Shown here: one piece after another, positions 1 to 64,000 of the stretch
How the letters are laid out: each line of letters begins with the position of its first letter
Numbering within the stretch: the stretch's first letter is position 1
Assembly (NCBI GenBank): GCA_001795615.1
Contig: MGKI01000004.1
Span: 22,324 to 86,323 of the forward strand
Reading direction: 5' to 3'
Source of the DNA: Candidatus Yanofskybacteria bacterium RIFCSPLOWO2_01_FULL_42_49
Lineage (GTDB): Bacteria > Patescibacteriota > Minisyncoccia > 2-02-FULL-40-12 > GWA2-44-9
Length of the DNA stretch: 64,000 nucleotides
Made by a program: the position numbers and the translations under genes
The notes under the pieces: generated by a model
What the model was told of the DNA's origin: nothing
Seen by the model: only the letters and a program-made list of their open reading frames with translations
Databases searched by the model: none

Positions 1-423
1 AATGCCAACTGGTAGCCATTGCTTAACTTCCAAATCGTCCTTATGTATCCGTTTTCTCTTTCGCTTTTCAGTGGCCCAGATTTGTTTGCTTTCCATATTC
101 CATGTTCCATATTCCATGTTCCATACAACAAATGTCCCGATATTTTTTGGTGAATAAAAATACTATATTTACCTTCGATATCTATAATGATAAATTTCGC
201 TCTCCGCTTAACATCTAAAATTTTCTTGTTCTTAATAACTTTTTTAATTAAGGGCCAGCTTGCCCCGCGACCAATGTGAGTTGGTTTTGCGGGGTCGGTC
301 CAGACATCCTTGAACCTCAAACCAACCAGCTTTTTGCGCAAGTCCCGGACTGTTGTTTCTACTTCTGGTAGTTCAGGCAATTTAGCGACTAGCGACTAGC
401 CAATAGCCACTAGGATTAGTGAT

Positions 424-990
424 TTAATTTAATTCAGAATTTACTTTCTTTAGAAAGAAAAAATACTCTTTGTTTTTTCCTTTTCCGCCAAGCAAAGGCG
501 ACTCTGTTTCTTTCAGCACTTCGACTCCGGTTTCCAGCAACTTGCTACGAACACCGCTTAAAACCTCCGGCATAAAGTCTTCCTGCAATTTACCCTTACG
601 CAACATCCCGGGTTCGGATTCATAATGAGGCTTTACTAATGCCAGTATATACCCTTCCGGCTTAATATTCTCTAAAGCATTTGGAACCACTTTATCTAAC
701 TTGGTCCACCCTGTATCTACCGTAATGAGGTCGACTTTCTCGGGCAACTCCACATGCATGGCATTCTTTTTCTCCATTACGACTACTCTCTTGTTCTGTC
801 TCAATTTATAATCCAATACCCCATAACCGGTATCTACCGCATAAACCTTGGCGGCCCCATTTTGAAGCAAACAGTCAACAAAACCGCCGGTGCTTGAACC
901 AAAATCAGCACAAATTAAATTGGCAACATTAATTTTAAATTCTTTTAACGCATACTCCAATTTTTCACCAGCTCTTGAAACATAGCTCAT
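424..990 (-). CDS. tlyA: TlyA-like rRNA 2'-O-ribose methyltransferase (FtsJ fold); the ORF extends to 1017 but the ATG at 990 avoids overlap with polA
   Basis: Translation carries an FtsJ/TlyA SAM-binding block (DFGSSTGGF...VYAVDTGYG); no S4 domain. Confidence 0.7.
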   Translation of the reverse strand: MSYVSRAGEKLEYALKEFKINVANLICADFGSSTGGFVDCLLQNGAAKVYAVDTGYGVLDYKLRQNKRVVVMEKKNAMHVELPEKVDLITVDTGWTKLDKVVPNALENIKPEGYILALVKPHYESEPGMLRKGKLQEDFMPEVLSGVRSKLLETGVEVLKETESPLLGGKGKNKEYFFFLKKVNSELN

Positions 991-3695
991 ATCTTTAACT
1001 CGTCCATCTCCGCCCAATTGTGTCCGCTCTTAACATCTACAACCAGCGGCACATCGAGTTTGTAAACATTCTCCATAATATCCTTTATTTTGTCCGCTAT
1101 GTTTTTAACCGAGTTTTCTTTTACTTCAAAAAGGAGTTCATCGTGGACTTGAAGCAGTAAAAATACTTTGTCTTGCTTGCCTGAATTATGTGTATATTCA
1201 AAGGCTTTTATCATTGCCAGTTTCACCAAATCAGCGGCAGTACCCTGAATGGGCATATTTATAGCCATGCGCTCGGCCTGGCTTACAATCTGTGGCATAC
1301 TTGACCTTATCTCGGGGAACCATCTCCTTCTGCCAAAGACCGTTGAAACATAACCGTCCTTGCGGGCTTTCATTTTCATATCGTCCATGTATCTGGCGAT
1401 CCCGGAAAACTCTTTCAGATACTTGTCGATAAATTCTCTCGCCCGCTCACGGGAAACACCGGAAGCTCTCTGAAAGCCGAGAATTCCCATTCCGTACAAA
1501 ATGCCGAAATTCATAACTTTTGCGTCACGACGCATGTTTTTATCAACCATCTCCGGTTTAACACCGAAAATTTCCGCCGCTGTGCGTGTATGAATATCCT
1601 CTCCCCTCCTAAATGCCGCCATCATTTTCTCGTCTTGGGAAATATGGGCCGCTATTCTCAACTCAAGCTGGGAATAATCAAAAGACACCAGTTTGTACCC
1701 AGGAGAGGCAATGAATGCTTTCCTAAATTCCTGCCCAAGTTCCGTGCGTATTGGTATGTTCTGGAGGTTAGGGTCCTGGCTGGCAAGCCGGCCGGTCGTA
1801 GTGCCTGTTTGGTTAAATGTAGTATGCAACCGTCCGGTTGTCTTGCTTATTAAACTCGGGAACGGATCTATGTAGGTCGTTTTTAATTTCTGAACTTCTC
1901 TATATCTTAATATCTTCTCTATTACCGGATGTTCGTCAACCAGCTTTTCCAGCTCGCCCGCAGCTGTGGAGAGAGCCCCTTTGGCTGTTTTTCTTACTTT
2001 GCCCTTTAGGTTAAGTCCGGTAGGTGCCGGACCAAAAAGCACCTCTTTTAACTGTTTCGGAGAGTTAATGTTAAATTCCGTGCCGGCTAGTTTGTATATA
2101 TCTTTTTCCAGACCGCTTATCTCGACGGCCACCAATTTAGACAACCTTGCTATCGCTTTGGAATCAATCAAAATTCCCCGCAATTCCATTTCCGCTAGAA
2201 TTCTTGCTGTTGGAGCCTCTATATTCTCAAAAAGCCATTCCAATTTTTCTTTTTTTAGCCGTTCGGATTGTCTTTCTTTTAACTTACCCACAAAAACAGG
2301 GACCTCTCTGGTGTTTTGGCTAATACTTTCTTGAAATTCATCAAAATATATTTTTTCCAGACTGTAATCTTTGCGGTCTGAATTTAAAAGATAGGCCGCA
2401 AGCTTGGTGTCAAATCCCGCACGGCCCAGCTCAATTCCGAAACTTAACAAGAGCTTGGCCGACCCCTTGAGATCGTGACCGATTTTAAAAACCCCGTCTC
2501 CCTCAAAAATATCTTTGGCAGTTTTAAACAGGTCTTTGTCTTCCACAATCATGGGCCAAACTGCGCTAAAACATCTTTTTTCAACGCAAAAATCAAAAAA
2601 TTCACTGCTTAAATTAAATGAAAATTCTCTCGCCTCTTTTATCTCATTGAAAGCCCCGGCAACATCTTTCTTTTTTCTCAACTCTTTAACGCCGGCGGAA
2701 GTTTCCGTTTTGACGGTTTCCGGTAACACCATCTGCCCCTGACTGAAAATACTGATTTCATCAAGCCTCTTGATCAAACTATAAAGTCCTAATTCTTTAA
2801 ATAACTTCTCTATTTCTGTCCTGTTTAAATTTTTAAGCCAGTCCGCTTTATCCAGACTAAAATCAATGTCTACATCCCTTATAATGGTGGCCAATTTTTT
2901 TGAAAAAAATGCCATGTCTTTGTTTTCAAGCAGTTTTTGAATTAATTTCTCTGAAAGTGGCGGTTTAATTTGGATTTTATTTTTTTTGAGATTTGTATTT
3001 TGAGATTGTTTAGAGATTAGGGTTTCGAGATTAGAGATTTCCTCATACAAAAATTCAAGGGTCTTGAATTTTTGTATGAGAGCTGCCGCCGTCTTCTCCC
3101 CCACTCCCGGAACCCCCGGTATATTATCTGACGGGTCGCCCTTGAGACCCTTAAAATCATTGAGTTGCTCCGGCTTTAAGCCATATCTTTTGAACACTTC
3201 GTTCTCGTCGTAAATGACCGTATCTGTGACACCTTTTCTCAACGTAAAAACAACCACCTTGTCTCCATCAACCAGCTGAAGAGTGTCCAGATCGCCGGTC
3301 ATTATTATTGTTTGGATATCTTTATCTTCTTTTGACCTCTCTGCCAAGGAACCTATCAAATCATCCGCTTCAAAACCGGGCTTTTCATAAATAGGAATAC
3401 CGAATGCCATCAGTATCTCTTTAATCAGCGGAGTCTGGGCATGAAGTTCGTCGGGAGCTTTCTCCCTGTGAGCCTTATACTCAGCAAACTCTTCGTGTCG
3501 GAATGTCGGCGCCGCCAAATCAAATGTCGCCGCAATATAGTCCGGCTTTATGTCCTTTATCATTTTGAGGAGAACAGCGGTGAAGCCGAAAACTGCGTTC
3601 GTCGGAACGCCCTTGGGAGAACTTAGCGTCGGCGGCAGAGCGTGAAAAGCTCTGTGGACTAACGCGTGACCGTCAATCAATACTAATTTTTTCAT
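987..3695 (-). CDS. polA: DNA polymerase I
   Basis: 902 aa; N-terminal 5'-3' exonuclease (LVLIDGHALVHRAFHA), polymerase motifs RRDAKVMNFGILYGMG and QVHDELLFE. Confidence 0.92.
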   Translation of the reverse strand: MKKLVLIDGHALVHRAFHALPPTLSSPKGVPTNAVFGFTAVLLKMIKDIKPDYIAATFDLAAPTFRHEEFAEYKAHREKAPDELHAQTPLIKEILMAFGIPIYEKPGFEADDLIGSLAERSKEDKDIQTIIMTGDLDTLQLVDGDKVVVFTLRKGVTDTVIYDENEVFKRYGLKPEQLNDFKGLKGDPSDNIPGVPGVGEKTAAALIQKFKTLEFLYEEISNLETLISKQSQNTNLKKNKIQIKPPLSEKLIQKLLENKDMAFFSKKLATIIRDVDIDFSLDKADWLKNLNRTEIEKLFKELGLYSLIKRLDEISIFSQGQMVLPETVKTETSAGVKELRKKKDVAGAFNEIKEAREFSFNLSSEFFDFCVEKRCFSAVWPMIVEDKDLFKTAKDIFEGDGVFKIGHDLKGSAKLLLSFGIELGRAGFDTKLAAYLLNSDRKDYSLEKIYFDEFQESISQNTREVPVFVGKLKERQSERLKKEKLEWLFENIEAPTARILAEMELRGILIDSKAIARLSKLVAVEISGLEKDIYKLAGTEFNINSPKQLKEVLFGPAPTGLNLKGKVRKTAKGALSTAAGELEKLVDEHPVIEKILRYREVQKLKTTYIDPFPSLISKTTGRLHTTFNQTGTTTGRLASQDPNLQNIPIRTELGQEFRKAFIASPGYKLVSFDYSQLELRIAAHISQDEKMMAAFRRGEDIHTRTAAEIFGVKPEMVDKNMRRDAKVMNFGILYGMGILGFQRASGVSRERAREFIDKYLKEFSGIARYMDDMKMKARKDGYVSTVFGRRRWFPEIRSSMPQIVSQAERMAINMPIQGTAADLVKLAMIKAFEYTHNSGKQDKVFLLLQVHDELLFEVKENSVKNIADKIKDIMENVYKLDVPLVVDVKSGHNWAEMDELKI

Positions 3696-4627
3696 TACAA
3701 TTTTAAAATTTCGTCATTAAATGCTGACCTAATATAAATTTCGCCATTCCCGTGAGTGACTTTCCCAATAACACAGGCATTATTTACGCGGGAAAGAACT
3801 TTAGAGACCTCTTGTTCAGGGACAGAAAGAACAAATCCTATGCCACAGTTGAATGTAGAATACATCACCTTATTTGAAAATATTTTTTTATATATGTCTT
3901 TAAATATTCCCTGGGGTTGCAACTTTTTAGGATGTTCAATAACCGCGTCAGCCTTGTACAAAATATCTTTCAACTTGGTAAATGCTCCGCCGGTTATGTG
4001 CATCATGCCGTGGACATCGCATTTTTCTGTCAATTTCAAAATATCGTACAAATAAATGCGTGTCGGCACTGTAAATTCTTTTCTGTACTCTTTGCCAAAA
4101 ACTTGCCTGACTTTCGTCATGCCGTTTGAATGCAAGCCGTTACTCCTTAACCCAATAAGAACATCCCCAACTTGAAACCTGTTTCTTGCTGGATTTTTGA
4201 TAAATCCGGAAACAGTCATACTGATATCAAGTCCGTCCGTGTTGTCGTGGAATGAATTTTCTCCCCCAACCATAGCTATTTTATACTTCTTGCACTCTCG
4301 CGCTATAGCCTGCACTATTTTCAAAATACGCTCATCTTCCACGGGAACTGTAATATGATTTGAGAGCTTATATGGAAAAGCTCTCACAGTGGCTAAATCG
4401 TTAAGGTTCATTGCGAGAGCATCAATAGCCGCCGCTTTAAATGTTTCTCTCTGCCAATGGTAAAAGCCTTTTGTGCCTATGCCGTCCGTATGGTCAACTT
4501 CAAGACAGGAAATTTTGCTTTTGAATATGGGGTAGGTATTAAACTTAATGCTTAAACATGGAGAATTCCAAGTCTTTCGTATCTCGTTAATAATTTTCTG
4601 TTTGTACGGCTTTGACGGTTTATACAT
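3695..4627 (-). CDS. AIR synthase-related protein (PurM-like)
   Basis: Motifs DGIGTKG, VGGENSF, SNGLHSNG typical of the PurM/ThiL/HypE superfamily. Confidence 0.55.
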   Translation of the reverse strand: MYKPSKPYKQKIINEIRKTWNSPCLSIKFNTYPIFKSKISCLEVDHTDGIGTKGFYHWQRETFKAAAIDALAMNLNDLATVRAFPYKLSNHITVPVEDERILKIVQAIARECKKYKIAMVGGENSFHDNTDGLDISMTVSGFIKNPARNRFQVGDVLIGLRSNGLHSNGMTKVRQVFGKEYRKEFTVPTRIYLYDILKLTEKCDVHGMMHITGGAFTKLKDILYKADAVIEHPKKLQPQGIFKDIYKKIFSNKVMYSTFNCGIGFVLSVPEQEVSKVLSRVNNACVIGKVTHGNGEIYIRSAFNDEILKL

Positions 4628-4628
4628 G

Positions 4629-5093
4629 TTAAACTCTTTCCCAACTTATTTTTCGCTTGCTTTCGGAAACATGATCAATATGAACTTTTATTAGTTTTTT
4701 GGGCAAGATCTTACTCACTCTTTCCGGCCACTCGATTAAAATAATACTACGCGACTCGTTGAATATAGTTTTCAGGTCAAGAGTTATGAGATCTCTATGG
4801 TCTCTGACGCGGTAGCAATCGAGGTGATATAAACAGGTTTTAGGTTTTAGGTTATAGGTTATAGGCAAAATTGGATATTTTTTCATCAAAACAAATGTTG
4901 GACTTTTTATTTTTGCTTTAATCCCCAGTGCCTTGGCAAAACCTTTGACAAAAGTCGTCTTCCCCGCCCCCAACTTCCCTTCAAGTGTGATAACACTCGC
5001 CCTGAGCCGAGTCGAAGGGTTTTTCATTATTTTAAGCGCCAAATCCCCGGCAATTTTTTGCGTCTCTTTTTCGCTTTTAGATAGATAAATCAC
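4629..5093 (-). CDS. tsaE: tRNA threonylcarbamoyladenosine biosynthesis ATPase TsaE (YjeE)
   Basis: P-loop GKLGAGKTTFVKG, then SPTF..YHLDxYR. Confidence 0.8.
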   Translation of the reverse strand: MIYLSKSEKETQKIAGDLALKIMKNPSTRLRASVITLEGKLGAGKTTFVKGFAKALGIKAKIKSPTFVLMKKYPILPITYNLKPKTCLYHLDCYRVRDHRDLITLDLKTIFNESRSIILIEWPERVSKILPKKLIKVHIDHVSESKRKISWERV

Positions 5094-5204
5094 TGTTAAA
5101 TAGTATCGTTTTTAAACTCTTTTTACAATTAAAGAACCGCATTCGCTGGATGTCCGTCGGGAGACGGACCGCGAATGCGGTTTGGACTGTTTAAGCCCTA
5201 TGGA

Positions 5205-5657
5205 CTAGTTGCACCGGCCGGCCGGTGCTTCGTGGAGTACCACAATGGAGTGGTACTCACAGTCATCGCGGGTTGGGAACCCACGGGACTGCCAGCCGGG
5301 CACCGGCGGTTGGACTGGAGTCGGCTGCTGGACCACCGGCGCCGGCGTTGCCGCCGGTACGATTGCAGCCGGTGCCGTCGGTGAAACCACTGGTGAACCT
5401 GCAAAACCGCCACCGAGCCAGACCCCAAGCACCACCATACCGACAAGCACAGAGATACTTCCGATGATGAACCCGACGAGCTTGACACGAGCCCACAGTG
5501 GGTCCTGTGCTACCTGCCTCAACAGCAACGGCTCAGAGAGCCGCCGCAATTCAAAATTCATCTCGCCCGGCCGGGGTGGCCGAGACGGTGTCGGTGTGGG
5601 CGGCGCCGGTGTTACCGGCGCCGCCGGAGTTGTTGGTGTTGCCATCGTTACCTCCAT
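5205..5657 (-). CDS. Hypothetical proline-rich membrane protein, inside the high-GC island
   Basis: 150-aa ORF with Pro/Thr/Ala-rich termini and a central TM segment. GC-rich DNA gives many spurious overlapping ORFs, so this call is tentative. Confidence 0.35.
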   Translation of the reverse strand: MEVTMATPTTPAAPVTPAPPTPTPSRPPRPGEMNFELRRLSEPLLLRQVAQDPLWARVKLVGFIIGSISVLVGMVVLGVWLGGGFAGSPVVSPTAPAAIVPAATPAPVVQQPTPVQPPVPGWQSRGFPTRDDCEYHSIVVLHEAPAGRCN

Positions 5658-6418
5658 ACCAGGACGAGACCGTCCCGGCCTTCGGGCTTTGTACGGACTG
5701 TATCCGCCGTGCCCGAGAAACCGTCAACTACCATGGAGAGCACCTCGGCCTCGTAGGAAGCGCGGGGATCCCCACATTCCGACTGACGAGGAAGAAGATC
5801 CACATACCAGGTTCCGTTCTGGTACACTTGCACGGGATTCCTGCCCTCGTTCTTGAGGGTAGCCATCCCCTGTTCTAAACAGCCGCGATGGCTGCCGAAC
5901 AAGGAACCGCCACTATTCGCCTGTTCACGCAGACGCGGATTCCAGCCGTTCTCACGGCCGGGACCGGACGACACCTGCGCCGTCTGCGGCATCGGTGGAA
6001 TCTGATCGGGCAAATCCACGACTACTTCCTTATCGTCGTCGTCACCCCTTTTGCTGAATGCCCAGGCAAGAAGTCCAGGGGCAGCACCAATACCGGCACC
6101 AATCGCGGTACCTTTCCAACCGTGGCCAGTCATGGCACCAATTGTAGCCCCGATCTCGGCCCCGGCAATCGCAATCCGAACCGGGCGAGAAAGCCGGCGA
6201 CCGAAGCGGTCATACATCCCGTAGAACTGACCTCCTCGAGTATAGCCGTACATGTCGCCATACCACATCCAGCGATCCACCATGTTCAGGTTGGACTGCA
6301 GGAGCTGGTCTGCCGGACCGTACTGGCCGGCGAAGATCTGCGCATTGGCCGGCGTGACGCCGGCAAGAAGCGCGAACACGAACGCGAGAGCGATGAACAA
6401 CGTCTTTTTCATTCTCAT
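5648..6418 (-). CDS. Secreted glycine-zipper protein, inside the high-GC island
   Basis: Signal peptide MRMKKTLFIALAFVFALLAGVTPANA and Gly-zipper AIAGAEIGATIGAMTGHGWKGTAIGAGIGAAPG; RBS GGAAGGA upstream of MRM. Confidence 0.5.
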   Translation of the reverse strand: MRMKKTLFIALAFVFALLAGVTPANAQIFAGQYGPADQLLQSNLNMVDRWMWYGDMYGYTRGGQFYGMYDRFGRRLSRPVRIAIAGAEIGATIGAMTGHGWKGTAIGAGIGAAPGLLAWAFSKRGDDDDKEVVVDLPDQIPPMPQTAQVSSGPGRENGWNPRLREQANSGGSLFGSHRGCLEQGMATLKNEGRNPVQVYQNGTWYVDLLPRQSECGDPRASYEAEVLSMVVDGFSGTADTVRTKPEGRDGLVLVWR

Positions 6419-6549
6419 TGTCTTTTCCTTCCTGCCCCCACATTGCGAGAGCATCGTTGTCAACGAAACTGATTATGCTTATATTATATCATGTCGTATT
6501 AAAAAAGTAAAGACCCCACAAAATGCGGGGCTTGGGCTGTTAATCCCTT

Positions 6550-6927
6550 TTACTTTAAAGTAAACAACCAGCCATAATGCTGGCCATCGCGAGTTTTCGC
6601 TCGCTCACTCTTTAGTTTCTTGACCTTGACACCGCTATTCGTCGGCACATTCGTTCTCGCCTCAACTTTGGTACTTCTGGCAACATAAAACGATATCCAA
6701 CGAAACGAAAAAGGCGGAACGGTCACATCAGTTACTTTGCCATCTACCCACACAAGCGCCGTACTTGGCGAATAGTTCGCAAGGAAATACTGATCTGACA
6801 CGAACGGCAGATTCAGCTCGGACAATGGCTTGGGATCCGACACAGACCACTCAACCGGCTGAGCATTTGCCGAAACGACGAATAACACCACAAAAATCAT
6901 TGAAAGAACTGCTGTCCTTGTTCTCAT
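6550..6927 (-). CDS. Small secreted protein
   Basis: Signal peptide MRTRTAVLSMIFVVLFVVSANA; RBS AAGGAGAG 6 nt upstream of the ATG. Confidence 0.45.
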   Translation of the reverse strand: MRTRTAVLSMIFVVLFVVSANAQPVEWSVSDPKPLSELNLPFVSDQYFLANYSPSTALVWVDGKVTDVTVPPFSFRWISFYVARSTKVEARTNVPTNSGVKVKKLKSERAKTRDGQHYGWLFTLK

Positions 6928-7011
6928 GAAACTCTCCTTGGCCTTGGCCAGTTTAACTGGCTTTGGCAAGCATGGGGATTATAAACAACCGTCTAAAACT
7001 GTCAAGCTTAC

Positions 7012-7386
7012 TTAAACCCCGACATTCTTGAAGTGCGTTATTTTTGCCACTCCCCTATCTTTGTTTAATTCAATCGCGATTATGTCTATCTGCCATGACC
7101 GATTGTCGAGATTATTTTGCTGGATGTATGTTTGGGCGGCGCGTTTTATTCTTTTTATTTTGTTGTCATTTACGCGCTTTTCCGGCTCAAAGCCCTTTGG
7201 AGCCGGACTGTCGCTGGCTTTAACCTCAACGAAAATAATTATTCCCTCCTTCTCGGCAATAATGTCTACTTCGCCCCAAGGTTTGCGATAGTTCCTACCG
7301 AGAATCTTATATCCCCTCTTCTTCAGAAATTCTTCCGCCAAACCCTCGGCAAAACTTCCAAAGTCAATGTAGTTGTGGTTTTTCAT
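7012..7386 (-). CDS. yraN: YraN family endonuclease (UPF0102)
   Basis: GEVDIIAEKEGIIIFVEVKA core typical of YraN/Holliday-junction-resolvase-like proteins. Confidence 0.75.
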   Translation of the reverse strand: MKNHNYIDFGSFAEGLAEEFLKKRGYKILGRNYRKPWGEVDIIAEKEGIIIFVEVKASDSPAPKGFEPEKRVNDNKIKRIKRAAQTYIQQNNLDNRSWQIDIIAIELNKDRGVAKITHFKNVGV

Positions 7387-7399
7387 TTTATTTATTTAT

Positions 7400-7640
7400 C
7401 GCATAGTCATTGTAATCTCTCAACCCCCTTTTTCTCAATCCTCGCTTCAAGACAAGTTCTTCTCAGACACGCCTCCAGTTCCCCTGCGAGGAACCTCGGC
7501 TACTTTCGCCCGACTTTTTCTTCGGCGGTGAAACGATCATACCGCCTCTGACCATGCAAAAAGTCGGGTCTCTAGTGTCTTTGAAGAACCTGCCTTGAAG
7601 CTCGTATGTACAAAGAAAGTGGTAAAAGAGAAACAAGAGG
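7400..7640 (-). repeat. Partial copy (C) of the mosaic intergenic element family; matches the middle and 3' half of copy A
   Basis: The reverse complement of 7440-7590 aligns at about 80% to 10850-10975, including gacactagagacccgac, gggcgaaagtagccgagg and ggaggcgtgtc. Confidence 0.6.
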
Positions 7641-7756
7641 ACCGCTTTAGATGTTTCCATTCCAAGCTATTGAACCATGACATGCTCTTGCGTTTTATTT
7701 GGTTTTGGTGTAATATATGTTGAATCAGTAGGCACATACAGGATAGGAGGAGCCCG

Positions 7757-7942
7757 ATGTTTGAAAATCATGCCAGCCGAGTAGCGACCCTCATTACTGA
7801 AGAAATAAAGAAAATGAGCACTGATGAGTTGCTCGCAGCTCTTGAAGATCTGCATCTTCAGTGGGATGACTATGGACTTTGTTTTGATGTTGAGAGCTAT
7901 GATCGAGAGCTCAAGGCAGAGAAATCCAGAAGAGAGCTTTAG
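7757..7942 (+). CDS. Small hypothetical protein (61 aa)
   Basis: Strong RBS AGGAGG 7 nt upstream of the ATG, inside a 1.2-kb gene-poor stretch. Confidence 0.35.
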   Translation: MFENHASRVATLITEEIKKMSTDELLAALEDLHLQWDDYGLCFDVESYDRELKAEKSRREL

Positions 7943-8327
7943 TCCCCATCATTTGCCGGTTAATCCCGGCTTTTTAAATATTCAAGGCCATATTAAACTC
8001 AAACTCCAAAGAATTTTTTAAGAAATACCCCTAAATTTTGCCCAACAAAGTTTTCCCAATAGCGACACTTGACATTCATGCCCTGTTAGGGCTTGTACGA
8101 GATATGTTAAGATCCGATGGACTGGAACATGGGCCTCGGAGGCTGTCTGTGGCACTGAATTGCTAGATCTGAGAAAGGACCAGCAATATCTCACAATTTT
8201 AATTTCAACTATCGAGGGGGGTAACGCTTCTGTCGACGAAATCAAGAATTATGCCGATTCGATACGACAGGCCCAAGATAGACGCCTGAATCGTTCATTA
8301 GAGTAAAAACGCTTTTGCTATGCCGTT

Positions 8328-8347
8328 GCCCGCCTTGCGGGCTTTTT
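8328..8347 (+). terminator. Rho-independent terminator
   Basis: GCCCGC-ctt-GCGGGC followed by TTTTT. Confidence 0.55.
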
Positions 8348-8562
8348 GATACTCCTGTGGACACTGCGGGTTGCTAAATTTGACTTAAAATGCTAACCTT
8401 GAGAGGTAATCCTCGTGCAAGAGGATTTTGATGTTTTAGGCTTGAAATAGCTCTTTTCGGCTGAAATTCTCAGTTTTAAATTTAAAAACCATTAGTACTT
8501 ACCTCAAAAAACTGGGGAAAATACTCAAACTAAAAGACTTAACCAATAGCCCCGGTTTTCAT

Positions 8563-9606
8563 TTGTATGGAACTATCGTTTTAGCTGTTACGATACTAAT
8601 AATCAAGGGTTCCGGCGGTGACGGACAAACAACTCTTTTTAATACTTTTGTTAAGAGATATATCGAAGAAACTTCGGCTTCAATCCTTTCGTCAAACAGG
8701 CCGAATACTAGCGGCTATTTGGCTGATATAAGCGGCCTAACGGCCTGGGAAAACGGATCTGCGGCAATGGCAAAGCCAGGACAAGGAGGACCGGAACCAA
8801 GCCTAGAACCAACCACAATACAAGATAATTCGGTGTTTTCTCACAATCCCGCCGCAACAGATTATATAGAAAAAACAGCCGATAAGAGAGTTCAGGTTGT
8901 TGAATACACTGTTCAACCGGGAGACAAGTTATCATTTATAGCGCTCGACTACGGGGTAAGCATAGAATCAATAATGTGGGCCAACAACTTGAGAGATTCC
9001 GACAGTATCAGACCGGAACAAGTATTAAAAATACCCCCTATTTCGGGGATAATTCACATAGTTAAAAAGGGGGACACGGTTGGTTCAATAGCTAAGAAAT
9101 ACGGCGTAGAAGTAGAAAATGTGGTTGCCTACAATGGTTTGCCACAAGACGGACAACTTCAAATTGACGACGAGATCATTGTGCCAGACGGAAAGATCAA
9201 GGGTTCATCCGGCATAGCGACTACAAGAACATCTCCCTTTTCCCATCTTCCAAGTTTGGGTGATTATTTCCTTATTCCTACGACTGGCTACAACTGGGGT
9301 CGGATTCATGGTAGAAACGGTGTTGACATTGCCAATTCTTGCGGTACAAACATTTTTGCGGCAGCCAACGGCAGTGTTGCCACATCAGATGCTGTCGGAT
9401 GGAACGGCGGTTTTGGTAAATACATAAAATTAATACATCCCAACGGAACAGAAACCCTATACGCCCACAACAGCAAACTGCTGGTTGGCGTTGGAGAAAC
9501 CGTCTCAAGGGGCCAATTGATAGCTTCAATGGGCTCAACCGGCCGTTCAACCGGCTGTCACCTCCATTTTGAAGTTCACGGAGCCAGGAATCCTCTGGTT
9601 AAGTAA
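8563..9606 (+). CDS. LysM-domain M23 family metallopeptidase
   Basis: Two LysM repeats (YTVQPGDKLSFIA.., HIVKKGDTVGSIAKKYGV) and an M23 core (HGRNGVDIA...GSTGRSTGCHLHFEV). Confidence 0.85.
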   Translation: MYGTIVLAVTILIIKGSGGDGQTTLFNTFVKRYIEETSASILSSNRPNTSGYLADISGLTAWENGSAAMAKPGQGGPEPSLEPTTIQDNSVFSHNPAATDYIEKTADKRVQVVEYTVQPGDKLSFIALDYGVSIESIMWANNLRDSDSIRPEQVLKIPPISGIIHIVKKGDTVGSIAKKYGVEVENVVAYNGLPQDGQLQIDDEIIVPDGKIKGSSGIATTRTSPFSHLPSLGDYFLIPTTGYNWGRIHGRNGVDIANSCGTNIFAAANGSVATSDAVGWNGGFGKYIKLIHPNGTETLYAHNSKLLVGVGETVSRGQLIASMGSTGRSTGCHLHFEVHGARNPLVK

Positions 9607-9680
9607 TGTTTTGACAAAAACAATGTATTGACATAATTTATAGCAGTATTAAGTATCCCAATTAACAAGCGGGAGGGGAA

Positions 9681-9869
9681 GTGAAATTTGACGACTTACC
9701 CAAGGAAATAAAGGAATTTAAAGACAAGTTCGGAGAACCAGAGTTGCTTCGTTTTTGGAGTCAACCGATGATTCACACTGGGGGATTCAGCCCGGCCCAA
9801 CTCTGTGAAAAAGGCGATAAAACCAAGATACAGGAAATAGTAACCCTACTGAATCACTATTTATCATAA
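9681..9869 (+). CDS. Small hypothetical protein (GTG start)
   Basis: RBS GGGAGGGG upstream; a strong terminator lies immediately downstream. Confidence 0.4.
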   Translation: MKFDDLPKEIKEFKDKFGEPELLRFWSQPMIHTGGFSPAQLCEKGDKTKIQEIVTLLNHYLS

Positions 9870-9873
9870 CAAA

Positions 9874-9895
9874 GGCGCTAAAACAGCGCCTTTTT
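9874..9895 (+). terminator. Rho-independent terminator
   Basis: GGCGCT-aaaac-AGCGCC followed by TTTTT. Confidence 0.7.
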
Positions 9896-10145
9896 AACGA
9901 ATCAATGGGTGAGCCGTTTAAGATTCGCCACCCCACCTAGTCAGCGATTGCTTTTCGGCATCACAGATATTCGCTGATTAGGTGTGGGGGTTTCTTACAG
10001 AACACTTCGACTAGCTCAGTGTAAATACTTTCGACAGCTCGACCAAGCTCACTTCAGACTAGCTCAATGTAAGCAAAAGTATAGTTATTTGACACTTCAA
10101 GTACATTATAATATCTTGTGGCAACAGCACTTTAACGAGGATAGA

Positions 10146-10583
10146 ATGGCAAAAAACACTGTGGTTGAGGTATCGTTTGGACTAGGAAATACGGTACGAG
10201 TTGAGGTCTCTCCGGCGGGAAATGTAGAAGTTTCGGGAGTCCGATATGTGAATGTAACCCACCAAGTTCAGCCCTCGCCAGAAAAAAGTGGAGACGCAAA
10301 AGAGGTAACTACTTTCGTAGCACCCATTATTGGCTACGGAATGTGGCAAGTAGACTACATTCAAGGAGTTGAAGTAACATTCCAGCCGATATCCGGCTCT
10401 CATTGGGCCTCTCTCGGTTTAGCCCGACCAAGTTTTGCAGCGATCTTGTCACCTAGCGACGAATCAGTTGAAGTTTCTTCAATTGACTGCTACGGAAAGG
10501 AAAAACACATCCTTGGCGTAATGCCTTCAAGAACTCATGTCGTGGCGTCACAAAGTAAGGATGAGGGGGTAGTAGAAATGTAA
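10146..10583 (+). CDS. Hypothetical protein; the ORF track starts it at 9984 but an RBS-supported ATG lies at 10146
   Basis: GAGGA RBS before MAKNTVVEV; the upstream part of the longer ORF overlaps direct repeats. Confidence 0.5.
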   Translation: MAKNTVVEVSFGLGNTVRVEVSPAGNVEVSGVRYVNVTHQVQPSPEKSGDAKEVTTFVAPIIGYGMWQVDYIQGVEVTFQPISGSHWASLGLARPSFAAILSPSDESVEVSSIDCYGKEKHILGVMPSRTHVVASQSKDEGVVEM

Positions 10584-10722
10584 AAGAAAGGTAGTAAGCA
10601 ACAACTATATCAAGATGGTTCAGATTTCTAACTTAGCGGCCAATTTGGCCGTTTTTTGATGGATACGCAACGGTTTATTATCCATGTTTCGCGCGGAACA
10701 CTGGAGGAGTGTGGGATTCTTG

Positions 10723-11002
10723 CCGTCTTTGAATCACTTTGACGAATCGAGTAAAAGGATGAGGTTGATAAGGAAAGATTCCGATAATCACAGGTCGAAC
10801 GCCAAGCAAGGTAGCTTAAGACTCTAGTCATGACGAGACACTAGAGATCCAACCTTTTGCACGGTCGAGGGCAGTATAATCGTTTAACTGCCCGAGAAAA
10901 GGTTGGGCGAAAGTAGCCGAGGTCCCTCGCGGGGGAACCGGAGGCGTGTCGAGGATGGCTAGAGTCTGAAGCGAAAGATGAGGAATTGTGATGAGAAGGC
11001 GG
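10723..11002 (+). repeat. Mosaic intergenic element copy A, possibly a structured RNA
   Basis: 5' block ccgtctttgaatcactttgacgaatcgag...ggtcgaacgcc and 3' block agatgaggaattgtgatgagaagg are shared with copy B (62166-62371); the middle is shared with copy C (7400-7640, - strand). The terminal helix shows a compensatory change and G-U pairs. Confidence 0.6.
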
Positions 11003-11017
11003 TGAGGCCGAACGACA

Positions 11018-12553
11018 CTAGGCAAGTTCCGAAAATATATTTTCGTTTACTCTAAACGCCAATGCTTCGGTAATGTGATTTTCTCTGATTATATCCGACC
11101 CCGCCAGATCCGCTATTGTGCGACCCAGCTTTTTGATTTTGTGGTAAGCCCTCATTGAAAGATTTTTATTAGTAATGGCATTTTTCAGGATTCTTTCGGC
11201 TTCCGGCTCAAGAACACAGTATTTATCTATGTTTTTAAAGTTAATCTCGGCATTGGTAAAAATGGGGGATTTAGCGAATCGGTTTTCTTGTATTTTTCTT
11301 GCCGTGACAATAGAATTCTTCATTTCGTCAATATTTACAATCTTTTTTTGTCCATTTCCGTCAACTGTTTCGCGCGAAACATTTATTTGTATATCCATTC
11401 TATCCAACAGCGGCCCCGATATTTTCTTTCGATATCTAATCACATTGATAGGGGAGCAGATGCAATTTAGTTTGTTGTCGCCATAATTACCGCATGGACA
11501 AGGATTCATGGCCGCTACAAGCATAAATTTGGCCGGTAGAGTGGCCGAACCGGCGGCTCTTGAGACAGTGACCATTCCATCCTCCAGCGGCTGTCGTAGG
11601 GCCTCTAAAACACTCCTGGGGAACTCGGGTAATTCGTCTAGAAACAGCACGCCTCTGTGCGCTAAGCTTATCTCTCCTGGTTTTGGAAATGTTCCACCAC
11701 CGATAACCGCCACAGCTGAAGTGGTATGGTGGGGATCTCTAAACGGCCTCTTAAAAGATAGGTAGGAATCCTTGATAAGTCCGGCAGAGCTGTGGATTTT
11801 GGCAACTTCCACCGACTCTTCTAGATTCATTGGGGGTATAATTTCTGACAAGGCCTTTGCCAGTATCGTTTTGCCGGAGCCAGGGGGACCAAACATCAGA
11901 ATATTATGACCGCCGGCCGCCGCTACGAAAAGAGCCCTCTTTGCGCTTTCTTGGCCTTTTATAAACGAAAGGGAATCACCACTATTAGCTTCATTTTCTG
12001 GTCTTTGTCCGCTAAAAACATAGGGGGAAATAGGGGAAAGATTAGTGATGTGGCCTATAACATCATTGATCGTGGCGGCGCCAATAATATTTATGCCGCT
12101 TATTACAGACGCTTCTTTAGCGTTAACTACTGGGACTATCAGCTCTTTAAAGCCTAACTTTTTAGCCAGGATGGCTACAGACAGTACTCCGTTTGCATGC
12201 CTAAGTGAGCCGTCCAAAGATATTTCCCCGATAATAAGCCGCTTTTCTGGGTTAAATTTTATCTGTCCGCTTTCAAGAAGACATCCGAGAGCGATGGGTA
12301 AGTCATAAGATGGGCCTTCTTTTTTAACATCAGCGGGGGCGAGATTTATTATAATTTTCTTATGTTTTCCGCTTGGGGGAGTTAATCCGCTGTTCTTTAT
12401 CGCTCCAGCCACTCTGTCTTTTGATTCTTTGACCGACTTGTCTGGTAAACCGACTATATTCAAAGAGAAAAGGCCGGGGCTTGAATCAACCTCGACCTCT
12501 ACAAGCTGCGCGTCTATTCCTACAACAGAAGCAGAGAATATTTTAACCGGCAC
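11018..12553 (-). CDS. comM: Mg-chelatase-like ATPase ComM/YifB
   Basis: 511 aa; N-terminal Lon-like domain, AAA+ Walker A GPPGSGKT, C-terminal ChlI-like domain. Confidence 0.9.
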   Translation of the reverse strand: MPVKIFSASVVGIDAQLVEVEVDSSPGLFSLNIVGLPDKSVKESKDRVAGAIKNSGLTPPSGKHKKIIINLAPADVKKEGPSYDLPIALGCLLESGQIKFNPEKRLIIGEISLDGSLRHANGVLSVAILAKKLGFKELIVPVVNAKEASVISGINIIGAATINDVIGHITNLSPISPYVFSGQRPENEANSGDSLSFIKGQESAKRALFVAAAGGHNILMFGPPGSGKTILAKALSEIIPPMNLEESVEVAKIHSSAGLIKDSYLSFKRPFRDPHHTTSAVAVIGGGTFPKPGEISLAHRGVLFLDELPEFPRSVLEALRQPLEDGMVTVSRAAGSATLPAKFMLVAAMNPCPCGNYGDNKLNCICSPINVIRYRKKISGPLLDRMDIQINVSRETVDGNGQKKIVNIDEMKNSIVTARKIQENRFAKSPIFTNAEINFKNIDKYCVLEPEAERILKNAITNKNLSMRAYHKIKKLGRTIADLAGSDIIRENHITEALAFRVNENIFSELA

Positions 12554-12604
12554 AATTTTTAGCGACTAGTGACTAGTGCTTAGCGACTAGAATTAACGAC
12601 TTCG

Positions 12605-12637
12605 CAAGTCCAACGGACTTGCGAAGTCGACTAGTGG
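12605..12637. promoter_or_regulatory. Perfect 15-bp stem hairpin between dksA-like and comM
   Basis: CGACTTCGCAAGTCC-aac-GGACTTGCGAAGTCG; flanked by agcgactag word repeats. Confidence 0.5.
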
Positions 12638-12649
12638 CTAGTAGCTAAT

Positions 12650-13003
12650 TTAGATGGCGCACGTAATACATTTATGGGCTTCCGGCATAGCTTTCAGCCG
12701 TTCCTGGGGTATTTCCGAACCGCAGTTATCACACTTGCCGTAAGTTCCCATTTTTATCTTTTCCCTTGTTTTTCTTACAGAATTCAATTTTGATTCTAGC
12801 TCTTGGGCCATCGCAAAATTTCTATCTAAATCAACGGACTCTTGAGTGTTTTCGTCGTCTTCGTCCCCGTAGCTAGGCACCCTAACCTCAAAGTCACCCT
12901 TAACTAGGGGATTTTTATTGGCAATTCTGTTGAGCTGGTCTGTTAAATTCTTTTCTTCTTGCTCAAGAGTTACATCTAGTTTTTTTAATTGATCTTTGTC
13001 CAT
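12650..13003 (-). CDS. DksA/TraR family C4-type zinc-finger protein
   Basis: C-terminal CDNCGSEI...HKCITC zinc finger preceded by a coiled coil. Confidence 0.8.
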   Translation of the reverse strand: MDKDQLKKLDVTLEQEEKNLTDQLNRIANKNPLVKGDFEVRVPSYGDEDDENTQESVDLDRNFAMAQELESKLNSVRKTREKIKMGTYGKCDNCGSEIPQERLKAMPEAHKCITCAI

Positions 13004-13204
13004 AAAAATAATCTAATCATATTCAAAAAACTTTTGCAACAAATTTAAAAGGCGCAGAGCACCCCTTTGAAAAAATGTGAAGTGTGAGTTCTGCGCCTCT
13101 TGTCCCGCCGAGGCGGAACGAAATTATTTTGCCAACAATCCACTGGTGTGTCGAACTGTCAGCTTGCCCCGACCGAAGCGTCGGGACGAAAGATCTACTT
13201 CCAT

Positions 13205-13392
13205 TATAGGTGACACGGGTGGTGACAGTCAATACAAAAATTGTGGATAACTGTGTCACCAATCCGCCAACTGGCGGAGGTGACAAGTGTCACCACTTTT
13301 TCTAGCTTTTAAGCCATTTTTACTAACAATGGTGACACCGATGTGTCACCATTTAAAATAATTGTACACAGGATGTCACTAAAATGTCACCA
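13205..13392. promoter_or_regulatory. Array of about 10 GTGACA/TGTCAC hexamers, including perfect palindromes
   Basis: ggtgacacgggtggtgaca; GGTGACAagTGTCACC; atGGTGACACcgaTGTGTCACCat; gatgtcactaaaatgtcacc. Confidence 0.55.
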
Positions 13393-13394
13393 AG

Positions 13395-14897
13395 CTATTG
13401 CGTAAGTAAAACATCTATCGCCGTATACATTGCTTCTCGAGAACCGGCGACAACCAAATAGCTTTGTCCTCCGAAATCAACAAGGGAGTAGTCCACCGTA
13501 ATATCTGGCCAAGGGAAATTTTTATACCTTATGACAGCGCCTCGGTACGCGTTATCCAGGAAATTAACGCTTGCTTCTTTGGTCGTATCGGAGATAGAAA
13601 GAAAATCGGCAAGATCATCAGCAATAGTAAACTCCCAATCTGTCATTATCGCTTGAACCGCAGCCTTATCTTTGACTCTTGCCACGAAAGAAATTTTCTT
13701 CAAGTTTTGAACACTAAGATTAACGGTGCCGTCCATGTTGAATGTCTCTGACTGGCCATAAGCCAAGACAGCAGAGTCGGCCATATTGTCCTTCAAACCA
13801 GCGGGGTACATAACCAGAGCATTATCAAACATATTTAAGAAACTTACCGGAACCAGTGTCCCTTCCACATCTTCCATCAAATTAATTCCGGTAAATTCAT
13901 TCCTTGATACAGTTAGAGCATTAACAAATATTTTGAAGTCGTTGCTTATATTATCACTTAGAGAAACTTCAAAGTTGACTGGTGTTCCTCCAGAAACAGA
14001 GAATATTTCACTTAAACTTTTAACTGACGGAGTAGCGGTTATGGTGGGTGATGGCGTTGGGGATACGGCAACTTCCGGCTCTGAAACTCGCAAAACTAAG
14101 AACCAATACATAAATCCTCCTACAACCAAAATCCCGGCTATCAGCATATAAAATGGCTGGCTCAAGAATCTCATCCCGGGGAACATCTTTTTCTCTCCCG
14201 GAACAATTATAGACGGCTGAGCTTCCTTGGGTTTTGGTATTTCCGATGTCTTGGGTGCCGGTATAAACGGCAAGGGACCAGTTTTTTCAGCTCTCCCAAG
14301 CCCGATAGCGGACGGCATTGGCCCACTGGGCGGCGTAATGATTGGTTTTTGGACTCCTGGCATCGGTGGTCTTGCCTCTGGGGTGATCTTTCTCGGTATA
14401 TCAACCCCCGACGGTTTTTGACCGGATTTAATGCTGGAAATGTCTTCACCCATTGTCCTGATTGACGATTTATACTCTTGGAAAAATTGCCTCCCTGCTG
14501 GCTGGGGCGGTTGTGGTTGTAGTTGTGGAGATTGAGACGAAGTGGCTGGTTTTGGCGGCAAAAATGGCTGCGGTCTTGCTAAATTAGGAAGTGGCCGATT
14601 TGGCACCCCCGTGCCGACATTGCCTTCCCGTTGAGGCAAGGGGACTGGTCCCTGCGGCTTAACGCTCCTATCAATTTCGGTAACGGGAATCTTAACTCCC
14701 GGCAAGTTAGGAGGCGGTCCGATTGGCCTGCTGGGCGTACTCTGGTTCATCGCGGGTTTGTCTGAAAAGGCGGGACTTGAATTACTTTTTGATAGTTCTT
14801 TAACCAGCTCGTCTATGGTTGTTGAGGGCTTATTGTCCTGACTTGTCCCGAGCTTAGTCGAGGGAGTTGTGTCGAATGGTTTGTTGTCGTCAGCCAT
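13395..14897 (-). CDS. Hypothetical membrane-anchored protein with a long proline-rich N-terminal region
   Basis: 500 aa: Pro-rich low-complexity N-terminus, a single TM (YMLIAGILVVGGFMYWFLVL), then a C-terminal globular domain. Confidence 0.6.
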   Translation of the reverse strand: MADDNKPFDTTPSTKLGTSQDNKPSTTIDELVKELSKSNSSPAFSDKPAMNQSTPSRPIGPPPNLPGVKIPVTEIDRSVKPQGPVPLPQREGNVGTGVPNRPLPNLARPQPFLPPKPATSSQSPQLQPQPPQPAGRQFFQEYKSSIRTMGEDISSIKSGQKPSGVDIPRKITPEARPPMPGVQKPIITPPSGPMPSAIGLGRAEKTGPLPFIPAPKTSEIPKPKEAQPSIIVPGEKKMFPGMRFLSQPFYMLIAGILVVGGFMYWFLVLRVSEPEVAVSPTPSPTITATPSVKSLSEIFSVSGGTPVNFEVSLSDNISNDFKIFVNALTVSRNEFTGINLMEDVEGTLVPVSFLNMFDNALVMYPAGLKDNMADSAVLAYGQSETFNMDGTVNLSVQNLKKISFVARVKDKAAVQAIMTDWEFTIADDLADFLSISDTTKEASVNFLDNAYRGAVIRYKNFPWPDITVDYSLVDFGGQSYLVVAGSREAMYTAIDVLLTQ

Positions 14898-15033
14898 GTT
14901 TTAATGTTAAGTATTTAGAATTAAGTATTTAAGTATTAATCTTAAAAACCTAAAATCTAAAAAATTAGGCTAAATTAAATTCACTATTATTCTAACACAG
15001 CTGGCAAAAATAAGTTGTGAACAACAAGAAAAA

Positions 15034-15414
15034 TTGGTACGCTGTGGCTTTATGAACAGATACATTATGAACAGATACATTTTGCGTTTTAACACGACCA
15101 ACAAGAATAGCCGTAGCAATTTTCTGGATATCAAGTCCGGCAAGAAAAAGATTGAGACCCGAGCGGCGACAACAAAATACAGAGACATAAAAAAGGGGAG
15201 CCTGTTGGTTTTTGTCTGCGGAAAGGAAAAATTTGAGAAGACAGTCAAAAAAGCGAAGATATTCAAAACCATCTCATCTATGGTCAAGGTTTATCCGCCG
15301 AACAAAATAATGCCTGATATTTCTTCGGTAAGAGAGTTGAGAAAGGCCTATTTCAGTTACCCTCGTTACAAGGAAAAGATAAAAAAGTTCGGTTTGGTAG
15401 CTTTGGAGTTGTAA
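15034..15414 (+). CDS. ASCH (PUA-like) domain protein
   Basis: LDIKSGKKKIETR..KKGSLLVF pattern of ASCH domains; the start may be the ATG at 15061. Confidence 0.5.
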   Translation: MVRCGFMNRYIMNRYILRFNTTNKNSRSNFLDIKSGKKKIETRAATTKYRDIKKGSLLVFVCGKEKFEKTVKKAKIFKTISSMVKVYPPNKIMPDISSVRELRKAYFSYPRYKEKIKKFGLVALEL

Positions 15415-15444
15415 AAGTCGGCCCAAGCGGCCGATTTTTACAAC

Positions 15445-17571
15445 TTATCTCCTTGGTGGTTTCATTGTGAGAGAAATCTTCCCCGATGTGTCGTCCACTG
15501 ATTTTACCCAGACATGGACTTTTTGGCCCATTTTGAGAATGTCGGTAACCCTGTTCACGCGCTGATCGCTCATTTCGGAGATGTGGACCATTCCGTCTTT
15601 ACCAGGCATTATTTCCACGAATGCGCCGAAATCTTTAATAGCCACGACCGTGCCGTCAAATTCATCTCCGGCTTTTGGCTCATAGGTGACCTCCTGAATC
15701 AGCGCCAGGGCTTTTTTCATTCCCTCAGGAGTAACCGAAGTGACGAATACCGAACCGTCGTCTTCAATATCTATTTCCGCTCCCGTCTTTTCAATAATTT
15801 CATTTATTATCTTGCCGCCGGGTCCGATAAGGGCTCCGATTTTGGCGGGGTTTATTTTTATCGTTTCTACGCGCGGAGCGTACTGGGATAGTTCGGATCG
15901 GGGAGAATCAATCGCTTTTTCTATAACCTCAAGTATTTCAAGACGAGCTTTTCTTGCTTGCTGAAGCGCCTTCTCTACTATCTCGGGAGAAATGCCTTCA
16001 ACTTTTACATCCATCTGCATTCCGGTTATGCCTTCTTTTGTTCCCGCAACTTTCAAATCCATGTCGCCATGATGATCTTCTGGGCCTTGGATATCGGTTA
16101 GAATTTTGTATTTTTCTCCCTTTTCATCAAACATCAAACCCATAGCAATACCGGCGGCAGGGGATTTGATTGGCACTCCTCCATCCATAAGCGCCAACGA
16201 AGAACCGCACACTGAAGCCATTGATGAAGAGCCGTTGGATGAGAGTATTTCCGAAACCAACCGTATCGTATACGGGAACGTGTCTTTCGGTGGAATAATC
16301 GGCTCAAGCGACCTTTCCGCTAATGCTCCGTGGCCTATTTCTCTCCTTCCACCTCCGCCCATGCGGCCCACTTCTCCAACGCTGAAAGGCGGGAAAACAT
16401 AATGATGCATAAACCTTTTCTTGGTCAAATTTATTTCCATTGTTTCCACCCATTGTTCAAGTCCGGGAGCAGCCAGGGTTAAAATAGATAAAGCCTGGGT
16501 AGTTCCGCGATTAAAAAGTCCCGTTCCGTGTGAATGAGGAAGTATTCCCACTTCGGCGCTTAAGTCCCGCAATTGATCAAGTTTTCTTCCGTCCGGCCTT
16601 TTTTCTCCGCCAGCCGGCTGATCAACGATGTTCCTGTGAACGATTCTGTCTATCTCCTCCTCAAAGATTAAACTGGCTTCATTAAGTTTTTTGTCTAGTT
16701 CATGGCTTTCTTTGTACTGTTCTTTTAAGTACTCCATCAGCTCGTCTTTAATCTGGCCTATCCCGTCATAAAATTCCGACTTGTTTTTTCCGGGAGCGTA
16801 CAACGCTTTCTCAAGTTTTGGTCCGCTAAAACCGCTTATAACCTTGATAAGGTCTTTATCCAGAGTAGCTATGGCCAGTTCTTTCTTTGTTCGGCCTATT
16901 TCCGACGCAATATCGCGTTGAAATTTTATTAAGTTTTGAAATTCATTAAAACCGGCGTTTATTGCCTCGGCCATTTCTTTTTCCGGAACTATTTTAGCTC
17001 CGGCTTCTATCATGTTTATCCTGTTCGCGGTGCCGGCCACGACTATGTCGAAGTCGCTTTCAGCTCTTTCTTGGTAGGTCGGGTTAAACACCAGCTTCCC
17101 CCCAACCCTGCCGATCCTTGCACCGGCAATAGGTCCGTCAAATGGAATATCGGAAGTCATCAAGGCCAGAGATGCGCCAAAAAGAGCCGGCATATCCGGA
17201 TCATTTACTCCGTCAAAAGACAGCACCGTGGCCACCACTTGTATTTCATTTCTTATATTGTGGTTAAACCGCGGACGGATAGCACGGTCAATAACACGAC
17301 CAGAGAGAATCGCTTCATCTGACGGCCTTGTTTCTCGTTTTATCCACTTAGAGCCCTTTATTTTGCCGGCAGCATAATATTTCTCTTCATAGTCCACCGA
17401 GAGAGGCATGTAATCAACGCTCTTCTGGTGGGCCGACATCGTGGCGTTAATGAGAACCGTGGTTTCGCCGTATTGAACACGGCAAGAACCGTTGGCCTGT
17501 CCACCTAAACGGCCAAACTCAATAAACAACCGCTTTCCGGCAAATTCCTTTTCGTAGGTTTTTACTGACAT
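15445..17571 (-). CDS. pnp: Polynucleotide phosphorylase
   Basis: 708 aa; two RNase PH domains, KH and S1 at the C-terminus. Confidence 0.95.
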
Positions 17572-17607
17572 TATCTAAACACCAACAAAAGAGTGAGAAG
17601 CAATTCT

Positions 17608-17683
17608 GGCCCCGTAGTAGATTTTCCAGATACCCCCGGTATTGCGCCAAAGGCGCATCTGGAAAATTCACTACGGGGCTGGC
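17608..17683 (-). promoter_or_regulatory. Long near-perfect hairpin (22-bp arms) in the pnp leader
   Basis: CCCCGTAGTAGATTTTCCAGAT...ATCTGGAAAATTCACTACGGGG, with GCGCC-aaa-GGCGC nested in the loop. Confidence 0.55.
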
Positions 17684-17837
17684 CAAAAAACTCGATTTCT
17701 ACTGCGCTACTGCACTCGAGTACTTTGGCCAATACAGCCCCATTCATAATTGGTTTTCAACTACTTTTTGTTGGTTATTAATTAACTTGGATTAAAGATA
17801 CCACGGATAATTAATAAAAACAATTCCGAGTAGCGGT

Positions 17838-17990
17838 CACGACACCCGACCCCAAGACGAACGTTCGGAGGCGGGTTCTCGGAAAAGTTTCTTGAGCGTG
17901 CTTTAGCCGCTCTAAGAATCTCTGTAGCCGAGAGAGAGCGTAAAACCCAGCAGGGTTTTGACGCGGTGAGTCGAGGGTTGGGTGTCGTGA
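17838..17990 (-). promoter_or_regulatory. Multi-hairpin structured region between the NYN gene and pnp
   Basis: Outer arms CACGACACCCGACCC / GGGTTGGGTGTCGTG enclose hairpins GAGCG..CGCTC and AAACCC..GGTTTT. Confidence 0.45.
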
Positions 17991-17993
17991 ATA

Positions 17994-18536
17994 TTACTTT
18001 AACAACACCTTCTCTTTTGCTTCTTCCAAATCATAAAATTCATTGGCGGCTTGAATCAGTTTTGACGAGGCGCTTCTCCCAAAGGCCATTACCTCAACCT
18101 TTACCCCCTTATTCGTTTTGAGGTAATCCACCAAAGGGACAAAGTCGCCGTCTCCCTCAACCAGTACGGCCACATCGATTTTGTCGGCTAAAATTACCGC
18201 ATCTATGGCAATACCGACATCCCAGTCACCTTTTTTCATTCCGCCGGGGAAAATTTGTAAATCTTTCACCTTCAACTCAAAACCGGCTTTTTGTAAAGCT
18301 TCTAAAAAAGCCTTTTCTTCGCCGCTTTCGGTTTTTATCGCATACGCAAAAGCCCTTATCAACTGTCGGTTGCCTATGGCTTGTTGCAAGATCCAGCCAA
18401 AATTAACTCTGGCCTTATATAAATTCTTGGCCGAATGATACATGTTTTGAGCATCAACAAATACACCGACTTTCTGGTGCCTTGTGAGTTCCTCAGAGGG
18501 GATATTCTTGGTTGATTTATGAGACTTTGGGGACAT
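17994..18536 (-). CDS. NYN-domain (LabA-like, PIN-like) putative ribonuclease
   Basis: VGVFVDAQNMYHS...DWDVGIAIDAV...EGDGDFVPLV pattern of NYN/LabA proteins. Confidence 0.8.
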   Translation of the reverse strand: MSPKSHKSTKNIPSEELTRHQKVGVFVDAQNMYHSAKNLYKARVNFGWILQQAIGNRQLIRAFAYAIKTESGEEKAFLEALQKAGFELKVKDLQIFPGGMKKGDWDVGIAIDAVILADKIDVAVLVEGDGDFVPLVDYLKTNKGVKVEVMAFGRSASSKLIQAANEFYDLEEAKEKVLLK

Positions 18537-18542
18537 TACTAT

Positions 18543-18812
18543 TTAATTAAGGTCCAGTTTTTTAATTAAGGTATTGTATCTTTTCGGATGTTCCCGTTTC
18601 AGATGGTCGAGCAATCTCTTCCTTTTGGAAACCATCTTCAAAAGGCCCAAACGAGAACTGTTGTCTTTCTTGTGCTTCTTGAGGTGCTTGGCTAGTTGCT
18701 CTATCTCTTCCGAAAACAAAGCAACCTGCGCTTCCGCAGATCCGGTATCTTTGTCGTGGATCCTGACCTTTTCTAAAACCTTGGTTTTTTCCTTGGGGTT
18801 TAACATGGTCAT
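18543..18812 (-). CDS. rpsO: 30S ribosomal protein S15
   Basis: 89 aa with the typical S15 sequence. Confidence 0.95.
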
Positions 18813-18954
18813 GCCTATTTCCCAGTAAGCAAGAGTCGATTGAAATATTGGCTACCGAGAAATCGCAGTTAATTAATATGCCTTTATCATATCAAAATTT
18901 ATAAAAATTGCAACACGGTTTAATAATGTCGCAAAATATATTAAAATATACTCA

Positions 18955-19866
18955 GTGGATATTAAGAAAACAAAAATTCAATATTTGGAATATCTGGAAA
19001 TAGAGAAGAATCGCTCACAGAAAACCCTTGAGAACTACGGACGGTATTTGGACAGGTTTTTTGGATTTGCCAACATTTCAAATCCCGGCCAGATAGACGA
19101 CGAACTCGTTAGGCAATATCGACTTCACCTTAATCGCCTCAAGGATGCTGATGGCAATAACTTAAAAAAAGTAACTCAAAACTACCATATCATCGCTCTG
19201 CGTAACTTTCTGAAATATCTAGCCAAAAGAAACATTCCGTCCCTGGCCGCGGAAAGAGTTGAGTTGGGAAAACAAGAACAACGAGAGGTAACATTTCTTG
19301 AGCCGGATGAATTGAACCGGTTATTAAATTCGCCGGACGGGAACGGTCTTGATGCCTTGCGCGATAAGGCGCTACTCGCCACACTATTCAGCACCGGAAT
19401 GCGCGTATCTGAATTATGCTCTCTGGACAGAGACAGAATAGACATAAACAGGGGAGAGGTGACTGTTAGGGGTAAGGGGGGCAAATTGCGGCTGGTGTTT
19501 TTATCAGACGGCACAAAAGATGCCCTCAGAAATTACCTTGGAAAAAGAGCTGATGTCGACGAAGCGCTTTTCATAAGGATTCCTAAGTCTAAAATATTTT
19601 TAAAAGACAGCAGCCTTAGACTCACACCGAGAAGCGTCCAAAGAATAGTAGGAAAATGCGCAGTCAAAGCCGGTATCTCTGGAAAAAATGTATCGCCGCA
19701 CACCTTACGCCATTCTTACGCTACTGACCTTCTCCGTAACGGCGCCGATATCCGCTCCGTCCAAGCAATGCTCGGCCACGCTTCAGTGACAACCACCCAG
19801 ATCTATACTCATGTTACAGATAAGCAGTTGCGTGAAATTCACAAGAAGTATCACAACAAGAAATAA
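18955..19866 (+). CDS. xerC: Tyrosine recombinase XerC/XerD
   Basis: C-terminal HTLRHSYAT...LGHASVTTTQIYTHV catalytic motifs; GTG start. Confidence 0.9.
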   Translation: MDIKKTKIQYLEYLEIEKNRSQKTLENYGRYLDRFFGFANISNPGQIDDELVRQYRLHLNRLKDADGNNLKKVTQNYHIIALRNFLKYLAKRNIPSLAAERVELGKQEQREVTFLEPDELNRLLNSPDGNGLDALRDKALLATLFSTGMRVSELCSLDRDRIDINRGEVTVRGKGGKLRLVFLSDGTKDALRNYLGKRADVDEALFIRIPKSKIFLKDSSLRLTPRSVQRIVGKCAVKAGISGKNVSPHTLRHSYATDLLRNGADIRSVQAMLGHASVTTTQIYTHVTDKQLREIHKKYHNKK

Positions 19867-19881
19867 CAAAACCGATGGAAC

Positions 19882-20100
19882 TCATCGGTCTTTTGAAAAA
19901 ACAGCCGTTGCATGCTTTGCCACGAAAAGCCCCGGCTGAATCTGAATCTTGGAATCGTCGGACTTTGGCGGAGACAATGTCTGAGAAGGCAGAAATCTAT
20001 ACTTTAAACCGCAAGTATTACAGTGATAATCTTCGTAAGCAATCCGGACAATTTCTCCCAGCCAGCAAACAACACAAGTCGTTCCTGTTTCTGTGGCCAT
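19882..20100 (-). CDS. Small zinc-ribbon protein (tentative)
   Basis: CVVCW...HCNTCG (CxxC-x16-CxxC); no clear RBS; an alternative + strand ORF overlaps it. Confidence 0.3.
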   Translation of the reverse strand: MATETGTTCVVCWLGEIVRIAYEDYHCNTCGLKYRFLPSQTLSPPKSDDSKIQIQPGLFVAKHATAVFSKDR

Positions 20101-20112
20101 GGTTTTATCTAC

Positions 20113-21003
20113 TTATTTAACGAGCTGATTCATCATAGCAATAAATCCGAGAGGGTCAATATAGACATCACTTTTCCCATCTTTGCTTCTTACTTTAATT
20201 GAAAAATGAAGATGAGCGCCGCCTCTTTTGGCACTGCCGGTATCGCCTGACATCGCTATAACATCGCCCCCCTTAACCGTTTGGCCGACTTTTGATACCA
20301 GAAATTTAGACAAATGCATATACACTGAAAATATTCCTGAGCCGTGATCTATAATAACCATATTGCCTTCGGTAGAATAATTCCTTGCTATCAGCGCAAC
20401 TTTGCCCGAGTTAATAGCCTTAACCGGTCTTTTGTGTTTTCCAGTTTTAGGATCCATGGTGGTCAAATCAATACCGTTATGACCCTGACCAAATGGGCTC
20501 GACTCTTCTCCTATCATCCTCTCCTCGTCAACAATTATTTCGTCAAGCGGTTTTATAAACTCACCGTCAAAATATCGTTCGGAATAGTCTCCAAGGTTGA
20601 AAGCTTGGGATATTGATTGCCGTTCGCGTCTCCATTTTGGAGTAGGAGTGAATGGACCTCTAATTCTTACTGGAAAGTCGTTTGGAACCACTTCTACTTC
20701 TTCGTAATCCCAGCTAAGTCTGACCCCTCGTCCATACTCGACGAGAGTTACAATATCTATGCCCAGTTTTGCATCTAGAGGAATCCCCACAAAAACTTCT
20801 CCATATTTATTAGGAATATAACGGTTGCCAAAGACCGAAATTGAGGGATTCGAGGTCGCGGGCGGCATCCATTGGGGCGCTATTTTTATTACCAGAACTT
20901 CTCCTTGCCCAACCTTGGGGTTTAATACCTCAAAGCTGTCATGCTGAGCACTGGCTCCCTCGGTCAGTAGCCATATCATTAATACAGTTATGGCTTTTTT
21001 CAA
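20113..21003 (-). CDS. Secreted M23 family metallopeptidase
   Basis: Signal peptide; HGSGIFSVYMH...GDTGSAKRGGAHLHFSI M23 core. Confidence 0.85.
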   Translation of the reverse strand: MKKAITVLMIWLLTEGASAQHDSFEVLNPKVGQGEVLVIKIAPQWMPPATSNPSISVFGNRYIPNKYGEVFVGIPLDAKLGIDIVTLVEYGRGVRLSWDYEEVEVVPNDFPVRIRGPFTPTPKWRRERQSISQAFNLGDYSERYFDGEFIKPLDEIIVDEERMIGEESSPFGQGHNGIDLTTMDPKTGKHKRPVKAINSGKVALIARNYSTEGNMVIIDHGSGIFSVYMHLSKFLVSKVGQTVKGGDVIAMSGDTGSAKRGGAHLHFSIKVRSKDGKSDVYIDPLGFIAMMNQLVK

Positions 21004-21064
21004 GGTACAACTCCTTTTGCTTCATTATTTTAAACAATATAACAATACGGCAATTTAGCAATTT

Positions 21065-21637
21065 CTATCTATATTTCGGATGCTGTTCTTTTTTGCCATT
21101 TGCTTCCCAACGGGCAAGAGCGAAAAACAAACTGGAGAGACGATTTATGTACGCCAGAATGCTGGCGTCAATTTCTAATTTCGAATTTCTAATTTCTAAA
21201 ATTTTTCTCTCAACATTGCGAGATTTTGCCCGCAACAAGTCCAACCAAGCAGAGGTCTGGTTTATTCCTGAAATAACAAATTTCTTCAAGGGAGGAAGTT
21301 TGCGTTCGATCTCGTCTATGATTTTCTCTGCTTCTTCAACTTTGGATCTTTCTCCGCCAGAGGCGGATCCGCCTTCGGCGGAAAACTTAGGAACTTTAAA
21401 CTTGCTTCCAAGCATCAAATTGGCCACATGAGATTGAATAATGAAAAGGTTCTCTTGAATCTCATGGAGATGTTTTTTTAAAATCCCGGAGACCTTGCCG
21501 CTCTTCAAAACCCCGACCATGCTATTCAACTCGTCTAATTGACCCAATGCTTCAACCTCAAGACAGGTTTTAGATACAACCTTCTTGCCGATGCGACTCC
21601 GGCCATCATCGCCTTTACGAGTATAGAAAATAGGCAT
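21065..21637 (-). CDS. PduO-type ATP:cob(I)alamin adenosyltransferase
   Basis: N-terminal IFYTRKGDDGRSRIGKKVVSKTCLEVEALGQLDELNS matches the PduO/MMAB family. Confidence 0.78.
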   Translation of the reverse strand: MPIFYTRKGDDGRSRIGKKVVSKTCLEVEALGQLDELNSMVGVLKSGKVSGILKKHLHEIQENLFIIQSHVANLMLGSKFKVPKFSAEGGSASGGERSKVEEAEKIIDEIERKLPPLKKFVISGINQTSAWLDLLRAKSRNVERKILEIRNSKLEIDASILAYINRLSSLFFALARWEANGKKEQHPKYR

Positions 21638-21676
21638 AACGAGTTGAATTTATCACATTTTTAGAACAAACTAAAC

Positions 21677-21694
21677 GACTCAATCGATTGAGTC
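21677..21694. promoter_or_regulatory. Perfect 18-bp palindrome upstream of the adenosyltransferase gene
   Basis: GACTCAATCGATTGAGTC, about 45 bp upstream of the start codon at 21637. Confidence 0.45.
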
Positions 21695-21809
21695 AATTTC
21701 CTACGTGGTGCAGTATTCTTGAATTAGTCCGAACGCATTTCGCCGCCTGCGGCGGCGATTTCAAATCCTCTCATAAAGTACTGATTTTTGACAAAGGGGG
21801 TGGGGAATA

Positions 21810-22715
21810 TTATGGGTGAATTTTGGTTAGGAACAGTTCGATCTCAACAGTCAGAGGATCGTTTGGTTTACCAACGTCTTTATTCATGTCACTGTGGGCT
21901 TTGCTTAAAACGCCTTTGATATTTGCGGAGTACCCGTTGGCTATGAGTTTTTCATAGAATGTTTGTGACTGGCCGGGAGAACCTTTTTCTCCCCGTTCAG
22001 CGGCAAAGAGAATTAGAAAGGGAGGGATGCTTTTCCCTAACTCAATATGGGCTATAGGTGATCCGTCCTGAAGAGAAGCCGCGTCTGTTTTAGTAAACGC
22101 CAATTCAATAAGATTACGAGTTGCCGGACCTCCGGTATAAGCGGAAACCAGATCAAATAGACCAGTGTCAAGAGCGATTACACCTTTTATAATGTTTGGA
22201 TCAATGCCTTCGTTCTGTAAATATCGGTGGTCAGTTGAAACCAAAGAGGCAAGATGGGCGCCTGCCGAATGGCCAATGAGGTATAATTGACTGCCCTTAC
22301 CGCCATATTGGGAAATGTTGGAGTAAACCCAAGAAATAGCCGCGGCTACATCCTCAACGTTGTCAGGATGATTCACACGGCTATCTTTCGTTAGTCGATA
22401 GTTGACGCTTATAAAAACAAAACCTTTATTTATAAAATATTCGGCCTTTGGCCTGACAACTCCCGAGTTGCTTTTGTCGCCTCTTTGCCATCCTCCGCCG
22501 TGAAGCATAACCATCACTGGCTTATCAGTAAAGTCGGGGGAAGTATAGATATCAAGCGATGTGAGATTGTCATCAAAACCTTCGCGATACTCATAGAGAA
22601 TATCTTTGTATATATCATATTCGTTTGGGACAAGGTCGGAATTTTTATCAGACTGGCCAAGCCAAACAAATCCGCCAATTGCCAGAACCAGAAACACAAG
22701 TATTATTTTACTCAT
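21810..22715 (-). CDS. Secreted alpha/beta hydrolase (esterase/lipase family)
   Basis: HGGGW oxyanion motif and GHSAGAHL nucleophile elbow; N-terminal signal/TM. Confidence 0.8.
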   Translation of the reverse strand: MSKIILVFLVLAIGGFVWLGQSDKNSDLVPNEYDIYKDILYEYREGFDDNLTSLDIYTSPDFTDKPVMVMLHGGGWQRGDKSNSGVVRPKAEYFINKGFVFISVNYRLTKDSRVNHPDNVEDVAAAISWVYSNISQYGGKGSQLYLIGHSAGAHLASLVSTDHRYLQNEGIDPNIIKGVIALDTGLFDLVSAYTGGPATRNLIELAFTKTDAASLQDGSPIAHIELGKSIPPFLILFAAERGEKGSPGQSQTFYEKLIANGYSANIKGVLSKAHSDMNKDVGKPNDPLTVEIELFLTKIHP

Positions 22716-22836
22716 AAATACATACTACTCCAAACCAGAAATATTGCGAGATCATTGATATTACTTATAAAATTTCCAGTGGTTTATACAATGATCGCTA
22801 ACTTTTACCATCATATATTCATTTTACATAAGCGAA

Positions 22837-23330
22837 ATGATGATAGCTGGCGAATACAAGATTAAAAAACAAAAAAATGGAAATATCCATTATTACACGT
22901 ATTATCATTGCTCAAAAAAGAATAAAGCACTCAAATGTAAAGAACCTTGTACTCGCCAGGAAGAATTAGATAAACAAATATCAAAAAGCTTCAAAAAGTT
23001 TCTTTGGAACAAGGTTGGGCAGAAAAATTAAACGAAATGATAGAAACCGATCAACAAAAATCAGAACAATCGGTGGTTGTTTTTATCCAAGAATCAGAAC
23101 AAAGAATAAAAACAATAAACACCAAACTCCAAATCCTTCTCGAGGGTTATTTAGACCAAAATATAGACAAGGAAATATACCGAGAACATAAGTCAAAACT
23201 TATTTCAGAAAAGAAAACTTTGGAAGAAAAAATTACGACTCTCACAACCAAGAAAAATGCTTGGCTCGAACCTGCTTCTTGGCGAAAAATTAGTGCGCGC
23301 AAGCGCGCCAAAAACCCTGAATTCGTTTGG
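22837..23330 (+). pseudogene. Remnant of a large serine recombinase: C-terminal zinc-ribbon and coiled-coil only, frameshifted
   Basis: YYTYYHCSKKNKALKC..C recombinase zinc beta-ribbon followed by a coiled coil, split across two frames (22837-23031 and 23004-). No catalytic resolvase domain. Abuts tRNA-Leu and tRNA-Cys. Confidence 0.5.
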
Positions 23331-23404
23331 AAAAATGGGGGGGAAATAGTGGCACGCGCTTCGCGCGGCCGAATCGGTCGGGCAAAAATCGGAAAGTTTG
23401 ATAT

Positions 23405-23491
23405 TGGTGCTCGGGGCCGGAGTCGAACCGGCACGACCTTGCGGTCAACGGATTTTAAGTCCGTAATGTCTACCAATTCCATCACCCGAGC
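23405..23491 (-). tRNA. tRNA-Leu (UAA), CCA encoded
   Basis: Cloverleaf with long variable arm; anticodon loop CUUAAAA; acceptor GCUCGGG/CCCGAGC. Confidence 0.85.
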
Positions 23492-23508
23492 ATATTTTTA
23501 AACATTTG

Positions 23509-23580
23509 AGGCGGCGGGCGGAATTGAACCGCCGTATAACTCTTTTGCAGAGAGTTGCCTTACCACTTGGCTACGCCGCC
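23509..23580 (-). tRNA. tRNA-Cys (GCA)
   Basis: Acceptor GGCGGCG/CGCCGCC, anticodon stem ACUCU/AGAGU with loop CUGCAAA, T-loop UUCAAUU. Confidence 0.85.
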
Positions 23581-23584
23581 GATT

Positions 23585-25132
23585 CTATAAACTTCCGATT
23601 GTTTTTTCTTCTCCGTACACTTCTAATATATCACCGACAGACACTTCAGCGAATGGTTGACCAGAGATAACATCAAGACGCATGCCGGCATCGAGACCTT
23701 CTTTAACTTCGGCCATGTCTTCTTTGTTATGCTGAAGTTGGCCTAGTTTGCTTTTTCCGATAACTTCACTATTTCTGACAACATCTACAACGGCCCCTCT
23801 CACAACTTTGCCGGACAAAACCTTGCCACCCACAATCTGGCTTTTAGAATCTTTTTTAAATAAAGCCAAGACTTTAAGTTTGCCCAACAGAGTTCTTTGA
23901 ATTTCCGGATCAAGCTGTTCTGCCATGTTTTTCCTTATCGCTTCTATCAGTTCATATATAACATCGAAGGTTTGGACTTTGATACTCTCTTTTTCGGTTA
24001 ACCTGACAACCGACGGCTCGATGTTAACCCTAAAACCAACAATATCTGATTTTGTGGCAATTGCTGTTTTCACATCGTTTTCAGTTATGTCACCTATATC
24101 ATAGCCGATCACATTGCATCTGACCTTGTCAGACTTAACTGCCTTTAACGAAACATCAACCGCCTCCAGAGAACTTTTAACATCGGCTTTTAAAACAAGG
24201 TTGTATATTTTTTTCTCCGGGTCCGCTGACTCGCTTATGAAAGAGAATAGGGGAGTAAGGTCTAGACTCTTGTTTTCGTCGGTAATCTTTTCTGCTTCGG
24301 TTTTTGAATCTACTGATACAAATGACGCTCCCGTATCGGGAACTTCGCTCCACCCCGTAAGTATAACCGGCTGGGACGGTTCGGCTTTTTCAATCGATTT
24401 GCCGGTAAAGTCCTCCATCATTTTTATTTTCCCGACAACTCTCCCCGCCGCAACCCAGTCGCCCAACGCAAGCACTCCTTTTTGGACCAGAGCCGTGGCA
24501 ACATAACCTTTTCTTTTGTCCAAGTGCGACTCTATTATTACCCCCTCGGCCGGCTTTGATAAATCTTCTCGAAGTTCTTCCAGTTCGGCCACGAGCAATA
24601 TCATATCTAAAAGTTCAGAAATATTTTTGCCTGCTTTTGCCGATATTTCAACAACTGGTACTTTTCCCCCCCAATCTTCAACAAGAACTTCTTCTGCAGC
24701 AAGGTCTTGTTTTACTTTCTGAACATTGGCCCCCTCTTTGTCTATTTTGTTAACAGCTACAATGAAAGGGATATTTTCCTCTTTGATTATCTTTATCGCT
24801 TCCTTCGTTTGAGGCTTAACGCTTTCATCGGCGGCCACAACAAGAACCGCAATGTCAGCAATCTTAGCGCCTCGAGATCTTATCGCCGTAAACGCCTCAT
24901 GACCCGGCGTGTCCAAAAAAGTTATTTTTTGGGATATTTCGACATTTCGAAATTTCGACATATCAATTTGGTATGCTCCCACATGCTGAGTAATACCTCC
25001 CGATTCCTTTTCCATTACATTTGTTTTCCGTATGGTGTCTAGTAATCTTGTCTTTCCGTGGTCGACATGACCCAAAACAACCACCACCGGCGGCCGTAGT
25101 CTGTTTTTTGTTGTATTGCCCGCATCTGACAT
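23585..25132 (-). CDS. infB: Translation initiation factor IF-2 (short form)
   Basis: G domain VVVLGHVDHGKTRLLD, DTPGHEAF, NKIDK; C-terminal beta-barrels. Confidence 0.95.
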   Translation of the reverse strand: MSDAGNTTKNRLRPPVVVVLGHVDHGKTRLLDTIRKTNVMEKESGGITQHVGAYQIDMSKFRNVEISQKITFLDTPGHEAFTAIRSRGAKIADIAVLVVAADESVKPQTKEAIKIIKEENIPFIVAVNKIDKEGANVQKVKQDLAAEEVLVEDWGGKVPVVEISAKAGKNISELLDMILLVAELEELREDLSKPAEGVIIESHLDKRKGYVATALVQKGVLALGDWVAAGRVVGKIKMMEDFTGKSIEKAEPSQPVILTGWSEVPDTGASFVSVDSKTEAEKITDENKSLDLTPLFSFISESADPEKKIYNLVLKADVKSSLEAVDVSLKAVKSDKVRCNVIGYDIGDITENDVKTAIATKSDIVGFRVNIEPSVVRLTEKESIKVQTFDVIYELIEAIRKNMAEQLDPEIQRTLLGKLKVLALFKKDSKSQIVGGKVLSGKVVRGAVVDVVRNSEVIGKSKLGQLQHNKEDMAEVKEGLDAGMRLDVISGQPFAEVSVGDILEVYGEEKTIGSL

Positions 25133-25216
25133 CTCAAGATTATATCATTTTTAACCAAAAATTTCAATTAAAAAGGTTGATTTTGTCTAATTTATTTGAT
25201 AAAATTTAAAAGTTAC

Positions 25217-25303
25217 GGAGGCGTGGCTGAGCGGTCGAAAGCAGCACACTGCTAATGTGTTGACCGGGAAACCGGTCCGAAGGTTCGAATCCTTCCGCCT
25301 CCG
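25217..25303 (+). tRNA. tRNA-Ser (GCU)
   Basis: Type II tRNA: acceptor GGAGGCG/CGCCUCC, anticodon stem GCACA/UGUGU, loop CUGCUAA, long variable arm GACCGG..CCGGUC, T-arm GAAGG-UUCGAAU-CCUUC. Confidence 0.85.
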
Positions 25304-25444
25304 CAGTGGATATTTTTTATCGGCAGACCCGAGTGCCTCAAAATTACCTCTGTTCAGACCCATCAGAAAGCCTTATACTGCCTTATATCCATCGGTACTT
25401 AACCCGAGTGGCCCGCCAAAAGGTCGCGAAGGAGACCTTCGCAT

Positions 25445-25681
25445 ATTAATTATTTTGTCTACATTTTAAATTGTGCCGATGGAAAACCGTATACTGGTTG
25501 TACAGAAAATTTAGAAGAGAGATTTGAGCGACATATCAACGGATATGTTCCGGCTACAAAAGATCGTCGCCCAGTCCAGCTTGTTACTCATGTAGTTTTT
25601 AGTGATAAGTATAAAGCATTTGAATTTGAAAAATATCTCAAATCTGGCTCGGGTAGGGCTTTTCTGAAAAAACATTTATGA
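25445..25681 (+). CDS. GIY-YIG nuclease superfamily protein (YhbQ-like) with no canonical start codon; possible ATT start or pseudogene
   Basis: NYFVYILNCADGKPYTGCTENLEERFERHINGY...RRPVQLVTHVVFSDKYKAFEFEKYLKSGSGRAFLKKHL matches the GIY-YIG family. The frame is open from the TAA at ~25420 with no ATG/GTG/TTG, and its stop overlaps the NUDIX ATG. Confidence 0.5.
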   Translation: MNYFVYILNCADGKPYTGCTENLEERFERHINGYVPATKDRRPVQLVTHVVFSDKYKAFEFEKYLKSGSGRAFLKKHL

Positions 25682-26082
25682 CAGAACACCCTAAAATTAA
25701 AAACGAAAAAAATGAAACCCTCAAAGCGGGCTGTGTTGTTATGAATGATCGTAATGAAGTTTTACTTGTTACCGATAAAGAAAAAGAAATTTGGACATTC
25801 CCAAAAGGCCATGCTGAACCTGGGGAAACACTTGAACAAGTAGCCTTGCGAGAAGTAAAAGAAGAAACCGGATATAAAGTTGAAATAGTAAAGAGACTTT
25901 CAGATGTTACCTATACTCATGGACAGACCGGAGAACTTATAAGAGTTGCCATGTTTGAAGCTAAGCCAGTTGGCGACCCAGATAAAGTTAAGGAGGAGAC
26001 TTATTCAGAATGGTTTCCAGTTCAGAAAGTTCGAGAAATTATTTATAAGAACCTCGTCTTTATTGTGGATGAGTTGGAATAG
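25678..26082 (+). CDS. NUDIX hydrolase
   Basis: Nudix box GHAEPGETLEQVALREVKEETGY. Confidence 0.8.
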   Translation: MTEHPKIKNEKNETLKAGCVVMNDRNEVLLVTDKEKEIWTFPKGHAEPGETLEQVALREVKEETGYKVEIVKRLSDVTYTHGQTGELIRVAMFEAKPVGDPDKVKEETYSEWFPVQKVREIIYKNLVFIVDELE

Positions 26083-26231
26083 GGTTAGTAAACCTTTCGA
26101 GCAAAATCTGGCACATCGAACAAATTGGGCTTTTCTTGATACATTCGCCTTAATTTTCGTATAATCCTATCAATATTGCTGTAATTGAGCATTATCTTCG
26201 GTTCAAAGTTCCGGAAATCGCCACCGCCAGA

Positions 26232-26960
26232 TTACCCCCTTGCGATTACAAACCCGATAACTCTTTTAGCCCCTCCGCCAGATGGCGGATTTTTTAAAAC
26301 CCTCGCACACTCGTTTAAGGTCGCGCCAGTCGTGCAAATATCGTCTACCAGAATTACGGTCCTGCCCTTTATCGCTTCGCGATTAGTCACGACAAAATTA
26401 TTTTTCACATTGCTAAAACGCTCTTCTTTCGTTTCTGCTTCGGCCTGGTGTTTTGCGTTAACGACTCTGGTTAAAACTTTCTCACCATAAGGCATGTGAT
26501 AACTATCAGCCACACTTCTTGCCAACAAATCGGCCTGATTAAATCCGCGCCAGTTGAGACGGTTCTTATGAAGCGGAACGGAGATTACCACGGGACTATC
26601 TTCAAATAAATTAAATCCCTTAGACAGCAGTTTTTTAATACACTTCTTTGCAATCACCGAAAGCGGTTTGGCCATATCGGACACAAATTTGTACTTGTAG
26701 GTTTTTAGCATCTTCTCTATTACCGAGTCGGACAATTCGGCAGCTATAAGAAGCTGGTCCAACTCACTCTCCTTTTTACAGAATACACAGGTAAGACCCA
26801 GGTGCGTCTGCCTCTTGCACCCCACGCACTCAAAAGTGTTTTTTAAACTAACCTCCCCAAAACATTTTTTACAAACATAATCAAAGTCACCGATAGCGGT
26901 GAATCGGCTACAACCCAAGCAAATCTTGGGAAATATAATATCTAACGCCCAGTTTTTCAT
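26232..26960 (-). CDS. comFC: ComF family phosphoribosyltransferase (ComFC); the ORF extends to 27182 but MKNWALDIIFPKICLGC fits the family N-terminus
   Basis: N-terminal Cys cluster (CLGC...C..C) and PRTase motif VILVDDICTTGATL. Confidence 0.8.
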   Translation of the reverse strand: MKNWALDIIFPKICLGCSRFTAIGDFDYVCKKCFGEVSLKNTFECVGCKRQTHLGLTCVFCKKESELDQLLIAAELSDSVIEKMLKTYKYKFVSDMAKPLSVIAKKCIKKLLSKGFNLFEDSPVVISVPLHKNRLNWRGFNQADLLARSVADSYHMPYGEKVLTRVVNAKHQAEAETKEERFSNVKNNFVVTNREAIKGRTVILVDDICTTGATLNECARVLKNPPSGGGAKRVIGFVIARG

Positions 26961-27120
26961 GTGTTGGGCCCCGCACCAGAGCGAAGCACGGTGCGGGACT
27001 AGTCCAGAACCGTGATTCGACTTTTTCAAGGCCTTTTTAAAGGAAGGTTTGTCGAATCTCTGGTTCTGGGGATAATTAAACATAATCTCTAGATAGTTGT
27101 GTGGTATACTAACTTTATAT

Positions 27121-28197
27121 ATGGCATTCAATCTATTCAAGTCAAAGGGAAAACTGGGCATAGATATCGGCACCTCGGCCATAAAAATAGTCGAACTTGA
27201 AAAAGAAGGGGGGCGGTTTGCTCTAAAAAATTACGGCCTCTTTGAGTTTAAGGGATCCAATAATACGCAACAAGCGGGGGGAGAGTCAAAACAGGTTCAG
27301 AACATTCTTAAACTTCCCGACGGAGAAATAATCTGGGGGATTAAAGAAGTTCTTAAGAAGGCAAAAATTAAAGCAACCAATGTTGTGGCTTCAATACCGT
27401 CTTTTTCGACATTTGCCACCGTCATCGAAATGCCCTATCTGTCGGAACAAGACCTTGCCAAGTCGTTGCCCTTTGAGGCGCGCAAGTACATCCCCGTTCC
27501 ACTTAACGAGGTTGTCCTTGATTGGTCAATTATAGATGTGCCACCTGTTCAGGCCAATAAATCCACGATGGTAGAGATATTCTTGGCAGCAGTGCCAAGA
27601 GACGAGACATTAAGATACCAGAGAATAATGCAGGGAGCAGGTTTGCACCTTCGCGCCCTTGAACTAGAGAATTCAGCCCTTATAAGAGCTCTGCTTGGGA
27701 ACGACTTGAGCCCGACAGTAATAGTGAACATCGGCGGAAGAAGCACTTCCGTAGTGATAGTAAATAGGGGATACGAGAGACTAAGCCACAACTACGAAGT
27801 CGGGGGGTTTGAGATAACCAAATCAATCGCCCGCTCGCTGAATGTAAGTTTGGAAAAAGCCGAGGAACTAAAGAAAAAAATGGGGATGAAAGAAGTCGAC
27901 GAAAATGTAATTAACAGCGCCATGAAGTCGTTGATCGACATGATGGTATTTGAAACCAGAAAAACAATAACCAACTACGAGGAAGCCAAAAACCAAAAAA
28001 TATCGAGAGTACTCCTTGTCGGCGGTTTGACCAACATGCCTAGTTTCGCTAACTATTTCCAACAAAAACTTGGCAGAGAAGTTTTTACGGGCAATGCGCT
28101 TGCCAGAGTTGTCTACCCGCAAACGCTAGCTCCGGTTACGCAGGAATTAGCGAGTATTTTCTCCGTTGCGGTTGGTTTGGCGATGAGAGAAATCTAG
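27121..28197 (+). CDS. pilM: Type IV pilus assembly ATPase-like protein PilM
   Basis: Actin-like fold start GIDIGTSAIKIVEL; operon context with pilNO. Confidence 0.85.
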   Translation: MAFNLFKSKGKLGIDIGTSAIKIVELEKEGGRFALKNYGLFEFKGSNNTQQAGGESKQVQNILKLPDGEIIWGIKEVLKKAKIKATNVVASIPSFSTFATVIEMPYLSEQDLAKSLPFEARKYIPVPLNEVVLDWSIIDVPPVQANKSTMVEIFLAAVPRDETLRYQRIMQGAGLHLRALELENSALIRALLGNDLSPTVIVNIGGRSTSVVIVNRGYERLSHNYEVGGFEITKSIARSLNVSLEKAEELKKKMGMKEVDENVINSAMKSLIDMMVFETRKTITNYEEAKNQKISRVLLVGGLTNMPSFANYFQQKLGREVFTGNALARVVYPQTLAPVTQELASIFSVAVGLAMREI

Positions 28198-28363
28198 ATA
28201 AAATGACCAATACCCAATATCCAATACCCAATAAAGCTTTAAAAATGTTTAAAACATTTGAAAATTTGAAAATTGGTTATTGATTGGTTGTTGAACACTT
28301 AGTAATTGGTTAATAAATATGTGTGTATAAGTTTTGTCCAGTATTAAGATATAATTAAAAAGT

Positions 28364-28921
28364 ATGGCCAATCAAGGCGGATTACAACTACTTCCTGAAA
28401 CAAGGAAGAAGATAGAAATTATAACCCCCGGAGAAAACAGACTGATTATCGCCGGAGGTATCGTATTTGTAATTGCGGCGATTTTAGCCGGGGGATTTTC
28501 TTTCTACGCTAACTCTTTAGAAGATAAGCTAACCGCCTTAGATACAGAGATAATCGCGCTTGAGCAGAAAAGAGACAAACAAGCCGAACAAAATATCCTT
28601 GTTTTTAACAAACAGGTATCTATGCTTTCGGGTTTATTGGCCAATCATGCGTATTGGACTACGGCTTTTTCAAAAATAGAAGGGCTTCTACAAAACCAGG
28701 TCCAACTAAACAGCATGACCACATCCTTATCAGACAGCAAAATTGACTTTGGGGCAACGGCTTTAAATTATACTACTATAGCCCGCCAAATCGCAGCTTT
28801 TCTTTCTGACGAATCGATAGAAGATATCGCCCTTAACCGGGTCAGTACCCTTACTAACGGCCGGCTTGAATTCAACATGCAAATTGTTTTTGACAAAAGT
28901 AAGTTTTTGAAATCAAGATGA
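28364..28921 (+). CDS. pilN: Type IV pilus assembly protein PilN
   Basis: Single N-terminal TM followed by a coiled-coil; position after pilM. Confidence 0.65.
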   Translation: MANQGGLQLLPETRKKIEIITPGENRLIIAGGIVFVIAAILAGGFSFYANSLEDKLTALDTEIIALEQKRDKQAEQNILVFNKQVSMLSGLLANHAYWTTAFSKIEGLLQNQVQLNSMTTSLSDSKIDFGATALNYTTIARQIAAFLSDESIEDIALNRVSTLTNGRLEFNMQIVFDKSKFLKSR

Positions 28922-29460
28922 CACCAGCAAATAAAAATTACATGGGAATCGGTTTGGCTGGTTTGGCCATAATTGCATTTTGGATTTTTGGAATGCCAGC
29001 ATGGGACAGATCCTCTCTACTCAAAGATGCAATAGCGGAAAGAGAGGACATATTGTCCGCAAGAGAAGAAGTCCTGAAAAAAATAGAGGATTTAAATGAA
29101 CAGTACAGGAACAGAGCCAATGATGTTGCCAGAATATCATCTATCGTTCCCGGCACTAAAGGCGTCGCAGAACTAGTTTCAACCATTGAAGCGATAACCC
29201 AGCAAACCGGCATTCAGCTTACTGAGATAACAATGGGCGGCGACAACAAGAAACAGCAAGAAGAATTGCAAATTATATCAATAGAACTCGGCCTAACTGG
29301 AAGTTATCTGTCTCTAACATTGTTCCTCGACCTTATAGAAAAAAACTTGAGAATGATAGATGTCTTTGAAATAAACATCAGCCGAACAGCAGCATCGGAA
29401 ACGCAGACAGCCCTGAATTTTAGAGTTAAGGCAAATGCCTATTACTTAACTGTGAAGTAA
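28918..29460 (+). CDS. pilO: Type IV pilus assembly protein PilO
   Basis: N-terminal TM, coiled-coil; overlaps the pilN stop. Confidence 0.6.
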   Translation: MTPANKNYMGIGLAGLAIIAFWIFGMPAWDRSSLLKDAIAEREDILSAREEVLKKIEDLNEQYRNRANDVARISSIVPGTKGVAELVSTIEAITQQTGIQLTEITMGGDNKKQQEELQIISIELGLTGSYLSLTLFLDLIEKNLRMIDVFEINISRTAASETQTALNFRVKANAYYLTVK

Positions 29461-29528
29461 CCAACGACTGACAACTAACGACCAGCGACAAAATTGTCGT
29501 AAGTCGTAAGTCGTAGGTCGTAGATCAG

Positions 29529-29810
29529 TTGATGGCCAATCAACCAACCACAAACAAGTCTTTAATGCTATTAATGCTCGTCGCGGCTTTTGCTGTCGGT
29601 TATTTATATTACTCCCAGTCAATACAACCGGCTCAACTGCCGATAAACCCGCCGCCACTAACCGCAAAAGACGATCTTACGATGTTTAAAAACCTAACAA
29701 TTGATTTTTCTATACTTGATAACAAGAGCTTTAAATCTTTAAAAACATTCGGTGAATCGCCGGTTAAGCCCGGAGTTACTGGTAAAAGAGATATATTCGC
29801 CCCCTTTTAA
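29529..29810 (+). CDS. Small membrane protein in the pilus operon (possibly PilP-like)
   Basis: 93 aa with a single TM; location between pilO and pilB. Confidence 0.4.
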   Translation: MMANQPTTNKSLMLLMLVAAFAVGYLYYSQSIQPAQLPINPPPLTAKDDLTMFKNLTIDFSILDNKSFKSLKTFGESPVKPGVTGKRDIFAPF

Positions 29811-29874
29811 TAGCCAACAAGCTAGTAAGCTAACAAGCTAGTAAGCTAAAGTTTAAAAATGCTTACAAGCTTAC

Positions 29875-31656
29875 ATGCTTACCAGCTTACATGCTGAATT
29901 GGTTAAAATTCCTCAAACATTAGTAGAAGAATTTATAAAACAAGGCCTTATCTCCGAAGAGGACATTAAATACCTTGAAGATCTGGCTCAGACCCAAAAT
30001 AAAGATCTTGGCCAAATGATAATTGACCAGGGAATTATGTCCGAGAACGATCTTTTAAATTTCAAATCCAGAGTATATCAGCTTCCGATCGTAAAGCTTG
30101 AAGAAATAGAACTGGATAAAGAGGCGCTAAAAGAACTCCCGGAGGACATAGTCGCATTCTACAAAATTATTCCTTTTGCCAAAGAAAGCGGAGTCTTGAG
30201 GATCGGTATAGTTGACCCAGAGGATATAAATGCTCTCGAAGCACTTAAATTCCTTTCCGGCCAAAAAGGACTGACAATAGAAAAATATCTAATAGGATAC
30301 AAGGACTTTGCCAATATAACCAGATCATACAGAACCCTGACCGGCGAGGTAGGGGAGGCTCTTGAATCGCTAGCTGAAGAACTAGAAAAAAAAGTAGTAA
30401 AAGAGGGGCCGGCAAAAATAAAACTTGAGGAGCTAAGCGCAGAGGCGCCTGTTACCAGAATTGTAGCCGTCATTGTAAGGCACGCCGTTGAATCTAGAGC
30501 ATCAGATATACACATAGAGCCCTTCGACGACCGAGTAAGGGTTAGATTCAGAATAGACGGCGTTTTGATAACTTCCCTGACCTTGCCTAAAAATCTCCAT
30601 TCTGCCGTTGTAACCCGCATTAAAATCCTTTCCGATTTGAAAATCGACGAAACACGGCTGGCTCAAGACGGAAGATTCGCCACCAAACTCGGGGAAAGAA
30701 AAATTGATTTTCGCGTATCCACTTTTCCAACCAAAAACGGAGAAAAAGTAGTAATGCGTATATTAGACCCCTTGGCAGGCGTTGTTACCTTGGGAGATCT
30801 TGGTCTTGAAGGCAGATCCCTTGATATTCTTCAACGGGGAATGACCAAGCCCTTTGGCAGTATTTTGATAACCGGACCGACCGGTTCAGGAAAATCAACG
30901 ACTCTCGCGGCCATGTTAAGAGTAATGAATACCGAGGACATCAACATCGTAACGCTGGAAGATCCGATAGAATATTTCGTGGATGGAGTTAATCAGTCAC
31001 AAGTACACGAAGAGATTGGTTATACTTTTGCCAACGGATTGAGACATATCCTTAGGCAAGACCCCGATGTGATAATGGTTGGCGAGATCAGAGACAAAGA
31101 GACAGCCGGTCTTGCCACTCAAGCCGCTTTAACCGGCCACATTGTCCTTTCTACTCTCCACACCAATGACTCAATGGGAGTAGTGCCTCGACTAATTGAC
31201 ATGGGTGTTGAAAAATATTTAATCCCGCCGACAGTAAATGTTGCCGCCGCGCAACGACTTTTGCGTCGCCTCTGTCCTGATTGCAAAGTTAAAGCAAAAG
31301 CAAACAGCGGAGAAGAAAAAATTATAAATGACGCCATTAAAGACATGCCATCCGAATACTATAAAAGTTTATTCTCAGAAAAAGGATACACAATTTATAA
31401 GCCCAATACCGATAATCCCTGTAAAACATGTGGGGGGAAAGCTTTTAAGGGCAGGCTAGGCATATTTGAAATGATGGAGATGACGGATGAATTTGAAAAA
31501 ATAATATTAGGCACCCTATCGGAGGCAGCGATGAGAGAAGAAGCAAAAAGACAAAACATGATTACCATGTTCCAGGACGGAATTTTGAAGGTCTTAAATG
31601 GGATGGTATCATTGGAAGAGCTGCTTGAAGTAGCACAAGCCAATGAATCGGCGTAG
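29875..31656 (+). CDS. pilB: Type IV pilus assembly ATPase PilB (GspE family)
   Basis: N-terminal GSPII_E repeats, Walker A GPTGSGKSTT, tetra-Cys motif CPDC...CKTCGG. Confidence 0.9.
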   Translation: MLTSLHAELVKIPQTLVEEFIKQGLISEEDIKYLEDLAQTQNKDLGQMIIDQGIMSENDLLNFKSRVYQLPIVKLEEIELDKEALKELPEDIVAFYKIIPFAKESGVLRIGIVDPEDINALEALKFLSGQKGLTIEKYLIGYKDFANITRSYRTLTGEVGEALESLAEELEKKVVKEGPAKIKLEELSAEAPVTRIVAVIVRHAVESRASDIHIEPFDDRVRVRFRIDGVLITSLTLPKNLHSAVVTRIKILSDLKIDETRLAQDGRFATKLGERKIDFRVSTFPTKNGEKVVMRILDPLAGVVTLGDLGLEGRSLDILQRGMTKPFGSILITGPTGSGKSTTLAAMLRVMNTEDINIVTLEDPIEYFVDGVNQSQVHEEIGYTFANGLRHILRQDPDVIMVGEIRDKETAGLATQAALTGHIVLSTLHTNDSMGVVPRLIDMGVEKYLIPPTVNVAAAQRLLRRLCPDCKVKAKANSGEEKIINDAIKDMPSEYYKSLFSEKGYTIYKPNTDNPCKTCGGKAFKGRLGIFEMMEMTDEFEKIILGTLSEAAMREEAKRQNMITMFQDGILKVLNGMVSLEELLEVAQANESA

Positions 31657-31799
31657 TGCCTAGCGACTAGTGCCTAGCGACTAAAAATTAGTGTCTAACA
31701 ATTTAGTGCCTAGCGATTAGTAATTTCTTACTAGTGGCTAGTGGCTAAATCCTAATGGCTAACTTTAGTGGCTAGTGGCTAGTGGCTAGTGGCTAATCG

Positions 31800-32864
31800 G
31801 TGGATTACAAACAATACCTAGACGAGCTTCTATTCACAACAGCTGAAAACGGAGCTTCAGATTTGCACATTTCTCCAGGCCACTATCCGTCAATAAGAAT
31901 AGACGGCCGGCTTATTCAAGTCGCGGATAAGCAGATACTAGATAAGGAAATTTCTGAAGGAATTGTTTTAGAGTTGGTCGGATCGGAAAGAAAAGATCGT
32001 TTTATATCCGAAAAAGAGCTCGATTTTTCATACGAGTATGCTCAAAAATATAGATTCAGAGTAAATACATACAACACTCGGGGCGGAATGGCAGCGTCTC
32101 TGCGTTTAATCCCTAATAAAATACGGACAATAGAAGAATTGGGGTTGCCCCCCATAATCAAGATATTCAGTCGACTTTCCCAAGGATTTGTTTTGGTGGT
32201 CGGTCCCAATGGCCACGGCAAATCAACCACATTATCCGCAATTATAGATCTCGTAAACAAAGAACGAGCTGAAAAAATAGTCACCATCGAAGATCCTATC
32301 GAATATATTTTCACTCCCGACAAAAGTATTATTGATCAGAGGGAAATATATCAAGACACATTCTCGTTTCATAAAGCCCTCCGTTCAACATTCAGACAGA
32401 ACGTCAATATCATTATGGTGGGAGAGATGCGAGACTACGAAACAATGAGCGCAGCAGTAACAGCCGCCGAAACCGGCCATCTTGTTTTGGCGTCACTTCA
32501 TACAAACAGCGCTTCTCAAACTATCGAACGCATCATTGATAGTTTTCCTCCAAATCAGCAGACTCAAATAAGAAACCAGCTAGCCAACACTATCTCCGGG
32601 ATAATTTCACAAAGATTAATACAACGAATAAAGGGTGGCCTTGTGCCAGCCACAGAAGTAATGATCGCGACAACAGCCGTAAGGACGCTGATCAGAGACA
32701 ACCGGCCGAGACAACTGGATCTTGTAATAGAGACCAGCCAAGATGTCGGAATGATGCCGCTGGATAGATCGCTTGCTGACTTGGTTAGAAGAAAGGAAAT
32801 ATCTATAGACAGAGCTGAATTTTATTCGACCAATTCGCTAGAGTTAAGAAATCAGTTAAAATAA
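31800..32864 (+). CDS. pilT: Twitching motility ATPase PilT
   Basis: Walker A GPNGHGKSTT, PilT-type Asp/His boxes. Confidence 0.9.
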   Translation: MDYKQYLDELLFTTAENGASDLHISPGHYPSIRIDGRLIQVADKQILDKEISEGIVLELVGSERKDRFISEKELDFSYEYAQKYRFRVNTYNTRGGMAASLRLIPNKIRTIEELGLPPIIKIFSRLSQGFVLVVGPNGHGKSTTLSAIIDLVNKERAEKIVTIEDPIEYIFTPDKSIIDQREIYQDTFSFHKALRSTFRQNVNIIMVGEMRDYETMSAAVTAAETGHLVLASLHTNSASQTIERIIDSFPPNQQTQIRNQLANTISGIISQRLIQRIKGGLVPATEVMIATTAVRTLIRDNRPRQLDLVIETSQDVGMMPLDRSLADLVRRKEISIDRAEFYSTNSLELRNQLK

Positions 32865-32974
32865 TGCGGACCTACGAACAAGTTACGCGAACGCTACGAA
32901 CAAGAGGCGGACCGATGTGGGCTGTTCGGTTCGCAATGTTCGCATAGTAGTTCGCATCGTTCGCATTATATTTT

Positions 32975-34183
32975 ATGGATTTTTCTTACAAAGTTAAAAC
33001 CAAAACCGGAGAAATAGCAGAGGGAACAGTGGACGCCCCTGAAGAAAACACAGCCGTTAGCATTCTCCACAGCAAGGGCTATGTAGTTTTGTCTCTAACA
33101 CCCCTAAAGAAGGGGGTTTTAACATCTGACATGGGCCAAATTATTTCAAGGCCCAACATTAAAGACATCGTAATTTTTACAAGACAATTATCTACTTTAG
33201 TAGATGCTGACATGCCGATCAGCGAGGGACTGAGAACACTAGCTAAACAAAGCGAGAAACCAATGTTCAAGAAAATAATTACAGAGGTTTCTGAATCTGT
33301 AGAAGCGGGGTCTTCTCTGTCAAATGCCCTGACGGCTTATCCTAAACTATTCTCCACATTTTACATAAAACTGGTGCAATCAGGCGAAATTTCAGGAAAA
33401 CTTCAGGAGTCGCTTCTTTATCTTGCTGAGTATCTTGAAAGAAGCAGGGGCATTAATTCTAAGATACGCGGAGCACTTGCTTATCCGGCTTTTGTTGTTT
33501 TCGCATTGGGCGTGGTCACATTAATTATGGTGATATATGTGCTCCCTCAATTACTATCAATCTTTGAGGAAGCCGGGGTAGCAGATCTGCCCATGACAAC
33601 CAGAATTCTTATTTGGGTTACAACTTTTGTTAATAAATATCTGTATTTTTTGATGACGGGCGTCTTAGTCTTGGTATATGTTGGCTGGACATATATTAAA
33701 ACCCCGGCCGGCAAAGAAAGGCTAGATGATCTTAAAATAAAATTTCCTTCGCTGGGAGTAGTAATAAGAAATCTTTACCTTGCCCGTATTTCTGAGAGTT
33801 TATCTACTCTGATAAAATCCGGAATACCAATATTAGAGGGGATAAAGATAACATCCGAATTGGTTGGTAATGAAAATTATAAAAAAATAATGCTGGCCGC
33901 CGAAGAAAATGTAAGAAACGGGGGCACGATATCAGAAGTATTGGTGAAATATAAAGAGGTGCCACCATTGTTTTCATCAATGGTTGCTATCGGGGAGAAG
34001 ACCGGAAAATTAGACTCCATGCTAGAACACATATCCAAGTTCTATAAATCCGAATCAGATAATACCATCGATAACATTTCTCAATTGATAGAGCCTATTC
34101 TTGTTCTTGTTCTTGGTTTTGCTGTTGCCATATTGGTATCAAGCATTTTGTTACCAATATATAACTTGGTTGGAATAGCATAA
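32975..34183 (+). CDS. pilC: Type IV pilus platform protein PilC (GspF family)
   Basis: Two T2SS-F domains, three TM segments. Confidence 0.9.
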   Translation: MDFSYKVKTKTGEIAEGTVDAPEENTAVSILHSKGYVVLSLTPLKKGVLTSDMGQIISRPNIKDIVIFTRQLSTLVDADMPISEGLRTLAKQSEKPMFKKIITEVSESVEAGSSLSNALTAYPKLFSTFYIKLVQSGEISGKLQESLLYLAEYLERSRGINSKIRGALAYPAFVVFALGVVTLIMVIYVLPQLLSIFEEAGVADLPMTTRILIWVTTFVNKYLYFLMTGVLVLVYVGWTYIKTPAGKERLDDLKIKFPSLGVVIRNLYLARISESLSTLIKSGIPILEGIKITSELVGNENYKKIMLAAEENVRNGGTISEVLVKYKEVPPLFSSMVAIGEKTGKLDSMLEHISKFYKSESDNTIDNISQLIEPILVLVLGFAVAILVSSILLPIYNLVGIA

Positions 34184-34367
34184 ACTAAATCTCTAAATCC
34201 TAAACTCCAATCTCTAAACAATCTCAAAATTCAAAATATTTTTGATATTTGGATTTTGCCTGTCTGCCAGTAGTCAGAAATTTATTTAGAAATCAGAGAT
34301 TAGAGATTTCAACTACTGTGGATATCTTGCGTTGTACTATTAAAAATGCTTTAACTATAATAAAGAC

Positions 34368-34871
34368 ATGATAAACACAGGGAATAAGTCACAAAAAGGT
34401 TTTACCTTGGTCGAGCTATTGGTGGTCATAGCCATCATTGGAATTTTAGCAACTTTATTATTGCTTCAATTGGGAGTAGCCCGTCAGCGTGCCAGAGACG
34501 CAAAACGCATAGCAGATATAAACCAAACCCGAACCGCTATTGAGCTTTATTTCGACGATAACGGCCAATATCCTCAACAAGCAACATTTGCAGGACTGGG
34601 TGCGCTTTTTGTCCCCAAATACCTTACGCTTTTACCAGTAGATCCTCTAAATGTAGCGCCAAATACTTATAATTATAACTACAACGGCAACACTAAATAT
34701 CAAGTCTGGGGAGAGTTAGAACAATGGGCGCAAGCTCTGGCTAGCGACGCCGACATAAACTCTACAGCCGGCGGATGGACGGGACAGACAGTTAACGGTG
34801 CAACTGACGCAAAAACAAACTGCACCACTGCGGCGGCTGACTGCGTGTACGATCAGGGCCAATCACAGTAG
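34368..34871 (+). CDS. pilA: Type IV major pilin (prepilin)
   Basis: Class III signal KGFTLVELLVVIAIIGILA. Confidence 0.85.
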   Translation: MINTGNKSQKGFTLVELLVVIAIIGILATLLLLQLGVARQRARDAKRIADINQTRTAIELYFDDNGQYPQQATFAGLGALFVPKYLTLLPVDPLNVAPNTYNYNYNGNTKYQVWGELEQWAQALASDADINSTAGGWTGQTVNGATDAKTNCTTAAADCVYDQGQSQ

Positions 34872-34975
34872 TAATTAGCCACTAGCAATTAGTCGCTAGT
34901 TATTAGTAACTAAATCAAAATCTCGCCACTAGGCGAGATTTTGATAACGACAGATAAATACATTATTATTAGATC

Positions 34976-35734
34976 GTGGGAATTTATTTTTATGTCTTTA
35001 TATTTTTGATAGGCCTTTCAATGGGGAGTTTTTTTAACGTTGTCTTGTTTAGGTTTAATACTGGCCGTAGCATAATAAGGGGAAGGTCTAAGTGCGTCAT
35101 CTGCCAGTCAACAATTAGATGGTTCGATTTACTACCTGTCCTTAGCCACTTTATCCTCGAAGGACGGTGCAGAAACTGCAAAAAGAAGATATCCTCCGCA
35201 TATCCGATTATGGAGATCTCTACTGCCACTGCTTTGCTGTTGTTATTCTTAAACGCACCAGACACCTCATTCCCAACGGTACTAAATGCCTCAATTGTCT
35301 TACTTTTTGTGCTGATAGTTTTTTTTGATATTCGTTACTTTATAATTCCGGACAAAATATTGATTGCAGCGGCAATACCAACAACGGCTATCATGCTAAC
35401 CAGCCCAAATGCCGTCTTGCCTAATCTGTTGATTTCCGGATTAGGCCTGGCGACATTTTTTGCTATACTATTTATAGTGTCGCGTGGAAAATGGATAGGG
35501 TTTGGTGATGTTAAACTCATATTGATTATGGGTCTACTATTAGGATATCCTCTCGGTTTTTTTGCTGTTATGTCCTCGATATGGGCCGCAGCAATATTCT
35601 CAATTCTGTTGTTGGTAACAGGAAGAGCCAACCTAAAGACCCAAATTCCTTTCGGATCGTTTTTGGCAATAACAACTATAATTTTCGTAATTTTTAACCA
35701 TGAACTCCAAGAAATATCCAGATACTTTTATTAG
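34976..35734 (+). CDS. pilD: Prepilin peptidase (A24 family)
   Basis: Zinc-binding CVIC...CRNC N-terminal domain and a multi-TM peptidase domain. Confidence 0.85.
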   Translation: MGIYFYVFIFLIGLSMGSFFNVVLFRFNTGRSIIRGRSKCVICQSTIRWFDLLPVLSHFILEGRCRNCKKKISSAYPIMEISTATALLLLFLNAPDTSFPTVLNASIVLLFVLIVFFDIRYFIIPDKILIAAAIPTTAIMLTSPNAVLPNLLISGLGLATFFAILFIVSRGKWIGFGDVKLILIMGLLLGYPLGFFAVMSSIWAAAIFSILLLVTGRANLKTQIPFGSFLAITTIIFVIFNHELQEISRYFY

Positions 35735-36137
35735 CGAGACCCTACTCGTTCAGGTTATTCTTGTCGTTGTAGTCGTCGGGATAGTAGTGTTTTTTGACAA
35801 ACTGTCCAACGGAGAGTGGTTTTCTGTGGATGACGGATCTAAAAGAGAGGCGACGCTGATAATTGACTTTGATAACATGAGAAGGACATTCGAGGGAGAG
35901 GTGATTGAAGAAATGACTATTTTAGACGCCCTTAACGCATCGGTTACCGCCGGACAGATAAAATTGACCTATACCGTGGACGACAACAACCATACTTCTG
36001 TTGCTGAGATTGACGGACATTCTGCCGTTTTTGGTAAAAACTTCTTTTTCTATTTGAACGAAAAAAAGATCCACACAAAAGACCTCAATAGGACCTTCGT
36101 TGATCCGGGGGATAAGATAACAATCAAGTTGGAATAA
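35700..36137 (+). CDS. Hypothetical membrane protein
   Basis: N-terminal TM (LLVQVILVVVVVGIVVFF). Confidence 0.45.
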   Translation: MNSKKYPDTFISETLLVQVILVVVVVGIVVFFDKLSNGEWFSVDDGSKREATLIIDFDNMRRTFEGEVIEEMTILDALNASVTAGQIKLTYTVDDNNHTSVAEIDGHSAVFGKNFFFYLNEKKIHTKDLNRTFVDPGDKITIKLE

Positions 36138-36274
36138 ATTATTCTAATTTCTAATTAACCTAATTATTCTAAAGAAGCCCTAATTCCAAAATATCTAATG
36201 CCTAAATTTTTAGTCATTTAGTCATTGGGATTTATTTAGGTCAATTAGAATAATTAGAGCAATTAGGTTAATTT

Positions 36275-36820
36275 GTGAGTAAAGGTTTTACATTAATTGA
36301 GGTAGTGGTAGTGGCTGGAATAACCGGTTTTATAACAACCATGTTTCTTATTAATTTCTCGAGATCAAGAATTAACTTTATAGAAGAGGTTAATACATTT
36401 AAATCCAAAATCAGAATAGCTCAAACAAAAGCCACATCAAGCACTCAGCTCAATAACACCATAAGATGCGGATATGGCGTCAGGTACATAAACAATCAGT
36501 CCTATGCGATATATGCGGGAGAAAGCACAAGCACATATGACTGTTCCGCCCAAAATAAAGATTACGACCCTACTGGCAGCCTAAATAACGACACTAGCGT
36601 TGAAACGATAAATTTTGCTGACGCCAAAGTAGAGTTCAAGTCAGTTTTCCGAGCAATCTATTTTGAGCCGCCTGACCCAAAGACATTTATAATTGACTCC
36701 GGGGGTTCGGTCCACAATGAACCGAATTACGCTTTGTCTGTTACATTAGGGAAAATAGGGGGCACTTGCCCACAGGACTGTAAAACAATAAATGTATTTA
36801 CATCAGGAAAAATCGAATAG
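36275..36820 (+). CDS. Minor pilin/pseudopilin (prepilin-type N-terminus)
   Basis: KGFTLIEVVVVAGITGF; GTG start. Confidence 0.7.
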   Translation: MSKGFTLIEVVVVAGITGFITTMFLINFSRSRINFIEEVNTFKSKIRIAQTKATSSTQLNNTIRCGYGVRYINNQSYAIYAGESTSTYDCSAQNKDYDPTGSLNNDTSVETINFADAKVEFKSVFRAIYFEPPDPKTFIIDSGGSVHNEPNYALSVTLGKIGGTCPQDCKTINVFTSGKIE

Positions 36821-37286
36821 CGGTTTTACTCTCATAGAAGCGATGGTCGCTTTAGTTTTGTTTACCATAGCAATGGGGCCAGTTTTTATATTAGCCACAT
36901 CTTCCATCAATGTTGCTTCTCGGATTGAGAACAATTTAATTGCCGCTAATCTTGCCCAGGAAGGGATCGAGATTGTAAGAAACATCAGGGACACGAACTG
37001 GATAAACGGATCAGAGTTTGATAATAATCTTCAAACAGGAGCTTGGCGCGTCGAATGGAATACCGTGAACGGCGGTCTTGTGGCGATTGGATCAAATCCT
37101 GCTTTAAAGAAAAATAACGGCTTATATAATTATGCGTCGGGAACAGATACTATCTTCCGAAGAACTGTAACCATATCAAAACCAAACAATGGCGAGTTGG
37201 TTCTAACCAGCTCAGTAACTTGGGTGGAAAGAGGAAATGCCAACAGAAGTATCAGCGCCGAATCACATTTATTCAATTGGAAATGA
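36792..37286 (+). CDS. Minor pilin/pseudopilin
   Basis: SGFTLIEAMVALVLFTIAMGP. Confidence 0.7.
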   Translation: MYLHQEKSNSGFTLIEAMVALVLFTIAMGPVFILATSSINVASRIENNLIAANLAQEGIEIVRNIRDTNWINGSEFDNNLQTGAWRVEWNTVNGGLVAIGSNPALKKNNGLYNYASGTDTIFRRTVTISKPNNGELVLTSSVTWVERGNANRSISAESHLFNWK

Positions 37287-37343
37287 TGCAATTAGCCATC
37301 AATAGTTAGCCACTAGAACTTAGAACTAGTGACTACTAGCTAA

Positions 37344-37859
37344 ATGAACAAAATGAATAATCAAAAAGGTTTCAGTATAGTCGAGGTTGTCGTTACCACT
37401 TTTGTGTTCTCAATAATTTCGATAATCGTTGTCACCAACTTTGTTGGCATACTCGACCTGCAAAGAAGAGGTTCTGCTGCTCAAGTTATCCAGGAAGAGG
37501 CTCTGTTTGCCGTAGAATCGATGGCCAGAGAAATAAGGGTAAGCCAAATTCAAAGCCCCAATGACCCGAATTGTACCCTTACTAGTTTAACCATTGATCA
37601 TCCCATAAACGGTCCGACTATCTATTCAGTCGGTAACGGAGTAATAAACAAGACTGTTGGCGGAAACACTTTCTCGATTACCTCTACCAAAGTTAACTTC
37701 TCCAGACTAAATTTTTGTGTAAAGGGAGCGGGCATTGACAATGAACAACCAAGAATAACTATAGTTGCTTCAATACAGCCAACAAACGGAGAAGATCTTC
37801 AATTCGACATACAAACAAGCATTTCTTCCAGAGATTTAAGGGAAGAACTACTTAACTAG
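37344..37859 (+). CDS. Minor pilin/pseudopilin
   Basis: QKGFSIVEVVVTTFVFSIIS. Confidence 0.7.
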   Translation: MNKMNNQKGFSIVEVVVTTFVFSIISIIVVTNFVGILDLQRRGSAAQVIQEEALFAVESMAREIRVSQIQSPNDPNCTLTSLTIDHPINGPTIYSVGNGVINKTVGGNTFSITSTKVNFSRLNFCVKGAGIDNEQPRITIVASIQPTNGEDLQFDIQTSISSRDLREELLN

Positions 37860-37927
37860 CGACTAGCGATTAGCGACTAGCGACTAGTTAAAGTTGCTAA
37901 TGGCTAATGGCTAATGGCTAATGGCTA

Positions 37928-38272
37928 ATGCAGAAGGGTTCAATAATTGTTTTTACTGTATTAATACTCACAATGATTTTGACGATAACTTTAACTTTGA
38001 CCAGAATATTTATTCCCCGGATACGAACCATTACAGAAGCCGCAAATTCAGTCAGCGCTATATACGCAGCTGACAGCGCCATAGAGTGGTGCCTTTATAC
38101 TAACCGTGGGAAAACTCCTTCTTTAGCTCAGCCGGCAATGGGCAACAGCGCTACATACCAAATATATAACAATGGTAATCCGTCTATCTGCCCCAATGGT
38201 GAAGCACTCAACTACCGCACCGTAGGCACATTCAGGGGAGTGAGCCGGTCATTTGAAGTATCGGAAATATAA
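37928..38272 (+). CDS. PilX-like small membrane protein (minor pilin-like)
   Basis: N-terminal hydrophobic helix QKGSIIVFTVLILTMILTITL. Confidence 0.45.
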   Translation: MQKGSIIVFTVLILTMILTITLTLTRIFIPRIRTITEAANSVSAIYAADSAIEWCLYTNRGKTPSLAQPAMGNSATYQIYNNGNPSICPNGEALNYRTVGTFRGVSRSFEVSEI

Positions 38273-38308
38273 TTGAATTTAACCGGATTAGGTTGTATAT
38301 TTAACCCG

Positions 38309-40339
38309 ATGAAAATAATCCGAGCCCGAGAAAGGATCCTTAAACTTCGAGAAATTATAAACCACCATCGGTATCTTTATCATGTCCTGGACAAGCAGGA
38401 GATATCGGACGAAGCGCTGGACTCCCTTAAAAAGGAGCTTTTTGATTTGGAACAGCAATTCCCGGAGCTAATCACCCCTGACTCACCGACACAAAGAGTT
38501 GGCGGCAAACCGCTTAAAGAATTTGCCAAAGTCAAACATCCTAAGCCGATGTTGTCGTTCAACGACGCTTTTGACAATAAAGATATGGGGGACTGGAAAG
38601 CGCGCTTTGAAAAAATACACCCCGGAGCAAGCAAGCACGGCTATTACTGTGAACTTAAAATCGATGGTTTGGCTATTGAGTTGACATACAAAAATGGATT
38701 TCTAAAAATCGGCTCAACCCGAGGAGACGGCCTGATAGGGGAGGATGTGACAACCAACTTGAGAACAATTGAAGCAATTCCTCTCAAGTTGGAAATTCCA
38801 AATTCCCTGCCTATCGGACAAACAGGTAAATTCCAAATTCCAAAAGAACTTGTTATAAGGGGGGAAACTTTTATAACAAAAAATGTTTTTGAAAATATAA
38901 ACAAAGAACAAAGAAAGGCTGGCCTTAAGTCATATGCTAATCCTCGCAATCTTGCCGCCGGTTCTGTCAGACAACTCGACCCGAAGATAACCGCCTCTCG
39001 CAATATGGACTCATTCGCTTACTCTCTCGTTACTGACCTAGGTCAGAAAACACACGAAGAGGAGCATCAGATATTAAAATCACTGGGATTCAAAACAAAT
39101 CCCCATAATAAATTCGCCAAAGACCTGGACGAAGTTCAAAAATTCAGAGACTACTGGGAAAAGCATCGCGACAAGTTAGACTACGAGATAGACGGCATCG
39201 TTGTCATCCTCAACGACGAGAAATCGTTCCAGCAGACAGGGGTAGTCGGCAAAGCTCCGCGAGGAGCAATAGCGTATAAATTCTCTCCTAAAGAATCCGA
39301 GACTGTGGTTGAAGATATAGTGGTACAAGTTGGACGGACCGGAGTGCTAACCCCTGTTGCAAAATTAAGGCCCGTGAATATAGGCGGAACAACTGTTTCC
39401 AGAGCAACCCTACACAATATAGACGAAATAAATCGACTGGAGCTGAAAATAGGGGATACGGTAATAGTTGGGAGGGCGGGCGATGTGATACCCGACATTA
39501 AAAAGGTCCTAAAAGAGCTCCGAACAGGAAAAGAAAAAGATTTTCATATGCCTTCAAAATGTCCTGCTTGCGGAGAATTAATTAGACAGACTCAGGATCA
39601 GGTCGCTTACAAGTGCGTTAATAAAAACTGCCCGGCCATAAAAAGAGAAGCAATATACCACTTTATTTCTAAAAAAGCTTTTGACATCGATGGCGTCGGA
39701 CCTAAGACAATAGACCAGTTGATGGATGCGGCCCTAATACACGATGCCGCAGACCTTTTCACCCTAAAGAAAGGAGACCTGCTAAATCTTGATAGATTTG
39801 CCGAGAAGTCCGCAGAGAACACCATAAAAGCTTTGCAGAACAAAAAGAATGTGTCTCTTGATAAATTCGTCTACTCGCTGGGCATTGATCATGTCGGCGA
39901 AGAAACAGCATTTACGCTGGCAAAAAAATTTAAAAAATTGGGCAATATTAAAAATGCACTGCTAGAAGAGTTCCAATCGGTGCCCGATGTAGGTCCAATA
40001 GTTGCCGAGAGTATCTACGGCTGGTTCCAAAAAAAATATAATCAGAATCTTATAGATAAATTTGAAAAATCAGGCGTTAGAATTCTGGAAGAAAAAACAT
40101 CGGCAAAATCTGAAAAACTTGCCGGCAAAACATTCGTCCTGACAGGTACGCTCGAAACACTAGGTCGAGACGAAGCGAAAGACAAAATACGAGAACTAGG
40201 CGGAGATGTATCTTCTTCTGTCTCTAAAAATACCGACTATGTCGTCGCCGGAACCGAACCCGGCTCTAAGTACAACCAAGCAAAAAACCTTGGAGTTAAG
40301 ATCGTGCATGAAAAAGAATTTTTAAAAATGTTAAAATAG
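38309..40339 (+). CDS. ligA: NAD-dependent DNA ligase
   Basis: Adenylation motif CELKIDG, OB fold, Zn finger CPACG..C..C, HhH, C-terminal BRCT; the ORF opens at 38273 but MKIIRARERI is the likely start. Confidence 0.9.
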   Translation: MKIIRARERILKLREIINHHRYLYHVLDKQEISDEALDSLKKELFDLEQQFPELITPDSPTQRVGGKPLKEFAKVKHPKPMLSFNDAFDNKDMGDWKARFEKIHPGASKHGYYCELKIDGLAIELTYKNGFLKIGSTRGDGLIGEDVTTNLRTIEAIPLKLEIPNSLPIGQTGKFQIPKELVIRGETFITKNVFENINKEQRKAGLKSYANPRNLAAGSVRQLDPKITASRNMDSFAYSLVTDLGQKTHEEEHQILKSLGFKTNPHNKFAKDLDEVQKFRDYWEKHRDKLDYEIDGIVVILNDEKSFQQTGVVGKAPRGAIAYKFSPKESETVVEDIVVQVGRTGVLTPVAKLRPVNIGGTTVSRATLHNIDEINRLELKIGDTVIVGRAGDVIPDIKKVLKELRTGKEKDFHMPSKCPACGELIRQTQDQVAYKCVNKNCPAIKREAIYHFISKKAFDIDGVGPKTIDQLMDAALIHDAADLFTLKKGDLLNLDRFAEKSAENTIKALQNKKNVSLDKFVYSLGIDHVGEETAFTLAKKFKKLGNIKNALLEEFQSVPDVGPIVAESIYGWFQKKYNQNLIDKFEKSGVRILEEKTSAKSEKLAGKTFVLTGTLETLGRDEAKDKIRELGGDVSSSVSKNTDYVVAGTEPGSKYNQAKNLGVKIVHEKEFLKMLK

Positions 40340-40358
40340 ATACAGACTATAGCTCACC

Positions 40359-40695
40359 ATGTTAACCAACAAGGAAGTACAACACATAGCCCAACTCGCT
40401 CGAATTAAGCTGACTGAAAAAGAGGAGGAGAAATTCAAAAATGAACTCTCTTCAATTTTAGATTACATCAAAAAACTAAACGAATTGAACACGGAAGATG
40501 TTAAGCCACTATATCAAACAACGGGCATAATTAACGCTTTAAGACCAGACGAACATCGTAGGGACTTTGAGACGGACGAAAACTTGAACGAAAAGCTTGT
40601 TGGCCAAGCACCACACACTCAAAACAGATTTGTTAAAGTCAAATCTGTTTTGAGTAAATCTCAAATCACAAATACCAAATCCCAAACAAATTCCA

Positions 40696-40703
<8 letters not shown>
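40359..40703 (+). CDS. gatC: Asp/Glu-tRNA(Asn/Gln) amidotransferase subunit C
   Basis: VQHIAQLARIKLTEKEEEKF...LDYIKKL. Confidence 0.8.
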
Positions 40704-42141
<1,438 letters not shown>

Positions 42142-42146
42142 AACTT

Positions 42147-42731
42147 ATGAACGAAGAGGTTGTGTCAAATACTTTAGCATCAATATATAACTTATCCGAA
42201 TTTCATATCGGTTCTTTTACTTTGGATAGTTTTTACGCCTACTTTTCCGGTTCAGCGACGATCGGTTTATTCAGTAATTTAAAAGTCCTCGGCGGGTTCT
42301 TGTCTTTAGTGTTATTTATATTGTTTTTAATAAACTTCATAAAAACGGACAAGCTTGTCAGAACAAGAATTAACTTCCTAAAGTCGCTGGCTCCGCCAAA
42401 ACCGACAGAAGAAAGTCCGCTTGGCTCAAGGTGGGAAGAAATACAAAAACACCTTAATTCCACCAAAGAAGCGGAGTGGAAGTTTGCCGTTATTGAAGCC
42501 GATGCTTTAGTGGATAGTTTACTTAAAGCCAGCGGTTACCCGGGAGATACGATGGGCGACCGGTTAAAAAACATAAATAAAGCTCAAATTGTAACCTTAG
42601 ACGGGTTGTGGGAAGCTCATAAAATAAGGAATCGGCTGGCTCATGACCTCAATTACTTCCTTCGCTACGGCGAAGCCAAACGCGCCATTCAACTCTACGA
42701 AAAAACCCTCAAGGAATTAAATGCTCTCTAA
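42147..42731 (+). CDS. Hypothetical membrane protein
   Basis: 194 aa, one TM (FLSLVLFILFLINFI). Confidence 0.5.
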   Translation: MNEEVVSNTLASIYNLSEFHIGSFTLDSFYAYFSGSATIGLFSNLKVLGGFLSLVLFILFLINFIKTDKLVRTRINFLKSLAPPKPTEESPLGSRWEEIQKHLNSTKEAEWKFAVIEADALVDSLLKASGYPGDTMGDRLKNINKAQIVTLDGLWEAHKIRNRLAHDLNYFLRYGEAKRAIQLYEKTLKELNAL

Positions 42732-42767
42732 AACTTCAAAACCTCCCATATGGGAGGTTTTGAGTTG

Positions 42768-42838
42768 TGGACCTACGGGGAGTCGAACCCCGTCCTGATC
42801 CATGCCATGGATCCGTCATACCGGTAGACTATAGGCCC
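42768..42838 (-). tRNA. tRNA-Ala (GGC)
   Basis: G3-U70 in acceptor GGGCCUA/UAGGUCC; anticodon stem GAUCC/GGAUC with loop AUGGCAU; T-arm CGGGG-UUCGACU-CCCCG. Confidence 0.8.
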
Positions 42839-42898
42839 TTAATTATTTGAAAAAATACCACGAAAATGATAGAATTTCAAGGTTATTATTTATATAAT

Positions 42899-42970
42899 GC
42901 CCTCGTAGTTCAATGGATAGAACGGAGGTTTCCTAAACCTTAAATCCATGTTCGACTCATGGCGAGGGCA
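42899..42970 (+). tRNA. tRNA-Arg (CCU)
   Basis: Acceptor GCCCUCG/CGAGGGC; anticodon loop UUCCUAA; T-arm CCAUG-UUCGACU-CAUGG. Confidence 0.85.
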
Positions 42971-43009
42971 CCTTCTTCGCTAAAGCTACGAAGTGCAAGC
43001 TAAAAAATA

Positions 43010-44443
43010 ATGCAATTACCACAAGAAGTAAAAAATATTTTAGAAAAGTTGTCTGAAGACGGTTATGAGGCCTACATCGTGGGCGGATGCGTGCGTGATT
43101 TGTTGTTAGGTAAAGAACCGAAGGATTGGGATATTACAACTAACGCCAAGCCGGAAGAGATACAAAAGGTATTTTCAGATACTGTTTACGAGAATAGCTT
43201 CGGGACTGTTGCAGTTAAAACAGATTCCGAAAATCCGGCCTTGGCGATAGTAGAGATAACGCCTTACCGTATCGAGGGAAAATATACGGACAAGAGACAT
43301 CCGGACGAGATTAGATTTGCGGATAAACTTGAAAACGACCTCTCTCGCAGGGATTTCACAATAAACGCACTGGCCATGAATGTTGATGGAAAAATTATTG
43401 ATAATTTTAACGGACAGAAAGACATAAAAAATAAAGTGATAAGAACCGTTGGAATTCCAAAAGAAAGATTTAGCGAGGATGCCTTGCGTTTGTTTCGAGC
43501 TGTTCGTTTTGCCACAATATTCGGCTTTAGCATAGAAGAAGGCACTTTGGCCGCCGTAAAAGAAAATGCCGAGTGGCTTCGTGCTATTTCAAAAGAAAGG
43601 ATAAGAGATGAATTTGTTAAAATAATCGAGGCTGATAACGCTTACGAAGGAATACTGTTGCTTGAAGAAACAGGTCTTCTGCAATACATACTCCCGGAAT
43701 TAAGAGAGGGTATCGGCGTGGGACAAAATTTACACCATATTTATACCGTATGGGAGCACAATATCCTGGCATTGAAATATGCCGCCAGGAAAAAATACTC
43801 TCTGGAAATCCGGCTCGGATCTTTGTTCCACGACATAGGCAAACCTAGAACAAAAAGAGGAGAAGGTAAATATTCAACCTTTTACGGACACGATGTTGTG
43901 GGCGCCAGAATAACGGCAGAAATAATGGAGCGGCTGCGGTTTTCTAAAGAGATTTCAGAAAAAGTCATTAAGTTGGTACGATACCACCTCTTTTACTATA
44001 ATGTCGGCGAAGTTACAGAATCGTCAGTAAGAAGATTGCTGACAAATGTCGGACCGGAAAATATTGAAGACTTGATCAGAGTAAGGGAGGGAGACAGAAT
44101 CGGTTCCGGAAGGCCAAAAGCAGTGCCATATAAACTTCGCCATTTGAAATATGTGATAGACAAAGTTTCTAATGATCCCATATCGGTCAAAATGCTCGAA
44201 ATCGATGGCAACGAGTTAATGAAAGAGCTAGGAGTAAAACCTGGACCAAAAGTCGGTCTTATATTAAACTACCTCCTTGCTGAAGTGCTGAGTGACCCCG
44301 CTAAAAATAAGAAAAATAGCCTTAAACAAAGAATTCATGAATTAGATAAAAAAACACCGGGGGAACTGAAAAAGGCGCTTGAACAAATAGAGAAAGCTAT
44401 CGAGGAGGAAGAAAAGGAAAGGATGAAAAAATATTATGTATAG
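43010..44443 (+). CDS. cca: CCA-adding tRNA nucleotidyltransferase with HD domain
   Basis: Pol-beta NTase head GGCVRDLLLG..DWD, C-terminal HD (HD..H...D). Confidence 0.85.
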   Translation: MQLPQEVKNILEKLSEDGYEAYIVGGCVRDLLLGKEPKDWDITTNAKPEEIQKVFSDTVYENSFGTVAVKTDSENPALAIVEITPYRIEGKYTDKRHPDEIRFADKLENDLSRRDFTINALAMNVDGKIIDNFNGQKDIKNKVIRTVGIPKERFSEDALRLFRAVRFATIFGFSIEEGTLAAVKENAEWLRAISKERIRDEFVKIIEADNAYEGILLLEETGLLQYILPELREGIGVGQNLHHIYTVWEHNILALKYAARKKYSLEIRLGSLFHDIGKPRTKRGEGKYSTFYGHDVVGARITAEIMERLRFSKEISEKVIKLVRYHLFYYNVGEVTESSVRRLLTNVGPENIEDLIRVREGDRIGSGRPKAVPYKLRHLKYVIDKVSNDPISVKMLEIDGNELMKELGVKPGPKVGLILNYLLAEVLSDPAKNKKNSLKQRIHELDKKTPGELKKALEQIEKAIEEEEKERMKKYYV

Positions 44444-44870
44444 AATAAAAATCAAAAGATTTGATAAAAACTTTCCCTTACCGGAATACAAGACAAAAGG
44501 AGCGGCCGGTGTGGATTTTTCAACTCGGGAAACCATAACCGTCAAGCCCGGAAAGATTGGCGTCATACCGCTCAATCTGGCAGTAGCAATACCCAAAGGC
44601 CACTTCATGCTGTTATGCGCCCGCAGTTCTACTTACAAGCTTGGCCTCACGATGATAAACGGTGTCGGCGTCATTGATTCTGACTTTTGCGGAGATGGGG
44701 ATGAATTTAAATTTGCGGTTCAAAATTTCACCAAAAAGACCGTAACCGTTGAAAGGGGGACTCGCATCGCCCAAGGGATATTTGTAAAATTCACTCGTGC
44801 TACATGGCAAGAGGTGGGAAAAATGAAAGCCAAAACACGCGGGGGATTTGGAAGTACGGGAAATAAGTAA
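44436..44870 (+). CDS. dut: dUTP diphosphatase
   Basis: dUTPase beta-barrel motifs (KGAAGVDFS, GVIDSDF, RIAQ). Confidence 0.75.
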   Translation: MYRIKIKRFDKNFPLPEYKTKGAAGVDFSTRETITVKPGKIGVIPLNLAVAIPKGHFMLLCARSSTYKLGLTMINGVGVIDSDFCGDGDEFKFAVQNFTKKTVTVERGTRIAQGIFVKFTRATWQEVGKMKAKTRGGFGSTGNK

Positions 44871-44923
44871 ATACTAGTAAAGTCGTTGAAAATCTGCTAA
44901 GATAGGGCCGGATTTTCAGTTTT

Positions 44924-44995
44924 CAGGCCGTAGTGTACCGGCAACACGCTATCCTCGGGCGATAGAGATAGAGGGTTCGATTCCCTCCGGCCTGA
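44924..44995 (+). tRNA. tRNA-Pro (CGG)
   Basis: Acceptor CAGGCCG/CGGCCUG, D-stem GUGU/ACAC, anticodon stem CUAUC/GAUAG with loop CUCGGGC, T-arm GAGGG-UUCGAUU-CCCUC. Confidence 0.8.
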
Positions 44996-45037
44996 CTTGG
45001 TGTTTATAACTTTAAGTTCAAAAACTTCCATGCTGAC

Positions 45038-45940
45038 TTGTTCTTTGATATAATGACAGAGATGTTATCGACGGTAAAAGTTAGGTGTCATTTTTGTCGT
45101 AAACCATTCCTGACAAAAAAGGCTTATTTTGTTTTTAATAAAGAGGTCGGTTATCATTCATTTTGTTCCAAGGAGTGCGGATACAACCATAGAAAAACCG
45201 GTAAATGGCTCATCTGCGGAAACCCTAATTGCGAGAAAAAAATTTATAGAAACTTGGCTGGCATCTCTCCGTTCAACTATTGTTCCAAGTCTTGTGCCGC
45301 AATAGTTAACAATCAAAAATATCCCAAACATCCTCCGAGATATTGTGCATATTCTGGATGCAAGAACATGGTAAAAAGAGTCGGGTCTCCTTTTTGCTCT
45401 ATAAAATGCGGCAAACTAAGCAAGTTTAAATACACCAAAGAAGAAATCGTCACCTTAATTAAAGAACATGTCGCTAAAACAAATAGGGTACCCCCAAAAA
45501 GGGAGGTTCCTGAAATATCACACAAAGCCATACATTTATTTGGTTCGTGGAACAATGCTCTTACCATTGCCGGTTTAATACCCAACCGTTCTCACAACAA
45601 TAGAATGTATAAACGTCTGAATGGAAAAGCAGCAGATGGGCATCTCTGCGATTCTGTTTCAGAAATACTTATTGATAACTGGCTGCACAAGAATAAAGTT
45701 AAGCACTCAAGAAATGTACCGTATCCAAAAACTAATCATGTTGCGGACTGGGCAGTAAACAACGACAAGGTTTTTGTTGAATACTTTGGACTTGCTAACG
45801 ACAGTCCAAGATATGACCGCACAATAAAAGAAAAGAAATTGCTGTGCAGAAATAACCGAATCAAACTAATTGAAATATATCCAAAAGATCTGTATCCTAA
45901 AAACTTACTCGACAAAAGATTGTTTCCCGTTTTAAAATAG
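45038..45940 (+). CDS. Multi-zinc-ribbon protein with a homing-endonuclease-associated repeat and a C-terminal Vsr/DUF559-like PD-(D/E)xK nuclease domain
   Basis: Four CxxC...CSKxC units; FGSWNNALTIAGL (HE-associated repeat); C-terminal ADWAV..VFVEYFG..YDRTIKEKKLLCRNNRIKLIEI (DUF559-like). Confidence 0.6.
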   Translation: MFFDIMTEMLSTVKVRCHFCRKPFLTKKAYFVFNKEVGYHSFCSKECGYNHRKTGKWLICGNPNCEKKIYRNLAGISPFNYCSKSCAAIVNNQKYPKHPPRYCAYSGCKNMVKRVGSPFCSIKCGKLSKFKYTKEEIVTLIKEHVAKTNRVPPKREVPEISHKAIHLFGSWNNALTIAGLIPNRSHNNRMYKRLNGKAADGHLCDSVSEILIDNWLHKNKVKHSRNVPYPKTNHVADWAVNNDKVFVEYFGLANDSPRYDRTIKEKKLLCRNNRIKLIEIYPKDLYPKNLLDKRLFPVLK

Positions 45941-46010
45941 GGCCCGTCGTATAGTGGCAATACGTAGCATTCGCATTGCTAAAACGCGGTTTCGATTACC
46001 GCCGGGTCCA
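45940..46010 (+). tRNA. tRNA-Ala (CGC)
   Basis: G3-U70 in acceptor GGGCCCG/CGGGUCC; anticodon stem UAGCA/UGCUA with loop UUCGCAU; T-arm GCGGU-UUCGAUU-ACCGC. Confidence 0.8.
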
Positions 46011-46149
46011 CAACGTGTGATAAATCAGCAGACGACTGCTCATCTATCGAGTAAATAAGCCCTAATTTGGCGGTTCCAAATCCGCTAATTTTCAGTTTTA
46101 AAAAACTGGTAAGAAATAGGCCTTTTGGAACCATAAAATTTCAACTCTG

Positions 46150-47121
46150 TTGTTTTTTTCAACAGCTAGTATAGATTTATACATCGTTAGTATTTTGAAA
46201 ATTGGAGGAATATTGAAAAATAGAACAGCTATTATCGTGCATGGCGGTGCTATCAAGGGAGCATTTGCCGCTGGTGTAATGTATTATTTATCTAGGATCG
46301 GAATACAAGCCGCGGATATTATTGTAGGTACATCTTCATGTGTTCCAACTGCAGCGTATTTTACCAGCAGACAATTTGAGTTTATAAAGAATATCTGGCT
46401 TCGCGAGGTTGGTTCTAAAGATTTTATTAACCGCTTCAATCTATTGGCAGGCAAACCAATTTTCAATTTACCCCACCTCATTAACACTGTTTTTCAACAG
46501 AGATATCCCTTAAATGTAGGGGATATTGTCGGATCAGAGTCATTATTTCTAGTTCCACTTTATAACTATCGGGAGGGGCGAGTAGAATTTATTAATAATC
46601 GCCAGGAGCAGTTTAAAAAGGACTCCTGGAAAGTTCTCCAGGCAGCACTAACTGTTCACGACCAAGATATTGTACGAGAAGAGGGGCTGGAACAATTTGT
46701 AGATGCTGATCTCGACCCATTTGCTTTGTACCGACAACAAGTCATCCCGAATGGACATAACGTTCTAGTAGTCATTAATCACAAAGACTTAGATTATACC
46801 CTAAAACGGTGGCTGGGTGTGCGAATTTATCGTCTTCTGCAATCAAAACACTTCCCAGATGGAGTAAAAGATAAGTTAAAAGATCGAGGTGAACTAATCA
46901 AAAGTGGATTGAAACTTTTTCAAAAATTTGAAGAAGACTATCGACCTATCCTCATCAGCCCACCAGAAACGATGAACTTAAATACGAGCACATTAATTAC
47001 TAGAAATAAAGATAGGCTTAATTACTTATTCGAGATGGGGGTAAGATCGGTTATGGATATAGACAAGCAAGTTTTGTCAGATTTTGTTTCTAGGTCACAA
47101 GAATTGCTAAATACTTCTTAA
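46150..47121 (+). CDS. Patatin-like phospholipase family protein (degenerate serine elbow); likely TTG start near 46213 after GGAGG
   Basis: HGGAIKGAF (GGxK/RG oxyanion motif), GTSSC in place of GxSxG, later Asp-rich DADLD. Confidence 0.5.
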   Translation: MFFSTASIDLYIVSILKIGGILKNRTAIIVHGGAIKGAFAAGVMYYLSRIGIQAADIIVGTSSCVPTAAYFTSRQFEFIKNIWLREVGSKDFINRFNLLAGKPIFNLPHLINTVFQQRYPLNVGDIVGSESLFLVPLYNYREGRVEFINNRQEQFKKDSWKVLQAALTVHDQDIVREEGLEQFVDADLDPFALYRQQVIPNGHNVLVVINHKDLDYTLKRWLGVRIYRLLQSKHFPDGVKDKLKDRGELIKSGLKLFQKFEEDYRPILISPPETMNLNTSTLITRNKDRLNYLFEMGVRSVMDIDKQVLSDFVSRSQELLNTS

Positions 47122-47228
47122 ATACCCAATGTGGGTATTTTTGTTTTATAAGATATAGTGAGTGGCGGGGTAGGGTAAGAACTTACAACAACATTGTAAA
47201 TCCGAGTTTAATTTGCTATGATTGCTCT

Positions 47229-47453
47229 ATGAAGAGAATCATTCAATTCCACATCTCCAAGGGTGATAAATACTATACTGCCGAAGGGGTTGATTTACCT
47301 GTAGTTACCCAGGGTAAAACCTTAGATGAATTAGCGGTAAATATTCAGGAGGCAGTTGACCTGCATTTAGAGGGCGAGAATCCTGCTGATTTTGACATTG
47401 CTCCGAATCCCTCTGTTTTGATGAATTTTGAACTTCCTCAGATTCATGCCTAG
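47229..47453 (+). CDS. hicB: HicB family antitoxin (UPF0150)
   Basis: 74 aa RNase-H-like fold typical of small HicB; overlaps hicA. Confidence 0.6.
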   Translation: MKRIIQFHISKGDKYYTAEGVDLPVVTQGKTLDELAVNIQEAVDLHLEGENPADFDIAPNPSVLMNFELPQIHA

Positions 47454-47688
47454 ACTCAAGGTCTTATCAGGTGAAAATGTGATAAAGATTCTTGAGTCTT
47501 TTAATTTTGCCATAATTTCCCAGAAGGGCAGTCATGTTAAACTTCGTAGAACCATAAAGAAAAATAATCAAACACTTACTATCCCCAATCACAAAGAGTT
47601 AGATAGGGGAACTCTTCGGGCCATTTTTAATCAGGCTTCAAAATACATCTCCGAATCAGAACTCATGCCCCATTTTTATAATGAGTAA
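47446..47688 (+). CDS. hicA: HicA family mRNA interferase toxin
   Basis: GSHVKLRR...TIPNHKELDRGTLRAIFNQA (HicA/YcfA motif). Confidence 0.7.
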   Translation: MPRLKVLSGENVIKILESFNFAIISQKGSHVKLRRTIKKNNQTLTIPNHKELDRGTLRAIFNQASKYISESELMPHFYNE

Positions 47689-47759
47689 AGTTTGAATTTG
47701 TTGCCAGACTTTCAATTCTTCGATAAGCTGGTTCCAGTTGAGTCTCACGAAGTCCACCA

Positions 47760-50700
47760 ATGGATAAAATTTTCTACGACTTAAACGACAAGCAAGCCGA
47801 GGCCGTCAAAATAATTGACGGCCCGGTTTTAGTTATTTCTGGTCCAGGTTCGGGAAAGACCAAATGTCTTACTCACAGAGTCGCGCACCTAATTTCTACG
47901 GGCGTAAAACCCGAAAACATTCTTTGCCTGACCTTCACCAACAAGGCGGCCGGTGAGATGCGAGAACGAGTTTCTCGCTTACTTGAGGTTAAACCTCAAT
48001 TTAGCAGGGGACTAATTTTTGCGACTCCACTTATTGGGACATTCCACTCCATCGGCCTCAAAATTTTACGGCGAGAAATTCACCATCTCAATTACAGAAG
48101 CAACTTCACTATTTTTGATGCTGACGACCAGAAAAGTTTAGTCAAAAGAATAATCGCCGAGCTAGAGTTAGATAGTAAAAAAACCAACCCTAGCGCCGTA
48201 CTTTCCAGAATATCACGCCTAAAAACAGAATTTATTGAACCTAAAGACGCGCCTTCAGAAGAATTTTTTGAGAAAGTGGTGGGCAATATCTATAAGCGCT
48301 ACCAAGAAGAGTTAAAAAATCTTAACGCCGTTGATTTTGACGACCTCATTGTTCTTTGTGTGAAGATCTTTCAACAAAATTCGGAAACACTGAAAAAATA
48401 TCAGAATCTATGGAAATATATGCTCGTTGACGAGTATCAAGACACGAGCCGAGACCAATATGAATTTATATCCCTCCTAGCCAAGGCCAATCGCAATCTT
48501 TTTTGTATTGGAGACGACGCCCAGTGTTTACCGCCAAAGACCGAAGTTAAAACGGAAAAAGGGTTTAAAAATATTGAAGATATAGGGGTTGGGGAGACCA
48601 TATTGTCGCCAGCTGGCCTTGGGAATACATGCTATGCAATGGTTACAGGAACAAAAAAACGTTACTACAAGGGCCCTTTGCTGGAAATACAAACAAAACT
48701 TGGTTACAAACTAAGAAGTACACCCAACCATGTCACTTTCGGTAAGTTATTGCCGTCAAAAAACTTTTTCATTACTTATCTTATGTTCTCTGAAAAAATT
48801 GGCTACAGAATCGGCATAACTGTCGGTGAACGACATCCAAAAAGCAGTAAGCCGGCACTGGGACTGAATGTCAGAGCAAATCAGGAAAAGTCGGACAAAA
48901 TGTGGATACTTAAAATATCTCCCAGCCGCGCAGACGCTCAATATTGGGAAGCATACTATGCTTATAAATATGGCATCCCAACCACCATATTTTTCGCGGA
49001 TCGGGGCAAGGGAGTAAGTAACAAGATGATTTTAACGCAGAAACATATAGATAATTTGTATAAAGCGATACCCTCCGCGGAAAGAGCGGCAAACTTAATG
49101 CTGGACGAATATATTTATCACGAATATCCTCACCACAGACCCCAAGCAACCGTGAGATATCAAACAAGAAGAATAGCGGTTAACTTAAACTACTTTGGAG
49201 CAGCCCCCGGACCACATATAAAAAACTCCTTATTCAGAGGTGCCAGGGTAAGCATTAACAATAGAAACGAAGATATTAAAAAACTACTAATCAAAGAAGG
49301 GTTTAATACCAGAAAAGGTAAGGCAAGCACGTGGCGCGTGGAAACTTCCAGGAGAGACAATGGCGACGCTGAATTATTGGCGCAAAAATTAAGTTCACTG
49401 TGCAACGTAGAAATATCTAAAAATGCGCTAATTACTGACTTAAGATTTAGCTTTCTGCCGACCTCTCAAATACATCCTCACATGACAATCCCCGTATTTA
49501 ACGGAAATAAAATAATTAACGATGAGGTAGTGGGAGTTAAAAAAACAAATTACAGCGGTTTTGTATACGACTTAAATATTAAAAGAACCCACACCTTTAT
49601 TGCTGACAACTTTCCTGTTCATAATTCGATTTACCAGTTTCGTCGAGCTGACATAAGAAACATACTTAACTTTCAAAAGGATTATCCTGACGCGAAGGTC
49701 GTAATGCTGGAACAAAACTACCGTTCAACCAAAAGCATCATCACCGCCGCTAGCCACTTGATAGCTAATAATAAAAATCAAGTATCCAAAGAGTTGTGGA
49801 CCGATAACAACGAGGGAGAGAAAATATTGGCCAAAGAACTTCTGAATGAACGGCAAGAAGCAGGTTTTATTGTATCCACAGTTAGAGACATGGTCAAAAA
49901 GGGGCGCAAACCAAATGACTTCGTGGTCTTATATCGCACCCATGCCCAATCCAGAGCTGTGGAGGAAGCACTCATATCAGCAGGATTTCCTTATCATATA
50001 GTCGGGGGCATCAAGTTCTATGAAAGAAAGGAAATTAAAGACATTCTTGCTTATCTTAAATTTCTAACAAACCCGGCTGATATCATCAGCTTTGAGAGAA
50101 TATATAATGTCCCTCCGCGGGGGATAGGAGCTGCTCTGCTAGAGAAAATCACAAAACGCCCCAGTACCAGAGCAGAGAACGGTACGGGGCACAGCAAATC
50201 ACAAAACACAAATAAAAACTCAAACGTTGACTTAAGAAAAAACCTAAAAGAAATGACGAGCAGTAAAGAACTCTCAAAAAGACAGCATGAGGCTATTAAA
50301 AGTTTTCACATCCTGTTAGAAGAAATAGCTAAGGAGGCCGACAAAAGCAAACTGACAAACTTAATAAAACATGTCATCAAATCAACCGATTACGAGAAAT
50401 ACTTAAAAGAAACATGGGCACCGGAAAACGCTGAAGAACGGCTGGAAAACCTTAAAGAACTTCTCACTGTCGCCAGAAAATACGATCCGCCGGCTGGCGG
50501 ACGCGAATCATGTTATGAAGGAATGGTTAGATTTCTTGAAGAGATTGCTTTGCTTCAAGATATGGACCGCGTTAAAAATACCGATAACAAAATAACTTTG
50601 ATGACCACCCACGCTTCCAAGGGCCTTGAATTCCCGGTTGTCTTTATCATTGGTCTTGAAGAAGGGTTGTTCCCTCACTCGAGAACGCTTTTTTATCCTG

Positions 50701-50909
50701 ACGAACTTGAAGAAGAAAGACGGCTTTGCTATGTAGCTATCACAAGAGCAAAAGAAAAACTAATCCTAACTTTTACGAAATATAGAAATATATTCGGCTC
50801 AACTCAAACTAATCTCCCGTCCAGGTTTCTAGGAGAGATACCGGCGCACCTTGCGTTATTTGAAACGGGCGGAGTCGATTTTAACGACGAAGATAAAATT
50901 TACTACTAA
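47760..50909 (+). CDS. uvrD: UvrD/PcrA family ATP-dependent DNA helicase with an in-frame intein
   Basis: Motif I GPGSGKT, motif II LVDEYQDT, motif III split as GDDAQ|intein|SIYQFRRAD, motif V/VI TTHASKGLEF...VAITRAK. Confidence 0.9.
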   Translation: MDKIFYDLNDKQAEAVKIIDGPVLVISGPGSGKTKCLTHRVAHLISTGVKPENILCLTFTNKAAGEMRERVSRLLEVKPQFSRGLIFATPLIGTFHSIGLKILRREIHHLNYRSNFTIFDADDQKSLVKRIIAELELDSKKTNPSAVLSRISRLKTEFIEPKDAPSEEFFEKVVGNIYKRYQEELKNLNAVDFDDLIVLCVKIFQQNSETLKKYQNLWKYMLVDEYQDTSRDQYEFISLLAKANRNLFCIGDDAQCLPPKTEVKTEKGFKNIEDIGVGETILSPAGLGNTCYAMVTGTKKRYYKGPLLEIQTKLGYKLRSTPNHVTFGKLLPSKNFFITYLMFSEKIGYRIGITVGERHPKSSKPALGLNVRANQEKSDKMWILKISPSRADAQYWEAYYAYKYGIPTTIFFADRGKGVSNKMILTQKHIDNLYKAIPSAERAANLMLDEYIYHEYPHHRPQATVRYQTRRIAVNLNYFGAAPGPHIKNSLFRGARVSINNRNEDIKKLLIKEGFNTRKGKASTWRVETSRRDNGDAELLAQKLSSLCNVEISKNALITDLRFSFLPTSQIHPHMTIPVFNGNKIINDEVVGVKKTNYSGFVYDLNIKRTHTFIADNFPVHNSIYQFRRADIRNILNFQKDYPDAKVVMLEQNYRSTKSIITAASHLIANNKNQVSKELWTDNNEGEKILAKELLNERQEAGFIVSTVRDMVKKGRKPNDFVVLYRTHAQSRAVEEALISAGFPYHIVGGIKFYERKEIKDILAYLKFLTNPADIISFERIYNVPPRGIGAALLEKITKRPSTRAENGTGHSKSQNTNKNSNVDLRKNLKEMTSSKELSKRQHEAIKSFHILLEEIAKEADKSKLTNLIKHVIKSTDYEKYLKETWAPENAEERLENLKELLTVARKYDPPAGGRESCYEGMVRFLEEIALLQDMDRVKNTDNKITLMTTHASKGLEFPVVFIIGLEEGLFPHSRTLFYPDELEEERRLCYVAITRAKEKLILTFTKYRNIFGSTQTNLPSRFLGEIPAHLALFETGGVDFNDEDKIYY
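48525..49625 (+). mobile_element. Intein (367 aa) inserted in helicase motif III of uvrD
   Basis: Starts at the Cys after GDDAQ (CLPPKTEV); block B TPNHVTF; ends ...FPVHN followed by Ser of the extein; the length is a multiple of 3. Confidence 0.8.
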
Positions 50910-50912
50910 CCT

Positions 50913-50960
50913 CTATTAACCTGTGGATAAACGACTTGCGAAGTCGTTTATCCACAGGTT
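50913..50960 (+). terminator. uvrD terminator: perfect 18-bp stem hairpin plus T-rich tail
   Basis: CCTGTGGATAAACGACTT-gcg-AAGTCGTTTATCCACAGG then ttgttttgt. Confidence 0.7.
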
Positions 50961-50967
50961 GTTTTGT

Positions 50968-51720
50968 ATGTTTAGAGCCAAAAAGTCGCTAGGACAGAAC
51001 TTCCTTGTTAATCAGGGGATTTTAGACAAAATAATAAATGCGGCTGATCTAAACAAAAAAGATATCGTCCTTGAGATAGGGTCAGGAACAGGCGTGCTAA
51101 CGAAAAAGCTGACAGAAAACGCCGGCCGGATTGTCGCCGTTGAAAAAGACCGTCGGCTTATTGAAGAACTCAGGGAGAAGTTCAGAAACACAAACATTGA
51201 GATCGTTGAGGGAGACATTTTAAAATTCCAACCAACAATCTACAACCTAAAACCGACAACTTATAAGGTCGTCGGAAATATTCCTTACTATTTAACGTCT
51301 AATCTATTGAGAAAAATATTCGAGGATTGGCCGCAACCAAAACTTATTATACTAACAATGCAAAAAGAAGTTGCGCAAAGAATAATTGCAAAACCCCCGC
51401 GCATGAATCTCCTTGCTCTCTCGATTCAATTTTATACTGAACCGAAAATTATAAGTTATGTATCGAGGGGCAGTTTCCGACCGATGCCTAAGGTTGACTC
51501 GGCGATTATTCGGCTAACGCCTTACCAAGAATCAAGAATTATGAATTATGAATTAAGGGAAAAGTTTTTCAAACTCACTAAAACTGCTTTTGCGGGGAAA
51601 AGAAAACAACTCAAAAATACTATCGGCGCCGAAATTCTTGAAAAAACTGGGCTCAGACCGGAATCACGACCCGAAGAGTTGTCTTTGGAAGATTGGCTAC
51701 AAATTACATCTCAGGTATAA
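50968..51720 (+). CDS. rsmA: 16S rRNA (adenine1518/1519-N6)-dimethyltransferase
   Basis: KKSLGQNFLVNQGILDKII, SAM motif LEIGSGTGVLT. Confidence 0.85.
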   Translation: MFRAKKSLGQNFLVNQGILDKIINAADLNKKDIVLEIGSGTGVLTKKLTENAGRIVAVEKDRRLIEELREKFRNTNIEIVEGDILKFQPTIYNLKPTTYKVVGNIPYYLTSNLLRKIFEDWPQPKLIILTMQKEVAQRIIAKPPRMNLLALSIQFYTEPKIISYVSRGSFRPMPKVDSAIIRLTPYQESRIMNYELREKFFKLTKTAFAGKRKQLKNTIGAEILEKTGLRPESRPEELSLEDWLQITSQV

Positions 51721-51727
51721 TTAACCT

Positions 51728-52090
51728 ATGAGAGTAACCATTATTCTGTTTACGGTCCTACTATTAGCAACCGTTCCCTTGAGTGTTTTCGCTGTGGTCT
51801 TAAATCCGTTGGGAACTTCTTTCGGAGGAAGAGTAACTTCTATCATACCCTGTACCTGCAGCATCCCCCCGACAATGCTAAAAATAACTGTCGGCCCACC
51901 AAAGGGCGGTAGTTTTCTTTACATTCCGGGCATAAGCACCCTTTATATGTTCTACAATTTATTGCCCCCAAGCTGGGTTTTGGGCTTATCCATCGGCAGA
52001 CGCGAGTGCTTGGTTGGTATTCCCCCCGCCTGCACTTCTGCCGGACTTGGCGGAACCATAATCAGGATAATCGGAACATCGATATTTTAG
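51728..52090 (+). CDS. Small secreted Gly/Pro/Cys-rich protein (first gene of the T4SS-like cluster)
   Basis: Signal peptide MRVTIILFTVLLLATVPLSVFA. Confidence 0.4.
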   Translation: MRVTIILFTVLLLATVPLSVFAVVLNPLGTSFGGRVTSIIPCTCSIPPTMLKITVGPPKGGSFLYIPGISTLYMFYNLLPPSWVLGLSIGRRECLVGIPPACTSAGLGGTIIRIIGTSIF

Positions 52091-52150
52091 CCTCTCAATA
52101 TCAACAGCCGGTATGGAAATCCGGCTGTTTTTGCGTGGTATAATTAAGGG

Positions 52151-53065
52151 GTGATAAACAGATACCATGTTGTGTCTAGTTTAATGGCACTCGCTGCTGT
52201 GTTTTTGGTTATAATTGGATTTAATTACTTGAAAGTTGATCTAAATCTAAAGCCGGGCCAGGCAAATATCAACGCACCCCTTGAAAGTAACGCTGATTGG
52301 GATAACGACGGACTTAATAATAGGGATGAGTCGTACTGGAACACCGACTCAAATAATCCTGACTCTGACGGTGACGGCTATCTTGACGGAGAAGAAATTG
52401 CTTCCGGCCACGATCCGCTCATTCCGTCGCCGGATGACCTTCTCCCCACAGACGACAATTTGACGATGAAAATGTCTCAATTGGCTCTGGCCGGTTTAGT
52501 CGAGGGTTCTCTGAAATCCGGCAGTCCTAATTACGAACAATCGCTGAGCAGCTTAGCCGACGTGATAGCAGATGACGCAATAAGCAGTTTGGAAGCAGAT
52601 CTTTCAAAAGTTGACCTTGCAATTGTTGCGTCCGGCAAGGTCTCTCAACAAAAATACATCGAGGAGTTGTCTCCAGTCTATGAAGAACTCTTGAAAATAT
52701 TCATAGAACAAATGTCCGAACTGGAAAACAATCTTAACAACATTGGGGTATTTGGAATGGCTTACGGAGGCGTCCAAAAAAGTTTTGGAGGAGCCTCTTC
52801 ACATTACGAAAACATATTCGGAAAATTGATAAAACTTAATGTCCCGAAAAATTGGAAAAGTAACCACCTCGGTATAGTCAAGCTTGTTGAGGAATTATCT
52901 CAAGCAAGTCGATCAGTTGTGTCCGGTTCAAACGACCCCATAAAAGCAGTCGTGGGTTTAAACAAGATAGTGCAACTCTGGGAAATCTTGCCTGAAATAA
53001 CCAAAGCATACTCCCAAAAAATACAACTCAACGGATTAAATTCAGAATCAACCATATTCAAATAA
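52151..53065 (+). CDS. Membrane-anchored protein with thrombospondin-type-3-like Ca-binding Asp repeats
   Basis: N-terminal TM; DWDNDGLNNRDE...NPDSDGDGYLDGEE. Confidence 0.5.
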   Translation: MINRYHVVSSLMALAAVFLVIIGFNYLKVDLNLKPGQANINAPLESNADWDNDGLNNRDESYWNTDSNNPDSDGDGYLDGEEIASGHDPLIPSPDDLLPTDDNLTMKMSQLALAGLVEGSLKSGSPNYEQSLSSLADVIADDAISSLEADLSKVDLAIVASGKVSQQKYIEELSPVYEELLKIFIEQMSELENNLNNIGVFGMAYGGVQKSFGGASSHYENIFGKLIKLNVPKNWKSNHLGIVKLVEELSQASRSVVSGSNDPIKAVVGLNKIVQLWEILPEITKAYSQKIQLNGLNSESTIFK

Positions 53066-54556
53066 ATGTTCAAAAAACTGCTCCCAATTATAATAGTTCT
53101 GTCTCTCGTATTTCCGTCGTTTGTTCAGATTGCTCAAGCTGGAGTTTTAGACTCTACGATTGGTTTCAGTTCATGCGCAGCAGCTGGATTTATTAATAAC
53201 TTAATTGCGGATGGTCTAAAAGACCTAGAGGATTGGGCAGCAGAAAAACTTAAAGGCTGGATTGGTATAGGAAGCGTCGTTGGGGGGAAGACCAAAGTTC
53301 CAGTTGACGACAGCGATACTCAAGACAAGGTAGATGATTTTAAGGGTGCGTATGGAGGAAAGGAGGGCGCTCAAGATATTATTGCCAGATGTTCGGCCAG
53401 AGAAATACTTTCGGCAATGGGCCAAAATATAACCAATGTCGCCCGTACCGGAGGCAGAGACGGCGGACCGGCGTGGGTTAGGAACTGGCGCAATTTCCAG
53501 CTGGACGCCCAATACCGAGGCGAGGGAATATTCAGGGGAGTGTTGGCATCAACAAATCTCTGCAACTATTTTGGTAGTGATCTGAAAAATTTGTTCGGGG
53601 CAAATCAAAGGATAGACCTTACAAAAATAAGAACAAGGATAAACGACTTTGACTCATTCCAGGTGAAAGCCGGCTGCACTCTTCCAAGTGGATTTGATAT
53701 TGAAAAATACAAGCAGGACTTCTCCGGTAACGGCGGCTGGGAAGCGTGGTCACGGCTTCTTGAACCGCAAAACAACTTCTACGGAGCGTTGTTCCAGTCG
53801 CTTGATGAAGCAGGCAAACAAAGAGCGGCGGAAGAAGCGGCTGATATCGCTGAAGCTGCGCCAACAGGATTCACCGCTGTACGAGGCCGAAACGCAGCCG
53901 AGAGTTGCGCTATAAAAAGTCCCGCGGACGGAAGGTGTTTGGTATATAAAGACATCCTGACGCCGTCAGGAATTTTGAGCGGCAGCGTAGTGGCGGGAAT
54001 TGAAACAGAATTACAATGGGTAGCCACCACAGACGAGTTAAATGAACTTATCGCCACCGGCATTAATGTTTTGGTAAACAGGCTATGGGATTTGAGCAAT
54101 CCCGACGAGGGTGACTATATCGTACCGGGAGATCTTGATGTATCAATTTCTCCGTTTCCATCACCCGCACCTCCGCCATCCGGAGGCGGCGGGACTTGTG
54201 TTGACTCGGGTAACACTGCCGCAAACTACGACGGAGATCTTCAATCGGCAATTGACGCCGTCATTGCCAACAACCCCAACGGCATAGCCGACGCATCAAA
54301 CACAACAGACAATTCTTTTGCGTTTCTAGATTTTGTGGTTCAAGAACTTCAATCTGCCGGATTTAACGCCACGACAAATGTTCTCAACGGAAATGACAAT
54401 CCCAATACCGGGGACCTCATAGCTATTTGGCGCAATACGGACTCAACCATTGAGCGATACGATGCAGTAAGCAACGCGGGGGCGGGGGATATGTCTATGC
54501 GAAATGCGGCAACCGTCCAATATACAGGAGACATTCCATTAAGCTGCTCACAATAA
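53066..54556 (+). CDS. Secreted hypothetical protein (496 aa)
   Basis: Signal peptide MFKKLLPIIIVLSLVFPSFVQIAQA. Confidence 0.5.
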   Translation: MFKKLLPIIIVLSLVFPSFVQIAQAGVLDSTIGFSSCAAAGFINNLIADGLKDLEDWAAEKLKGWIGIGSVVGGKTKVPVDDSDTQDKVDDFKGAYGGKEGAQDIIARCSAREILSAMGQNITNVARTGGRDGGPAWVRNWRNFQLDAQYRGEGIFRGVLASTNLCNYFGSDLKNLFGANQRIDLTKIRTRINDFDSFQVKAGCTLPSGFDIEKYKQDFSGNGGWEAWSRLLEPQNNFYGALFQSLDEAGKQRAAEEAADIAEAAPTGFTAVRGRNAAESCAIKSPADGRCLVYKDILTPSGILSGSVVAGIETELQWVATTDELNELIATGINVLVNRLWDLSNPDEGDYIVPGDLDVSISPFPSPAPPPSGGGGTCVDSGNTAANYDGDLQSAIDAVIANNPNGIADASNTTDNSFAFLDFVVQELQSAGFNATTNVLNGNDNPNTGDLIAIWRNTDSTIERYDAVSNAGAGDMSMRNAATVQYTGDIPLSCSQ

Positions 54557-54561
54557 AATAA

Positions 54562-56916
54562 ATGAAGAATAACTATAGAAAATTAATACCGATAATTCTC
54601 TTGCTTGGTTTGTTTTTGCCGGTTTTTAGCGCTCACGCTGGCGTAAGCGACTGGTTTAGCATAGGCGACTGGACTTACTGGGCGGTAAGCCGTCTTTTTG
54701 CCGGTGTTCTTTTGATAATGTTCACACTGCTAGGGAAACTTATAATCGCCATGACGGTAATGCTGGATTGGGTGCTTAAGATACGGATTTACACCGATGT
54801 TCCCATCATTCAGGAGAGTTGGAAAATTATGCGCGACTTCGCCAACATGCTCTTCATCATCGCGCTGATCGTTATGGCTTATGGCACGATATTCAACATA
54901 CAAGGCTATAACTTTAAGTCTTTGATTCCAAAGTTCTTAATAGCCGCCTTGCTTATAAACTTCAGCCTGGCAATAGGGGGGCTGATAATTGACGCCACGC
55001 AGGTTCTGAATAACACATTCCTCACCGCAATGGGTGACATATCGGGTCGTTTGGGACAGGGGCTTAATCCGGCAAACCTGTTTCCTGATGCGGCTACATT
55101 ATCATCAGAAAACCAGGCAAGCGCTATAGCGAACATGGTTGTCTCCGGCAATCTGACAATAGTCGTTGGGATATTTTTGCTATTCGCATTTTTGATAAGC
55201 ACAGCTGTTCCTTTGGCTATCGCATTTGTCAGAATACCAATCTTGTGGGCGCTACTCATCATATCGCCGATGGCTTGGCTGTTGAGCATCTTGCCGGCGA
55301 CAAAAGGAGCATACAGCAAGTGGTGGCACCACTTTTTAGCCTGGAATCTATTTTTGCCTTATTATTTATTCTTCATGTACTTTGCTCTGTATTTTTTGAG
55401 CAAGCAGGATGAAGTCATCAAGGGTTTGGGACAAAAATTTGTTTACGAAAAACCATTCGAAGGATTTCCTTTTACTTTTGAGCTGATGTTTTTTTACGCC
55501 ATGGTTGCCATTTTCCTAATCGGCGGTACCAAAGTAGCCATGAGCGCCGGTACATTTTCCGGAACGGGGATAGTTAGCGTAGCAAAATGGGGGAGAGATA
55601 GGGTAGCCAACAGAGTCGGCTGGACTGCGGCCGGCAGGGCTATAAAAGGAAGGCTCGATGAAGTCGGAGAGAAGGAGGAGGCAAGAATAGCCCGACAAAC
55701 AGGGTATATGAGAGAGGGTTTGGCGCGTATTACTGGTGGAAAACGCGGATTTATAGAAGAACAACAAGCCAAAGATATCGGAGAAATCAAGAAGAGGTTT
55801 GAAAGAATTACCGACCCCGCAGAACTTGCAAAACTGATGAACCAAGGTCCGCTTAGAAACCAGCTGGCTGCCAGAGAAGTAATGAAAGACAGGGGATTGT
55901 TAACCAGCGATGATTATAAGAAAACACTCGAAATGTACGGTGGTAATAATACATTGGCCGGCAAACAATTCGCTAAAAGCATAGACTACGACAAACTTTC
56001 AAGTACAGACAGAGAGAACTGGTATAGAAATTTGACCGACGTAGAGTCCAAACGAAAAGTTGCCGAAGTCATGGCAAATAAGGGTGAGTTTGACACGATC
56101 GCTTCTATCCAAAGTGCTCAATCTTTATACGCCTTGCCCGGAGAAAAGGCTAACTTTCTTAAAAAAGCTGCCAGGCGCATTACTGACAACACGACCCTGC
56201 GTGGCCTCATGACTACGGGAAGCGACCAAGAACAGCTGGCTGTCAGAGAAATTTTGGCGGAAAGAGGGGCTTTGAACGGCTCTGATATGTTTGACACCTA
56301 TAGTATGTACAGGGCTGGGTCTAAAGAAGCAGTCGACTTTGGTACAAAAGTTGATTTCGGAAATCTATCACAAGCAGATAGACAAACATGGTACAACAAT
56401 GCTCCTGATAATGAGGTGAGGAGAAAATCGGCTGAAGTAATGGCCGAAAAAGGAGACCCGACCATGATGAACGCACCAGCGCTTGCGGCGGCTGCTAACT
56501 TGTATACTAATGATGCTGAAAAAATCAAGTTCTTAGAAAAAGCCGAGAAAAAGAACTTTATGGTTACTATCGACGCCAAGGCTGGTCTTGGAATAGTACG
56601 AAATGCCGCTAACGTCCAGCTAACAACCCCAGACGCAGTTCTTAAAAACAAAGTAACGAAGATGAAGGCCGACGCTTTGGCGGAAATAGGTTACGATGGC
56701 GGCTGGGCAAACCCTGACTTTGTTAACGCGGTTCAGGCAAAAATAGATGCACTTCAAAGATCTGAACCCTCTACCCCCGGCGGACCGCCTACAACTCCGG
56801 GAGGGCCACCCATAATGCCTAAACCAGGAGGCGGAGAAAGATTCAAGAAAGGACTACAAGACAACGCAACGGACACAAGAAGTTTGGCACAGATTTTTGC
56901 TTTAACAATCCCTTAA
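54562..56916 (+). CDS. VirB6/TrbL-like polytopic membrane protein with a C-terminal triplicated soluble repeat
   Basis: Signal peptide, then at least 6 TM helices over ~330 aa; three repeats at the C-terminus (EVMKDRGLL.., EILAERGAL.., EVMAEKGDP..). Confidence 0.5.
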   Translation: MKNNYRKLIPIILLLGLFLPVFSAHAGVSDWFSIGDWTYWAVSRLFAGVLLIMFTLLGKLIIAMTVMLDWVLKIRIYTDVPIIQESWKIMRDFANMLFIIALIVMAYGTIFNIQGYNFKSLIPKFLIAALLINFSLAIGGLIIDATQVLNNTFLTAMGDISGRLGQGLNPANLFPDAATLSSENQASAIANMVVSGNLTIVVGIFLLFAFLISTAVPLAIAFVRIPILWALLIISPMAWLLSILPATKGAYSKWWHHFLAWNLFLPYYLFFMYFALYFLSKQDEVIKGLGQKFVYEKPFEGFPFTFELMFFYAMVAIFLIGGTKVAMSAGTFSGTGIVSVAKWGRDRVANRVGWTAAGRAIKGRLDEVGEKEEARIARQTGYMREGLARITGGKRGFIEEQQAKDIGEIKKRFERITDPAELAKLMNQGPLRNQLAAREVMKDRGLLTSDDYKKTLEMYGGNNTLAGKQFAKSIDYDKLSSTDRENWYRNLTDVESKRKVAEVMANKGEFDTIASIQSAQSLYALPGEKANFLKKAARRITDNTTLRGLMTTGSDQEQLAVREILAERGALNGSDMFDTYSMYRAGSKEAVDFGTKVDFGNLSQADRQTWYNNAPDNEVRRKSAEVMAEKGDPTMMNAPALAAAANLYTNDAEKIKFLEKAEKKNFMVTIDAKAGLGIVRNAANVQLTTPDAVLKNKVTKMKADALAEIGYDGGWANPDFVNAVQAKIDALQRSEPSTPGGPPTTPGGPPIMPKPGGGERFKKGLQDNATDTRSLAQIFALTIP

Positions 56917-56928
56917 AATCCCCTAAAG

Positions 56929-57396
56929 ATGAACATATATAATCCTTCCCAAGTGGACCTAGAGGAATTACTACTAGTCAAAAAGAACTGGGATGTTTTC
57001 GCAAACAAATTTATAAAACTACCGATTAGTATAAAAGGTGTTATAACTTCTGCCACAACTGCTTATTATTTAGAGTTTCTTTCTAAAAAAACTAACTTGA
57101 ACCAAAGCCAATCATCCGATTTGTCACGGATAGTAAGAGACATTCTTCTTACTGATATCTTCTTGGGCGACTTTCCGGTATTAATATCTTCAAAACTGGG
57201 AGTTGATATGAATATCGCAAATCAAATAGCACATAAAATAGTTAGCGAGTTATTCGCGCCGGCAATAGAGGATATTAAAAACATGCAAAGGGAAAAATTC
57301 AGAGATAGAATAGCCCAAGTCAAGAATAAACAGACACAACAACCCCCGCCAAACACCGAACAAGGTAATGTGATAAACTTAAGAGATAGAACATAA
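56929..57396 (+). CDS. Hypothetical protein
   Basis: 155-aa ORF in the cluster, no recognisable motif. Confidence 0.4.
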   Translation: MNIYNPSQVDLEELLLVKKNWDVFANKFIKLPISIKGVITSATTAYYLEFLSKKTNLNQSQSSDLSRIVRDILLTDIFLGDFPVLISSKLGVDMNIANQIAHKIVSELFAPAIEDIKNMQREKFRDRIAQVKNKQTQQPPPNTEQGNVINLRDRT

Positions 57397-57400
57397 CACA

Positions 57401-57522
57401 AATCCACAAATGTACACGAATACCACAAATAGTTAAGAACCCGCCACGAAAAAGACACACGAATATATTTGTGTGAAGCCATTCGTGGCATTCGCATGTC
57501 ATTCGTAGATTAGTGTTACATT
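57401..57522 (+). promoter_or_regulatory. Conserved upstream module, copy 1 (shared with 58547-58701)
   Basis: Shares cacgaataccacaaatagt, gaatatatttgtgtgaagccattcgt and attcgtagattagtgttaYattatg with the region upstream of the VirB4 ATPase ORF. Confidence 0.55.
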
Positions 57523-57843
57523 ATGCGCTTCCAACTACCACAATTTATAGAGACGGAGACGAAATTAGTCGGGCCCTTGACCCTGAGACAGTTCCTATGG
57601 GTGGCCGGGGGAGTGGCCATACTTTTCTTATTGTTTATGACTATCGGCCTTAGTTTTGCGTTTTTTGTGGCTGGGATACCAGTGGCCGCGATTTTTACGG
57701 CTCTTGCTTTTTTCAAAATGGAAGGAATGCCGTTGATAAACTACATCGCTTATTTGCTTTCGTACTTGCTTAACCCTAAAAGATACATTTTTAGAAAATC
57801 AGAGGAAGATAATTTAAAATTTAAAAATCAAAGTGCAAAATGA
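57523..57843 (+). CDS. VirB3/PrgI-like small two-TM membrane protein
   Basis: 106 aa with two hydrophobic helices; position immediately upstream of VirB4. Confidence 0.45.
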   Translation: MRFQLPQFIETETKLVGPLTLRQFLWVAGGVAILFLLFMTIGLSFAFFVAGIPVAAIFTALAFFKMEGMPLINYIAYLLSYLLNPKRYIFRKSEEDNLKFKNQSAK

Positions 57844-57933
57844 CAATGCAAAATGTTAAAATTTTAAATCTAAATCATTTTGAATTTTAAACTGTAATTT
57901 TTAATTTTGATATTTACATTTTACATTTGAAAC

Positions 57934-58545
57934 ATGCCCAATCAATCCACCGAACAATTAGTCCCCGTTGCTGATATTCGAGAGGGTGTTGTGATATTGA
58001 AAAACGGTTCTCTCCGGATGATTCTTGAGGTTTCCGCCATCAACTTTGAACTAAGATCCGCAAATGAACAGACGGCAATACTCCAAAGCTTCCAGAGATT
58101 TCTTAATTCTGTCGACTTTCCGGTTCAGATAGTCATCAGCTCCAGAGAGTTAAACATTTCCATTTATTTAAAAACCGTCGACGGGGTTGTAGAGTCTACA
58201 GAAAATGAACTTTTAAAAATACAGGCTTCGGAATATTCACGGTTTATAAAAGAGTTGTCCGGTTTATCGAATATCATGTCCAAAAAGTTTTTCGTGGTAA
58301 TACCGTTTTACATATTCGAAACACCGGAAGTAACAGGTTTAATCCAAAGCCTGAAAGGACTGCTGAAACCCAAGGAGACCGCTAAAGAACTTACCGATGA
58401 ACAATTTAGTACTTACAGAAACCAGCTTCTGCAAAGAGCTGAATTGGTTTATGGCGGCCTTGTCGGTTTGGGCCTTAGGATAAGACCGCTTGAAGACGAA
58501 GAGATCAAAAAACTTTATTATGAGCTGTATAATCCAAGTAAGTAA
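57934..58545 (+). CDS. VirB4/TraE N-terminal domain encoded as a separate ORF
   Basis: LVPVADIREGVVILKNGSLRMILEVSAINFELRSANEQTAILQSFQRFLNSVDFPVQIV resembles the N-terminal region of Gram-positive-type VirB4 ATPases. Confidence 0.5.
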   Translation: MPNQSTEQLVPVADIREGVVILKNGSLRMILEVSAINFELRSANEQTAILQSFQRFLNSVDFPVQIVISSRELNISIYLKTVDGVVESTENELLKIQASEYSRFIKELSGLSNIMSKKFFVVIPFYIFETPEVTGLIQSLKGLLKPKETAKELTDEQFSTYRNQLLQRAELVYGGLVGLGLRIRPLEDEEIKKLYYELYNPSK

Positions 58546-58546
58546 C

Positions 58547-58701
58547 GCAAATCTACGAATGACGCACGAATACCACAAATAGTACACAAATAGCGCGCTA
58601 CAAATGCGCTCACATGAATATATTTGTGTGAAGCCATTCGTAGTCGGCGATTTGTAGAACATTCGTAGTATTCGTTAAGATTTGTAGATTAGTGTTATAT
58701 T
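58547..58701 (+). promoter_or_regulatory. Conserved upstream module, copy 2, separating the two VirB4 ORFs
   Basis: Same blocks as 57401-57522. Confidence 0.55.
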
Positions 58702-60450
58702 ATGAGCGAAGCGAATAACAAAAATAGTTTATCCGAGTACCTGGCTCCCGGGGCTTTTAATGTGTCCCCGTCCCATATTCAAATGGGGGATAAATTCGTC
58801 AGAACAGTCTTTATCGCCACCTATCCGAGATATTTGCAGACCAACTGGTTCTCTCCGATTGTTAACCTCGATCGAGTTCTTGATATTTCCATATTTATAC
58901 TGCCAAAAAATACGGCAACCGTTTTAAAACAGCTGCGAGATCAACTTACGCGGCTTGAGGCTCAAACGATGGAGGAATCCTCCAAGGGAAAAGTAAGGGA
59001 TCCTATTTTAGAAACGGCCATTAACGACATAGAAAACTTGCGGGATCGACTTCAGCAGGGCACGGACAAATTTTTTGAGTTAGGCGTATATATAACAATC
59101 TACGAAAACAGTTTAAAAGAGCTGGACGAAACAGAAAACAAACTGCGGGGCATGATGGAATACCAACTCGTCTTTCCTAAAGTATCTACATTCAGAATGC
59201 TTGAAGGATTTACTTCAACCTTGCCCCTAAACGACGACCGCCTGAACATTCACACTTCCCTCAACACTGAACCGCTTTCGTCTATATTTCCTTTTGTTTC
59301 GTTCGATTTAACTTCAGATAGCGGTATACTCTATGGCATCAACACACACAATAATTCTCTTGTTCTTTTTGACAGATTTCAGCTCGAAAATTACAACGCG
59401 GTGGTATTTGGAAAGTCCGGAGGCGGAAAAAGTTACACCGTAAAGCTCGAGATACTGAGAAGCCTGATCTTCGGCGCTCAAGTTCTGATAATTGACCCTG
59501 AGGATGAGTACAAGTATCTTGCCGAAACGGTTGGAGGTACTTCCGTAAAAATATCCATCACTTCGGACCAGCACATAAACCCCTTCGACCTGCCAGATCC
59601 CAAACCGGATGAGTCCCCGGCAGATGTTTTTAAATCTCATATTTTAGACCTGACCGGCCTTTTGAGGTTGGTACTCGGTGAGTTGACTCCCGAAGAAAGC
59701 GCCATATTGGACGAAGCATTAATACAAACATACGCCATCAAAGACATTACTCCAGATTCTAACTTTACCAATATCGAGCCTCCGGTTTTATCTGACCTTC
59801 AAAACATACTTGAGGGATTAACTGGCGCCGAATCAATGGCGGTACGAATTAAAAAATATACGCAAGGCACCTTCGCTGGGTTCTTAAATATGCCGACAAA
59901 TGTTTCTTTGAACAATAATTTAGTCGTATTCAGCATACGAGATCTGGAAGAAGAACTTAGACCGATAGCAATGTATTCTATTCTCAATCATATCTGGACA
60001 TCCGTGAGAAGAACCCAGAAAAAGCGTCTTCTGATCGTGGACGAAGCCTGGTGGCTCATGAAATACGAAATTGGAGCCGCCTTTTTGTCCAATATCGCAA
60101 AGAGGGCCAGGAAATATTATCTGGGTTTAACTACGATATCGCAAGACATTGCAGATATGCTTTCTACCGACAGGGGCAAGAGTATTGTAACTAATTCGTC
60201 TATACAGATTCTTACCAAGCAGTCGCCGGCCGCCATAGATATAATTCAAAAAACATTCAACCTTACGGACGCCGAAAAATATTATCTCCTGGAAGCAAGG
60301 GTTGGTTTTGGGTTGTTCTTCGTGGGACAAGACCACATAGGTATCAGGGTTGTGGCATCATATGCGGAGGACCAGATTATAACCTCCGACCCCAAGCAGA
60401 TACTTGAGATAGAGAAGGCAAAAGAAGAGTGGGCAAAGTTAAGAAGCTAG
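58702..60450 (+). CDS. VirB4/TraE-family T4SS ATPase (C-terminal ATPase portion)
   Basis: Walker A VVFGKSGGGKSYT, Walker B LLIVDEAWWLM; the conserved YPRYL..GWF region follows the start. Confidence 0.75.
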   Translation: MSEANNKNSLSEYLAPGAFNVSPSHIQMGDKFVRTVFIATYPRYLQTNWFSPIVNLDRVLDISIFILPKNTATVLKQLRDQLTRLEAQTMEESSKGKVRDPILETAINDIENLRDRLQQGTDKFFELGVYITIYENSLKELDETENKLRGMMEYQLVFPKVSTFRMLEGFTSTLPLNDDRLNIHTSLNTEPLSSIFPFVSFDLTSDSGILYGINTHNNSLVLFDRFQLENYNAVVFGKSGGGKSYTVKLEILRSLIFGAQVLIIDPEDEYKYLAETVGGTSVKISITSDQHINPFDLPDPKPDESPADVFKSHILDLTGLLRLVLGELTPEESAILDEALIQTYAIKDITPDSNFTNIEPPVLSDLQNILEGLTGAESMAVRIKKYTQGTFAGFLNMPTNVSLNNNLVVFSIRDLEEELRPIAMYSILNHIWTSVRRTQKKRLLIVDEAWWLMKYEIGAAFLSNIAKRARKYYLGLTTISQDIADMLSTDRGKSIVTNSSIQILTKQSPAAIDIIQKTFNLTDAEKYYLLEARVGFGLFFVGQDHIGIRVVASYAEDQIITSDPKQILEIEKAKEEWAKLRS

Positions 60451-60528
60451 GTTTTAGGGGTTAGGTTTTAGGGGTTAGGTTTTAGAAAAACTCCTAAAAG
60501 CTAAAAGCTAAAAGCTAAAAGCTGGAAA

Positions 60529-61254
60529 TTGGCACAACTTGCAGAAAACCAAAATAATTATACCAACTCGGACGACAGTGAGAAACTAGACGAGCTCGAC
60601 GAAGAAGAACAGAATTCCACTGAACTCGAAGCAGATCAGGAGCTTTATACTGCCCAATCATCGGCAGTAGAGTTGTATAACCAGGGCCAAGAATTCCGCC
60701 ATCCTTCGTATTTTAAATATTTTGTTTTACTGGCTCCCCTGGGGTTCATCGTTGACAGCCTGGATATTTTTGCCCACATCTCCGGCGCCGGTATTCCTTT
60801 CGGGTCGCTTATTTCTTTCGCTGCCACCGTAGTCATGCTTCTCATTTTCTGGTTTACCAACACAAAACAAAAACGAGCTAATGAATATATCGAAAACATA
60901 GAAAAAAACATAGAGGTGATTACCCAACGGATAGCAAACGCCGAAAGGAACATTGTCAGAGTAGCCCGCCTAAGCCGCAAAGTGCCGGGGGTGAAACAGG
61001 TTTACCGTAAACTTCACTTGAGAACTGTCCGACGGGGAAGAGTGGCGCTAAGAGGGGTCATTAAATCCTCAAAAAGCCCGATTTTAAGATATGCGGCCAT
61101 GGGAACCTTAAACCTGATCCCGTTTTTGGCTATTTTGCCGTGGCAACTGATAGGAGTTTATTTAAGTTACAGAGCAGAGAAAGAGGGTTACAAAAACGCA
61201 CAAGACGCCTCGGACTCGGTTCTGGAAACAGTAGGAGAAACAGCTGTGTCTTAA
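60529..61254 (+). CDS. Hypothetical membrane protein with an acidic N-terminus
   Basis: 241 aa, two to three TM helices. Confidence 0.5.
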   Translation: MAQLAENQNNYTNSDDSEKLDELDEEEQNSTELEADQELYTAQSSAVELYNQGQEFRHPSYFKYFVLLAPLGFIVDSLDIFAHISGAGIPFGSLISFAATVVMLLIFWFTNTKQKRANEYIENIEKNIEVITQRIANAERNIVRVARLSRKVPGVKQVYRKLHLRTVRRGRVALRGVIKSSKSPILRYAAMGTLNLIPFLAILPWQLIGVYLSYRAEKEGYKNAQDASDSVLETVGETAVS

Positions 61255-61308
61255 TTTCTAATTATTCTAATTGCTCTAATTGACCTAAATAAATCCCCAC
61301 AACTGAAT

Positions 61309-61338
61309 GACTAAAAAAGCCCCGAAAATGACTGAATT
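61309..61338 (-). terminator. Rho-independent terminator for the - strand gene 61355..61744
   Basis: GCCCCGAAA...TTTCGGGGC followed on the - strand by TTTTTT. Confidence 0.7.
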
Positions 61339-61354
61339 ATTTCGGGGCAAGCGG

Positions 61355-61744
61355 CTAATTGCCGCTCATAAGACGCCACTCGCTGAATGCTTGATCTGCT
61401 TTATTTTTTAGCCAAATGTCGGCTATTACCACCATGACAGCACCAAGTAGCATCACAACCACCGTGCCAATCATTAGTGGGCCCAAATAATACAAGAAGG
61501 TGTCCCCACTGGCATATTTTAGAAGTAAGCCCCCGATAATACAATAAAAAACAAAGGGTCCGAATGCGGCTACATAAAACATCCTCTCTACTTTCTTCTG
61601 TTTAGCACTCCAGCCGCTTTCTTTCATAAAACTTTCTTTTAAATCGTCCTCAATTCTTTGCTTAGCTTCTTTTGTCTTTAAGCCGACCATATCTTCTCTA
61701 GAAAATTCCCTACGGCAATACGGACAAAGAAAGTTGTCAGACAT
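61355..61744 (-). CDS. Zinc-ribbon membrane protein
   Basis: N-terminal CPYC, two C-terminal TM helices. Confidence 0.55.
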   Translation of the reverse strand: MSDNFLCPYCRREFSREDMVGLKTKEAKQRIEDDLKESFMKESGWSAKQKKVERMFYVAAFGPFVFYCIIGGLLLKYASGDTFLYYLGPLMIGTVVVMLLGAVMVVIADIWLKNKADQAFSEWRLMSGN

Positions 61745-61745
61745 A

Positions 61746-62108
61746 CTACTCTATTCTCCACTTATATTCTGGGTCAGGTACAAATGTTAGTGCAACGCCT
61801 CTTCCTCTTGCGTCATTTATGTAGACGAGCCAACCGCCAGATATCCTAAGCCTGTACATATTATGCACAAAATCTCTTTCTACTTCTTCCCACTTGCACA
61901 CTTCTATTTTTTCAGCTCTATCAGTCCTAAGCTCAGTCCCAAACATCGCAATCTCCTTGTTCAACGAACCGACTACAATCCTAGTCTTTTTTATGACTAA
62001 GTCAAGTACATTCAAAGTGGGACTTATTAAATTAAGGACAACAAGAAGCGAAACCCTTGCTTCTCTTTTCTCACCATAATGAACGAGTCTGCGAAAAAAC
62101 CCAGCCAA
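61746..62108 (-). CDS. Hypothetical protein
   Basis: 120-aa ORF directly abutting the downstream gene; no known motif. Confidence 0.4.
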   Translation of the reverse strand: MAGFFRRLVHYGEKREARVSLLVVLNLISPTLNVLDLVIKKTRIVVGSLNKEIAMFGTELRTDRAEKIEVCKWEEVERDFVHNMYRLRISGGWLVYINDARGRGVALTFVPDPEYKWRIE

Positions 62109-62113
62109 AACAA

Positions 62114-62371
62114 GACACTAGAGACCCGGCCTAACTATTTAAACACTCCCCTAAGCGAGGCCCTACCGTCTTCGAATCACTTTGACGAATCGAGGAAGAG
62201 GACAAGGTTGGTATGAATGGATTCCAATAATCATAGGTCGAACGCCGAGCAGCGAGTCCTTGCGAGCGTAGCGAGGAGGCAAGCGAGGGTTACCTGTGAT
62301 TATTGGCTAAATCCATACATATCATACCGAGTCCGATGACAAGATGAGGAACCGTGATGAGAAGACACGGT
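62114..62371 (+). repeat. Mosaic intergenic element copy B, possibly a structured RNA
   Basis: gacactagagacccgg, then the 5' block ccgtcttcgaatcactttgacgaatcgag, a long imperfect helix ggtatgaatggattccaataatcataggt / acctgtgattattgg..aatccatacatatcatacc, and the 3' block agatgaggaaccgtgatgagaagacacgg. The terminal helix GUCUUC/GAAGAC is shared with copy A. Confidence 0.6.
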
Positions 62372-62386
62372 AAAGCCGAGCGAAAC

Positions 62387-62872
62387 CTATGGGTACGGCT
62401 TAATTATCACCCTTCTCTGCGGTTCTGCTCCAATGCTTTCTGTTGCTATATCGGGGCAAGCCGCAAGTTCCATATGAACGATTCTTCTCTCGTATGCAGA
62501 CATAGGGAACAATGCTTCGGCTTTTTGAGTATTTCTAACTCTCGTTACGGCTTGCTTGGCAACATCAACAAGATAATCTGCCCGCGATTTTCTATAATCG
62601 TTTATATCAAGAACGATTGTTCCTTCTTTGCCGTCTTTTACAAGCATAGCCCTTAGGACATGTTCCAGCGCTTTAAGATTTTGGCCGTTTTTACCTATCA
62701 AAAATCTGGCGTCATTGGGCGTTTGGATTGAAACAACAACGGCGTTTTCTTTCCGATCGTCACTAGATTCTTCCTTCGCCTCAATCTGGCAGTCGATATT
62801 CATAAAACTGGCCATCTTCTTAACGGTAGCTTCTACTTCTTCTTTATTTAATTTTTTGTTCGTTTCGTTCAC
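62387..62872 (-). CDS. jag: RNA-binding protein KhpB/Jag (KH + R3H)
   Basis: C-terminal R3H (SAYERRIVHMELA), KH domain; follows yidC. Confidence 0.85.
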   Translation of the reverse strand: MNETNKKLNKEEVEATVKKMASFMNIDCQIEAKEESSDDRKENAVVVSIQTPNDARFLIGKNGQNLKALEHVLRAMLVKDGKEGTIVLDINDYRKSRADYLVDVAKQAVTRVRNTQKAEALFPMSAYERRIVHMELAACPDIATESIGAEPQRRVIIKPYP

Positions 62873-63561
62873 TTTTTTCGTTTAATATATCCCTGTTCAA
62901 ACATCGAAAATACAGTCGTTGTCACCCAATACAAGATAAGACCAGCTGGCAGATTCCAACCAATAACTATAATCATAATTGGGAAAAAATACAACATTTG
63001 CTTGCTTAAAGCAGCCATTTCCTTGTTTCCACCGCCATCTGCTTGCAGCGCCATGCTCTGCTTTGATTGAATAAATTGAAGCCCGCCAGCAACCAAAGTT
63101 AAGAGGCGGCTTCTTGTTGTAATATCAAAAAGCCCCAGGAAATTATGGTGAACAATCTCCGGCGTAGAGACAAAACCATAGAGAAGATTCAAGCTTTCAG
63201 GGGTAATCCCCTTAATAAACACCTGATACAAAGCTATAAGTATCGGCAACTGTATCAATAGAGGCAGACATCCTGCCAAAGGATTAACATTATTTTCTTT
63301 GTAAAGTTTCATGATAGCGGCTGACTGCGCGGCTTTGTCATTCTTAAATTTTGCTTTCACTTCTTCAATCTTAGGAGACAGCTCTTTCATTGATTGTTGT
63401 GACTTGATGGTCTTCAACGACAAAGGAGAGAACAACGCTCTTATAAGCACTGTGAGAATAATAATTGTTAAACCTAAATCGCCACCGGGGATTACGCCTT
63501 GAAGATAGACCATAGCGTTAAACAGGGGACGATATAGAATTTCATTGTAGATAGAGAACAT
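62869..63561 (-). CDS. yidC: Membrane protein insertase YidC (short form)
   Basis: 230 aa, 5 TM, YidC/Oxa1 core. Confidence 0.9.
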   Translation of the reverse strand: MFSIYNEILYRPLFNAMVYLQGVIPGGDLGLTIIILTVLIRALFSPLSLKTIKSQQSMKELSPKIEEVKAKFKNDKAAQSAAIMKLYKENNVNPLAGCLPLLIQLPILIALYQVFIKGITPESLNLLYGFVSTPEIVHHNFLGLFDITTRSRLLTLVAGGLQFIQSKQSMALQADGGGNKEMAALSKQMLYFFPIMIIVIGWNLPAGLILYWVTTTVFSMFEQGYIKRKK

Positions 63562-63592
63562 GGTTTAGAAATTAAAAATTGGAAATTAGAAA

Positions 63593-63823
63593 TTATGGCG
63601 CATCTATTCCTCCTTTTGAAAAAGGGCTACATCTCAAAATACGAATAAGTGACTTGACTGATCCTTTAACATAACCGTATTTACTTATAGACTCAATGGC
63701 GTAGTCAGAACAAGATGGATAAAATTTACAATCAGTATAAACAAAAAGGGGGATTCTCGTTTCCCGGAAAACAGCTGATAACTTTTTATACATAATTATT
63801 ATCTTTAATATAAGCTTGGTCAT
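63593..63823 (-). CDS. yidD: Membrane protein insertion efficiency factor YidD
   Basis: [19 protein letters not shown] motif. Confidence 0.85.
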
Positions 63824-63837
63824 TTTTTAATAGCTTC

Positions 63838-64000
63838 GATTCTCGCCATTGTTTCTATCAACTCTTGCGCTAAAAATACAAACCGGCTTTTGTCTATTTT
63901 TTTAAATACCGAGATCACCACATCATATCCACGATTTAATAGGCGCTGATTTTTTATTATTTCCTCTGAAAATATCCTCTTTACCCGATTCCTCTCTGTG
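63838..64000 (-). CDS. rnpA: RNase P protein component (partial, truncated by the window edge)
   Basis: C-terminal ..[57 protein letters not shown]; rnpA-yidD-yidC-jag synteny. Confidence 0.7.

Follow-up and report, generated by a model that had tools for sequence, protein, structure and literature searches.

An intein in motif III of a PcrA/UvrD-type helicase from Candidatus Yanofskybacteria and its conserved, probably GIY-YIG-like middle domain

Why does the gene of a PcrA/UvrD-type helicase in Candidatus Yanofskybacteria bacterium RIFCSPLOWO2_01_FULL_42_49 carry 367 additional codons in the middle of motif III, and what is the domain that lies within them? The gene is part of a 64,000-nucleotide stretch (the window; contig MGKI01000004.1, assembly GCA_001795615.1). 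An earlier note, made from the letters alone, had read the 367 codons as an in-frame intein following GDDAQ (Cys start, block B, an end in ...DNFPVHN, and Ser at +1) and supposed that it held an endonuclease or linker domain, with no LAGLIDADG or HNH motif in evidence. The features discussed below are as follows (window positions).

47760 to 50909, plus strand: PcrA/UvrD-type SF1 helicase precursor gene, 1049 codons plus stop (Pfam/NCBIfam and 1PJR matches)
47760 to 48524, plus strand: N-extein, helicase residues 1 to 255, ending in ...FCIGDDAQ, the first half of motif III
48525 to 49625, plus strand: intein, 367 codons, CLPPKTEV...FPVHN (Pfam Intein_splicing and Hint fold)
48525 to 48752, plus strand: Hint N-terminal half, with block A Cys1 at 48525 to 48527 and block B TPNH at 48720 to 48731
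48756 to 49004, plus strand: N-lobe, putative GIY-YIG-like nuclease core, intein residues 78 to 160, beta-beta-alpha-beta-alpha
49017 to 49139, plus strand: two-helix connector (residues 172 to 181 and 184 to 194) and YPHH motif (P202, H203), from secondary structure and conservation
49167 to 49433, plus strand: C-lobe, putative DNA-recognition lobe, residues 215 to 303, beta-beta-alpha-beta-beta-alpha-beta, poorly conserved
49440 to 49625, plus strand: Hint C-terminal half, with block F Asp349 at 49569 to 49571 and block G His-Asn at 49620 to 49625
49626 to 50909, plus strand: C-extein, opening with the +1 Ser (49626 to 49628) of SIYQFRRAD, the second half of motif III

The host open reading frame matched UvrD-helicase (PF00580; E = 6e-82) and UvrD_C (PF13361; E = 3.5e-78) and scored 740 bits with TIGR01073 (pcrA), under the equivalog cut-off of 911, so that either name, PcrA or UvrD, may apply to this helicase. 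Translation placed the insert (CLPPKTEV...DNFPVHN, precursor residues 256 to 622) in frame between GDDAQ and SIYQFRRAD, in exact agreement with the position and length first given for it. With the insert taken out, the exteins aligned with Geobacillus PcrA (1PJR) at E = 4e-169 over residues 4 to 665, with helicase motifs I to VI colinear with solved PcrA/UvrD and no gap across motif III (...cigddaqsiyqfrrad... against ...avgdadqsiyrwrgad...). The spliced junction, FCIGDDAQSIYQFRRADIRNILNFQ, is also an exact match to the closest intein-less orthologue (P0161; 89% identity), and motif III is seamless in both comparisons.

The insert is almost certainly a class-1 intein. Well beyond what chance would give, it matched Pfam Intein_splicing (PF14890) at E = 3.7e-12 and 46.8 bits (gathering score, 35.8) and TIGR01445 (intein_Nterm) at 25.4 bits (cut-off, 24.5) over intein residues 1 to 69, while the 24-residue C-terminal model, TIGR01443, gave 13.1 to 14.9, just under its cut-off of 15.6. 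Cys1 (block A), T66-P-N-H69 (block B), Asp349 (block F), H366-N367 (block G), and the +1 Ser were all found. Across 105 full-length members at the same site, conservation was 100% for C1, 94% for T66, 100% for H69, 98% for D349, 99% for H366, and 100% for N367, which bears out every splicing element that the earlier note had picked out by eye. All 104 homologous inteins began with Cys1, and 103 of them ended in His-Asn with Ser or Cys as the next residue (same-site homologues: Ser, n = 79, as in the window copy; Cys, n = 24). The intein was modeled with AlphaFold at high confidence (pLDDT, 92.7; pTM, 0.90), and the Hint part of the model reached Foldseek TM scores, normalized to the target, of 0.80 with the hedgehog Hint domain (1at0) and 0.78 with the Npu DnaB (4o1r) and Mtu RecA (3ifj) inteins; by phmmer, the C-terminal Hint half matched the Pho RadA, Npu DnaB, and Mja KlbA inteins.

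That the insert could instead be an ordinary, lineage-specific UvrD domain, the refuting outcome named in the earlier note, or an artefact has next to no probability: intein models exceed their thresholds, a Hint fold is predicted, the splice-junction residues are essentially invariant across the 104 homologues, and the closest orthologues run colinearly through the site with no insert there. The same 1049-residue protein, identical throughout, occurs on eight independent metagenomic contigs, which excludes an assembly artefact as the source of the insert. HMM, fold, junction, and orthologue tests thus all refute a non-intein origin, and no point in its support was found. From the motifs and the fold, we infer that the precursor splices. 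The 367 residues would leave after translation through an N-S acyl shift at Cys1, trans-esterification to Ser+1, and cyclization of Asn367, a step in which His366 would assist and which the block B Thr and His and the block F Asp would support; ligation of GDDAQ to SIYQFRRAD would then restore motif III.

Between blocks B and F, the intein holds an inserted domain of ~230 residues, for which scans of the single sequence against Pfam, NCBIfam, and PHROGs gave no match, nor did single-sequence and profile searches against PDB sequences. The domain is common all the same. A word-indexed homologue search returned 6 and then 5 relatives, greatly understating a family for which an exhaustive profile search recovered 1669 cluster representatives (clusters at 50% identity) at E <= 1e-3 and 905 at E <= 1e-10. 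Conservation is concentrated in the N-lobe, where 13/83 positions reach 95% conservation or more, against 5/138 in the two Hint halves and 0/89 in the C-lobe; 13 of the 20 near-invariant intein positions thus lie in the N-lobe. Residues conserved there at 97% or more are Y85, L86, M87, G93, R95, G97, R117, E121, W127, E142, G150, P152, and F156, and the window copy retains all residues that are at least 95% conserved in the family. In the connector, P202 (98%) and H203 (95%) are also conserved, but H203 is not kept in the versions of Bacillus phage SPO1 and a Streptococcus suis phage. Short N-lobe proteins that appeared to be free-standing (P0156, P0095, and others) proved to be intein fragments or gene calls from an internal Met, not independent genes.

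The putative nuclease core of this domain is assigned here to the GIY-YIG superfamily, as a probable rather than proven member, on profile similarity and predicted structure. Strands at residues 82 to 89, 93 to 100, and 125 to 132 and helices at 113 to 120 and 135 to 149 were the same in both predicted models, and this topology matches the GIY-YIG core (beta1-beta2-alpha1-beta3-alpha2). The family consensus had Pfam GIY-YIG (PF01541) as its top match (E = 4.4e-4; 20.9 bits; gathering score, 22.6; HMM positions 1 to 68 of 78), and PF01541 was the sole match for two of three subgroup consensuses (E = 0.013 and 0.18). Single members reached GIY-YIG at E = 0.021 and 1.8, and one matched T5orf172 at E = 0.028; most individual members had no Pfam match. 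The top PHROG match was PHROG 314, "homing endonuclease," and GIY-YIG homing endonucleases were among the BFVD fold matches (20 to 22% identity over ~135 columns). With hhalign, the N-lobe aligned weakly but in register with 14 I-TevI-like domains (P = 0.002; probability, 13 to 14%), a low-confidence register that pairs E142 with I-TevI E75 and, on greedy extension, Y85 with Y6 and G97 with G19; against the I-TevI sequence alone there was no signal, and global mode was nonsensical.

Residues resembling those of GIY-YIG enzymes are Y85 (100%), [Y/F/W]94-R95-x-G97, R117 (98%; alternatively R103), and E142 (99%); the divergent copies of SPO1 and the S. suis phage keep them too. Y85, the aromatic residue at 94, R95, R117 (or R103), and E142 are the candidate catalytic residues, with the equivalent of the GIY-YIG Arg ambiguous between R103 and R117. 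Against this assignment, the residue at R+4 is Glu (E121) where His, Tyr, or Lys is usual, and none of the tests reached a curated or conventional threshold. NUMOD-type DNA-binding modules were not detected. Of the two options in the earlier note, the linker falls away; in its place is a conserved, unannotated domain with an N-lobe that most likely is a divergent GIY-YIG endonuclease.

Structure searches point elsewhere for the C-lobe and raise a second reading of the whole middle domain. Double LAGLIDADG enzymes are the canonical intein endonucleases, and the domain might be a strongly degenerated one, its N-lobe a remnant first half with the motifs lost. The best 50 Foldseek PDB matches of the middle domain were all LAGLIDADG enzymes, with no GIY-YIG enzyme among them, and some 3Di alignments ran to ~260 columns; the best whole-intein E-values fell to LAGLIDADG-bearing inteins (TliVMA, PI-SceI, and PI-PfuI); the C-lobe topology, alpha-beta-beta-alpha-beta-beta-alpha, fits a LAGLIDADG half; and DIKKLLIKEGFNTRKG gave a local match to a LAGLIDADG_3 domain (P = 0.064). 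The fold E-values of the middle domain outside its own family were weak (~3e-3 at best), however; matches of the C-lobe to LAGLIDADG proteins in the PDB were local alignments of ~80 residues (rmsd, 4 to 5 A; E = 3e-3 to 5e-2), and global comparison gave a TM of 0.18 to 0.27 and an rmsd of 17 to 25 A. The window domain, 25 members, and the lobe consensuses all lacked a signal with Pfam LAGLIDADG_1, _2, and _3 at E <= 10, whereas the other intein in the helicase of Klebsiella phage KP13-16, a positive control, does match LAGLIDADG_3. Neither lobe aligned significantly by hhalign with I-CreI or the KP13-16 LAGLIDADG domain.

The N-lobe itself fits a LAGLIDADG half poorly, with no helix ahead of the first hairpin and three strands rather than four, and it is where the near-invariant residues are located. 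Acidic residues that end the LAGLIDADG-like helices are only 60 to 80% conserved, with Pro at one of them in the window copy, and the SPO1 and S. suis phage inteins have the N-lobe without the C-lobe. A degenerated LAGLIDADG origin for the whole domain is therefore unlikely. HNH families had no match in the Pfam, NCBIfam, or PHROG scans, so that the absence of either motif, noticed at first sight, holds up under profile searches. PD-(D/E)xK and HNH readings of E121/D124/K125 plus PHH were rejected on unfit topology and because neither SPO1 nor the S. suis phage keeps H203, and an antisense or out-of-frame endonuclease was rejected after the three antisense open reading frames within the intein gave no Pfam match.

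Whatever its fold, the middle domain is likely a functional mobility nuclease. Among the best 120 extein homologues, 119 lack the intein, including those at 89, 84, and 80% identity. A single protein (P0066) carries the N-lobe in inteins at three different motifs of the helicase, and the N-lobe recurs, each time without the C-lobe, in SPO1 gp34.33 and in the intein of an adenine methyltransferase from an S. suis phage. Phages similar to phi92 have alleles with and without the intein: a comparison of phage alia, which lacks the intein, with OZ035770, which carries it, gives 0 to 3 differences per 100 nt in the flanks, against 11 and 17 in the first 100 nt on each side of the insertion point. 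This polymorphism and the crowding of substitutions around the insertion point suggest that homing is active in the phi92-like phages. A co-conversion signature was also sought in the window lineage, where the closest allele without the intein differs by ~13% at the nucleotide level, too much for such a signature to show.

A domain that is no nuclease at all, but a structural, DNA-binding, or regulatory insert in an immobile, vertically inherited intein that possibly acts as a helicase switch, is quite improbable given this distribution. It would agree with nuclease families all scoring below threshold, with the GC content of the intein (0.396, against 0.41 in the exteins), which bears no compositional sign of recent arrival, and with the role of posttranslational regulator proposed for inteins in ATPase motifs (PMC4760082). 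It sits badly with the sporadic occurrence among the nearest exteins, with a module shared by inteins in unrelated host genes and sites, with the presence and absence of the intein in near-identical phages whose substitutions gather at the junction, and with the polar or aromatic character of the conserved residues (Y, R, R, E, E, and W), which is typical of active sites.

The reading that we prefer is of a bifunctional class-1 intein that sits in an essential-type helicase and whose ~230 residues between blocks B and F serve as a mobility module. The N-lobe would supply catalysis, and target recognition would most likely come from the variable C-lobe, with its LAGLIDADG-half-like beta-saddle, and from the helical connector. 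Either as free intein or as precursor, the protein would cleave pcrA/uvrD alleles that lack the element, at or close to the sequence encoding motif III, and repair templated by the intein-bearing allele would copy the element in. As a whole (intein, homing nuclease, and GIY-YIG core), this explanation is reasonably probable, at the level of its weakest part.

The interest of the locus lies in the inserted domain, which is found in >1,600 clusters, stands outside Pfam, NCBIfam, and PHROGs, and moves between host genes. It is quite possible, if short of probable, that it marks a large undescribed class of inteins in which an in-frame GIY-YIG-type core drives homing, fused to a LAGLIDADG-half-like lobe when full-length, and which is active today in CPR, Firmicutes, and several phage groups. 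If so, its sites would be several helicase motifs and DNA methyltransferases, its full-length form would be a natural counterpart of engineered GIY-YIG/LAGLIDADG chimeras, and a new endonuclease type would join the LAGLIDADG, HNH, Vsr-like, and EndoVII-like enzymes listed for inteins in the literature searched. A GIY-YIG core would also close a gap noted in the literature, where this nuclease is placed in introns and free-standing genes and not in inteins, and a compact nuclease of ~80 residues with a variable recognition lobe could be useful for engineered nucleases. Annotation would gain as well, since many phage precursors are now labeled "hypothetical protein" or plain "DNA helicase." The phi92-like phages, near-isogenic with and without the intein and growing on E. 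coli K-12, are a tractable system for measuring homing directly.

As an intein, the element is ordinary, because inteins of UvrD-type helicases are known and phage inteins at the same site have been annotated. Novikova et al. (2015; PMC4760082) catalogued 16 UvrD inteins, and the surveyed UvrD/PcrA/Rep inteins share with the window the host family and the preference for ATPase or catalytic motifs (PMC4760082, PMC5874633). The window site is motif III, whereas the P-loop is the only insertion site named for DnaB, PcrA, and UvrD (PMC5874633), and the phyla listed in PMC4760082 do not include Patescibacteria (CPR). Inteins of phage UvrD/Rep helicases are found in Bacillus phage SPO1 gp34.33 (also CampHawk and Goe2) and in phi92-like coliphages, among them JohannJBalmer, recorded as an "intein-containing UvrD / Rep family helicase precursor." These share with the window copy the motif III site (GDxxQ/C...HN/[SC][IVLM]Y.FRG, with slashes at the junctions), the class-1 Hint module, and the same N-lobe (YLM...FRVG...R...W...E...YGI), at ~27 to 32% identity across the stretch of the middle domain that matches. 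The window intein resides in a cellular CPR genome and these in phages; that of SPO1 (275 residues) lacks the C-lobe, unlike the window copy; and none of the phage records states the identity of the inserted domain.

LAGLIDADG inteins (PI-SceI, PI-PfuI, and Tli/Pho VMA) likewise have a Hint module split between blocks B and F and give the best whole-intein Foldseek E-values (5e-7 to 5e-5), with a possible fold similarity in the C-lobe. The window copy differs from them in having no LAGLIDADG motif or Pfam signal, a global TM of ~0.27, and a three-stranded beta-beta-alpha-beta-alpha core. Dassa et al. (2009; PMC2677866) described "fractured genes," in which free-standing GIY-YIG genes lie between split-intein halves, and considered GIY-YIG enzymes "not known to be present in inteins"; a 2025 survey of noncanonical intein endonucleases lists only HNH, Vsr-like, antisense LAGLIDADG, and EndoVII-like types, and no GIY-YIG nuclease inside an intein was reported in the literature searched. 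GIY-YIG enzymes of fractured genes and introns are separate genes or intron open reading frames, whereas the window domain is translated in frame within a contiguous intein, with sequence similarity to GIY-YIG homing endonucleases that is subthreshold. The window intein, like those endonucleases, is tied to a conserved DNA metabolism gene, and with I-TevI and the Seg proteins it likely shares the catalytic fold and a layout of nuclease core plus separate DNA-binding part.

The earlier note had placed a 367-codon in-frame insert directly after GDDAQ, and on re-reading its position and flanks agreed exactly, with FCIGDDAQ before the insert and SIYQFRRAD after it:

47760-50909, + strand, helicase precursor ORF of 1049 codons (UvrD/PcrA-type SF1)
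48525-49625, + strand, insert CLPPKTEV...DNFPVHN, 367 codons (product residues 256-622)

Judged by sequence, the host protein is a UvrD/PcrA-type SF1 helicase, the flanks of the insert matching UvrD-helicase (E = 6e-82) and UvrD_C (E = 3.5e-78) in Pfam and TIGR01073 pcrA in NCBIfam (740 bits). An identical protein is present on eight independent metagenomic contigs. Immediately upstream lie two small ORFs that overlap, of 74 aa (47229-47453) and 86 aa (47428-47688); because the second matches HicA_toxin in a precomputed Pfam table, the pair (47229-47688) likely encodes a HicB/HicA toxin-antitoxin. A Cys-rich 300-aa ORF with many CxxC pairs is found at 45038-45940, and its sister-contig counterpart matches PF18780 HNH_repeat.

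That the insert is an intein, as had been proposed, is supported by HMM scores, catalytic residues, Hint fold, and a seamless junction. Intein_splicing scored 46.8 bits (Pfam gathering score, 35.8) and intein_Nterm scored 25.4 bits (NCBIfam cut-off, 24.5), a very short C-terminal intein model in NCBIfam scored slightly below its cut-off, and the C-terminal 50-80 residues matched the Pho RadA, Npu DnaB, and Mja KlbA inteins (phmmer). With the intein excised, the spliced helicase (682 aa) aligned with Geobacillus PcrA (1PJR; E = 4e-169) across a gapless junction (cigddaqsiyqfrrad against avgdadqsiyrwrgad), leaving motif III seamless. An AlphaFold2 model of the intein, built on an alignment of 25 diverse family members, was confident (pLDDT, 92.7; pTM, 0.90), and its Hint part superposed on hedgehog Hint and the Npu DnaB and Mtu RecA mini-inteins (target-normalised TM, 0.78-0.80). 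All 104 full-length homologues sampled by exhaustive profile search shared the insertion point GDxxQ↓C ... HN↓[S/C][I/V/L/M]Y (arrows mark junctions), usually followed by x[W/F]RG. Over these and the window copy, Cys1, His69, and Asn367 were conserved in 100%, His366 in 99%, Asp349 in 98%, and Thr66 in 94%. Since the window insert holds the full class-1 intein catalytic set, we infer on good grounds that it is splicing-competent.

Among the best 120 homologues of the spliced helicase (named taxa, Candidatus Yanofskybacteria and other Patescibacteria), 119 carried no intein and were 650-711 aa long, the closest relatives (89, 84, 80, and 78% identity) included; the 89%-identical protein has an uninterrupted FCIGDDAQSIYQFRRADIRNILNFQ, with the unusual FRRAD. 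Related inteins occurred in Saccharibacteria, Nomurabacteria, Taylorbacteria, and one Sarcina genome. Because the nearest helicases are without it and its closest intein relative is distant (merely 55% identity), the intein reads as sporadic in this lineage, as expected of a horizontally moving element. No compositional sign of recent arrival was seen (GC, 0.396 in the intein versus 0.41 in the exteins). That closest relative (protein P0001; contig L002, ~4790-5918) turns into unrelated sequence past ...MTVPV and adjoins a reverse-strand NuoM-like membrane-protein ORF (read from translation); the contig is probably a chimeric metagenome assembly. At a relative's syntenic PcrA-RsmA locus (L003, GCA_964446215.1), the homologous intein has an in-frame TGA (3987-3989), 27 codons upstream of the terminal His-Asn. 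Natural split inteins are broken at the matching position. The first ATG, GTG, or TTG downstream is a GTG 4 codons before the intein end, so gene calling splits it into ORFs of 585 and 408 aa. Under code 11 the genes around it appear intact; the TGA could mean that the gene is a pseudogene, that the consensus is in error, or that the codon is recoded.

The part of the intein between the Hint halves (residues ~76-306) was unmatched in Pfam, NCBIfam, PHROGs, and PDB sequences. Searching with a profile built from seven copies of this middle domain recovered 1669 representatives of clusters at 50% identity when the limit was E ≤ 1e-3, of which 905 reached E ≤ 1e-10. Two predicted models, whole-intein and domain-only, gave the same three-part layout (intein numbering):

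N-lobe: strands 82-89 and 93-100, helix 113-120, strand 125-132, helix 135-149
Connector: helices 172-181 and 184-194, then a conserved YPHH
C-lobe: 218-301, order beta-beta-alpha-beta-beta-alpha-beta

Counting positions conserved to at least 95%, the N-lobe has 13 (of 83) and the C-lobe none (of 89), while the two Hint halves have 2 (of 76) and 3 (of 62). The window copy keeps all 13 near-invariant N-lobe residues (Y85, L86, M87, G93, R95, G97, R117, E121, W127, E142, G150, P152, and F156). Conservation this uneven indicates a putative enzyme core linked to a recognition part that evolves fast. Three antisense ORFs (61-85 aa; TTG or ATG starts) lie within the intein (48756-49405, − strand); none had a Pfam match, and there was no sign of an antisense-encoded endonuclease.

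The predicted N-lobe order, beta-beta-alpha-beta-alpha, is that of the GIY-YIG core. Its HMM consensus had GIY-YIG (PF01541) as top Pfam match (E = 4.4e-4; HMM positions 1-68 of 78; 20.9 bits, below the gathering score of 22.6), and GIY-YIG was the sole match for two of three subgroup consensuses (E = 0.013 and 0.18, nearly full-length). Single members matched GIY-YIG (E = 0.021) and T5orf172 (E = 0.028), a GIY-YIG-like ("Uri" endonuclease) family, in Pfam; the top PHROG match was family 314, "homing endonuclease" (E = 0.029). Alignment (hhalign) of 105 N-lobe sequences with 14 bona fide catalytic domains of the I-TevI type, collected from phage records with annotation, gave P = 0.002 at a probability of only 13-14%, pairing WILKISP-SRADAQYWEAYY with FECSILEEIPYEKDLIIERENFW and E142 with I-TevI Glu75; greedy extension of this low-probability register matches Y85 to Tyr6 in GIY and G97 to Gly19 in YIG. 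Against viral models, Foldseek ranked three true family members first, followed by weak matches to several GIY-YIG homing endonucleases (20-22% identity, ~135 columns) mixed with LAGLIDADG enzymes. None of these GIY-YIG tests passed a curated threshold; we regard a GIY-YIG-like nuclease core as the rather probable identity of the N-lobe.

Against the PDB, Foldseek matched the middle domain to LAGLIDADG homing endonucleases only (I-OnuI, I-LtrI, I-TnaI, I-SmaMI, I-CreI, and I-MsoI). These matches were weak (E, 3e-3 to 5e-2; global TM, ~0.2), with good local superpositions limited to ~80 residues (rmsd, 4-5 Å); for the whole intein, the best E-values fell on LAGLIDADG-bearing inteins, yet at TM ~0.27. 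An origin of the entire domain as a fully degenerate double-LAGLIDADG is unlikely, given that no LAGLIDADG sequence signal was found, the helix before the first hairpin is absent, and the acidic residues ending the connector helices are conserved in just 60-80%. We read the C-lobe as a putative DNA-binding saddle that resembles a LAGLIDADG half but lacks the active site of that family. For the middle domain as a whole, the most likely reading is a GIY-YIG-like nuclease core to which a variable, LAGLIDADG-like recognition lobe is joined.

In phi92-like phages, a fused-extein probe (from phage JohannJBalmer) found some close relatives uninterrupted (a single 903-nt piece, 95-97% identity) and others intein-bearing. 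Intein-less alia (NC_052655.1) and intein-bearing OZ035770.1 showed 0-3 mismatches per 100 nt over >1 kb on each side, versus 11 and 17 differences in the first 100 nt on either side of the insertion point, mostly synonymous and ~−27 to +50 from it. This pattern reads as the classic footprint of homing, short co-conversion tracts with target-site divergence. The footprint argues for a working endonuclease in the intein family, and comes from phage relatives ~27-32% identical over the matched middle-domain part, not from the window organism. The two records (the second named "Justusliebigvirus alia") are assigned to one phage species, yet only OZ035770.1 has the 1041-nt intein.

UvrD-type helicase inteins are already known, with 16 UvrD inteins catalogued (Novikova et al. 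2015, PMC4760082) and UvrD/Rep/PcrA hosts with P-loop insertions described (PMC5874633); the window intein adds another. The inserted middle domain appears to be new, without earlier description in the literature searched. GIY-YIG was "not known to be present in inteins" (Dassa et al. 2009, PMC2677866), and a survey from 2025 that covered non-canonical endonucleases in inteins listed only in-frame HNH, antisense LAGLIDADG, Vsr-like, and out-of-frame EndoVII-like types (10.1101/2025.01.02.630785). Full-text searching for intein with GIY-YIG or T5orf172, most subscription journals being outside its scope, returned no description of a GIY-YIG domain encoded in frame within an intein.

The N-lobe module is portable and apparently mobile. 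A UvrD-like giant helicase (P0066, 2433 aa) has three inteins, each with this N-lobe, and a Klebsiella phage helicase has a motif III intein with the studied domain plus a second in the P-loop, the latter with a LAGLIDADG_3 domain and an apparent start Ala (GTGK↓AQPL...VTHN↓T):

P0066 residues ~590-986, intein in motif II (HN↓CQD)
P0066 residues ~1030-1370, intein in motif III (HN↓SIYSWRGA)
P0066 residues ~1830-2108, intein in motif V (HN↓STKGAEW)
L026 500-4093, UvrD-like helicase of Klebsiella phage KP13-16, 1198 aa, annotated "hypothetical protein"

The JohannJBalmer protein is annotated "intein-containing UvrD / Rep family helicase precursor"; its intein mat_peptide (L012 2258-3298) takes in the +1 Cys, leaving the mature helicase of that annotation one residue short (EFQ↓IYQFRG versus EFQ-C-IYQFRG). 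In phi92-like coliphages the N-lobe intein likewise sits at motif III, and in Streptococcus suis phages the N-lobe lies within an adenine methyltransferase intein (...QHEP↓CQPAG...VTHN↓CLFGWK). In gp34.33 of Bacillus phage SPO1, a 275-aa intein is annotated at the same motif III position as in the window; it includes the N-lobe and lacks the C-lobe.

Follow-up and report, generated by a model that had tools for sequence, protein, structure and literature searches.

A probable relaxase-free type IV secretion system near dnaA in Candidatus Yanofskybacteria, with VirB4 encoded as a TrsD-like protein and a separate ATPase

Which machine is specified by a run of co-oriented genes that resembles a type IV secretion system (T4SS) without relaxase or coupling protein, and in which VirB4 is encoded in two pieces? 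The stretch of DNA analysed here (the window; 64 kb) carries such a cluster at 51728-61254, and the nine ORFs recovered there, all on the plus strand, have the coordinates given for them in the preliminary description (Table 1). With considerable confidence, we regard the cluster as the known chromosomal, relaxase-free T4SS of the Patescibacteria, derived from monoderm conjugation machinery of the MPF-FATA type, in Candidatus Yanofskybacteria. The Saccharibacteria-like context suggested earlier has to be corrected, as the exact and near-exact matches belong to Candidatus Yanofskybacteria (Paceibacteria/Parcubacteria).

Table 1. Genes and repeat elements of the cluster (window coordinates)
Feature	Position	Strand	Description
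120-aa ORF	51728..52090	+	one N-terminal hydrophobic segment (1-30), Cys-containing; accessory, poorly conserved
304-aa TSP3 repeat protein	52151..53065	+	membrane-anchored or secreted; Pfam TSP3_bac
496-aa secreted protein	53066..54556	+	signal-like segment 1-28
784-aa VirB6/TrbL-like protein	54562..56916	+	polytopic channel protein ('extended VirB6')
155-aa soluble protein	56929..57396	+	variably present; no hydrophobic segment
Palindromic repeat, copy A	57394..57520	.	its first bases are the upstream gene's TAA stop
106-aa PrgI/VirB3-like protein	57523..57843	+	membrane protein; Pfam PrgI
203-aa TrsD-like protein	57934..58545	+	detached VirB4 N-terminal domain
Palindromic repeat, copy B	58543..58697	.	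155 nt; near-perfect hairpin
582-aa VirB4 ATPase	58702..60450	+	rest of the N-terminal domain and RecA-like C-terminal domain
241-aa membrane protein	60529..61254	+	last gene of the cluster

Gene content and family assignments

The 120-, 304- and 496-aa products each possess one N-terminal hydrophobic segment, in line with the initial proposal that the first and last of them are secreted. The 120-aa protein found no match in Pfam and NCBIfam searches, and its gene, which follows a promoter-like TTGGCT-17-TATAAT sequence at 51693-51721 (a match to the consensus only), is present in just six of 65 related loci. The 304-aa protein (hydrophobic segment 4-31), described at the outset as carrying Ca-binding repeats, passes the cutoff of Pfam TSP3_bac (3.5e-08, 33.6 bits, cutoff 25); its gene is syntenic in 41 loci with a median identity of 32%, and it appears to be a fast-evolving surface component with bacterial thrombospondin type-3 (Ca-binding) repeats. 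Syntenic in 42 loci (median identity 36%), the 496-aa protein shows invariant Cys, Arg and Gly positions in its alignment, including C166, C204, C281 and C291, and matched no PDB or Pfam entry, with a profile query included. Neither Pfam nor NCBIfam yielded a family for the 155-aa and 241-aa proteins, whose genes were found in 25 and 17 loci, respectively, each with a median identity of 35%; the latter protein has an acidic N-terminus, a basic coiled region and hydrophobic segments at 64-112 and 185-212.

The 784-aa protein has about six hydrophobic helices within residues 1-330, and a large hydrophilic C-terminal region with a tandemly duplicated segment and a tail rich in Pro and Gly. The window's own protein has no direct Pfam match, and its assignment to VirB6 is upheld via its homologues, 10 of 46 of which match Pfam TrbL (best 1.3e-11) while many carry precomputed PF04610 or PF19590, and via fold comparison. 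An AF2 model of residues 1-400 has a pLDDT of 80.9, and the top five PDB matches of the VirB6-like model are TrwI/VirB6 (E 8e-3, prob 1.00); these fold matches, like those of the TrsD-like protein, are weak (E 0.008-0.025, TM 0.3-0.45). Of the C-terminal triplication initially described, the duplication stands (residues 415-509 versus 539-632, 43% identity, E 2e-21), whereas a possible third copy reaches only E 0.14 and is vestigial at best, so that 'triplicated' was an overstatement.

HMM searches also confirmed the VirB3 and VirB4 assignments. The 106-aa protein, with a hydrophobic hairpin at 19-66, matches Pfam PrgI (1.4e-11, 45.2 bits, cutoff 27; TcpE weakly) and is the expected membrane anchor for VirB4. 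The 582-aa ORF, in which the Walker A (GKSGGGKS) and Walker B (LLIVDEAWW) motifs were located as reported, exceeds the cutoff of the NCBIfam model for CD1110-family VirB4 (conju_CD1110; 356.8 bits, cutoff 325; model positions 184-733 of 752), and its C-terminal domain aligns with PDB 4ag5 (E 1.9e-40); the TraC-F-type and VirB4_CagE NCBIfam models matched under their cutoffs, and Pfam matches were P-loop_TraG, AAA_10 and DUF87.

Genomic setting, related systems and proposed function

As already stated in the preliminary description, VirD4, relaxase and VirB11 are missing from the window: no member of these families was found in any ORF of at least 296 aa outside the cluster (among these, the 310-aa ORF at 3695-4627 was identified solely by reading), and the smaller ORFs scanned contained none either. 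T2SSE ATPases are represented in the window solely by PilB and PilT, which belong to the type IV pilus cluster previously placed at 27-38 kb, and no VirB8-, VirB1- or VirB2-like gene was recognised within the T4SS cluster by Pfam and NCBIfam. A relaxase or coupling protein could sit elsewhere in the genome, beyond the 64 kb; many Patescibacteria have VirD4-like genes far from virB4 (PMC12102498).

The locus reads uvrD-ksgA-cluster-jag-yidC-rnpA-dnaA-dnaN, with the cluster a few kb from rnpA-dnaA-dnaN. The synteny comparison recommended earlier, extended over about 65 genomes, found this order, with the same flanking housekeeping genes, kept even where VirB4 identity falls to 54%, with yidC downstream in 52 of 52 cases and ksgA upstream in 35 of 35. 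The GC content of the cluster (0.38-0.47; whole-window range 0.38-0.55) is slightly above that of adjacent sequence (0.40-0.43) at 52-57 kb. Median identity is 77% for VirB4 versus 53-56% for UvrD, KsgA, YidC and Jag, a comparison biased by the recovery of the loci with VirB4 peptide patterns; the surface genes diverge fast (32-36%). These values suggest purifying selection on the VirB4 motor and a stronger constraint than on the neighbouring housekeeping genes.

To our knowledge, the pGO1/pSK41-type MPF-FATA systems of staphylococci (TrsC, TrsD, TrsE) are the only classical T4SS subclass with the VirB4 N-terminal-like domain as a separate small protein. There, as here, a separate TrsD/TraD gene (NCBIfam NF041427) lies just upstream of VirB4 and follows a VirB3-like gene. 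The plasmid system is conjugative and has a relaxase and a coupling protein, whereas the present cluster is chromosomal and lacks both; moreover, the 203-aa ORF matches the TrsD model with 31 bits only (cutoff 200), and the pGO1 subclass is without a recognisable VirB6 (PMC12102498), which the present cluster possesses. The best-scoring curated ATPase model, and one matched above its cutoff, is that of the CD1110-family VirB4 from clostridial conjugative transposons (NCBIfam NF045971). This family and the T. pseudethanolicus VirB4 (PDB 4ag5) share Walker A/B and the C-terminal domain with the 582-aa ORF, but consist of one chain of about 750-880 aa (880 aa in the L071 homologue) instead of two polypeptides. 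The best structural matches come from the R388 Trw inner-membrane complex (TrwK/VirB4, TrwM/VirB3, TrwI/VirB6; PDB 7o3v, 7o41, 8rtb), TrwK matching the TrsD-like and TrwI the VirB6-like model at 8-16% identity and with weak fold scores. As a working picture, this complex suggests VirB3 as the membrane partner to which the N-domain of VirB4 binds; the R388 system is diderm, with an outer-membrane core, a VirB2 and VirB5 pilus, VirB11 and VirD4, and in these respects the present cluster differs.

The closest resemblance is to the T4SS of the Patescibacteria clade (Quinonero-Coronel et al. 2025, PMC12102498; Southlakia epibionticum SEML1_0006-0019, PMC10633639), which likewise combines VirB4 and an adjacent TrsD with PrgI/VirB3 and VirB6, has no adjoining relaxase or T4CP, co-occurs with type IV pili, and is chromosomal near dnaA, dnaN, rnpA and ksgA (reported for Paceibacteria). 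The VirB4-N-terminus-like TrsD is the most abundant T4SS component of Patescibacteria, most of whose clusters lack a relaxase and are positioned near dnaA and ksgA (PMC12102498). Pilins occur near virB4 in many genomes and VirB1 is associated in Paceibacteria (PMC12102498), whereas the present cluster has no recognisable VirB2-like pilin array or VirB1-like hydrolase; it also differs by the palindromic element that parts trsD and virB4. The overall architecture has already been published, and the trsD-virB4 split is not new.

The Saccharibacteria counterpart, a cluster without relaxase and T4CP (PMC10633639; PMC12857230), is essential for epibiotic growth (Wang et al. 2023, PMC10633639), and Patescibacteria T4SS essentiality is known only from this system, in one species. 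By extrapolation from these genetics, we infer a host-interaction role for the Yanofskybacteria cluster. A functional VirB4 motor would form by non-covalent association of TrsD with VirB4 and would dock at the membrane on PrgI and VirB6. Since no relaxase or coupling protein is encoded nearby, the machine would presumably not conjugate DNA; more likely, it would move proteins or other macromolecules across the host-cell interface, together with the type IV pili, and the rapidly diverging secreted and surface proteins encoded upstream would be its host-facing parts.

Alternatively, the VirB4-powered transport might run inward, as in Helicobacter ComB or archaeal Ced, and import host nucleic acids or other macromolecules for a cell unable to make its own nucleotides. 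We consider this unlikely. In its favour, a 2026 preprint (10.64898/2026.06.21.733656) on an RNA-feeding parasite connects the VirB4 of Patescibacteria with the transfer of macromolecules, relaxase and T4CP are absent as in import systems, and ComM-like and ComF-like genes accompany the type IV pili in the window. The 582-aa ORF also matches the Ced DNA-import ATPases CedB (4.1e-10) and CedD weakly, far below cutoff and at the level of generic ATPase similarity, but the cluster has no ComB- or Ced-specific components. Furthermore, deletion of comEC in Southlakia abolishes competence and not viability, whereas the T4SS is still essential, and the Southlakia authors lean towards protein export or 'an alternative capacity' (PMC12857230; PMC10633639). 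The direction of transport is not readable from sequence.

In our view, it is very improbable that the cluster belongs to a conjugative element (ICE or plasmid), or survives from one in decay, with its relaxase and coupling protein encoded beyond the window or recently lost. The best VirB4 match is indeed a conjugative-element equivalog (CD1110 family), PrgI, TrsD and TrbL are all conjugation families, and a few Patescibacteria do carry relaxases (PMC12102498). However, the gene order beside dnaA is identical throughout the genomes compared, the 64 kb contain no relaxase, T4CP or nearby integrase (at a distance of 33 kb, an ORF with Phage_integrase domains encodes the sole tyrosine recombinase), and a motor more constrained than housekeeping genes is the opposite of decay.

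The two-piece VirB4

A single VirB4 model, CD1110, covers both ORFs in succession, with positions 11-119 on the 203-aa ORF (8.3e-05) and 184-733 on the 582-aa ORF. The 203-aa ORF further matches NCBIfam VirB4_plasma at positions 101-233 (2.6e-10) and TrsD/TraD (2.1e-07), carries a precomputed Pfam PF26593 (TraC-like) assignment, and its structure model has only TrwK/VirB4 chains as top matches (weak; pLDDT 67.6). Its earlier designation as a VirB4 N-terminal-domain ORF is substantiated by these matches to the N-terminal parts of three VirB4 models and to TrsD/TraD, and the VirB4 N-terminal domain is a separate polypeptide here. When joined (203 + 582 = 785 aa), the two align end to end in a single HSP with a natural 797-aa Colwellbacteria protein, as foreseen by the proposal that they reconstitute a VirB4 of about 785 aa; natural single-chain fusions are P0352 (797 aa) and P0319 (898 aa).

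Both ORFs share one reading frame, and the 156 nt between them contain five in-frame stops and thus represent a true intergenic spacer, not a single nonsense or frameshift mutation. Hundreds of relatives have separate genes for proteins of about 205 and 585 aa, the stop and the start usually abutting (gap of -4 to +10 nt in most). PrgI, TrsD and VirB4 are collinear in 55 of 56 loci. Homologues of the 203-aa protein number 753, and the 120 of them listed are all about 175-250 aa long; among the matches listed for the 582-aa protein, homologues are of about 580-590 aa (identity 76-100%), the exceptions being three that contain inteins and a few that are shorter. The trsD-virB4 pair is an ancient, class-wide conserved two-gene arrangement and not an oddity of the present genome. 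It is the published TrsD + VirB4 pair (PMC12102498), its genes lying unusually far apart here.

A recent disruption (pseudogene, assembly error, or insertion of the palindrome into a formerly intact virB4) could be suspected from the shared frame, from the mobile-looking palindrome that exactly fills the gap, and from the frame that opens as ...YNPSK-YI-MSEANN once 153 nt (58545-58697) are removed, but it is exceedingly improbable and refuted in practice by element-free relatives in which a stop already occupies the homologous position (L005, ...YNPSK-TAA; L046), by the split in all of about 62 related loci bar one (L007) and in the 120 listed homologues, by independent assembly of the same sequence in at least four samples, by the strong conservation of both halves, and by a frequency of same-frame junctions (21 of 61) that equals chance.

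Palindromic repeat elements

Specific to the present cluster is the palindromic element that fills the trsD-virB4 gap (copy B), with a second copy (A) before prgI. The gap is unusually long because of copy B, the first three bases of which are the trsD stop codon and which ends 4 nt ahead of the virB4 ATG; copy A ends 2 nt ahead of the prgI ATG (57523). Folded as RNA, copy B has an MFE of -59.9 kcal/mol (z -6.9; 0 of 200 shuffles fold as well) and copy A one of -34.4 kcal/mol (z -5.1). The two are homologous in three blocks, one of them 31 nt at 97%, and the motif CATTCGTAG occurs four times in the window, always within A or B (0.23 expected). An Rfam search of the elements, with termini TAATGCAAATCTAC...GTAGATTTGCATTA, gave no matching family, we found no description of this repeat family in the literature, and neither a transposase partner nor a clear target-site duplication was identified.

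Repeats of the same family occupy the same two junctions in locus L052, and are multi-copy in metagenome contigs without T4SS genes. Like REP/BIME, Correia/NEMIS, RUP and MITE-like elements, they are near-perfect hairpins of 80-160 nt whose inverted termini are conserved, exist in multiple copies scattered over intergenic regions, and are not uniformly present in related genomes; unlike these, they have no identified transposase partner and hug start codons. The copies lie strikingly near the latter (2-12 nt), and the upstream stop codon is sometimes supplied by the element; this closeness may just reflect very short intergenic spacers. We suggest that the hairpins would be selfish or neutral intergenic repeats, tolerated because their folding would rejoin the upstream stop with the downstream start, and that they may tune relative gene expression. 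A copy of another small dispersed repeat is present at 61258-61317, just after the 241-aa gene.

The gene cluster and its surroundings

The nine co-oriented plus-strand ORFs that the preliminary description had read as a type IV secretion system (T4SS)-like cluster are all present with the positions ascribed to them, and encode proteins of 120, 304, 496, 784 (VirB6-like), 155, 106 (PrgI), 203 (TrsD-like), 582 (VirB4) and 241 amino acids. The Saccharibacteria-like setting in which they had been placed was the wrong taxon, as the exact and near matches belong to Candidatus Yanofskybacteria (Paceibacteria/Parcubacteria). Both VirB4 pieces have exact matches in Candidatus Yanofskybacteria RIFCSPLOWO2_01_FULL (the 203-aa protein is OGN23182.1), and their closest relatives are found in Yanofsky-, Colwell-, Taylor- and Harrisonbacteria (Paceibacteria/Parcubacteria). 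Longer contigs from this organism show the gene order uvrD-ksgA, the cluster, jag-yidC-yidD-rnpA, and then dnaA and dnaN. A comparison of synteny bore out this arrangement: every genome examined has the cluster between uvrD-ksgA and jag-yidC-rnpA-dnaA, a placement that is not that of a mobile element, for which an integrase, variable presence or foreign flanks would be expected.

The reported lack of a relaxase, VirD4 and VirB11 holds among the ORFs scanned across the 64-kb window. Pfam and NCBIfam scans detected no relaxase (MOB) family in any scanned ORF, and no coupling protein (VirD4 or TcpA family) was found within the window; one may lie elsewhere in the genome. Outside the cluster, the Pfam scan covered several smaller ORFs and every window ORF of at least 296 aa apart from one of 310 aa, which was assessed by reading its translation only. 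The proteins recognized there were PolA, ComM-like, PNPase, IF-2, LigA, GatA, the CCA-adding enzyme, a Phage_integrase-domain ORF, ComF-like, M23 peptidases, PilM, PilB, PilT and PilC.

Quinonero-Coronel et al. (2025) described the VirB4 proteins of Patescibacteria as a clade related to MPF-FATA, with PrgI/VirB3 and VirB6 encoded nearby, relaxases almost always absent, and the Paceibacteria cluster located near dnaA, dnaN, rnpA and ksgA (PMC12102498). The window shows the same features: trsD and prgI adjoin virB4, a VirB6 gene is near, no relaxase is found, and dnaA and ksgA are in the vicinity. Unlike those Patescibacteria systems in which VirB2-like pilin genes lie near virB4, a frequent but not universal trait (PMC12102498), none of the cluster proteins matches the pilin families PF04956 or PF18895 at E ≤0.1. 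A TrsD protein encoded on its own is also known from plasmids of the pGO1/pSK41 family. Since the architecture, the lack of a relaxase and the genomic location have all been published, and TrsD has this precedent, the cluster is a correctly recognized known system in one more genome, and its essentials are already in the literature. The earlier interpretation finds support; what has to be corrected is the taxon, how old the split in VirB4 is, and a repeat count. The locus represents no new kind of system; it does add three useful details for Paceibacteria, namely the two-chain VirB4, the pattern of conservation, and the repeats at the gene junctions.

The T4SS of Patescibacteria is now viewed as central to the epibiotic lifestyle. 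Using Tn-seq, Wang et al. (2023) found the Saccharibacteria counterpart, which is devoid of relaxase and coupling protein, to be essential for epibiotic growth (PMC10633639), a result restated in a 2025 review (PMC12857230). These are conjugation-derived systems that have shed their DNA-processing parts and are essential in the one species tested. In the scheme that we envision, TrsD and VirB4 would assemble into a two-chain VirB4 hexamer, which PrgI would tether to the VirB6 channel; type IV pili might provide contact, and the T4SS would then move macromolecules at the host interface, either exporting effectors or importing host material.

A complete type IV pilus cluster (PilM, PilB, PilT, PilC, pilins, prepilin peptidase) is present in the window, flanked by ComM-like (Mg-chelatase family) and ComF-like genes; the 64 kb thus combine functions in competence and pili with the T4SS. 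A separate GC-rich island (GC up to 0.55, versus about 0.42 elsewhere) carries minus-strand ORFs for small Pro/Ala-rich and Gly-rich proteins, and may be foreign DNA or encode unusual surface proteins.

Positions of the T4SS cluster, its junction elements and other features in the window
Feature	Coordinates	Strand	Remark
310-aa ORF	3695-4627		
GC-rich island	~4600-7000		
ORFs of the GC-rich island	5205-5657, 5648-6463, 6550-6969	-	
ComM-like gene	11018-12553	-	
ComF-like gene	26232-27182	-	
Type IV pilus cluster	27097-38272	+	
uvrD (UvrD/PcrA-type helicase)	47760-50909	+	1049 aa
Hairpin after uvrD	50917-50961		perfect 20-bp stem
T4SS cluster	51728-61254	+	nine ORFs
Element A	57394-57520		palindromic repeat
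prgI	57523-57843	+	106 aa
AT-rich inverted repeat	57811-57914		prgI-trsD
trsD-like ORF	57934-58545	+	203 aa
Element B	58543-58697		palindromic repeat
virB4	58702-60450	+	582 aa
Dispersed repeat pair	61258-61317 and 36207-36266		one copy directly 3' of last cluster gene
Dispersed repeat pair	10723-10808 and 62166-62251		
Dispersed repeat pair	7466-7580 and 10836-10950		

A VirB4 protein in two chains

Both motifs noted previously, Walker A (GKSGGGKS) and Walker B (LLIVDEAWW), can be read in the 582-aa ORF, and the ATPase is indeed a VirB4: it passes the VirB4 equivalog model NF045971 (conju_CD1110) of NCBIfam with 356.8 bits against a cutoff of 325 (E 2.3e-106), in an alignment that spans model positions 184-733 of 752. 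Its C-terminal domain is RecA-like (Pfam P-loop_TraG, 1.8e-21) and is homologous to the solved domain of the Thermoanaerobacter VirB4 (PDB 4ag5; E 1.9e-40, residues 205-561). CagE_TrbE_VirB (PF03135) aligns with residues 29-177 at 18 bits, below its cutoff of 21, and is precomputed on several close homologues. The 120 best matches of the ATPase are about 580-590 aa long and 76-100% identical, the exceptions being a few short or partial sequences (530-572 aa) and three intein-bearing ones. Every named organism among these 120 listed matches belongs to the Patescibacteria, as do 69 of the 72 genome loci; Firmicutes-type VirB4 proteins are only 22-25% identical to the window ATPase.

A single-chain VirB4 comprises about 750-830 aa with an N- and a C-terminal domain, and the window has 203 aa plus 582 aa in its place. 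The expectation that the two pieces would reconstitute an ordinary VirB4 is borne out at the sequence level, as the joined sequence gives one unbroken BLASTP alignment (785 versus 797 aa, 49% identity) with a natural single-chain protein of Candidatus Colwellbacteria; together, then, the two ORFs make up one VirB4 in collinear order. They share a common reading frame and are separated by 156 nt with five in-frame stops, which marks a true spacer and no point lesion. In NCBIfam, the 203-aa protein matches the N-terminal part of VirB4_plasma (2.6e-10), positions 11-119 of the CD1110 model, and the TrsD/TraD model; Pfam TraC-like (PF26593) is precomputed on this exact protein. With 31 bits against the subfamily cutoff of 200 for TrsD/TraD (NF041427), it is a remote relative of the staphylococcal TrsD that falls outside that subfamily. 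Its AlphaFold2 model is of moderate confidence (pLDDT 67.6), and the six best PDB matches of the model are chains of TrwK, the VirB4 of R388 (E 0.025, prob 0.89). The TrsD family profile found nothing significant among PDB sequences; in an hhalign comparison with an 880-aa Firmicutes VirB4 it aligned at the expected place (residues 96-174), with an E value of 0.087 that is not significant by itself.

As a detached VirB4 N-terminus of about 200 aa directly upstream of virB4, the TrsD-like protein is widespread. It has 753 homologues, the 120 listed all being about 175-250 aa long, and fused forms number only two among the 150 best 50%-cluster representatives. Among the 72 genome loci recovered with the ATPase, 55 of 56 have trsD next to virB4 and keep the collinear order PrgI-TrsD-VirB4; one related locus, L007, has a fused trsD-virB4 ORF. 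In most loci, the trsD stop and the virB4 start overlap or lie no more than about 10 nt apart (ATGA, TAATG, TAAnnnATG), a signature of translational coupling of the two genes. The two-chain VirB4 (TrsD plus VirB4) is the ancestral state in the sampled lineages, down to a VirB4 identity of 54%, and at least one of them (Colwellbacteria) has re-fused it. In annotations, the fitting name for the 203-aa "hypothetical protein" is TrsD-like VirB4 N-terminal domain protein, and the "split" calls for no pseudogene flag.

Three other explanations of the two ORFs were considered and rejected. That the inserted element recently divided an intact virB4 (with a TA duplication, ...SK-YI-MSE...) disagrees with two findings: relatives free of the element stop at the homologous codon, and nearly all relatives keep the split. 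Stop-codon readthrough or an alternative genetic code might join TrsD to VirB4, and a single in-frame stop does separate the genes in many relatives; same-frame junctions (21 of 61) occur at the frequency expected by chance, the stops are mostly TAA, and the window has five of them. Rfam gave no backing for an intron, an intein or a known RNA within the 156 nt, the sole match being a chance one to a miRNA model (E 0.8), and the inteins of VirB4 homologues sit near the P-loop, not at the trsD-virB4 gap.

These inteins, of the LAGLIDADG-endonuclease type, occur in VirB4 homologues of 1144-1241 aa (proteins P0014, P0017 and P0040, loci L054 and L063; Harrisonbacteria and others) and sit at the P-loop, near residue 231; in tblastn, 2.4-2.6 kb separate the preceding match from its continuation at query residue 232. 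The UvrD/PcrA-type helicase of the window contains an intein as well, with a Cys where the insertion begins and HN-S where it ends; the identical protein of locus L001 has a Pfam Intein_splicing match.

Channel and surface proteins and their divergence

The gene described as VirB3-like encodes a PrgI protein (Pfam PF12666, 45.2 bits against a cutoff of 27) with a hydrophobic stretch at residues 19-66, and its placement relative to virB4 is conserved. The 784-aa protein has no direct Pfam or NCBIfam match at E ≤0.1, either at full length or with its first 400 aa, and hence no direct hit to PF04610 or PF19590. Its assignment as VirB6/TrbL stands by way of its homologues and its fold: 10 of 46 aligned homologues match Pfam TrbL (best 1.3e-11), many homologues have PF04610 or PF19590 precomputed, and for the AlphaFold2 model of residues 1-400 (pLDDT 80.9), the five top-ranking PDB matches are all TrwI, the VirB6 of R388 (E 8e-3 to 3e-2, prob 1.00, TM(target) 0.39-0.45). 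The triplication claimed for its C-terminal domain has to be reduced to a duplication (residues 415-509 versus 539-632; 43% identity, E 2e-21), a third copy being at most vestigial.

The 304-aa protein passes Pfam TSP3_bac, in agreement with the Ca-binding repeats attributed to it, and secretion of the 120-, 304- and 496-aa proteins is in keeping with the one hydrophobic segment with which each starts. No Pfam or NCBIfam family was found for the 120-, 496-, 155- and 241-aa proteins; for the 496-aa protein, a profile search of PDB sequences yielded nothing significant, and Pfam searches with 15 homologues likewise gave nothing.

Across the Paceibacteria loci, the median identity to the window proteins is 77% for VirB4, a figure inflated by the recovery of the loci with VirB4 peptides, 56% for TrsD, 53% for PrgI, 53-56% for UvrD, KsgA, YidC and Jag, and 32-36% for the TSP3-repeat, 496-aa, VirB6-like, 155-aa and 241-aa proteins. 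Read from these identities, the pattern is that of a cytoplasmic motor under strong constraint beside fast-diverging envelope and extracellular parts. The ATPase is far better conserved than its housekeeping neighbours, and the secreted and channel proteins change rapidly, as is expected for a machine at the host interface.

The contig of locus L004, which comes from the same study, matches the window at 99.83% DNA identity from 6 nt inside prgI to the window end. Upstream of that point (L004:1-3240 versus window 54973-57529), it has no DNA similarity, and its VirB6-like and 155-aa-like proteins are 31% and 40% identical, respectively; an NYN-domain gene precedes prgI and is flanked by a duplicated prgI 5' end of about 35 nt. 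At this junction, the channel/surface module may have been exchanged at strain level, or else the assembly is chimeric. Replacement of a whole VirB6/surface module beside an invariant motor, as in L004, could be a mechanism of host-range switching.

Palindromic repeats at gene junctions

The trsD-virB4 gap is filled by element B, a near-perfect hairpin (RNA MFE -59.9 kcal/mol, z -6.9) that opens with the trsD stop codon and has its last base 4 nt from the virB4 ATG. Element A, a shorter homologue (z -5.1) between the 155-aa gene and prgI, starts at a TAA stop and ends 2 nt short of the prgI ATG; these are the only two copies of the family in the window. Among related loci, L046 (90% identical) lacks the element and has a 19-nt trsD-virB4 spacer, L005 carries a different, AT-rich palindrome at this junction, and L052 (78% identity) has members of the A/B family at both junctions. 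A search of metagenome contigs with the terminal 17-mer returned mostly chance matches; filtering with blastn left about 20 full-length copies of 62-155 nt with the termini TAATGCAAATCTAC...GTAGATTTGCATTA, up to three per contig, on contigs that are all devoid of T4SS genes. An exact 26-mer of the element core had no match in the metagenome contigs. Given the dispersed copies and the variable presence in relatives, the 156-nt gap is to be viewed as the insertion of a dispersed, REP/MITE-like palindromic repeat. The family has no Rfam match, and our literature search found no paper on such repeats in the Patescibacteria phylum; these repeats and the places they take in the operon are apparently the only undescribed item of this locus, and a modest one.

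In most copies, the end lies 2-12 nt 5' of an ORF start, and six copies provide the upstream ORF with its stop codon through their terminal TAA. Such closeness to start codons may be trivial in genomes with very short spacers; it would also be expected if only those insertions were tolerated whose folding restores the proximity of stop and start. The simplest view of the hairpins is that they are neutral or selfish repeats, though they may have a part in coupling or in the processing of transcripts. We consider it rather improbable that the Yanofskybacteria elements form a new class of "coupling-preserving" intergenic hairpins, whose RNA fold would join stop and start so that terminating ribosomes re-initiate across the base of the hairpin, or, alternatively, that they act as processing or stability sites and set the stoichiometry of TrsD, VirB4 and PrgI. 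Small palindromic repeats can, in any case, occupy the tight gene junctions of a T4SS operon, and if a role in coupling or processing were true, a mobile repeat would be able to colonize the otherwise untouchable overlapping junctions of ultra-compact genomes.

Inverted repeats of a second, AT-rich type, with motifs like AAAATGCAAAATGACA / CATTTTACATTT, occur in the window, where they lie between prgI and trsD, and in three related loci (L005:9855-9983, L046:9240-9370, L051:1611-1732); which junction of the operon they occupy differs from genome to genome. As an unusual fold, the window copy was dismissed, since its folding energy is not significant (z +0.44). The hairpin directly after the uvrD stop extends over the GTG start region annotated for ksgA and is unlike elements A and B in sequence. 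Three other pairs of short dispersed repeats, 60-115 nt long and 84-87% identical, are also present, and the genome appears to be rich in short repeat families.

Follow-up and report, generated by a model that had tools for sequence, protein, structure and literature searches.

What kind of element is the long hairpin, here called copy B, that lies beside jag in this genome of Candidatus Yanofskybacteria (CPR/Patescibacteria; aquifer metagenomes), and does its position near rnpA and dnaA say anything about its role? The initial annotation placed it between jag-yidC-yidD-rnpA and the next gene, and took this position as a typical spot for small RNAs near the replication origin. Two of the flanking genes were confirmed in the window (the whole 64-kb stretch of DNA that was analysed):

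62387-62872, minus strand: Jag/KhpB, confirmed as a flanking gene
62869-63561, minus strand: YidC, confirmed as a flanking gene

The other neighbours were read in the longer source contig, where YidD, RnpA and RpmH follow YidC, and dnaA and dnaN are found ~2-5 kb on. The claimed neighbours were confirmed, and a dnaA gene is indeed present just outside the window. The gene opposite jag is called in other assemblies as a 66-aa product that starts at ATG 61946 with GGAGA ahead, and its start in the raw ORF list is probably wrong. A promoter-like site for this gene is located at 62005-61978 (minus strand). Given the start at ATG 61946, the true spacer is 61947-62386, a total of 440 nt. Related sequence was searched over ~335 kb, including ~270 kb of related loci outside the window, which are referred to by L numbers below; copies A and C are the other copies in the window.

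We folded both strands of copy B with RNAfold. The plus strand is the better folder: it reached -101.1 kcal/mol (z = -9.7; none of 200 shuffled sequences folded as well) vs. -81.5 kcal/mol (z = -6.0) for the minus strand. The sequence and the minimum free energy (MFE) structure divide copy B into the following parts:

62155-62209, plus strand: 5' strand of the closing shell, GC..GGC..UACCGUCUUC GA AUCAC UUU GA C GA AUC GA G GA A GA GGAC AA GG (MFE structure)
62210-62238, plus strand: 5' arm of the rod, ggtatgaatggattccaataatcataggt (sequence and MFE structure)
62239-62291, plus strand: apex module, CGAAC-GCC-GA-[stem]-GAG-GA-GGC-AAGCGAGGGUU, a motif with different inner stems in relatives
62292-62328, plus strand: 3' arm of the rod, acctgtgattattggctaaatccatacatatcatacc, with the bulges CUA and ACAUA (sequence and MFE structure)
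62329-62386, plus strand: 3' strand of the closing shell, GA GUCC GA U GA C AA GAU GA G GA A CC GUGAU GA GAAGAC AC GGU AAAGCC GAGCGAAAC (MFE structure)

The rod contains 29 bp (7+7+15) with one U·G pair, and both bulges are on the 3' arm. It encloses a loop of 53 nt (62239-62291) with 66% GC, close to the GC-rich loop of ~50 nt described before, and it is closed by a terminal helix in which 62155-62209 is paired with 62329-62381. The long bulged hairpin with its terminal helix was thus reproduced by the fold. Its arms had been put at 62213-62241 and 62293-62333, which is 1-5 nt off the positions found here. The 3' strand of the shell stops 0-3 nt short of the jag stop codon.

The shell consists of Watson-Crick pairs between which symmetric loops of tandem G·A/A·G are set. 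In block form, its helix reads CUUC GA AUCAC UUU GA C GA AUC GA G GA A GA GGAC AA GG on the 5' strand and CC GA GUCC GA U GA C AA GAU GA G GA A CC GUGAU GA GAAG on the 3' strand. The interruptions in the copy B shell are all symmetric 2x2 loops, seven of which are 5'-GA-3' facing 5'-GA-3'. Such GA/GA loops in the MFE structures numbered 7 in B, 6 in L020, 5 in A, 4 in the Y-type rod of L028 and 2 in the Y-type rod of L025, and the reverse strands gave 0. Among 200 dinucleotide-preserving shuffles of copy B (237 nt), 167 had no such loop, 30 had one and three had two. The 5' arm of the shell matches the reverse complement of the 3' arm at ~58%; the mismatches form eight whole-dinucleotide blocks, six of them GA vs. 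UC. Judging from the sequence, random decay of a DNA palindrome would not give this pattern of whole-dinucleotide GA/UC mismatches.

A six-pair box, CGAAUC/GAUGAG, occurs twice in the copy B shell and is recurrent in the family; Y-type rods carry the same box on opposite strands (GAUGAGC/GCGAAUC). The 5' block of the shell is common to copies B and A, L020, L025 and L014. A strict detector of GA-motif chains missed copy B because GA/AA loops interrupt the array. A looser count of diagonal GA clusters, which is a noisy measure, ranked copy B first (6 vs. ≤4 in shuffles). Both shell strands contain GA-rich stretches of 13-19 nt, which may be tandem G·A stacks or open bubbles.

The apex carries a second ordered motif. 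In copy B it reads GCC (62244-46), GA (62247-48), GAG (62273-75), GA (62276-77) and GGC (62278-80), as part of a conserved segment, CGAAC-GCC-GA-[stem]-GAG-GA-GGC-AAG-N-GAGGGUU, that B shares with L020 and L025. The inner stem varies, being GC/GC plus an insertion in B (GCC-GA-GC...GC-GAG-GA-GGC), AC-GAUA-GU in L020 and L025 (GCC-GA-AC-GAUA-GU-GAG-GA-GGC), and GCCCC.../...GGGGC in L028 (GCC-CA-GCCCC...GGGGC-UGG-GA-GGC). The L028 segment (10835-10910) is in inverted orientation relative to jag. By inspection, the apex would match the order of a K-turn: GCC/GGC as the NC stem, then the tandem G·A/A·G, a bulge of 3 nt (GAG or UGG) and a C stem, which covaries, with the GA of the unbulged strand next to the C stem. 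The RNAfold MFE structure of copy B pairs the apex differently from this reading. The GA pairs of the shell differ from a K-turn in that they are symmetric 2x2 loops without the 3-nt bulge, and therefore they are not K-turns. No gene of the L7Ae family was found among the window ORFs scanned. A similar arrangement, GCC-GA-[hairpin]-GGA-GGC, is seen in the GACAC module, a separate sequence block described below.

Upstream of the rod, the spacer contains two more pieces of sequence related to the family:

62047..62074, plus strand: remnant Y/C-type 5' block AGCGAAACCCTTGCTTCTCTTTTCTCAC, with no 3' partner here; local hairpin and U-tract
62112..62130, plus strand: GACAC-module stump aagacactagagacccgg, with a 17/17 match to 7581-7565 (minus strand) in copy C; the rest of the module is absent in B

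We concluded that the B locus is composite, with a truncated Y/C-type remnant (62047-62130) made up of the 5' block, a few homologous bases and the module stump, and an intact B-type rod (62150-62386). A terminator-like hairpin was called at 62044-62064. The Y-type rods of L028 and L025 have the AGCGAAACCCTTGCTTCTCTTTTCTCAC block, unchanged or nearly so, at their 5' end, and the L020 rod likewise has this Y-type 5' block upstream of it; a diverged version is present in copy C. Its partner in L028 and L025 is GUGAGAAAAGAG(U/A)AGC at the 3' end. In L028 the block pairs with GUGAGAAAAGAGUAGC at the 3' end, and the same block is unpartnered in B.

The motif gacactagagacccgg is located at 62114-62129, exactly as annotated, and a second copy with one mismatch was found at 7564-7579 (minus strand) against a chance expectation of 0.03. 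The other two copies in the window are as follows:

10714..11014, plus strand: copy A, chimeric; outer shell half and 5' rod arm kept, 3' arm and apex replaced by a stem with the GACAC module
7417..7640, minus strand: copy C; Y-type outer helix (7640-7619 paired with 7436-7417), with a covarying stem and the GACAC module inside

It had been noticed before that the motif lies downstream of the 5' block in copy A, which is correct for the related sequence gacactagagatcc at 10837 and the shared 5' block at 10723-10808. The circular permutation of one element that was read from this order did not hold up. gacactagagacccgg begins a module of its own, 114 nt long (GACAC...GUGUC), which is intact in copies A and C and represented in B only by its 17-nt stump. 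The module occupies 10837-10950 in copy A and 7579-7466 (minus strand) in copy C. The identity between the two is 85%, and three compensatory pair changes can be seen on inspection. The shuffling of modules suggested in the same place was supported: shell, rod, apex and GACAC module are recombined in A, B, C, L014, L025 and L028.

Copies A and B are 85% identical over 86 nt in BLAST and alignments. Their differences are not adenine-specific in the alignment, and a template/variable pair of a diversity-generating retroelement was rejected. Copy C sits upstream of yraN (7386-7012, minus strand) and folds to -96.7 kcal/mol on its own strand vs. -73.1 kcal/mol on the reverse strand. The 64-kb window thus holds three copies, including the chimera, plus stumps.

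The family was seen in three Candidatus Yanofskybacteria genomes and one unplaced metagenome contig. A metagenome scan returned three related loci, namely the source itself (L026), L020 and L025. The B-type members are copy B, the L020 copy (intact and 88% identical to B), the chimeric copy A and a decayed copy in L025:

12366-12600 of L025, minus strand: B-type copy, ~90% identical in parts

In the L025 B-type copy, eight shell or rod pairs are broken and part of the 5' rod arm is swapped for another hairpin; its fold reaches -63 kcal/mol with no GA/GA loops in the MFE structure. Two short contigs (L014 and L015) with identical Jag end inside the repeat, in which an L025-type 5' half is fused to a B-type 3' half; both contigs are either recombinants or chimeras of the assembly. 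The initial annotation had made its reading depend on compensatory changes that keep the helix in homologs. No such covariation backs the ~30-bp rod: it is almost invariant in B and L020 (5' arm included), the 3' arm is gone in copy A so that the 5' arm is unpartnered, and the 5' arm is partly deleted in L025 and L014. The B-type subfamily shows two compensatory pairs, a number equalled by 64 of 500 shuffles, with copies too similar for such a test. Compensatory changes lie instead in the closing shell of the related Y-type elements, three of which were located:

10482-10702 of L028, minus strand: Y-type rod, 220 nt, -116 kcal/mol, z -7.5
11696-11909 of L025, same orientation as yraN: Y-type rod upstream of yraN
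9758-9972 of L038, same orientation as yraN: Y-type rod upstream of yraN

Copy C takes the same position upstream of yraN as the L025 and L038 rods, but has the GACAC module inside. RNAalifold analysis of the three Y-type rods (~76% identity) gave 77 pairs, and in 19 of these both bases had changed in a compensatory manner. The L028 rod and the B locus have only the AGCGAAACCCTTGCTTCTCTTTTCTCAC block and the 3' end GAGCGA in common, and in each of them GAGCGA is 3 nt away from the stop codon of jag. Next to the L028 copy is another element, which carries perfect inverted repeats of 18 nt.

We built a covariance model from the three Y-type rods. With filters off, it aligned copy B at full length on the plus strand only (62157-62382, 13.4 bits, E 0.0014). 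Copy A was the only other full-length match outside the training set among 13 sources (10.5 bits, E 2.7). The spacer upstream of yraN in L039, considered as a further Y-type member, scored 1 bit and was rejected. We concluded that the B-type and Y-type rods are paralogous and have diverged. An exact search for the 19-mer ATCACTTTGACGAATCGAG in 185,579 species genomes gave five chance matches only.

To return to the position of copy B, we compared the jag regions of relatives with 75-83% identical Jag. The spacers after jag in L033, L034, L035, L036 and L037 are 24, 113, 65, 24 and 22 nt, respectively, with a convergent gene next. The 181-nt spacer of L030 lacks the element, and the 423-nt spacer of L031 is unrelated in sequence. 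L028 (GCA_001794145.1) is the sole compared relative with an element after jag, in the same place and the same antisense orientation, and that element is of subtype Y. Element copies adjoin jag, comM, yraN and a permease gene and are missing from the same loci in relatives; the loci other than jag (yraN, comM, permease) carry copies in the window, L020, L025 and L038. A conserved syntenic small RNA (sRNA) by the rnpA operon or oriC was ruled out by the short or element-free jag spacers in the seven relatives, and the claimed sRNA spot could not be upheld. In the case of copy B, nearness to rnpA and dnaA is no evidence for an origin-linked sRNA. The element is unlinked to the replication origin and does not represent a conserved small RNA of that region.

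Several known classes of sequence were also checked. A coding role was rejected, as deletions of 16 nt (frame-breaking) and 1 nt disrupt the 40-aa ORF (62217-62339) in L020. ARAGORN detected only seven ordinary tRNAs in the window, all of them elsewhere, and tRNA or tmRNA was discarded. Rfam 15 at gathering thresholds reported nothing but seven tRNAs in the whole window, and permissive Rfam searches with the B, A, C, L025 and L028 elements gave ≤24 bits at best against thresholds of 37-100; copy B thus matches no known RNA family at either setting. Blastn vs. 50,697 phage and 72,556 plasmid records gave no match, and four pattern scans of viral contigs returned nothing related, which ruled out a phage or plasmid origin as far as these phage, plasmid and viral collections are concerned. 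A search of the literature on structured RNAs of CPR bacteria, tandem G·A rods, 6S RNA in Patescibacteria and Yanofskybacteria yielded nothing relevant.

Which strand is the active one? In all six intact elements, the orientation of copy B plus is more stable by 13-34 kcal/mol. Tandem G·A mismatches gain a stability bonus in the nearest-neighbor energy model and their UC/UC complements gain none, and the advantage of the plus strand is largely due to this bonus. Under DNA parameters the preference for plus is slight in copy B (-41.5 vs. -35.8). Counts of G·U vs. A·C are ambiguous, favoring the plus strand in B and L020 and the other strand in the decayed L025 copy, in which six of the eight pairs broken on plus would form as G·U on the opposite strand. 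Scans of the plus strand of B detected neither a sigma-70 consensus promoter nor an intrinsic terminator. A weak TTGTCA-16-CATTAT site was called upstream of the L025 Y-type rod; a TATAAT nearer this rod is visible in the sequence and was not called by the scan. Copy B, L020 and the B-type copy of L025 are antisense to their flanking genes, and copy C and the Y-type rods upstream of yraN are sense. From the family-wide MFE asymmetry and the GA/GA mismatches, the active form would be single-stranded and of plus polarity; it is most likely RNA.

The family members are intergenic hairpins of 215-300 nt with paired 5' and 3' ends. Their interior is exchangeable, comprising the rod and K-turn-like apex in B and L020, the GACAC module in A and C, and another apex in Y-type rods. 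The explanation we favor, which we hold to be slightly more probable than not, is a lineage-restricted, interspersed family of mosaic rods that acts as a plus single strand, likely RNA, with a constrained shell, interiors that recombine and copies that decay. The GA boxes and the K-turn-like apex could form a protein-binding platform and, on their sequence, probably bind protein, and the shell may serve as a clamp that presents variable modules. Copies would spread, swap parts and decay by recombination between copies, which would explain why chimeras, stumps and decayed copies are seen and why assemblies break.

Interspersed structured intergenic repeats are known as ERIC/IRU in enterobacteria, pneumococcal BOX, REP/BIME and Correia elements, and the family behaves most like repeats of the ERIC/BOX/REP type. 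Like them, it is intergenic, multicopy and non-coding, forms an imperfect palindrome with a stable rod, is modular or mosaic in composition, varies in presence between close relatives and disrupts assemblies. Its arms differ, however, since they carry an ordered tandem G·A array and a K-turn-like apex in place of simple inverted repeats, and its shell covaries between subfamilies. The elements are also much longer than REP; a handful were seen in the ~335 kb searched, compared with dozens to hundreds of copies per genome for repeats of this type; and they reside in the streamlined genome of a CPR bacterium.

A different reading is a family of trans-acting rod sRNAs that sequester protein in the manner of 6S RNA, Ro-associated Y RNA or CsrB, the extra copies being paralogues and the purine-rich loops being open bubbles or GGA-type sites that titrate RNA polymerase or an RNA-binding protein. 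We regard this as unlikely. It would fit the interrupted rod of 215-240 nt formed by the paired ends, the Y-type copy that three genomes keep ahead of yraN with its position and orientation unchanged, the strong covariation of the Y-type shell (19/77 pairs), the frequent GAGGA/AGGAG motifs and a sub-threshold rsmX match in L028 (20.8 bits, E 0.13); a separate yraN TATAAT after the Y-type copy can also be read by eye in L025 and L038, uncalled by consensus scans. The resemblance to 6S RNA (RF00013) and Ro-associated Y RNAs (YrlA) is one of overall rod shape only: ~200 nt, a closing stem made from the 5' and 3' ends and helices broken at regular intervals. In Y RNAs, similarly, protein is bound by the stem, and the module at the distal end varies. 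However, 6S, Y RNA and Csr/Rsm all miss E = 0.1 in permissive Rfam, and RF00013 has no match at E ≤10 to the B, A, C, L025 or L028 elements. Of the 6S RNA plan of closing stem, large central bubble and terminal stem-loop, the family shows closing and apical stems; no single large asymmetric bubble is evident, and the GA-rich stretches of 13-19 nt could be bubbles or tandem G·A stacks. Where 6S RNA is present in one or two copies at a conserved locus, the family is multiple, chimeric and decayed at loci that are not conserved. Truncated, chimeric and decayed copies with presence/absence at orthologous loci are unusual for a housekeeping sRNA; copies A and C have their whole interior replaced, and the consensus scan detected no promoter for B. 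C/D-box sRNAs are no better fit. The shell strands hold GUGAUGA, AGAUGA and CGAUGA, similar to the RUGAUGA/CUGA boxes, which explains the weak C/D-box matches (sR33 at 13.8 bits vs. 37; sR14 at 11.9 vs. 38); these scores are far below threshold, the host of copy B is bacterial and guide architecture is lacking.

If instead the minus strand were functional, copy B would be co-transcribed with rnpA-yidD-yidC-jag and would act in cis as a 3'-end stabilizer, a roadblock or terminator, or an insulator, as REP/ERIC elements do. Since the genes flanking B, L020 and the L025 copy run in one direction, antisense to the element, read-through would carry the minus version, which itself folds well (see above); the G·U pairs gained on the other strand by the decayed L025 copy and the promoter-like site of the next gene point the same way. 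We nevertheless consider this reading somewhat less likely still. On the minus strand, the seven GA/GA loops turn into UC/UC mismatches with no energy-model bonus, and a selected minus hairpin is not expected to hold purine-purine oppositions at every loop. The six intact elements all fold better as plus, no U-tract follows the rod on the minus strand, and copy C and the Y-type copies upstream of yraN are sense to the downstream gene and do not lie in a 3' UTR. The least probable of the readings weighed here, in our judgment, is one at the DNA level: a non-autonomous mobile element (MITE/PATE-like) or recombination site, in which a single-stranded DNA hairpin is read by a remote transposase or recombinase. 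Many copies at unrelated loci, presence/absence polymorphism (both as in MITEs), nesting and stumps would agree with it, as would the better fold of plus under DNA parameters, the neighboring element with perfect 18-nt inverted repeats in L028 and AGCGA-type direct repeats. The latter, AGCGA(A/G), may represent target-site duplications; they lie close to each end in B, in the L028 Y-type rod and in the L025 copy and are absent from L020 and A. MITEs, however, have terminal inverted repeats at the DNA level, and the shell arms, only ~58% complementary, form none; their mismatches are whole dinucleotides (6/8 GA opposite GA), and the outer helix covaries between copies with no fixed terminal sequence. 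No transposase was found among the window ORFs scanned (~20 of 61), the sole recombinase seen is a XerC/D-like integrase 43 kb away, and the phage, plasmid and viral collections contained no relative.

Genomes of CPR/Patescibacteria are small and tight, yet this lineage spends spacers of 250-450 nt on structured, fast-recombining elements. If the mosaic rods are transcribed, they would represent an uncatalogued structured RNA family with an unusually dense tandem G·A array and a K-turn-like motif, and would provide a test case for non-canonical pairs in long RNA rods and for the proteins that read them. It is conceivable, though doubtful, that the GA-laced rods make up a new RNA class of CPR bacteria, built as modular protein scaffolds. 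The covarying GA-box clamp would then recruit a dedicated RNA-binding protein, with the K-turn apex, the 114-nt GACAC module and the Y-type apex as cargo domains. Such an RNA would be a functional analogue of Y RNA and 6S RNA, unrelated to both, and the flux in copy number would reflect an arms-race or regulatory role. The GA-laced repeats also break metagenome assemblies and yield chimeric contigs, as in L014 and L015.

The rods of the related Y-type subtype are ~215 nt long and were found at three loci:

L028, 10482-10702, minus strand: Y-type rod
L025, 11696-11909, plus strand: Y-type rod
L038, 9758-9972, plus strand: Y-type rod

Comparison of the three sequences revealed compensatory changes at 19 of 77 pairs. 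A Y-type position upstream of yraN is kept in three genomes, and a separate TATAAT of yraN comes after it. As candidates for a true RNA gene, we rank the Y-type rods above copy B, the rod-forming repeat after jag.

The chimeric copy A and copy C share a 114-nt structured module, with 85% identity between the two copies:

Window 10837-10950, plus strand: GACAC module of copy A
Window 7579-7466, minus strand: GACAC module of copy C

Its layout is GACAC-UAGAGA-[11-bp stem + 6-bp stem]-CGAAAGUAGCC-GA-[hairpin]-GGA-GGC-GUGUC, and the two copies differ by at least three compensatory changes in paired bases. The module sits on covarying stems within two different shells (the closing helices of the rods). 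No Rfam family matches it.

Copy A itself is the window's insert between the comM stop and a palindrome, GTT(T/C)CGCGCGGAAC, located downstream of comM:

Window 10686-10699: conserved
L038, 6160-6736: conserved
L039, 6979-7282: conserved
L040, 8199-8603: diverged

The stop-to-palindrome interval is occupied by a long rod-forming insert that is different in each of the window, L038 and L039. An 18-nt sequence, CTATCGCAATTTTATCAC, which forms perfect inverted repeats in L028, occurs at two other loci:

L028, 10720-10993: repeats enclosing ~230 bp with the apex module (the GC-rich, K-turn-like tip of B-type rods) inverted
L030, 10520-10546: single copy, after jag

The L028 segment has the appearance of a second element, MITE-like in character and nested next to the Y-type rod.

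Two short metagenome contigs (L014 and L015) with an identical jag end within the repeat (window 62150-62386), and the 5' half of the repeat in both is from a different copy. We concluded that these repeats break assemblies and yield chimeras.

Other spacers in the window are also highly structured:

Window 13004-13394: minus-strand fold of -148 kcal/mol, z -8.1
Window 17572-17993, 9607-9983, 58546-58701 and 5094-5204: very stable structures, z -6 to -10

The first carries 8 of the 14 GGTGACA/TGTCACC copies in the whole window (~8 expected), and these 8 are laid out as nested palindromes; this spacer may represent an array of operators or a further family of repeats. One of the stable structures, located between PNPase and a gene with a NYN domain, is a ~150-nt rod, GUCACGACACCCGACCCC.../...GGGUUGGGUGUCGUGA. 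The GA-laced type (interrupted by tandem GA/GA loops) is not represented in the latter four spacers.

Near jag, a 120-aa ORF (window 61746-62108, minus strand) is probably over-extended. In other assemblies the same gene is annotated as encoding a 66-aa product that starts at ATG 61946; this start has a ribosome-binding site, GGAGA, and 62005-61978 resembles a promoter. The post-jag spacer would then be 440 nt. In one relative (L037, 12477-16049), an intein with a LAGLIDADG endonuclease lies inside a VirB4/TraG-like ATPase, which is 1190 aa long vs. 582 aa in the window and belongs to an adjacent type IV secretion-like cluster.
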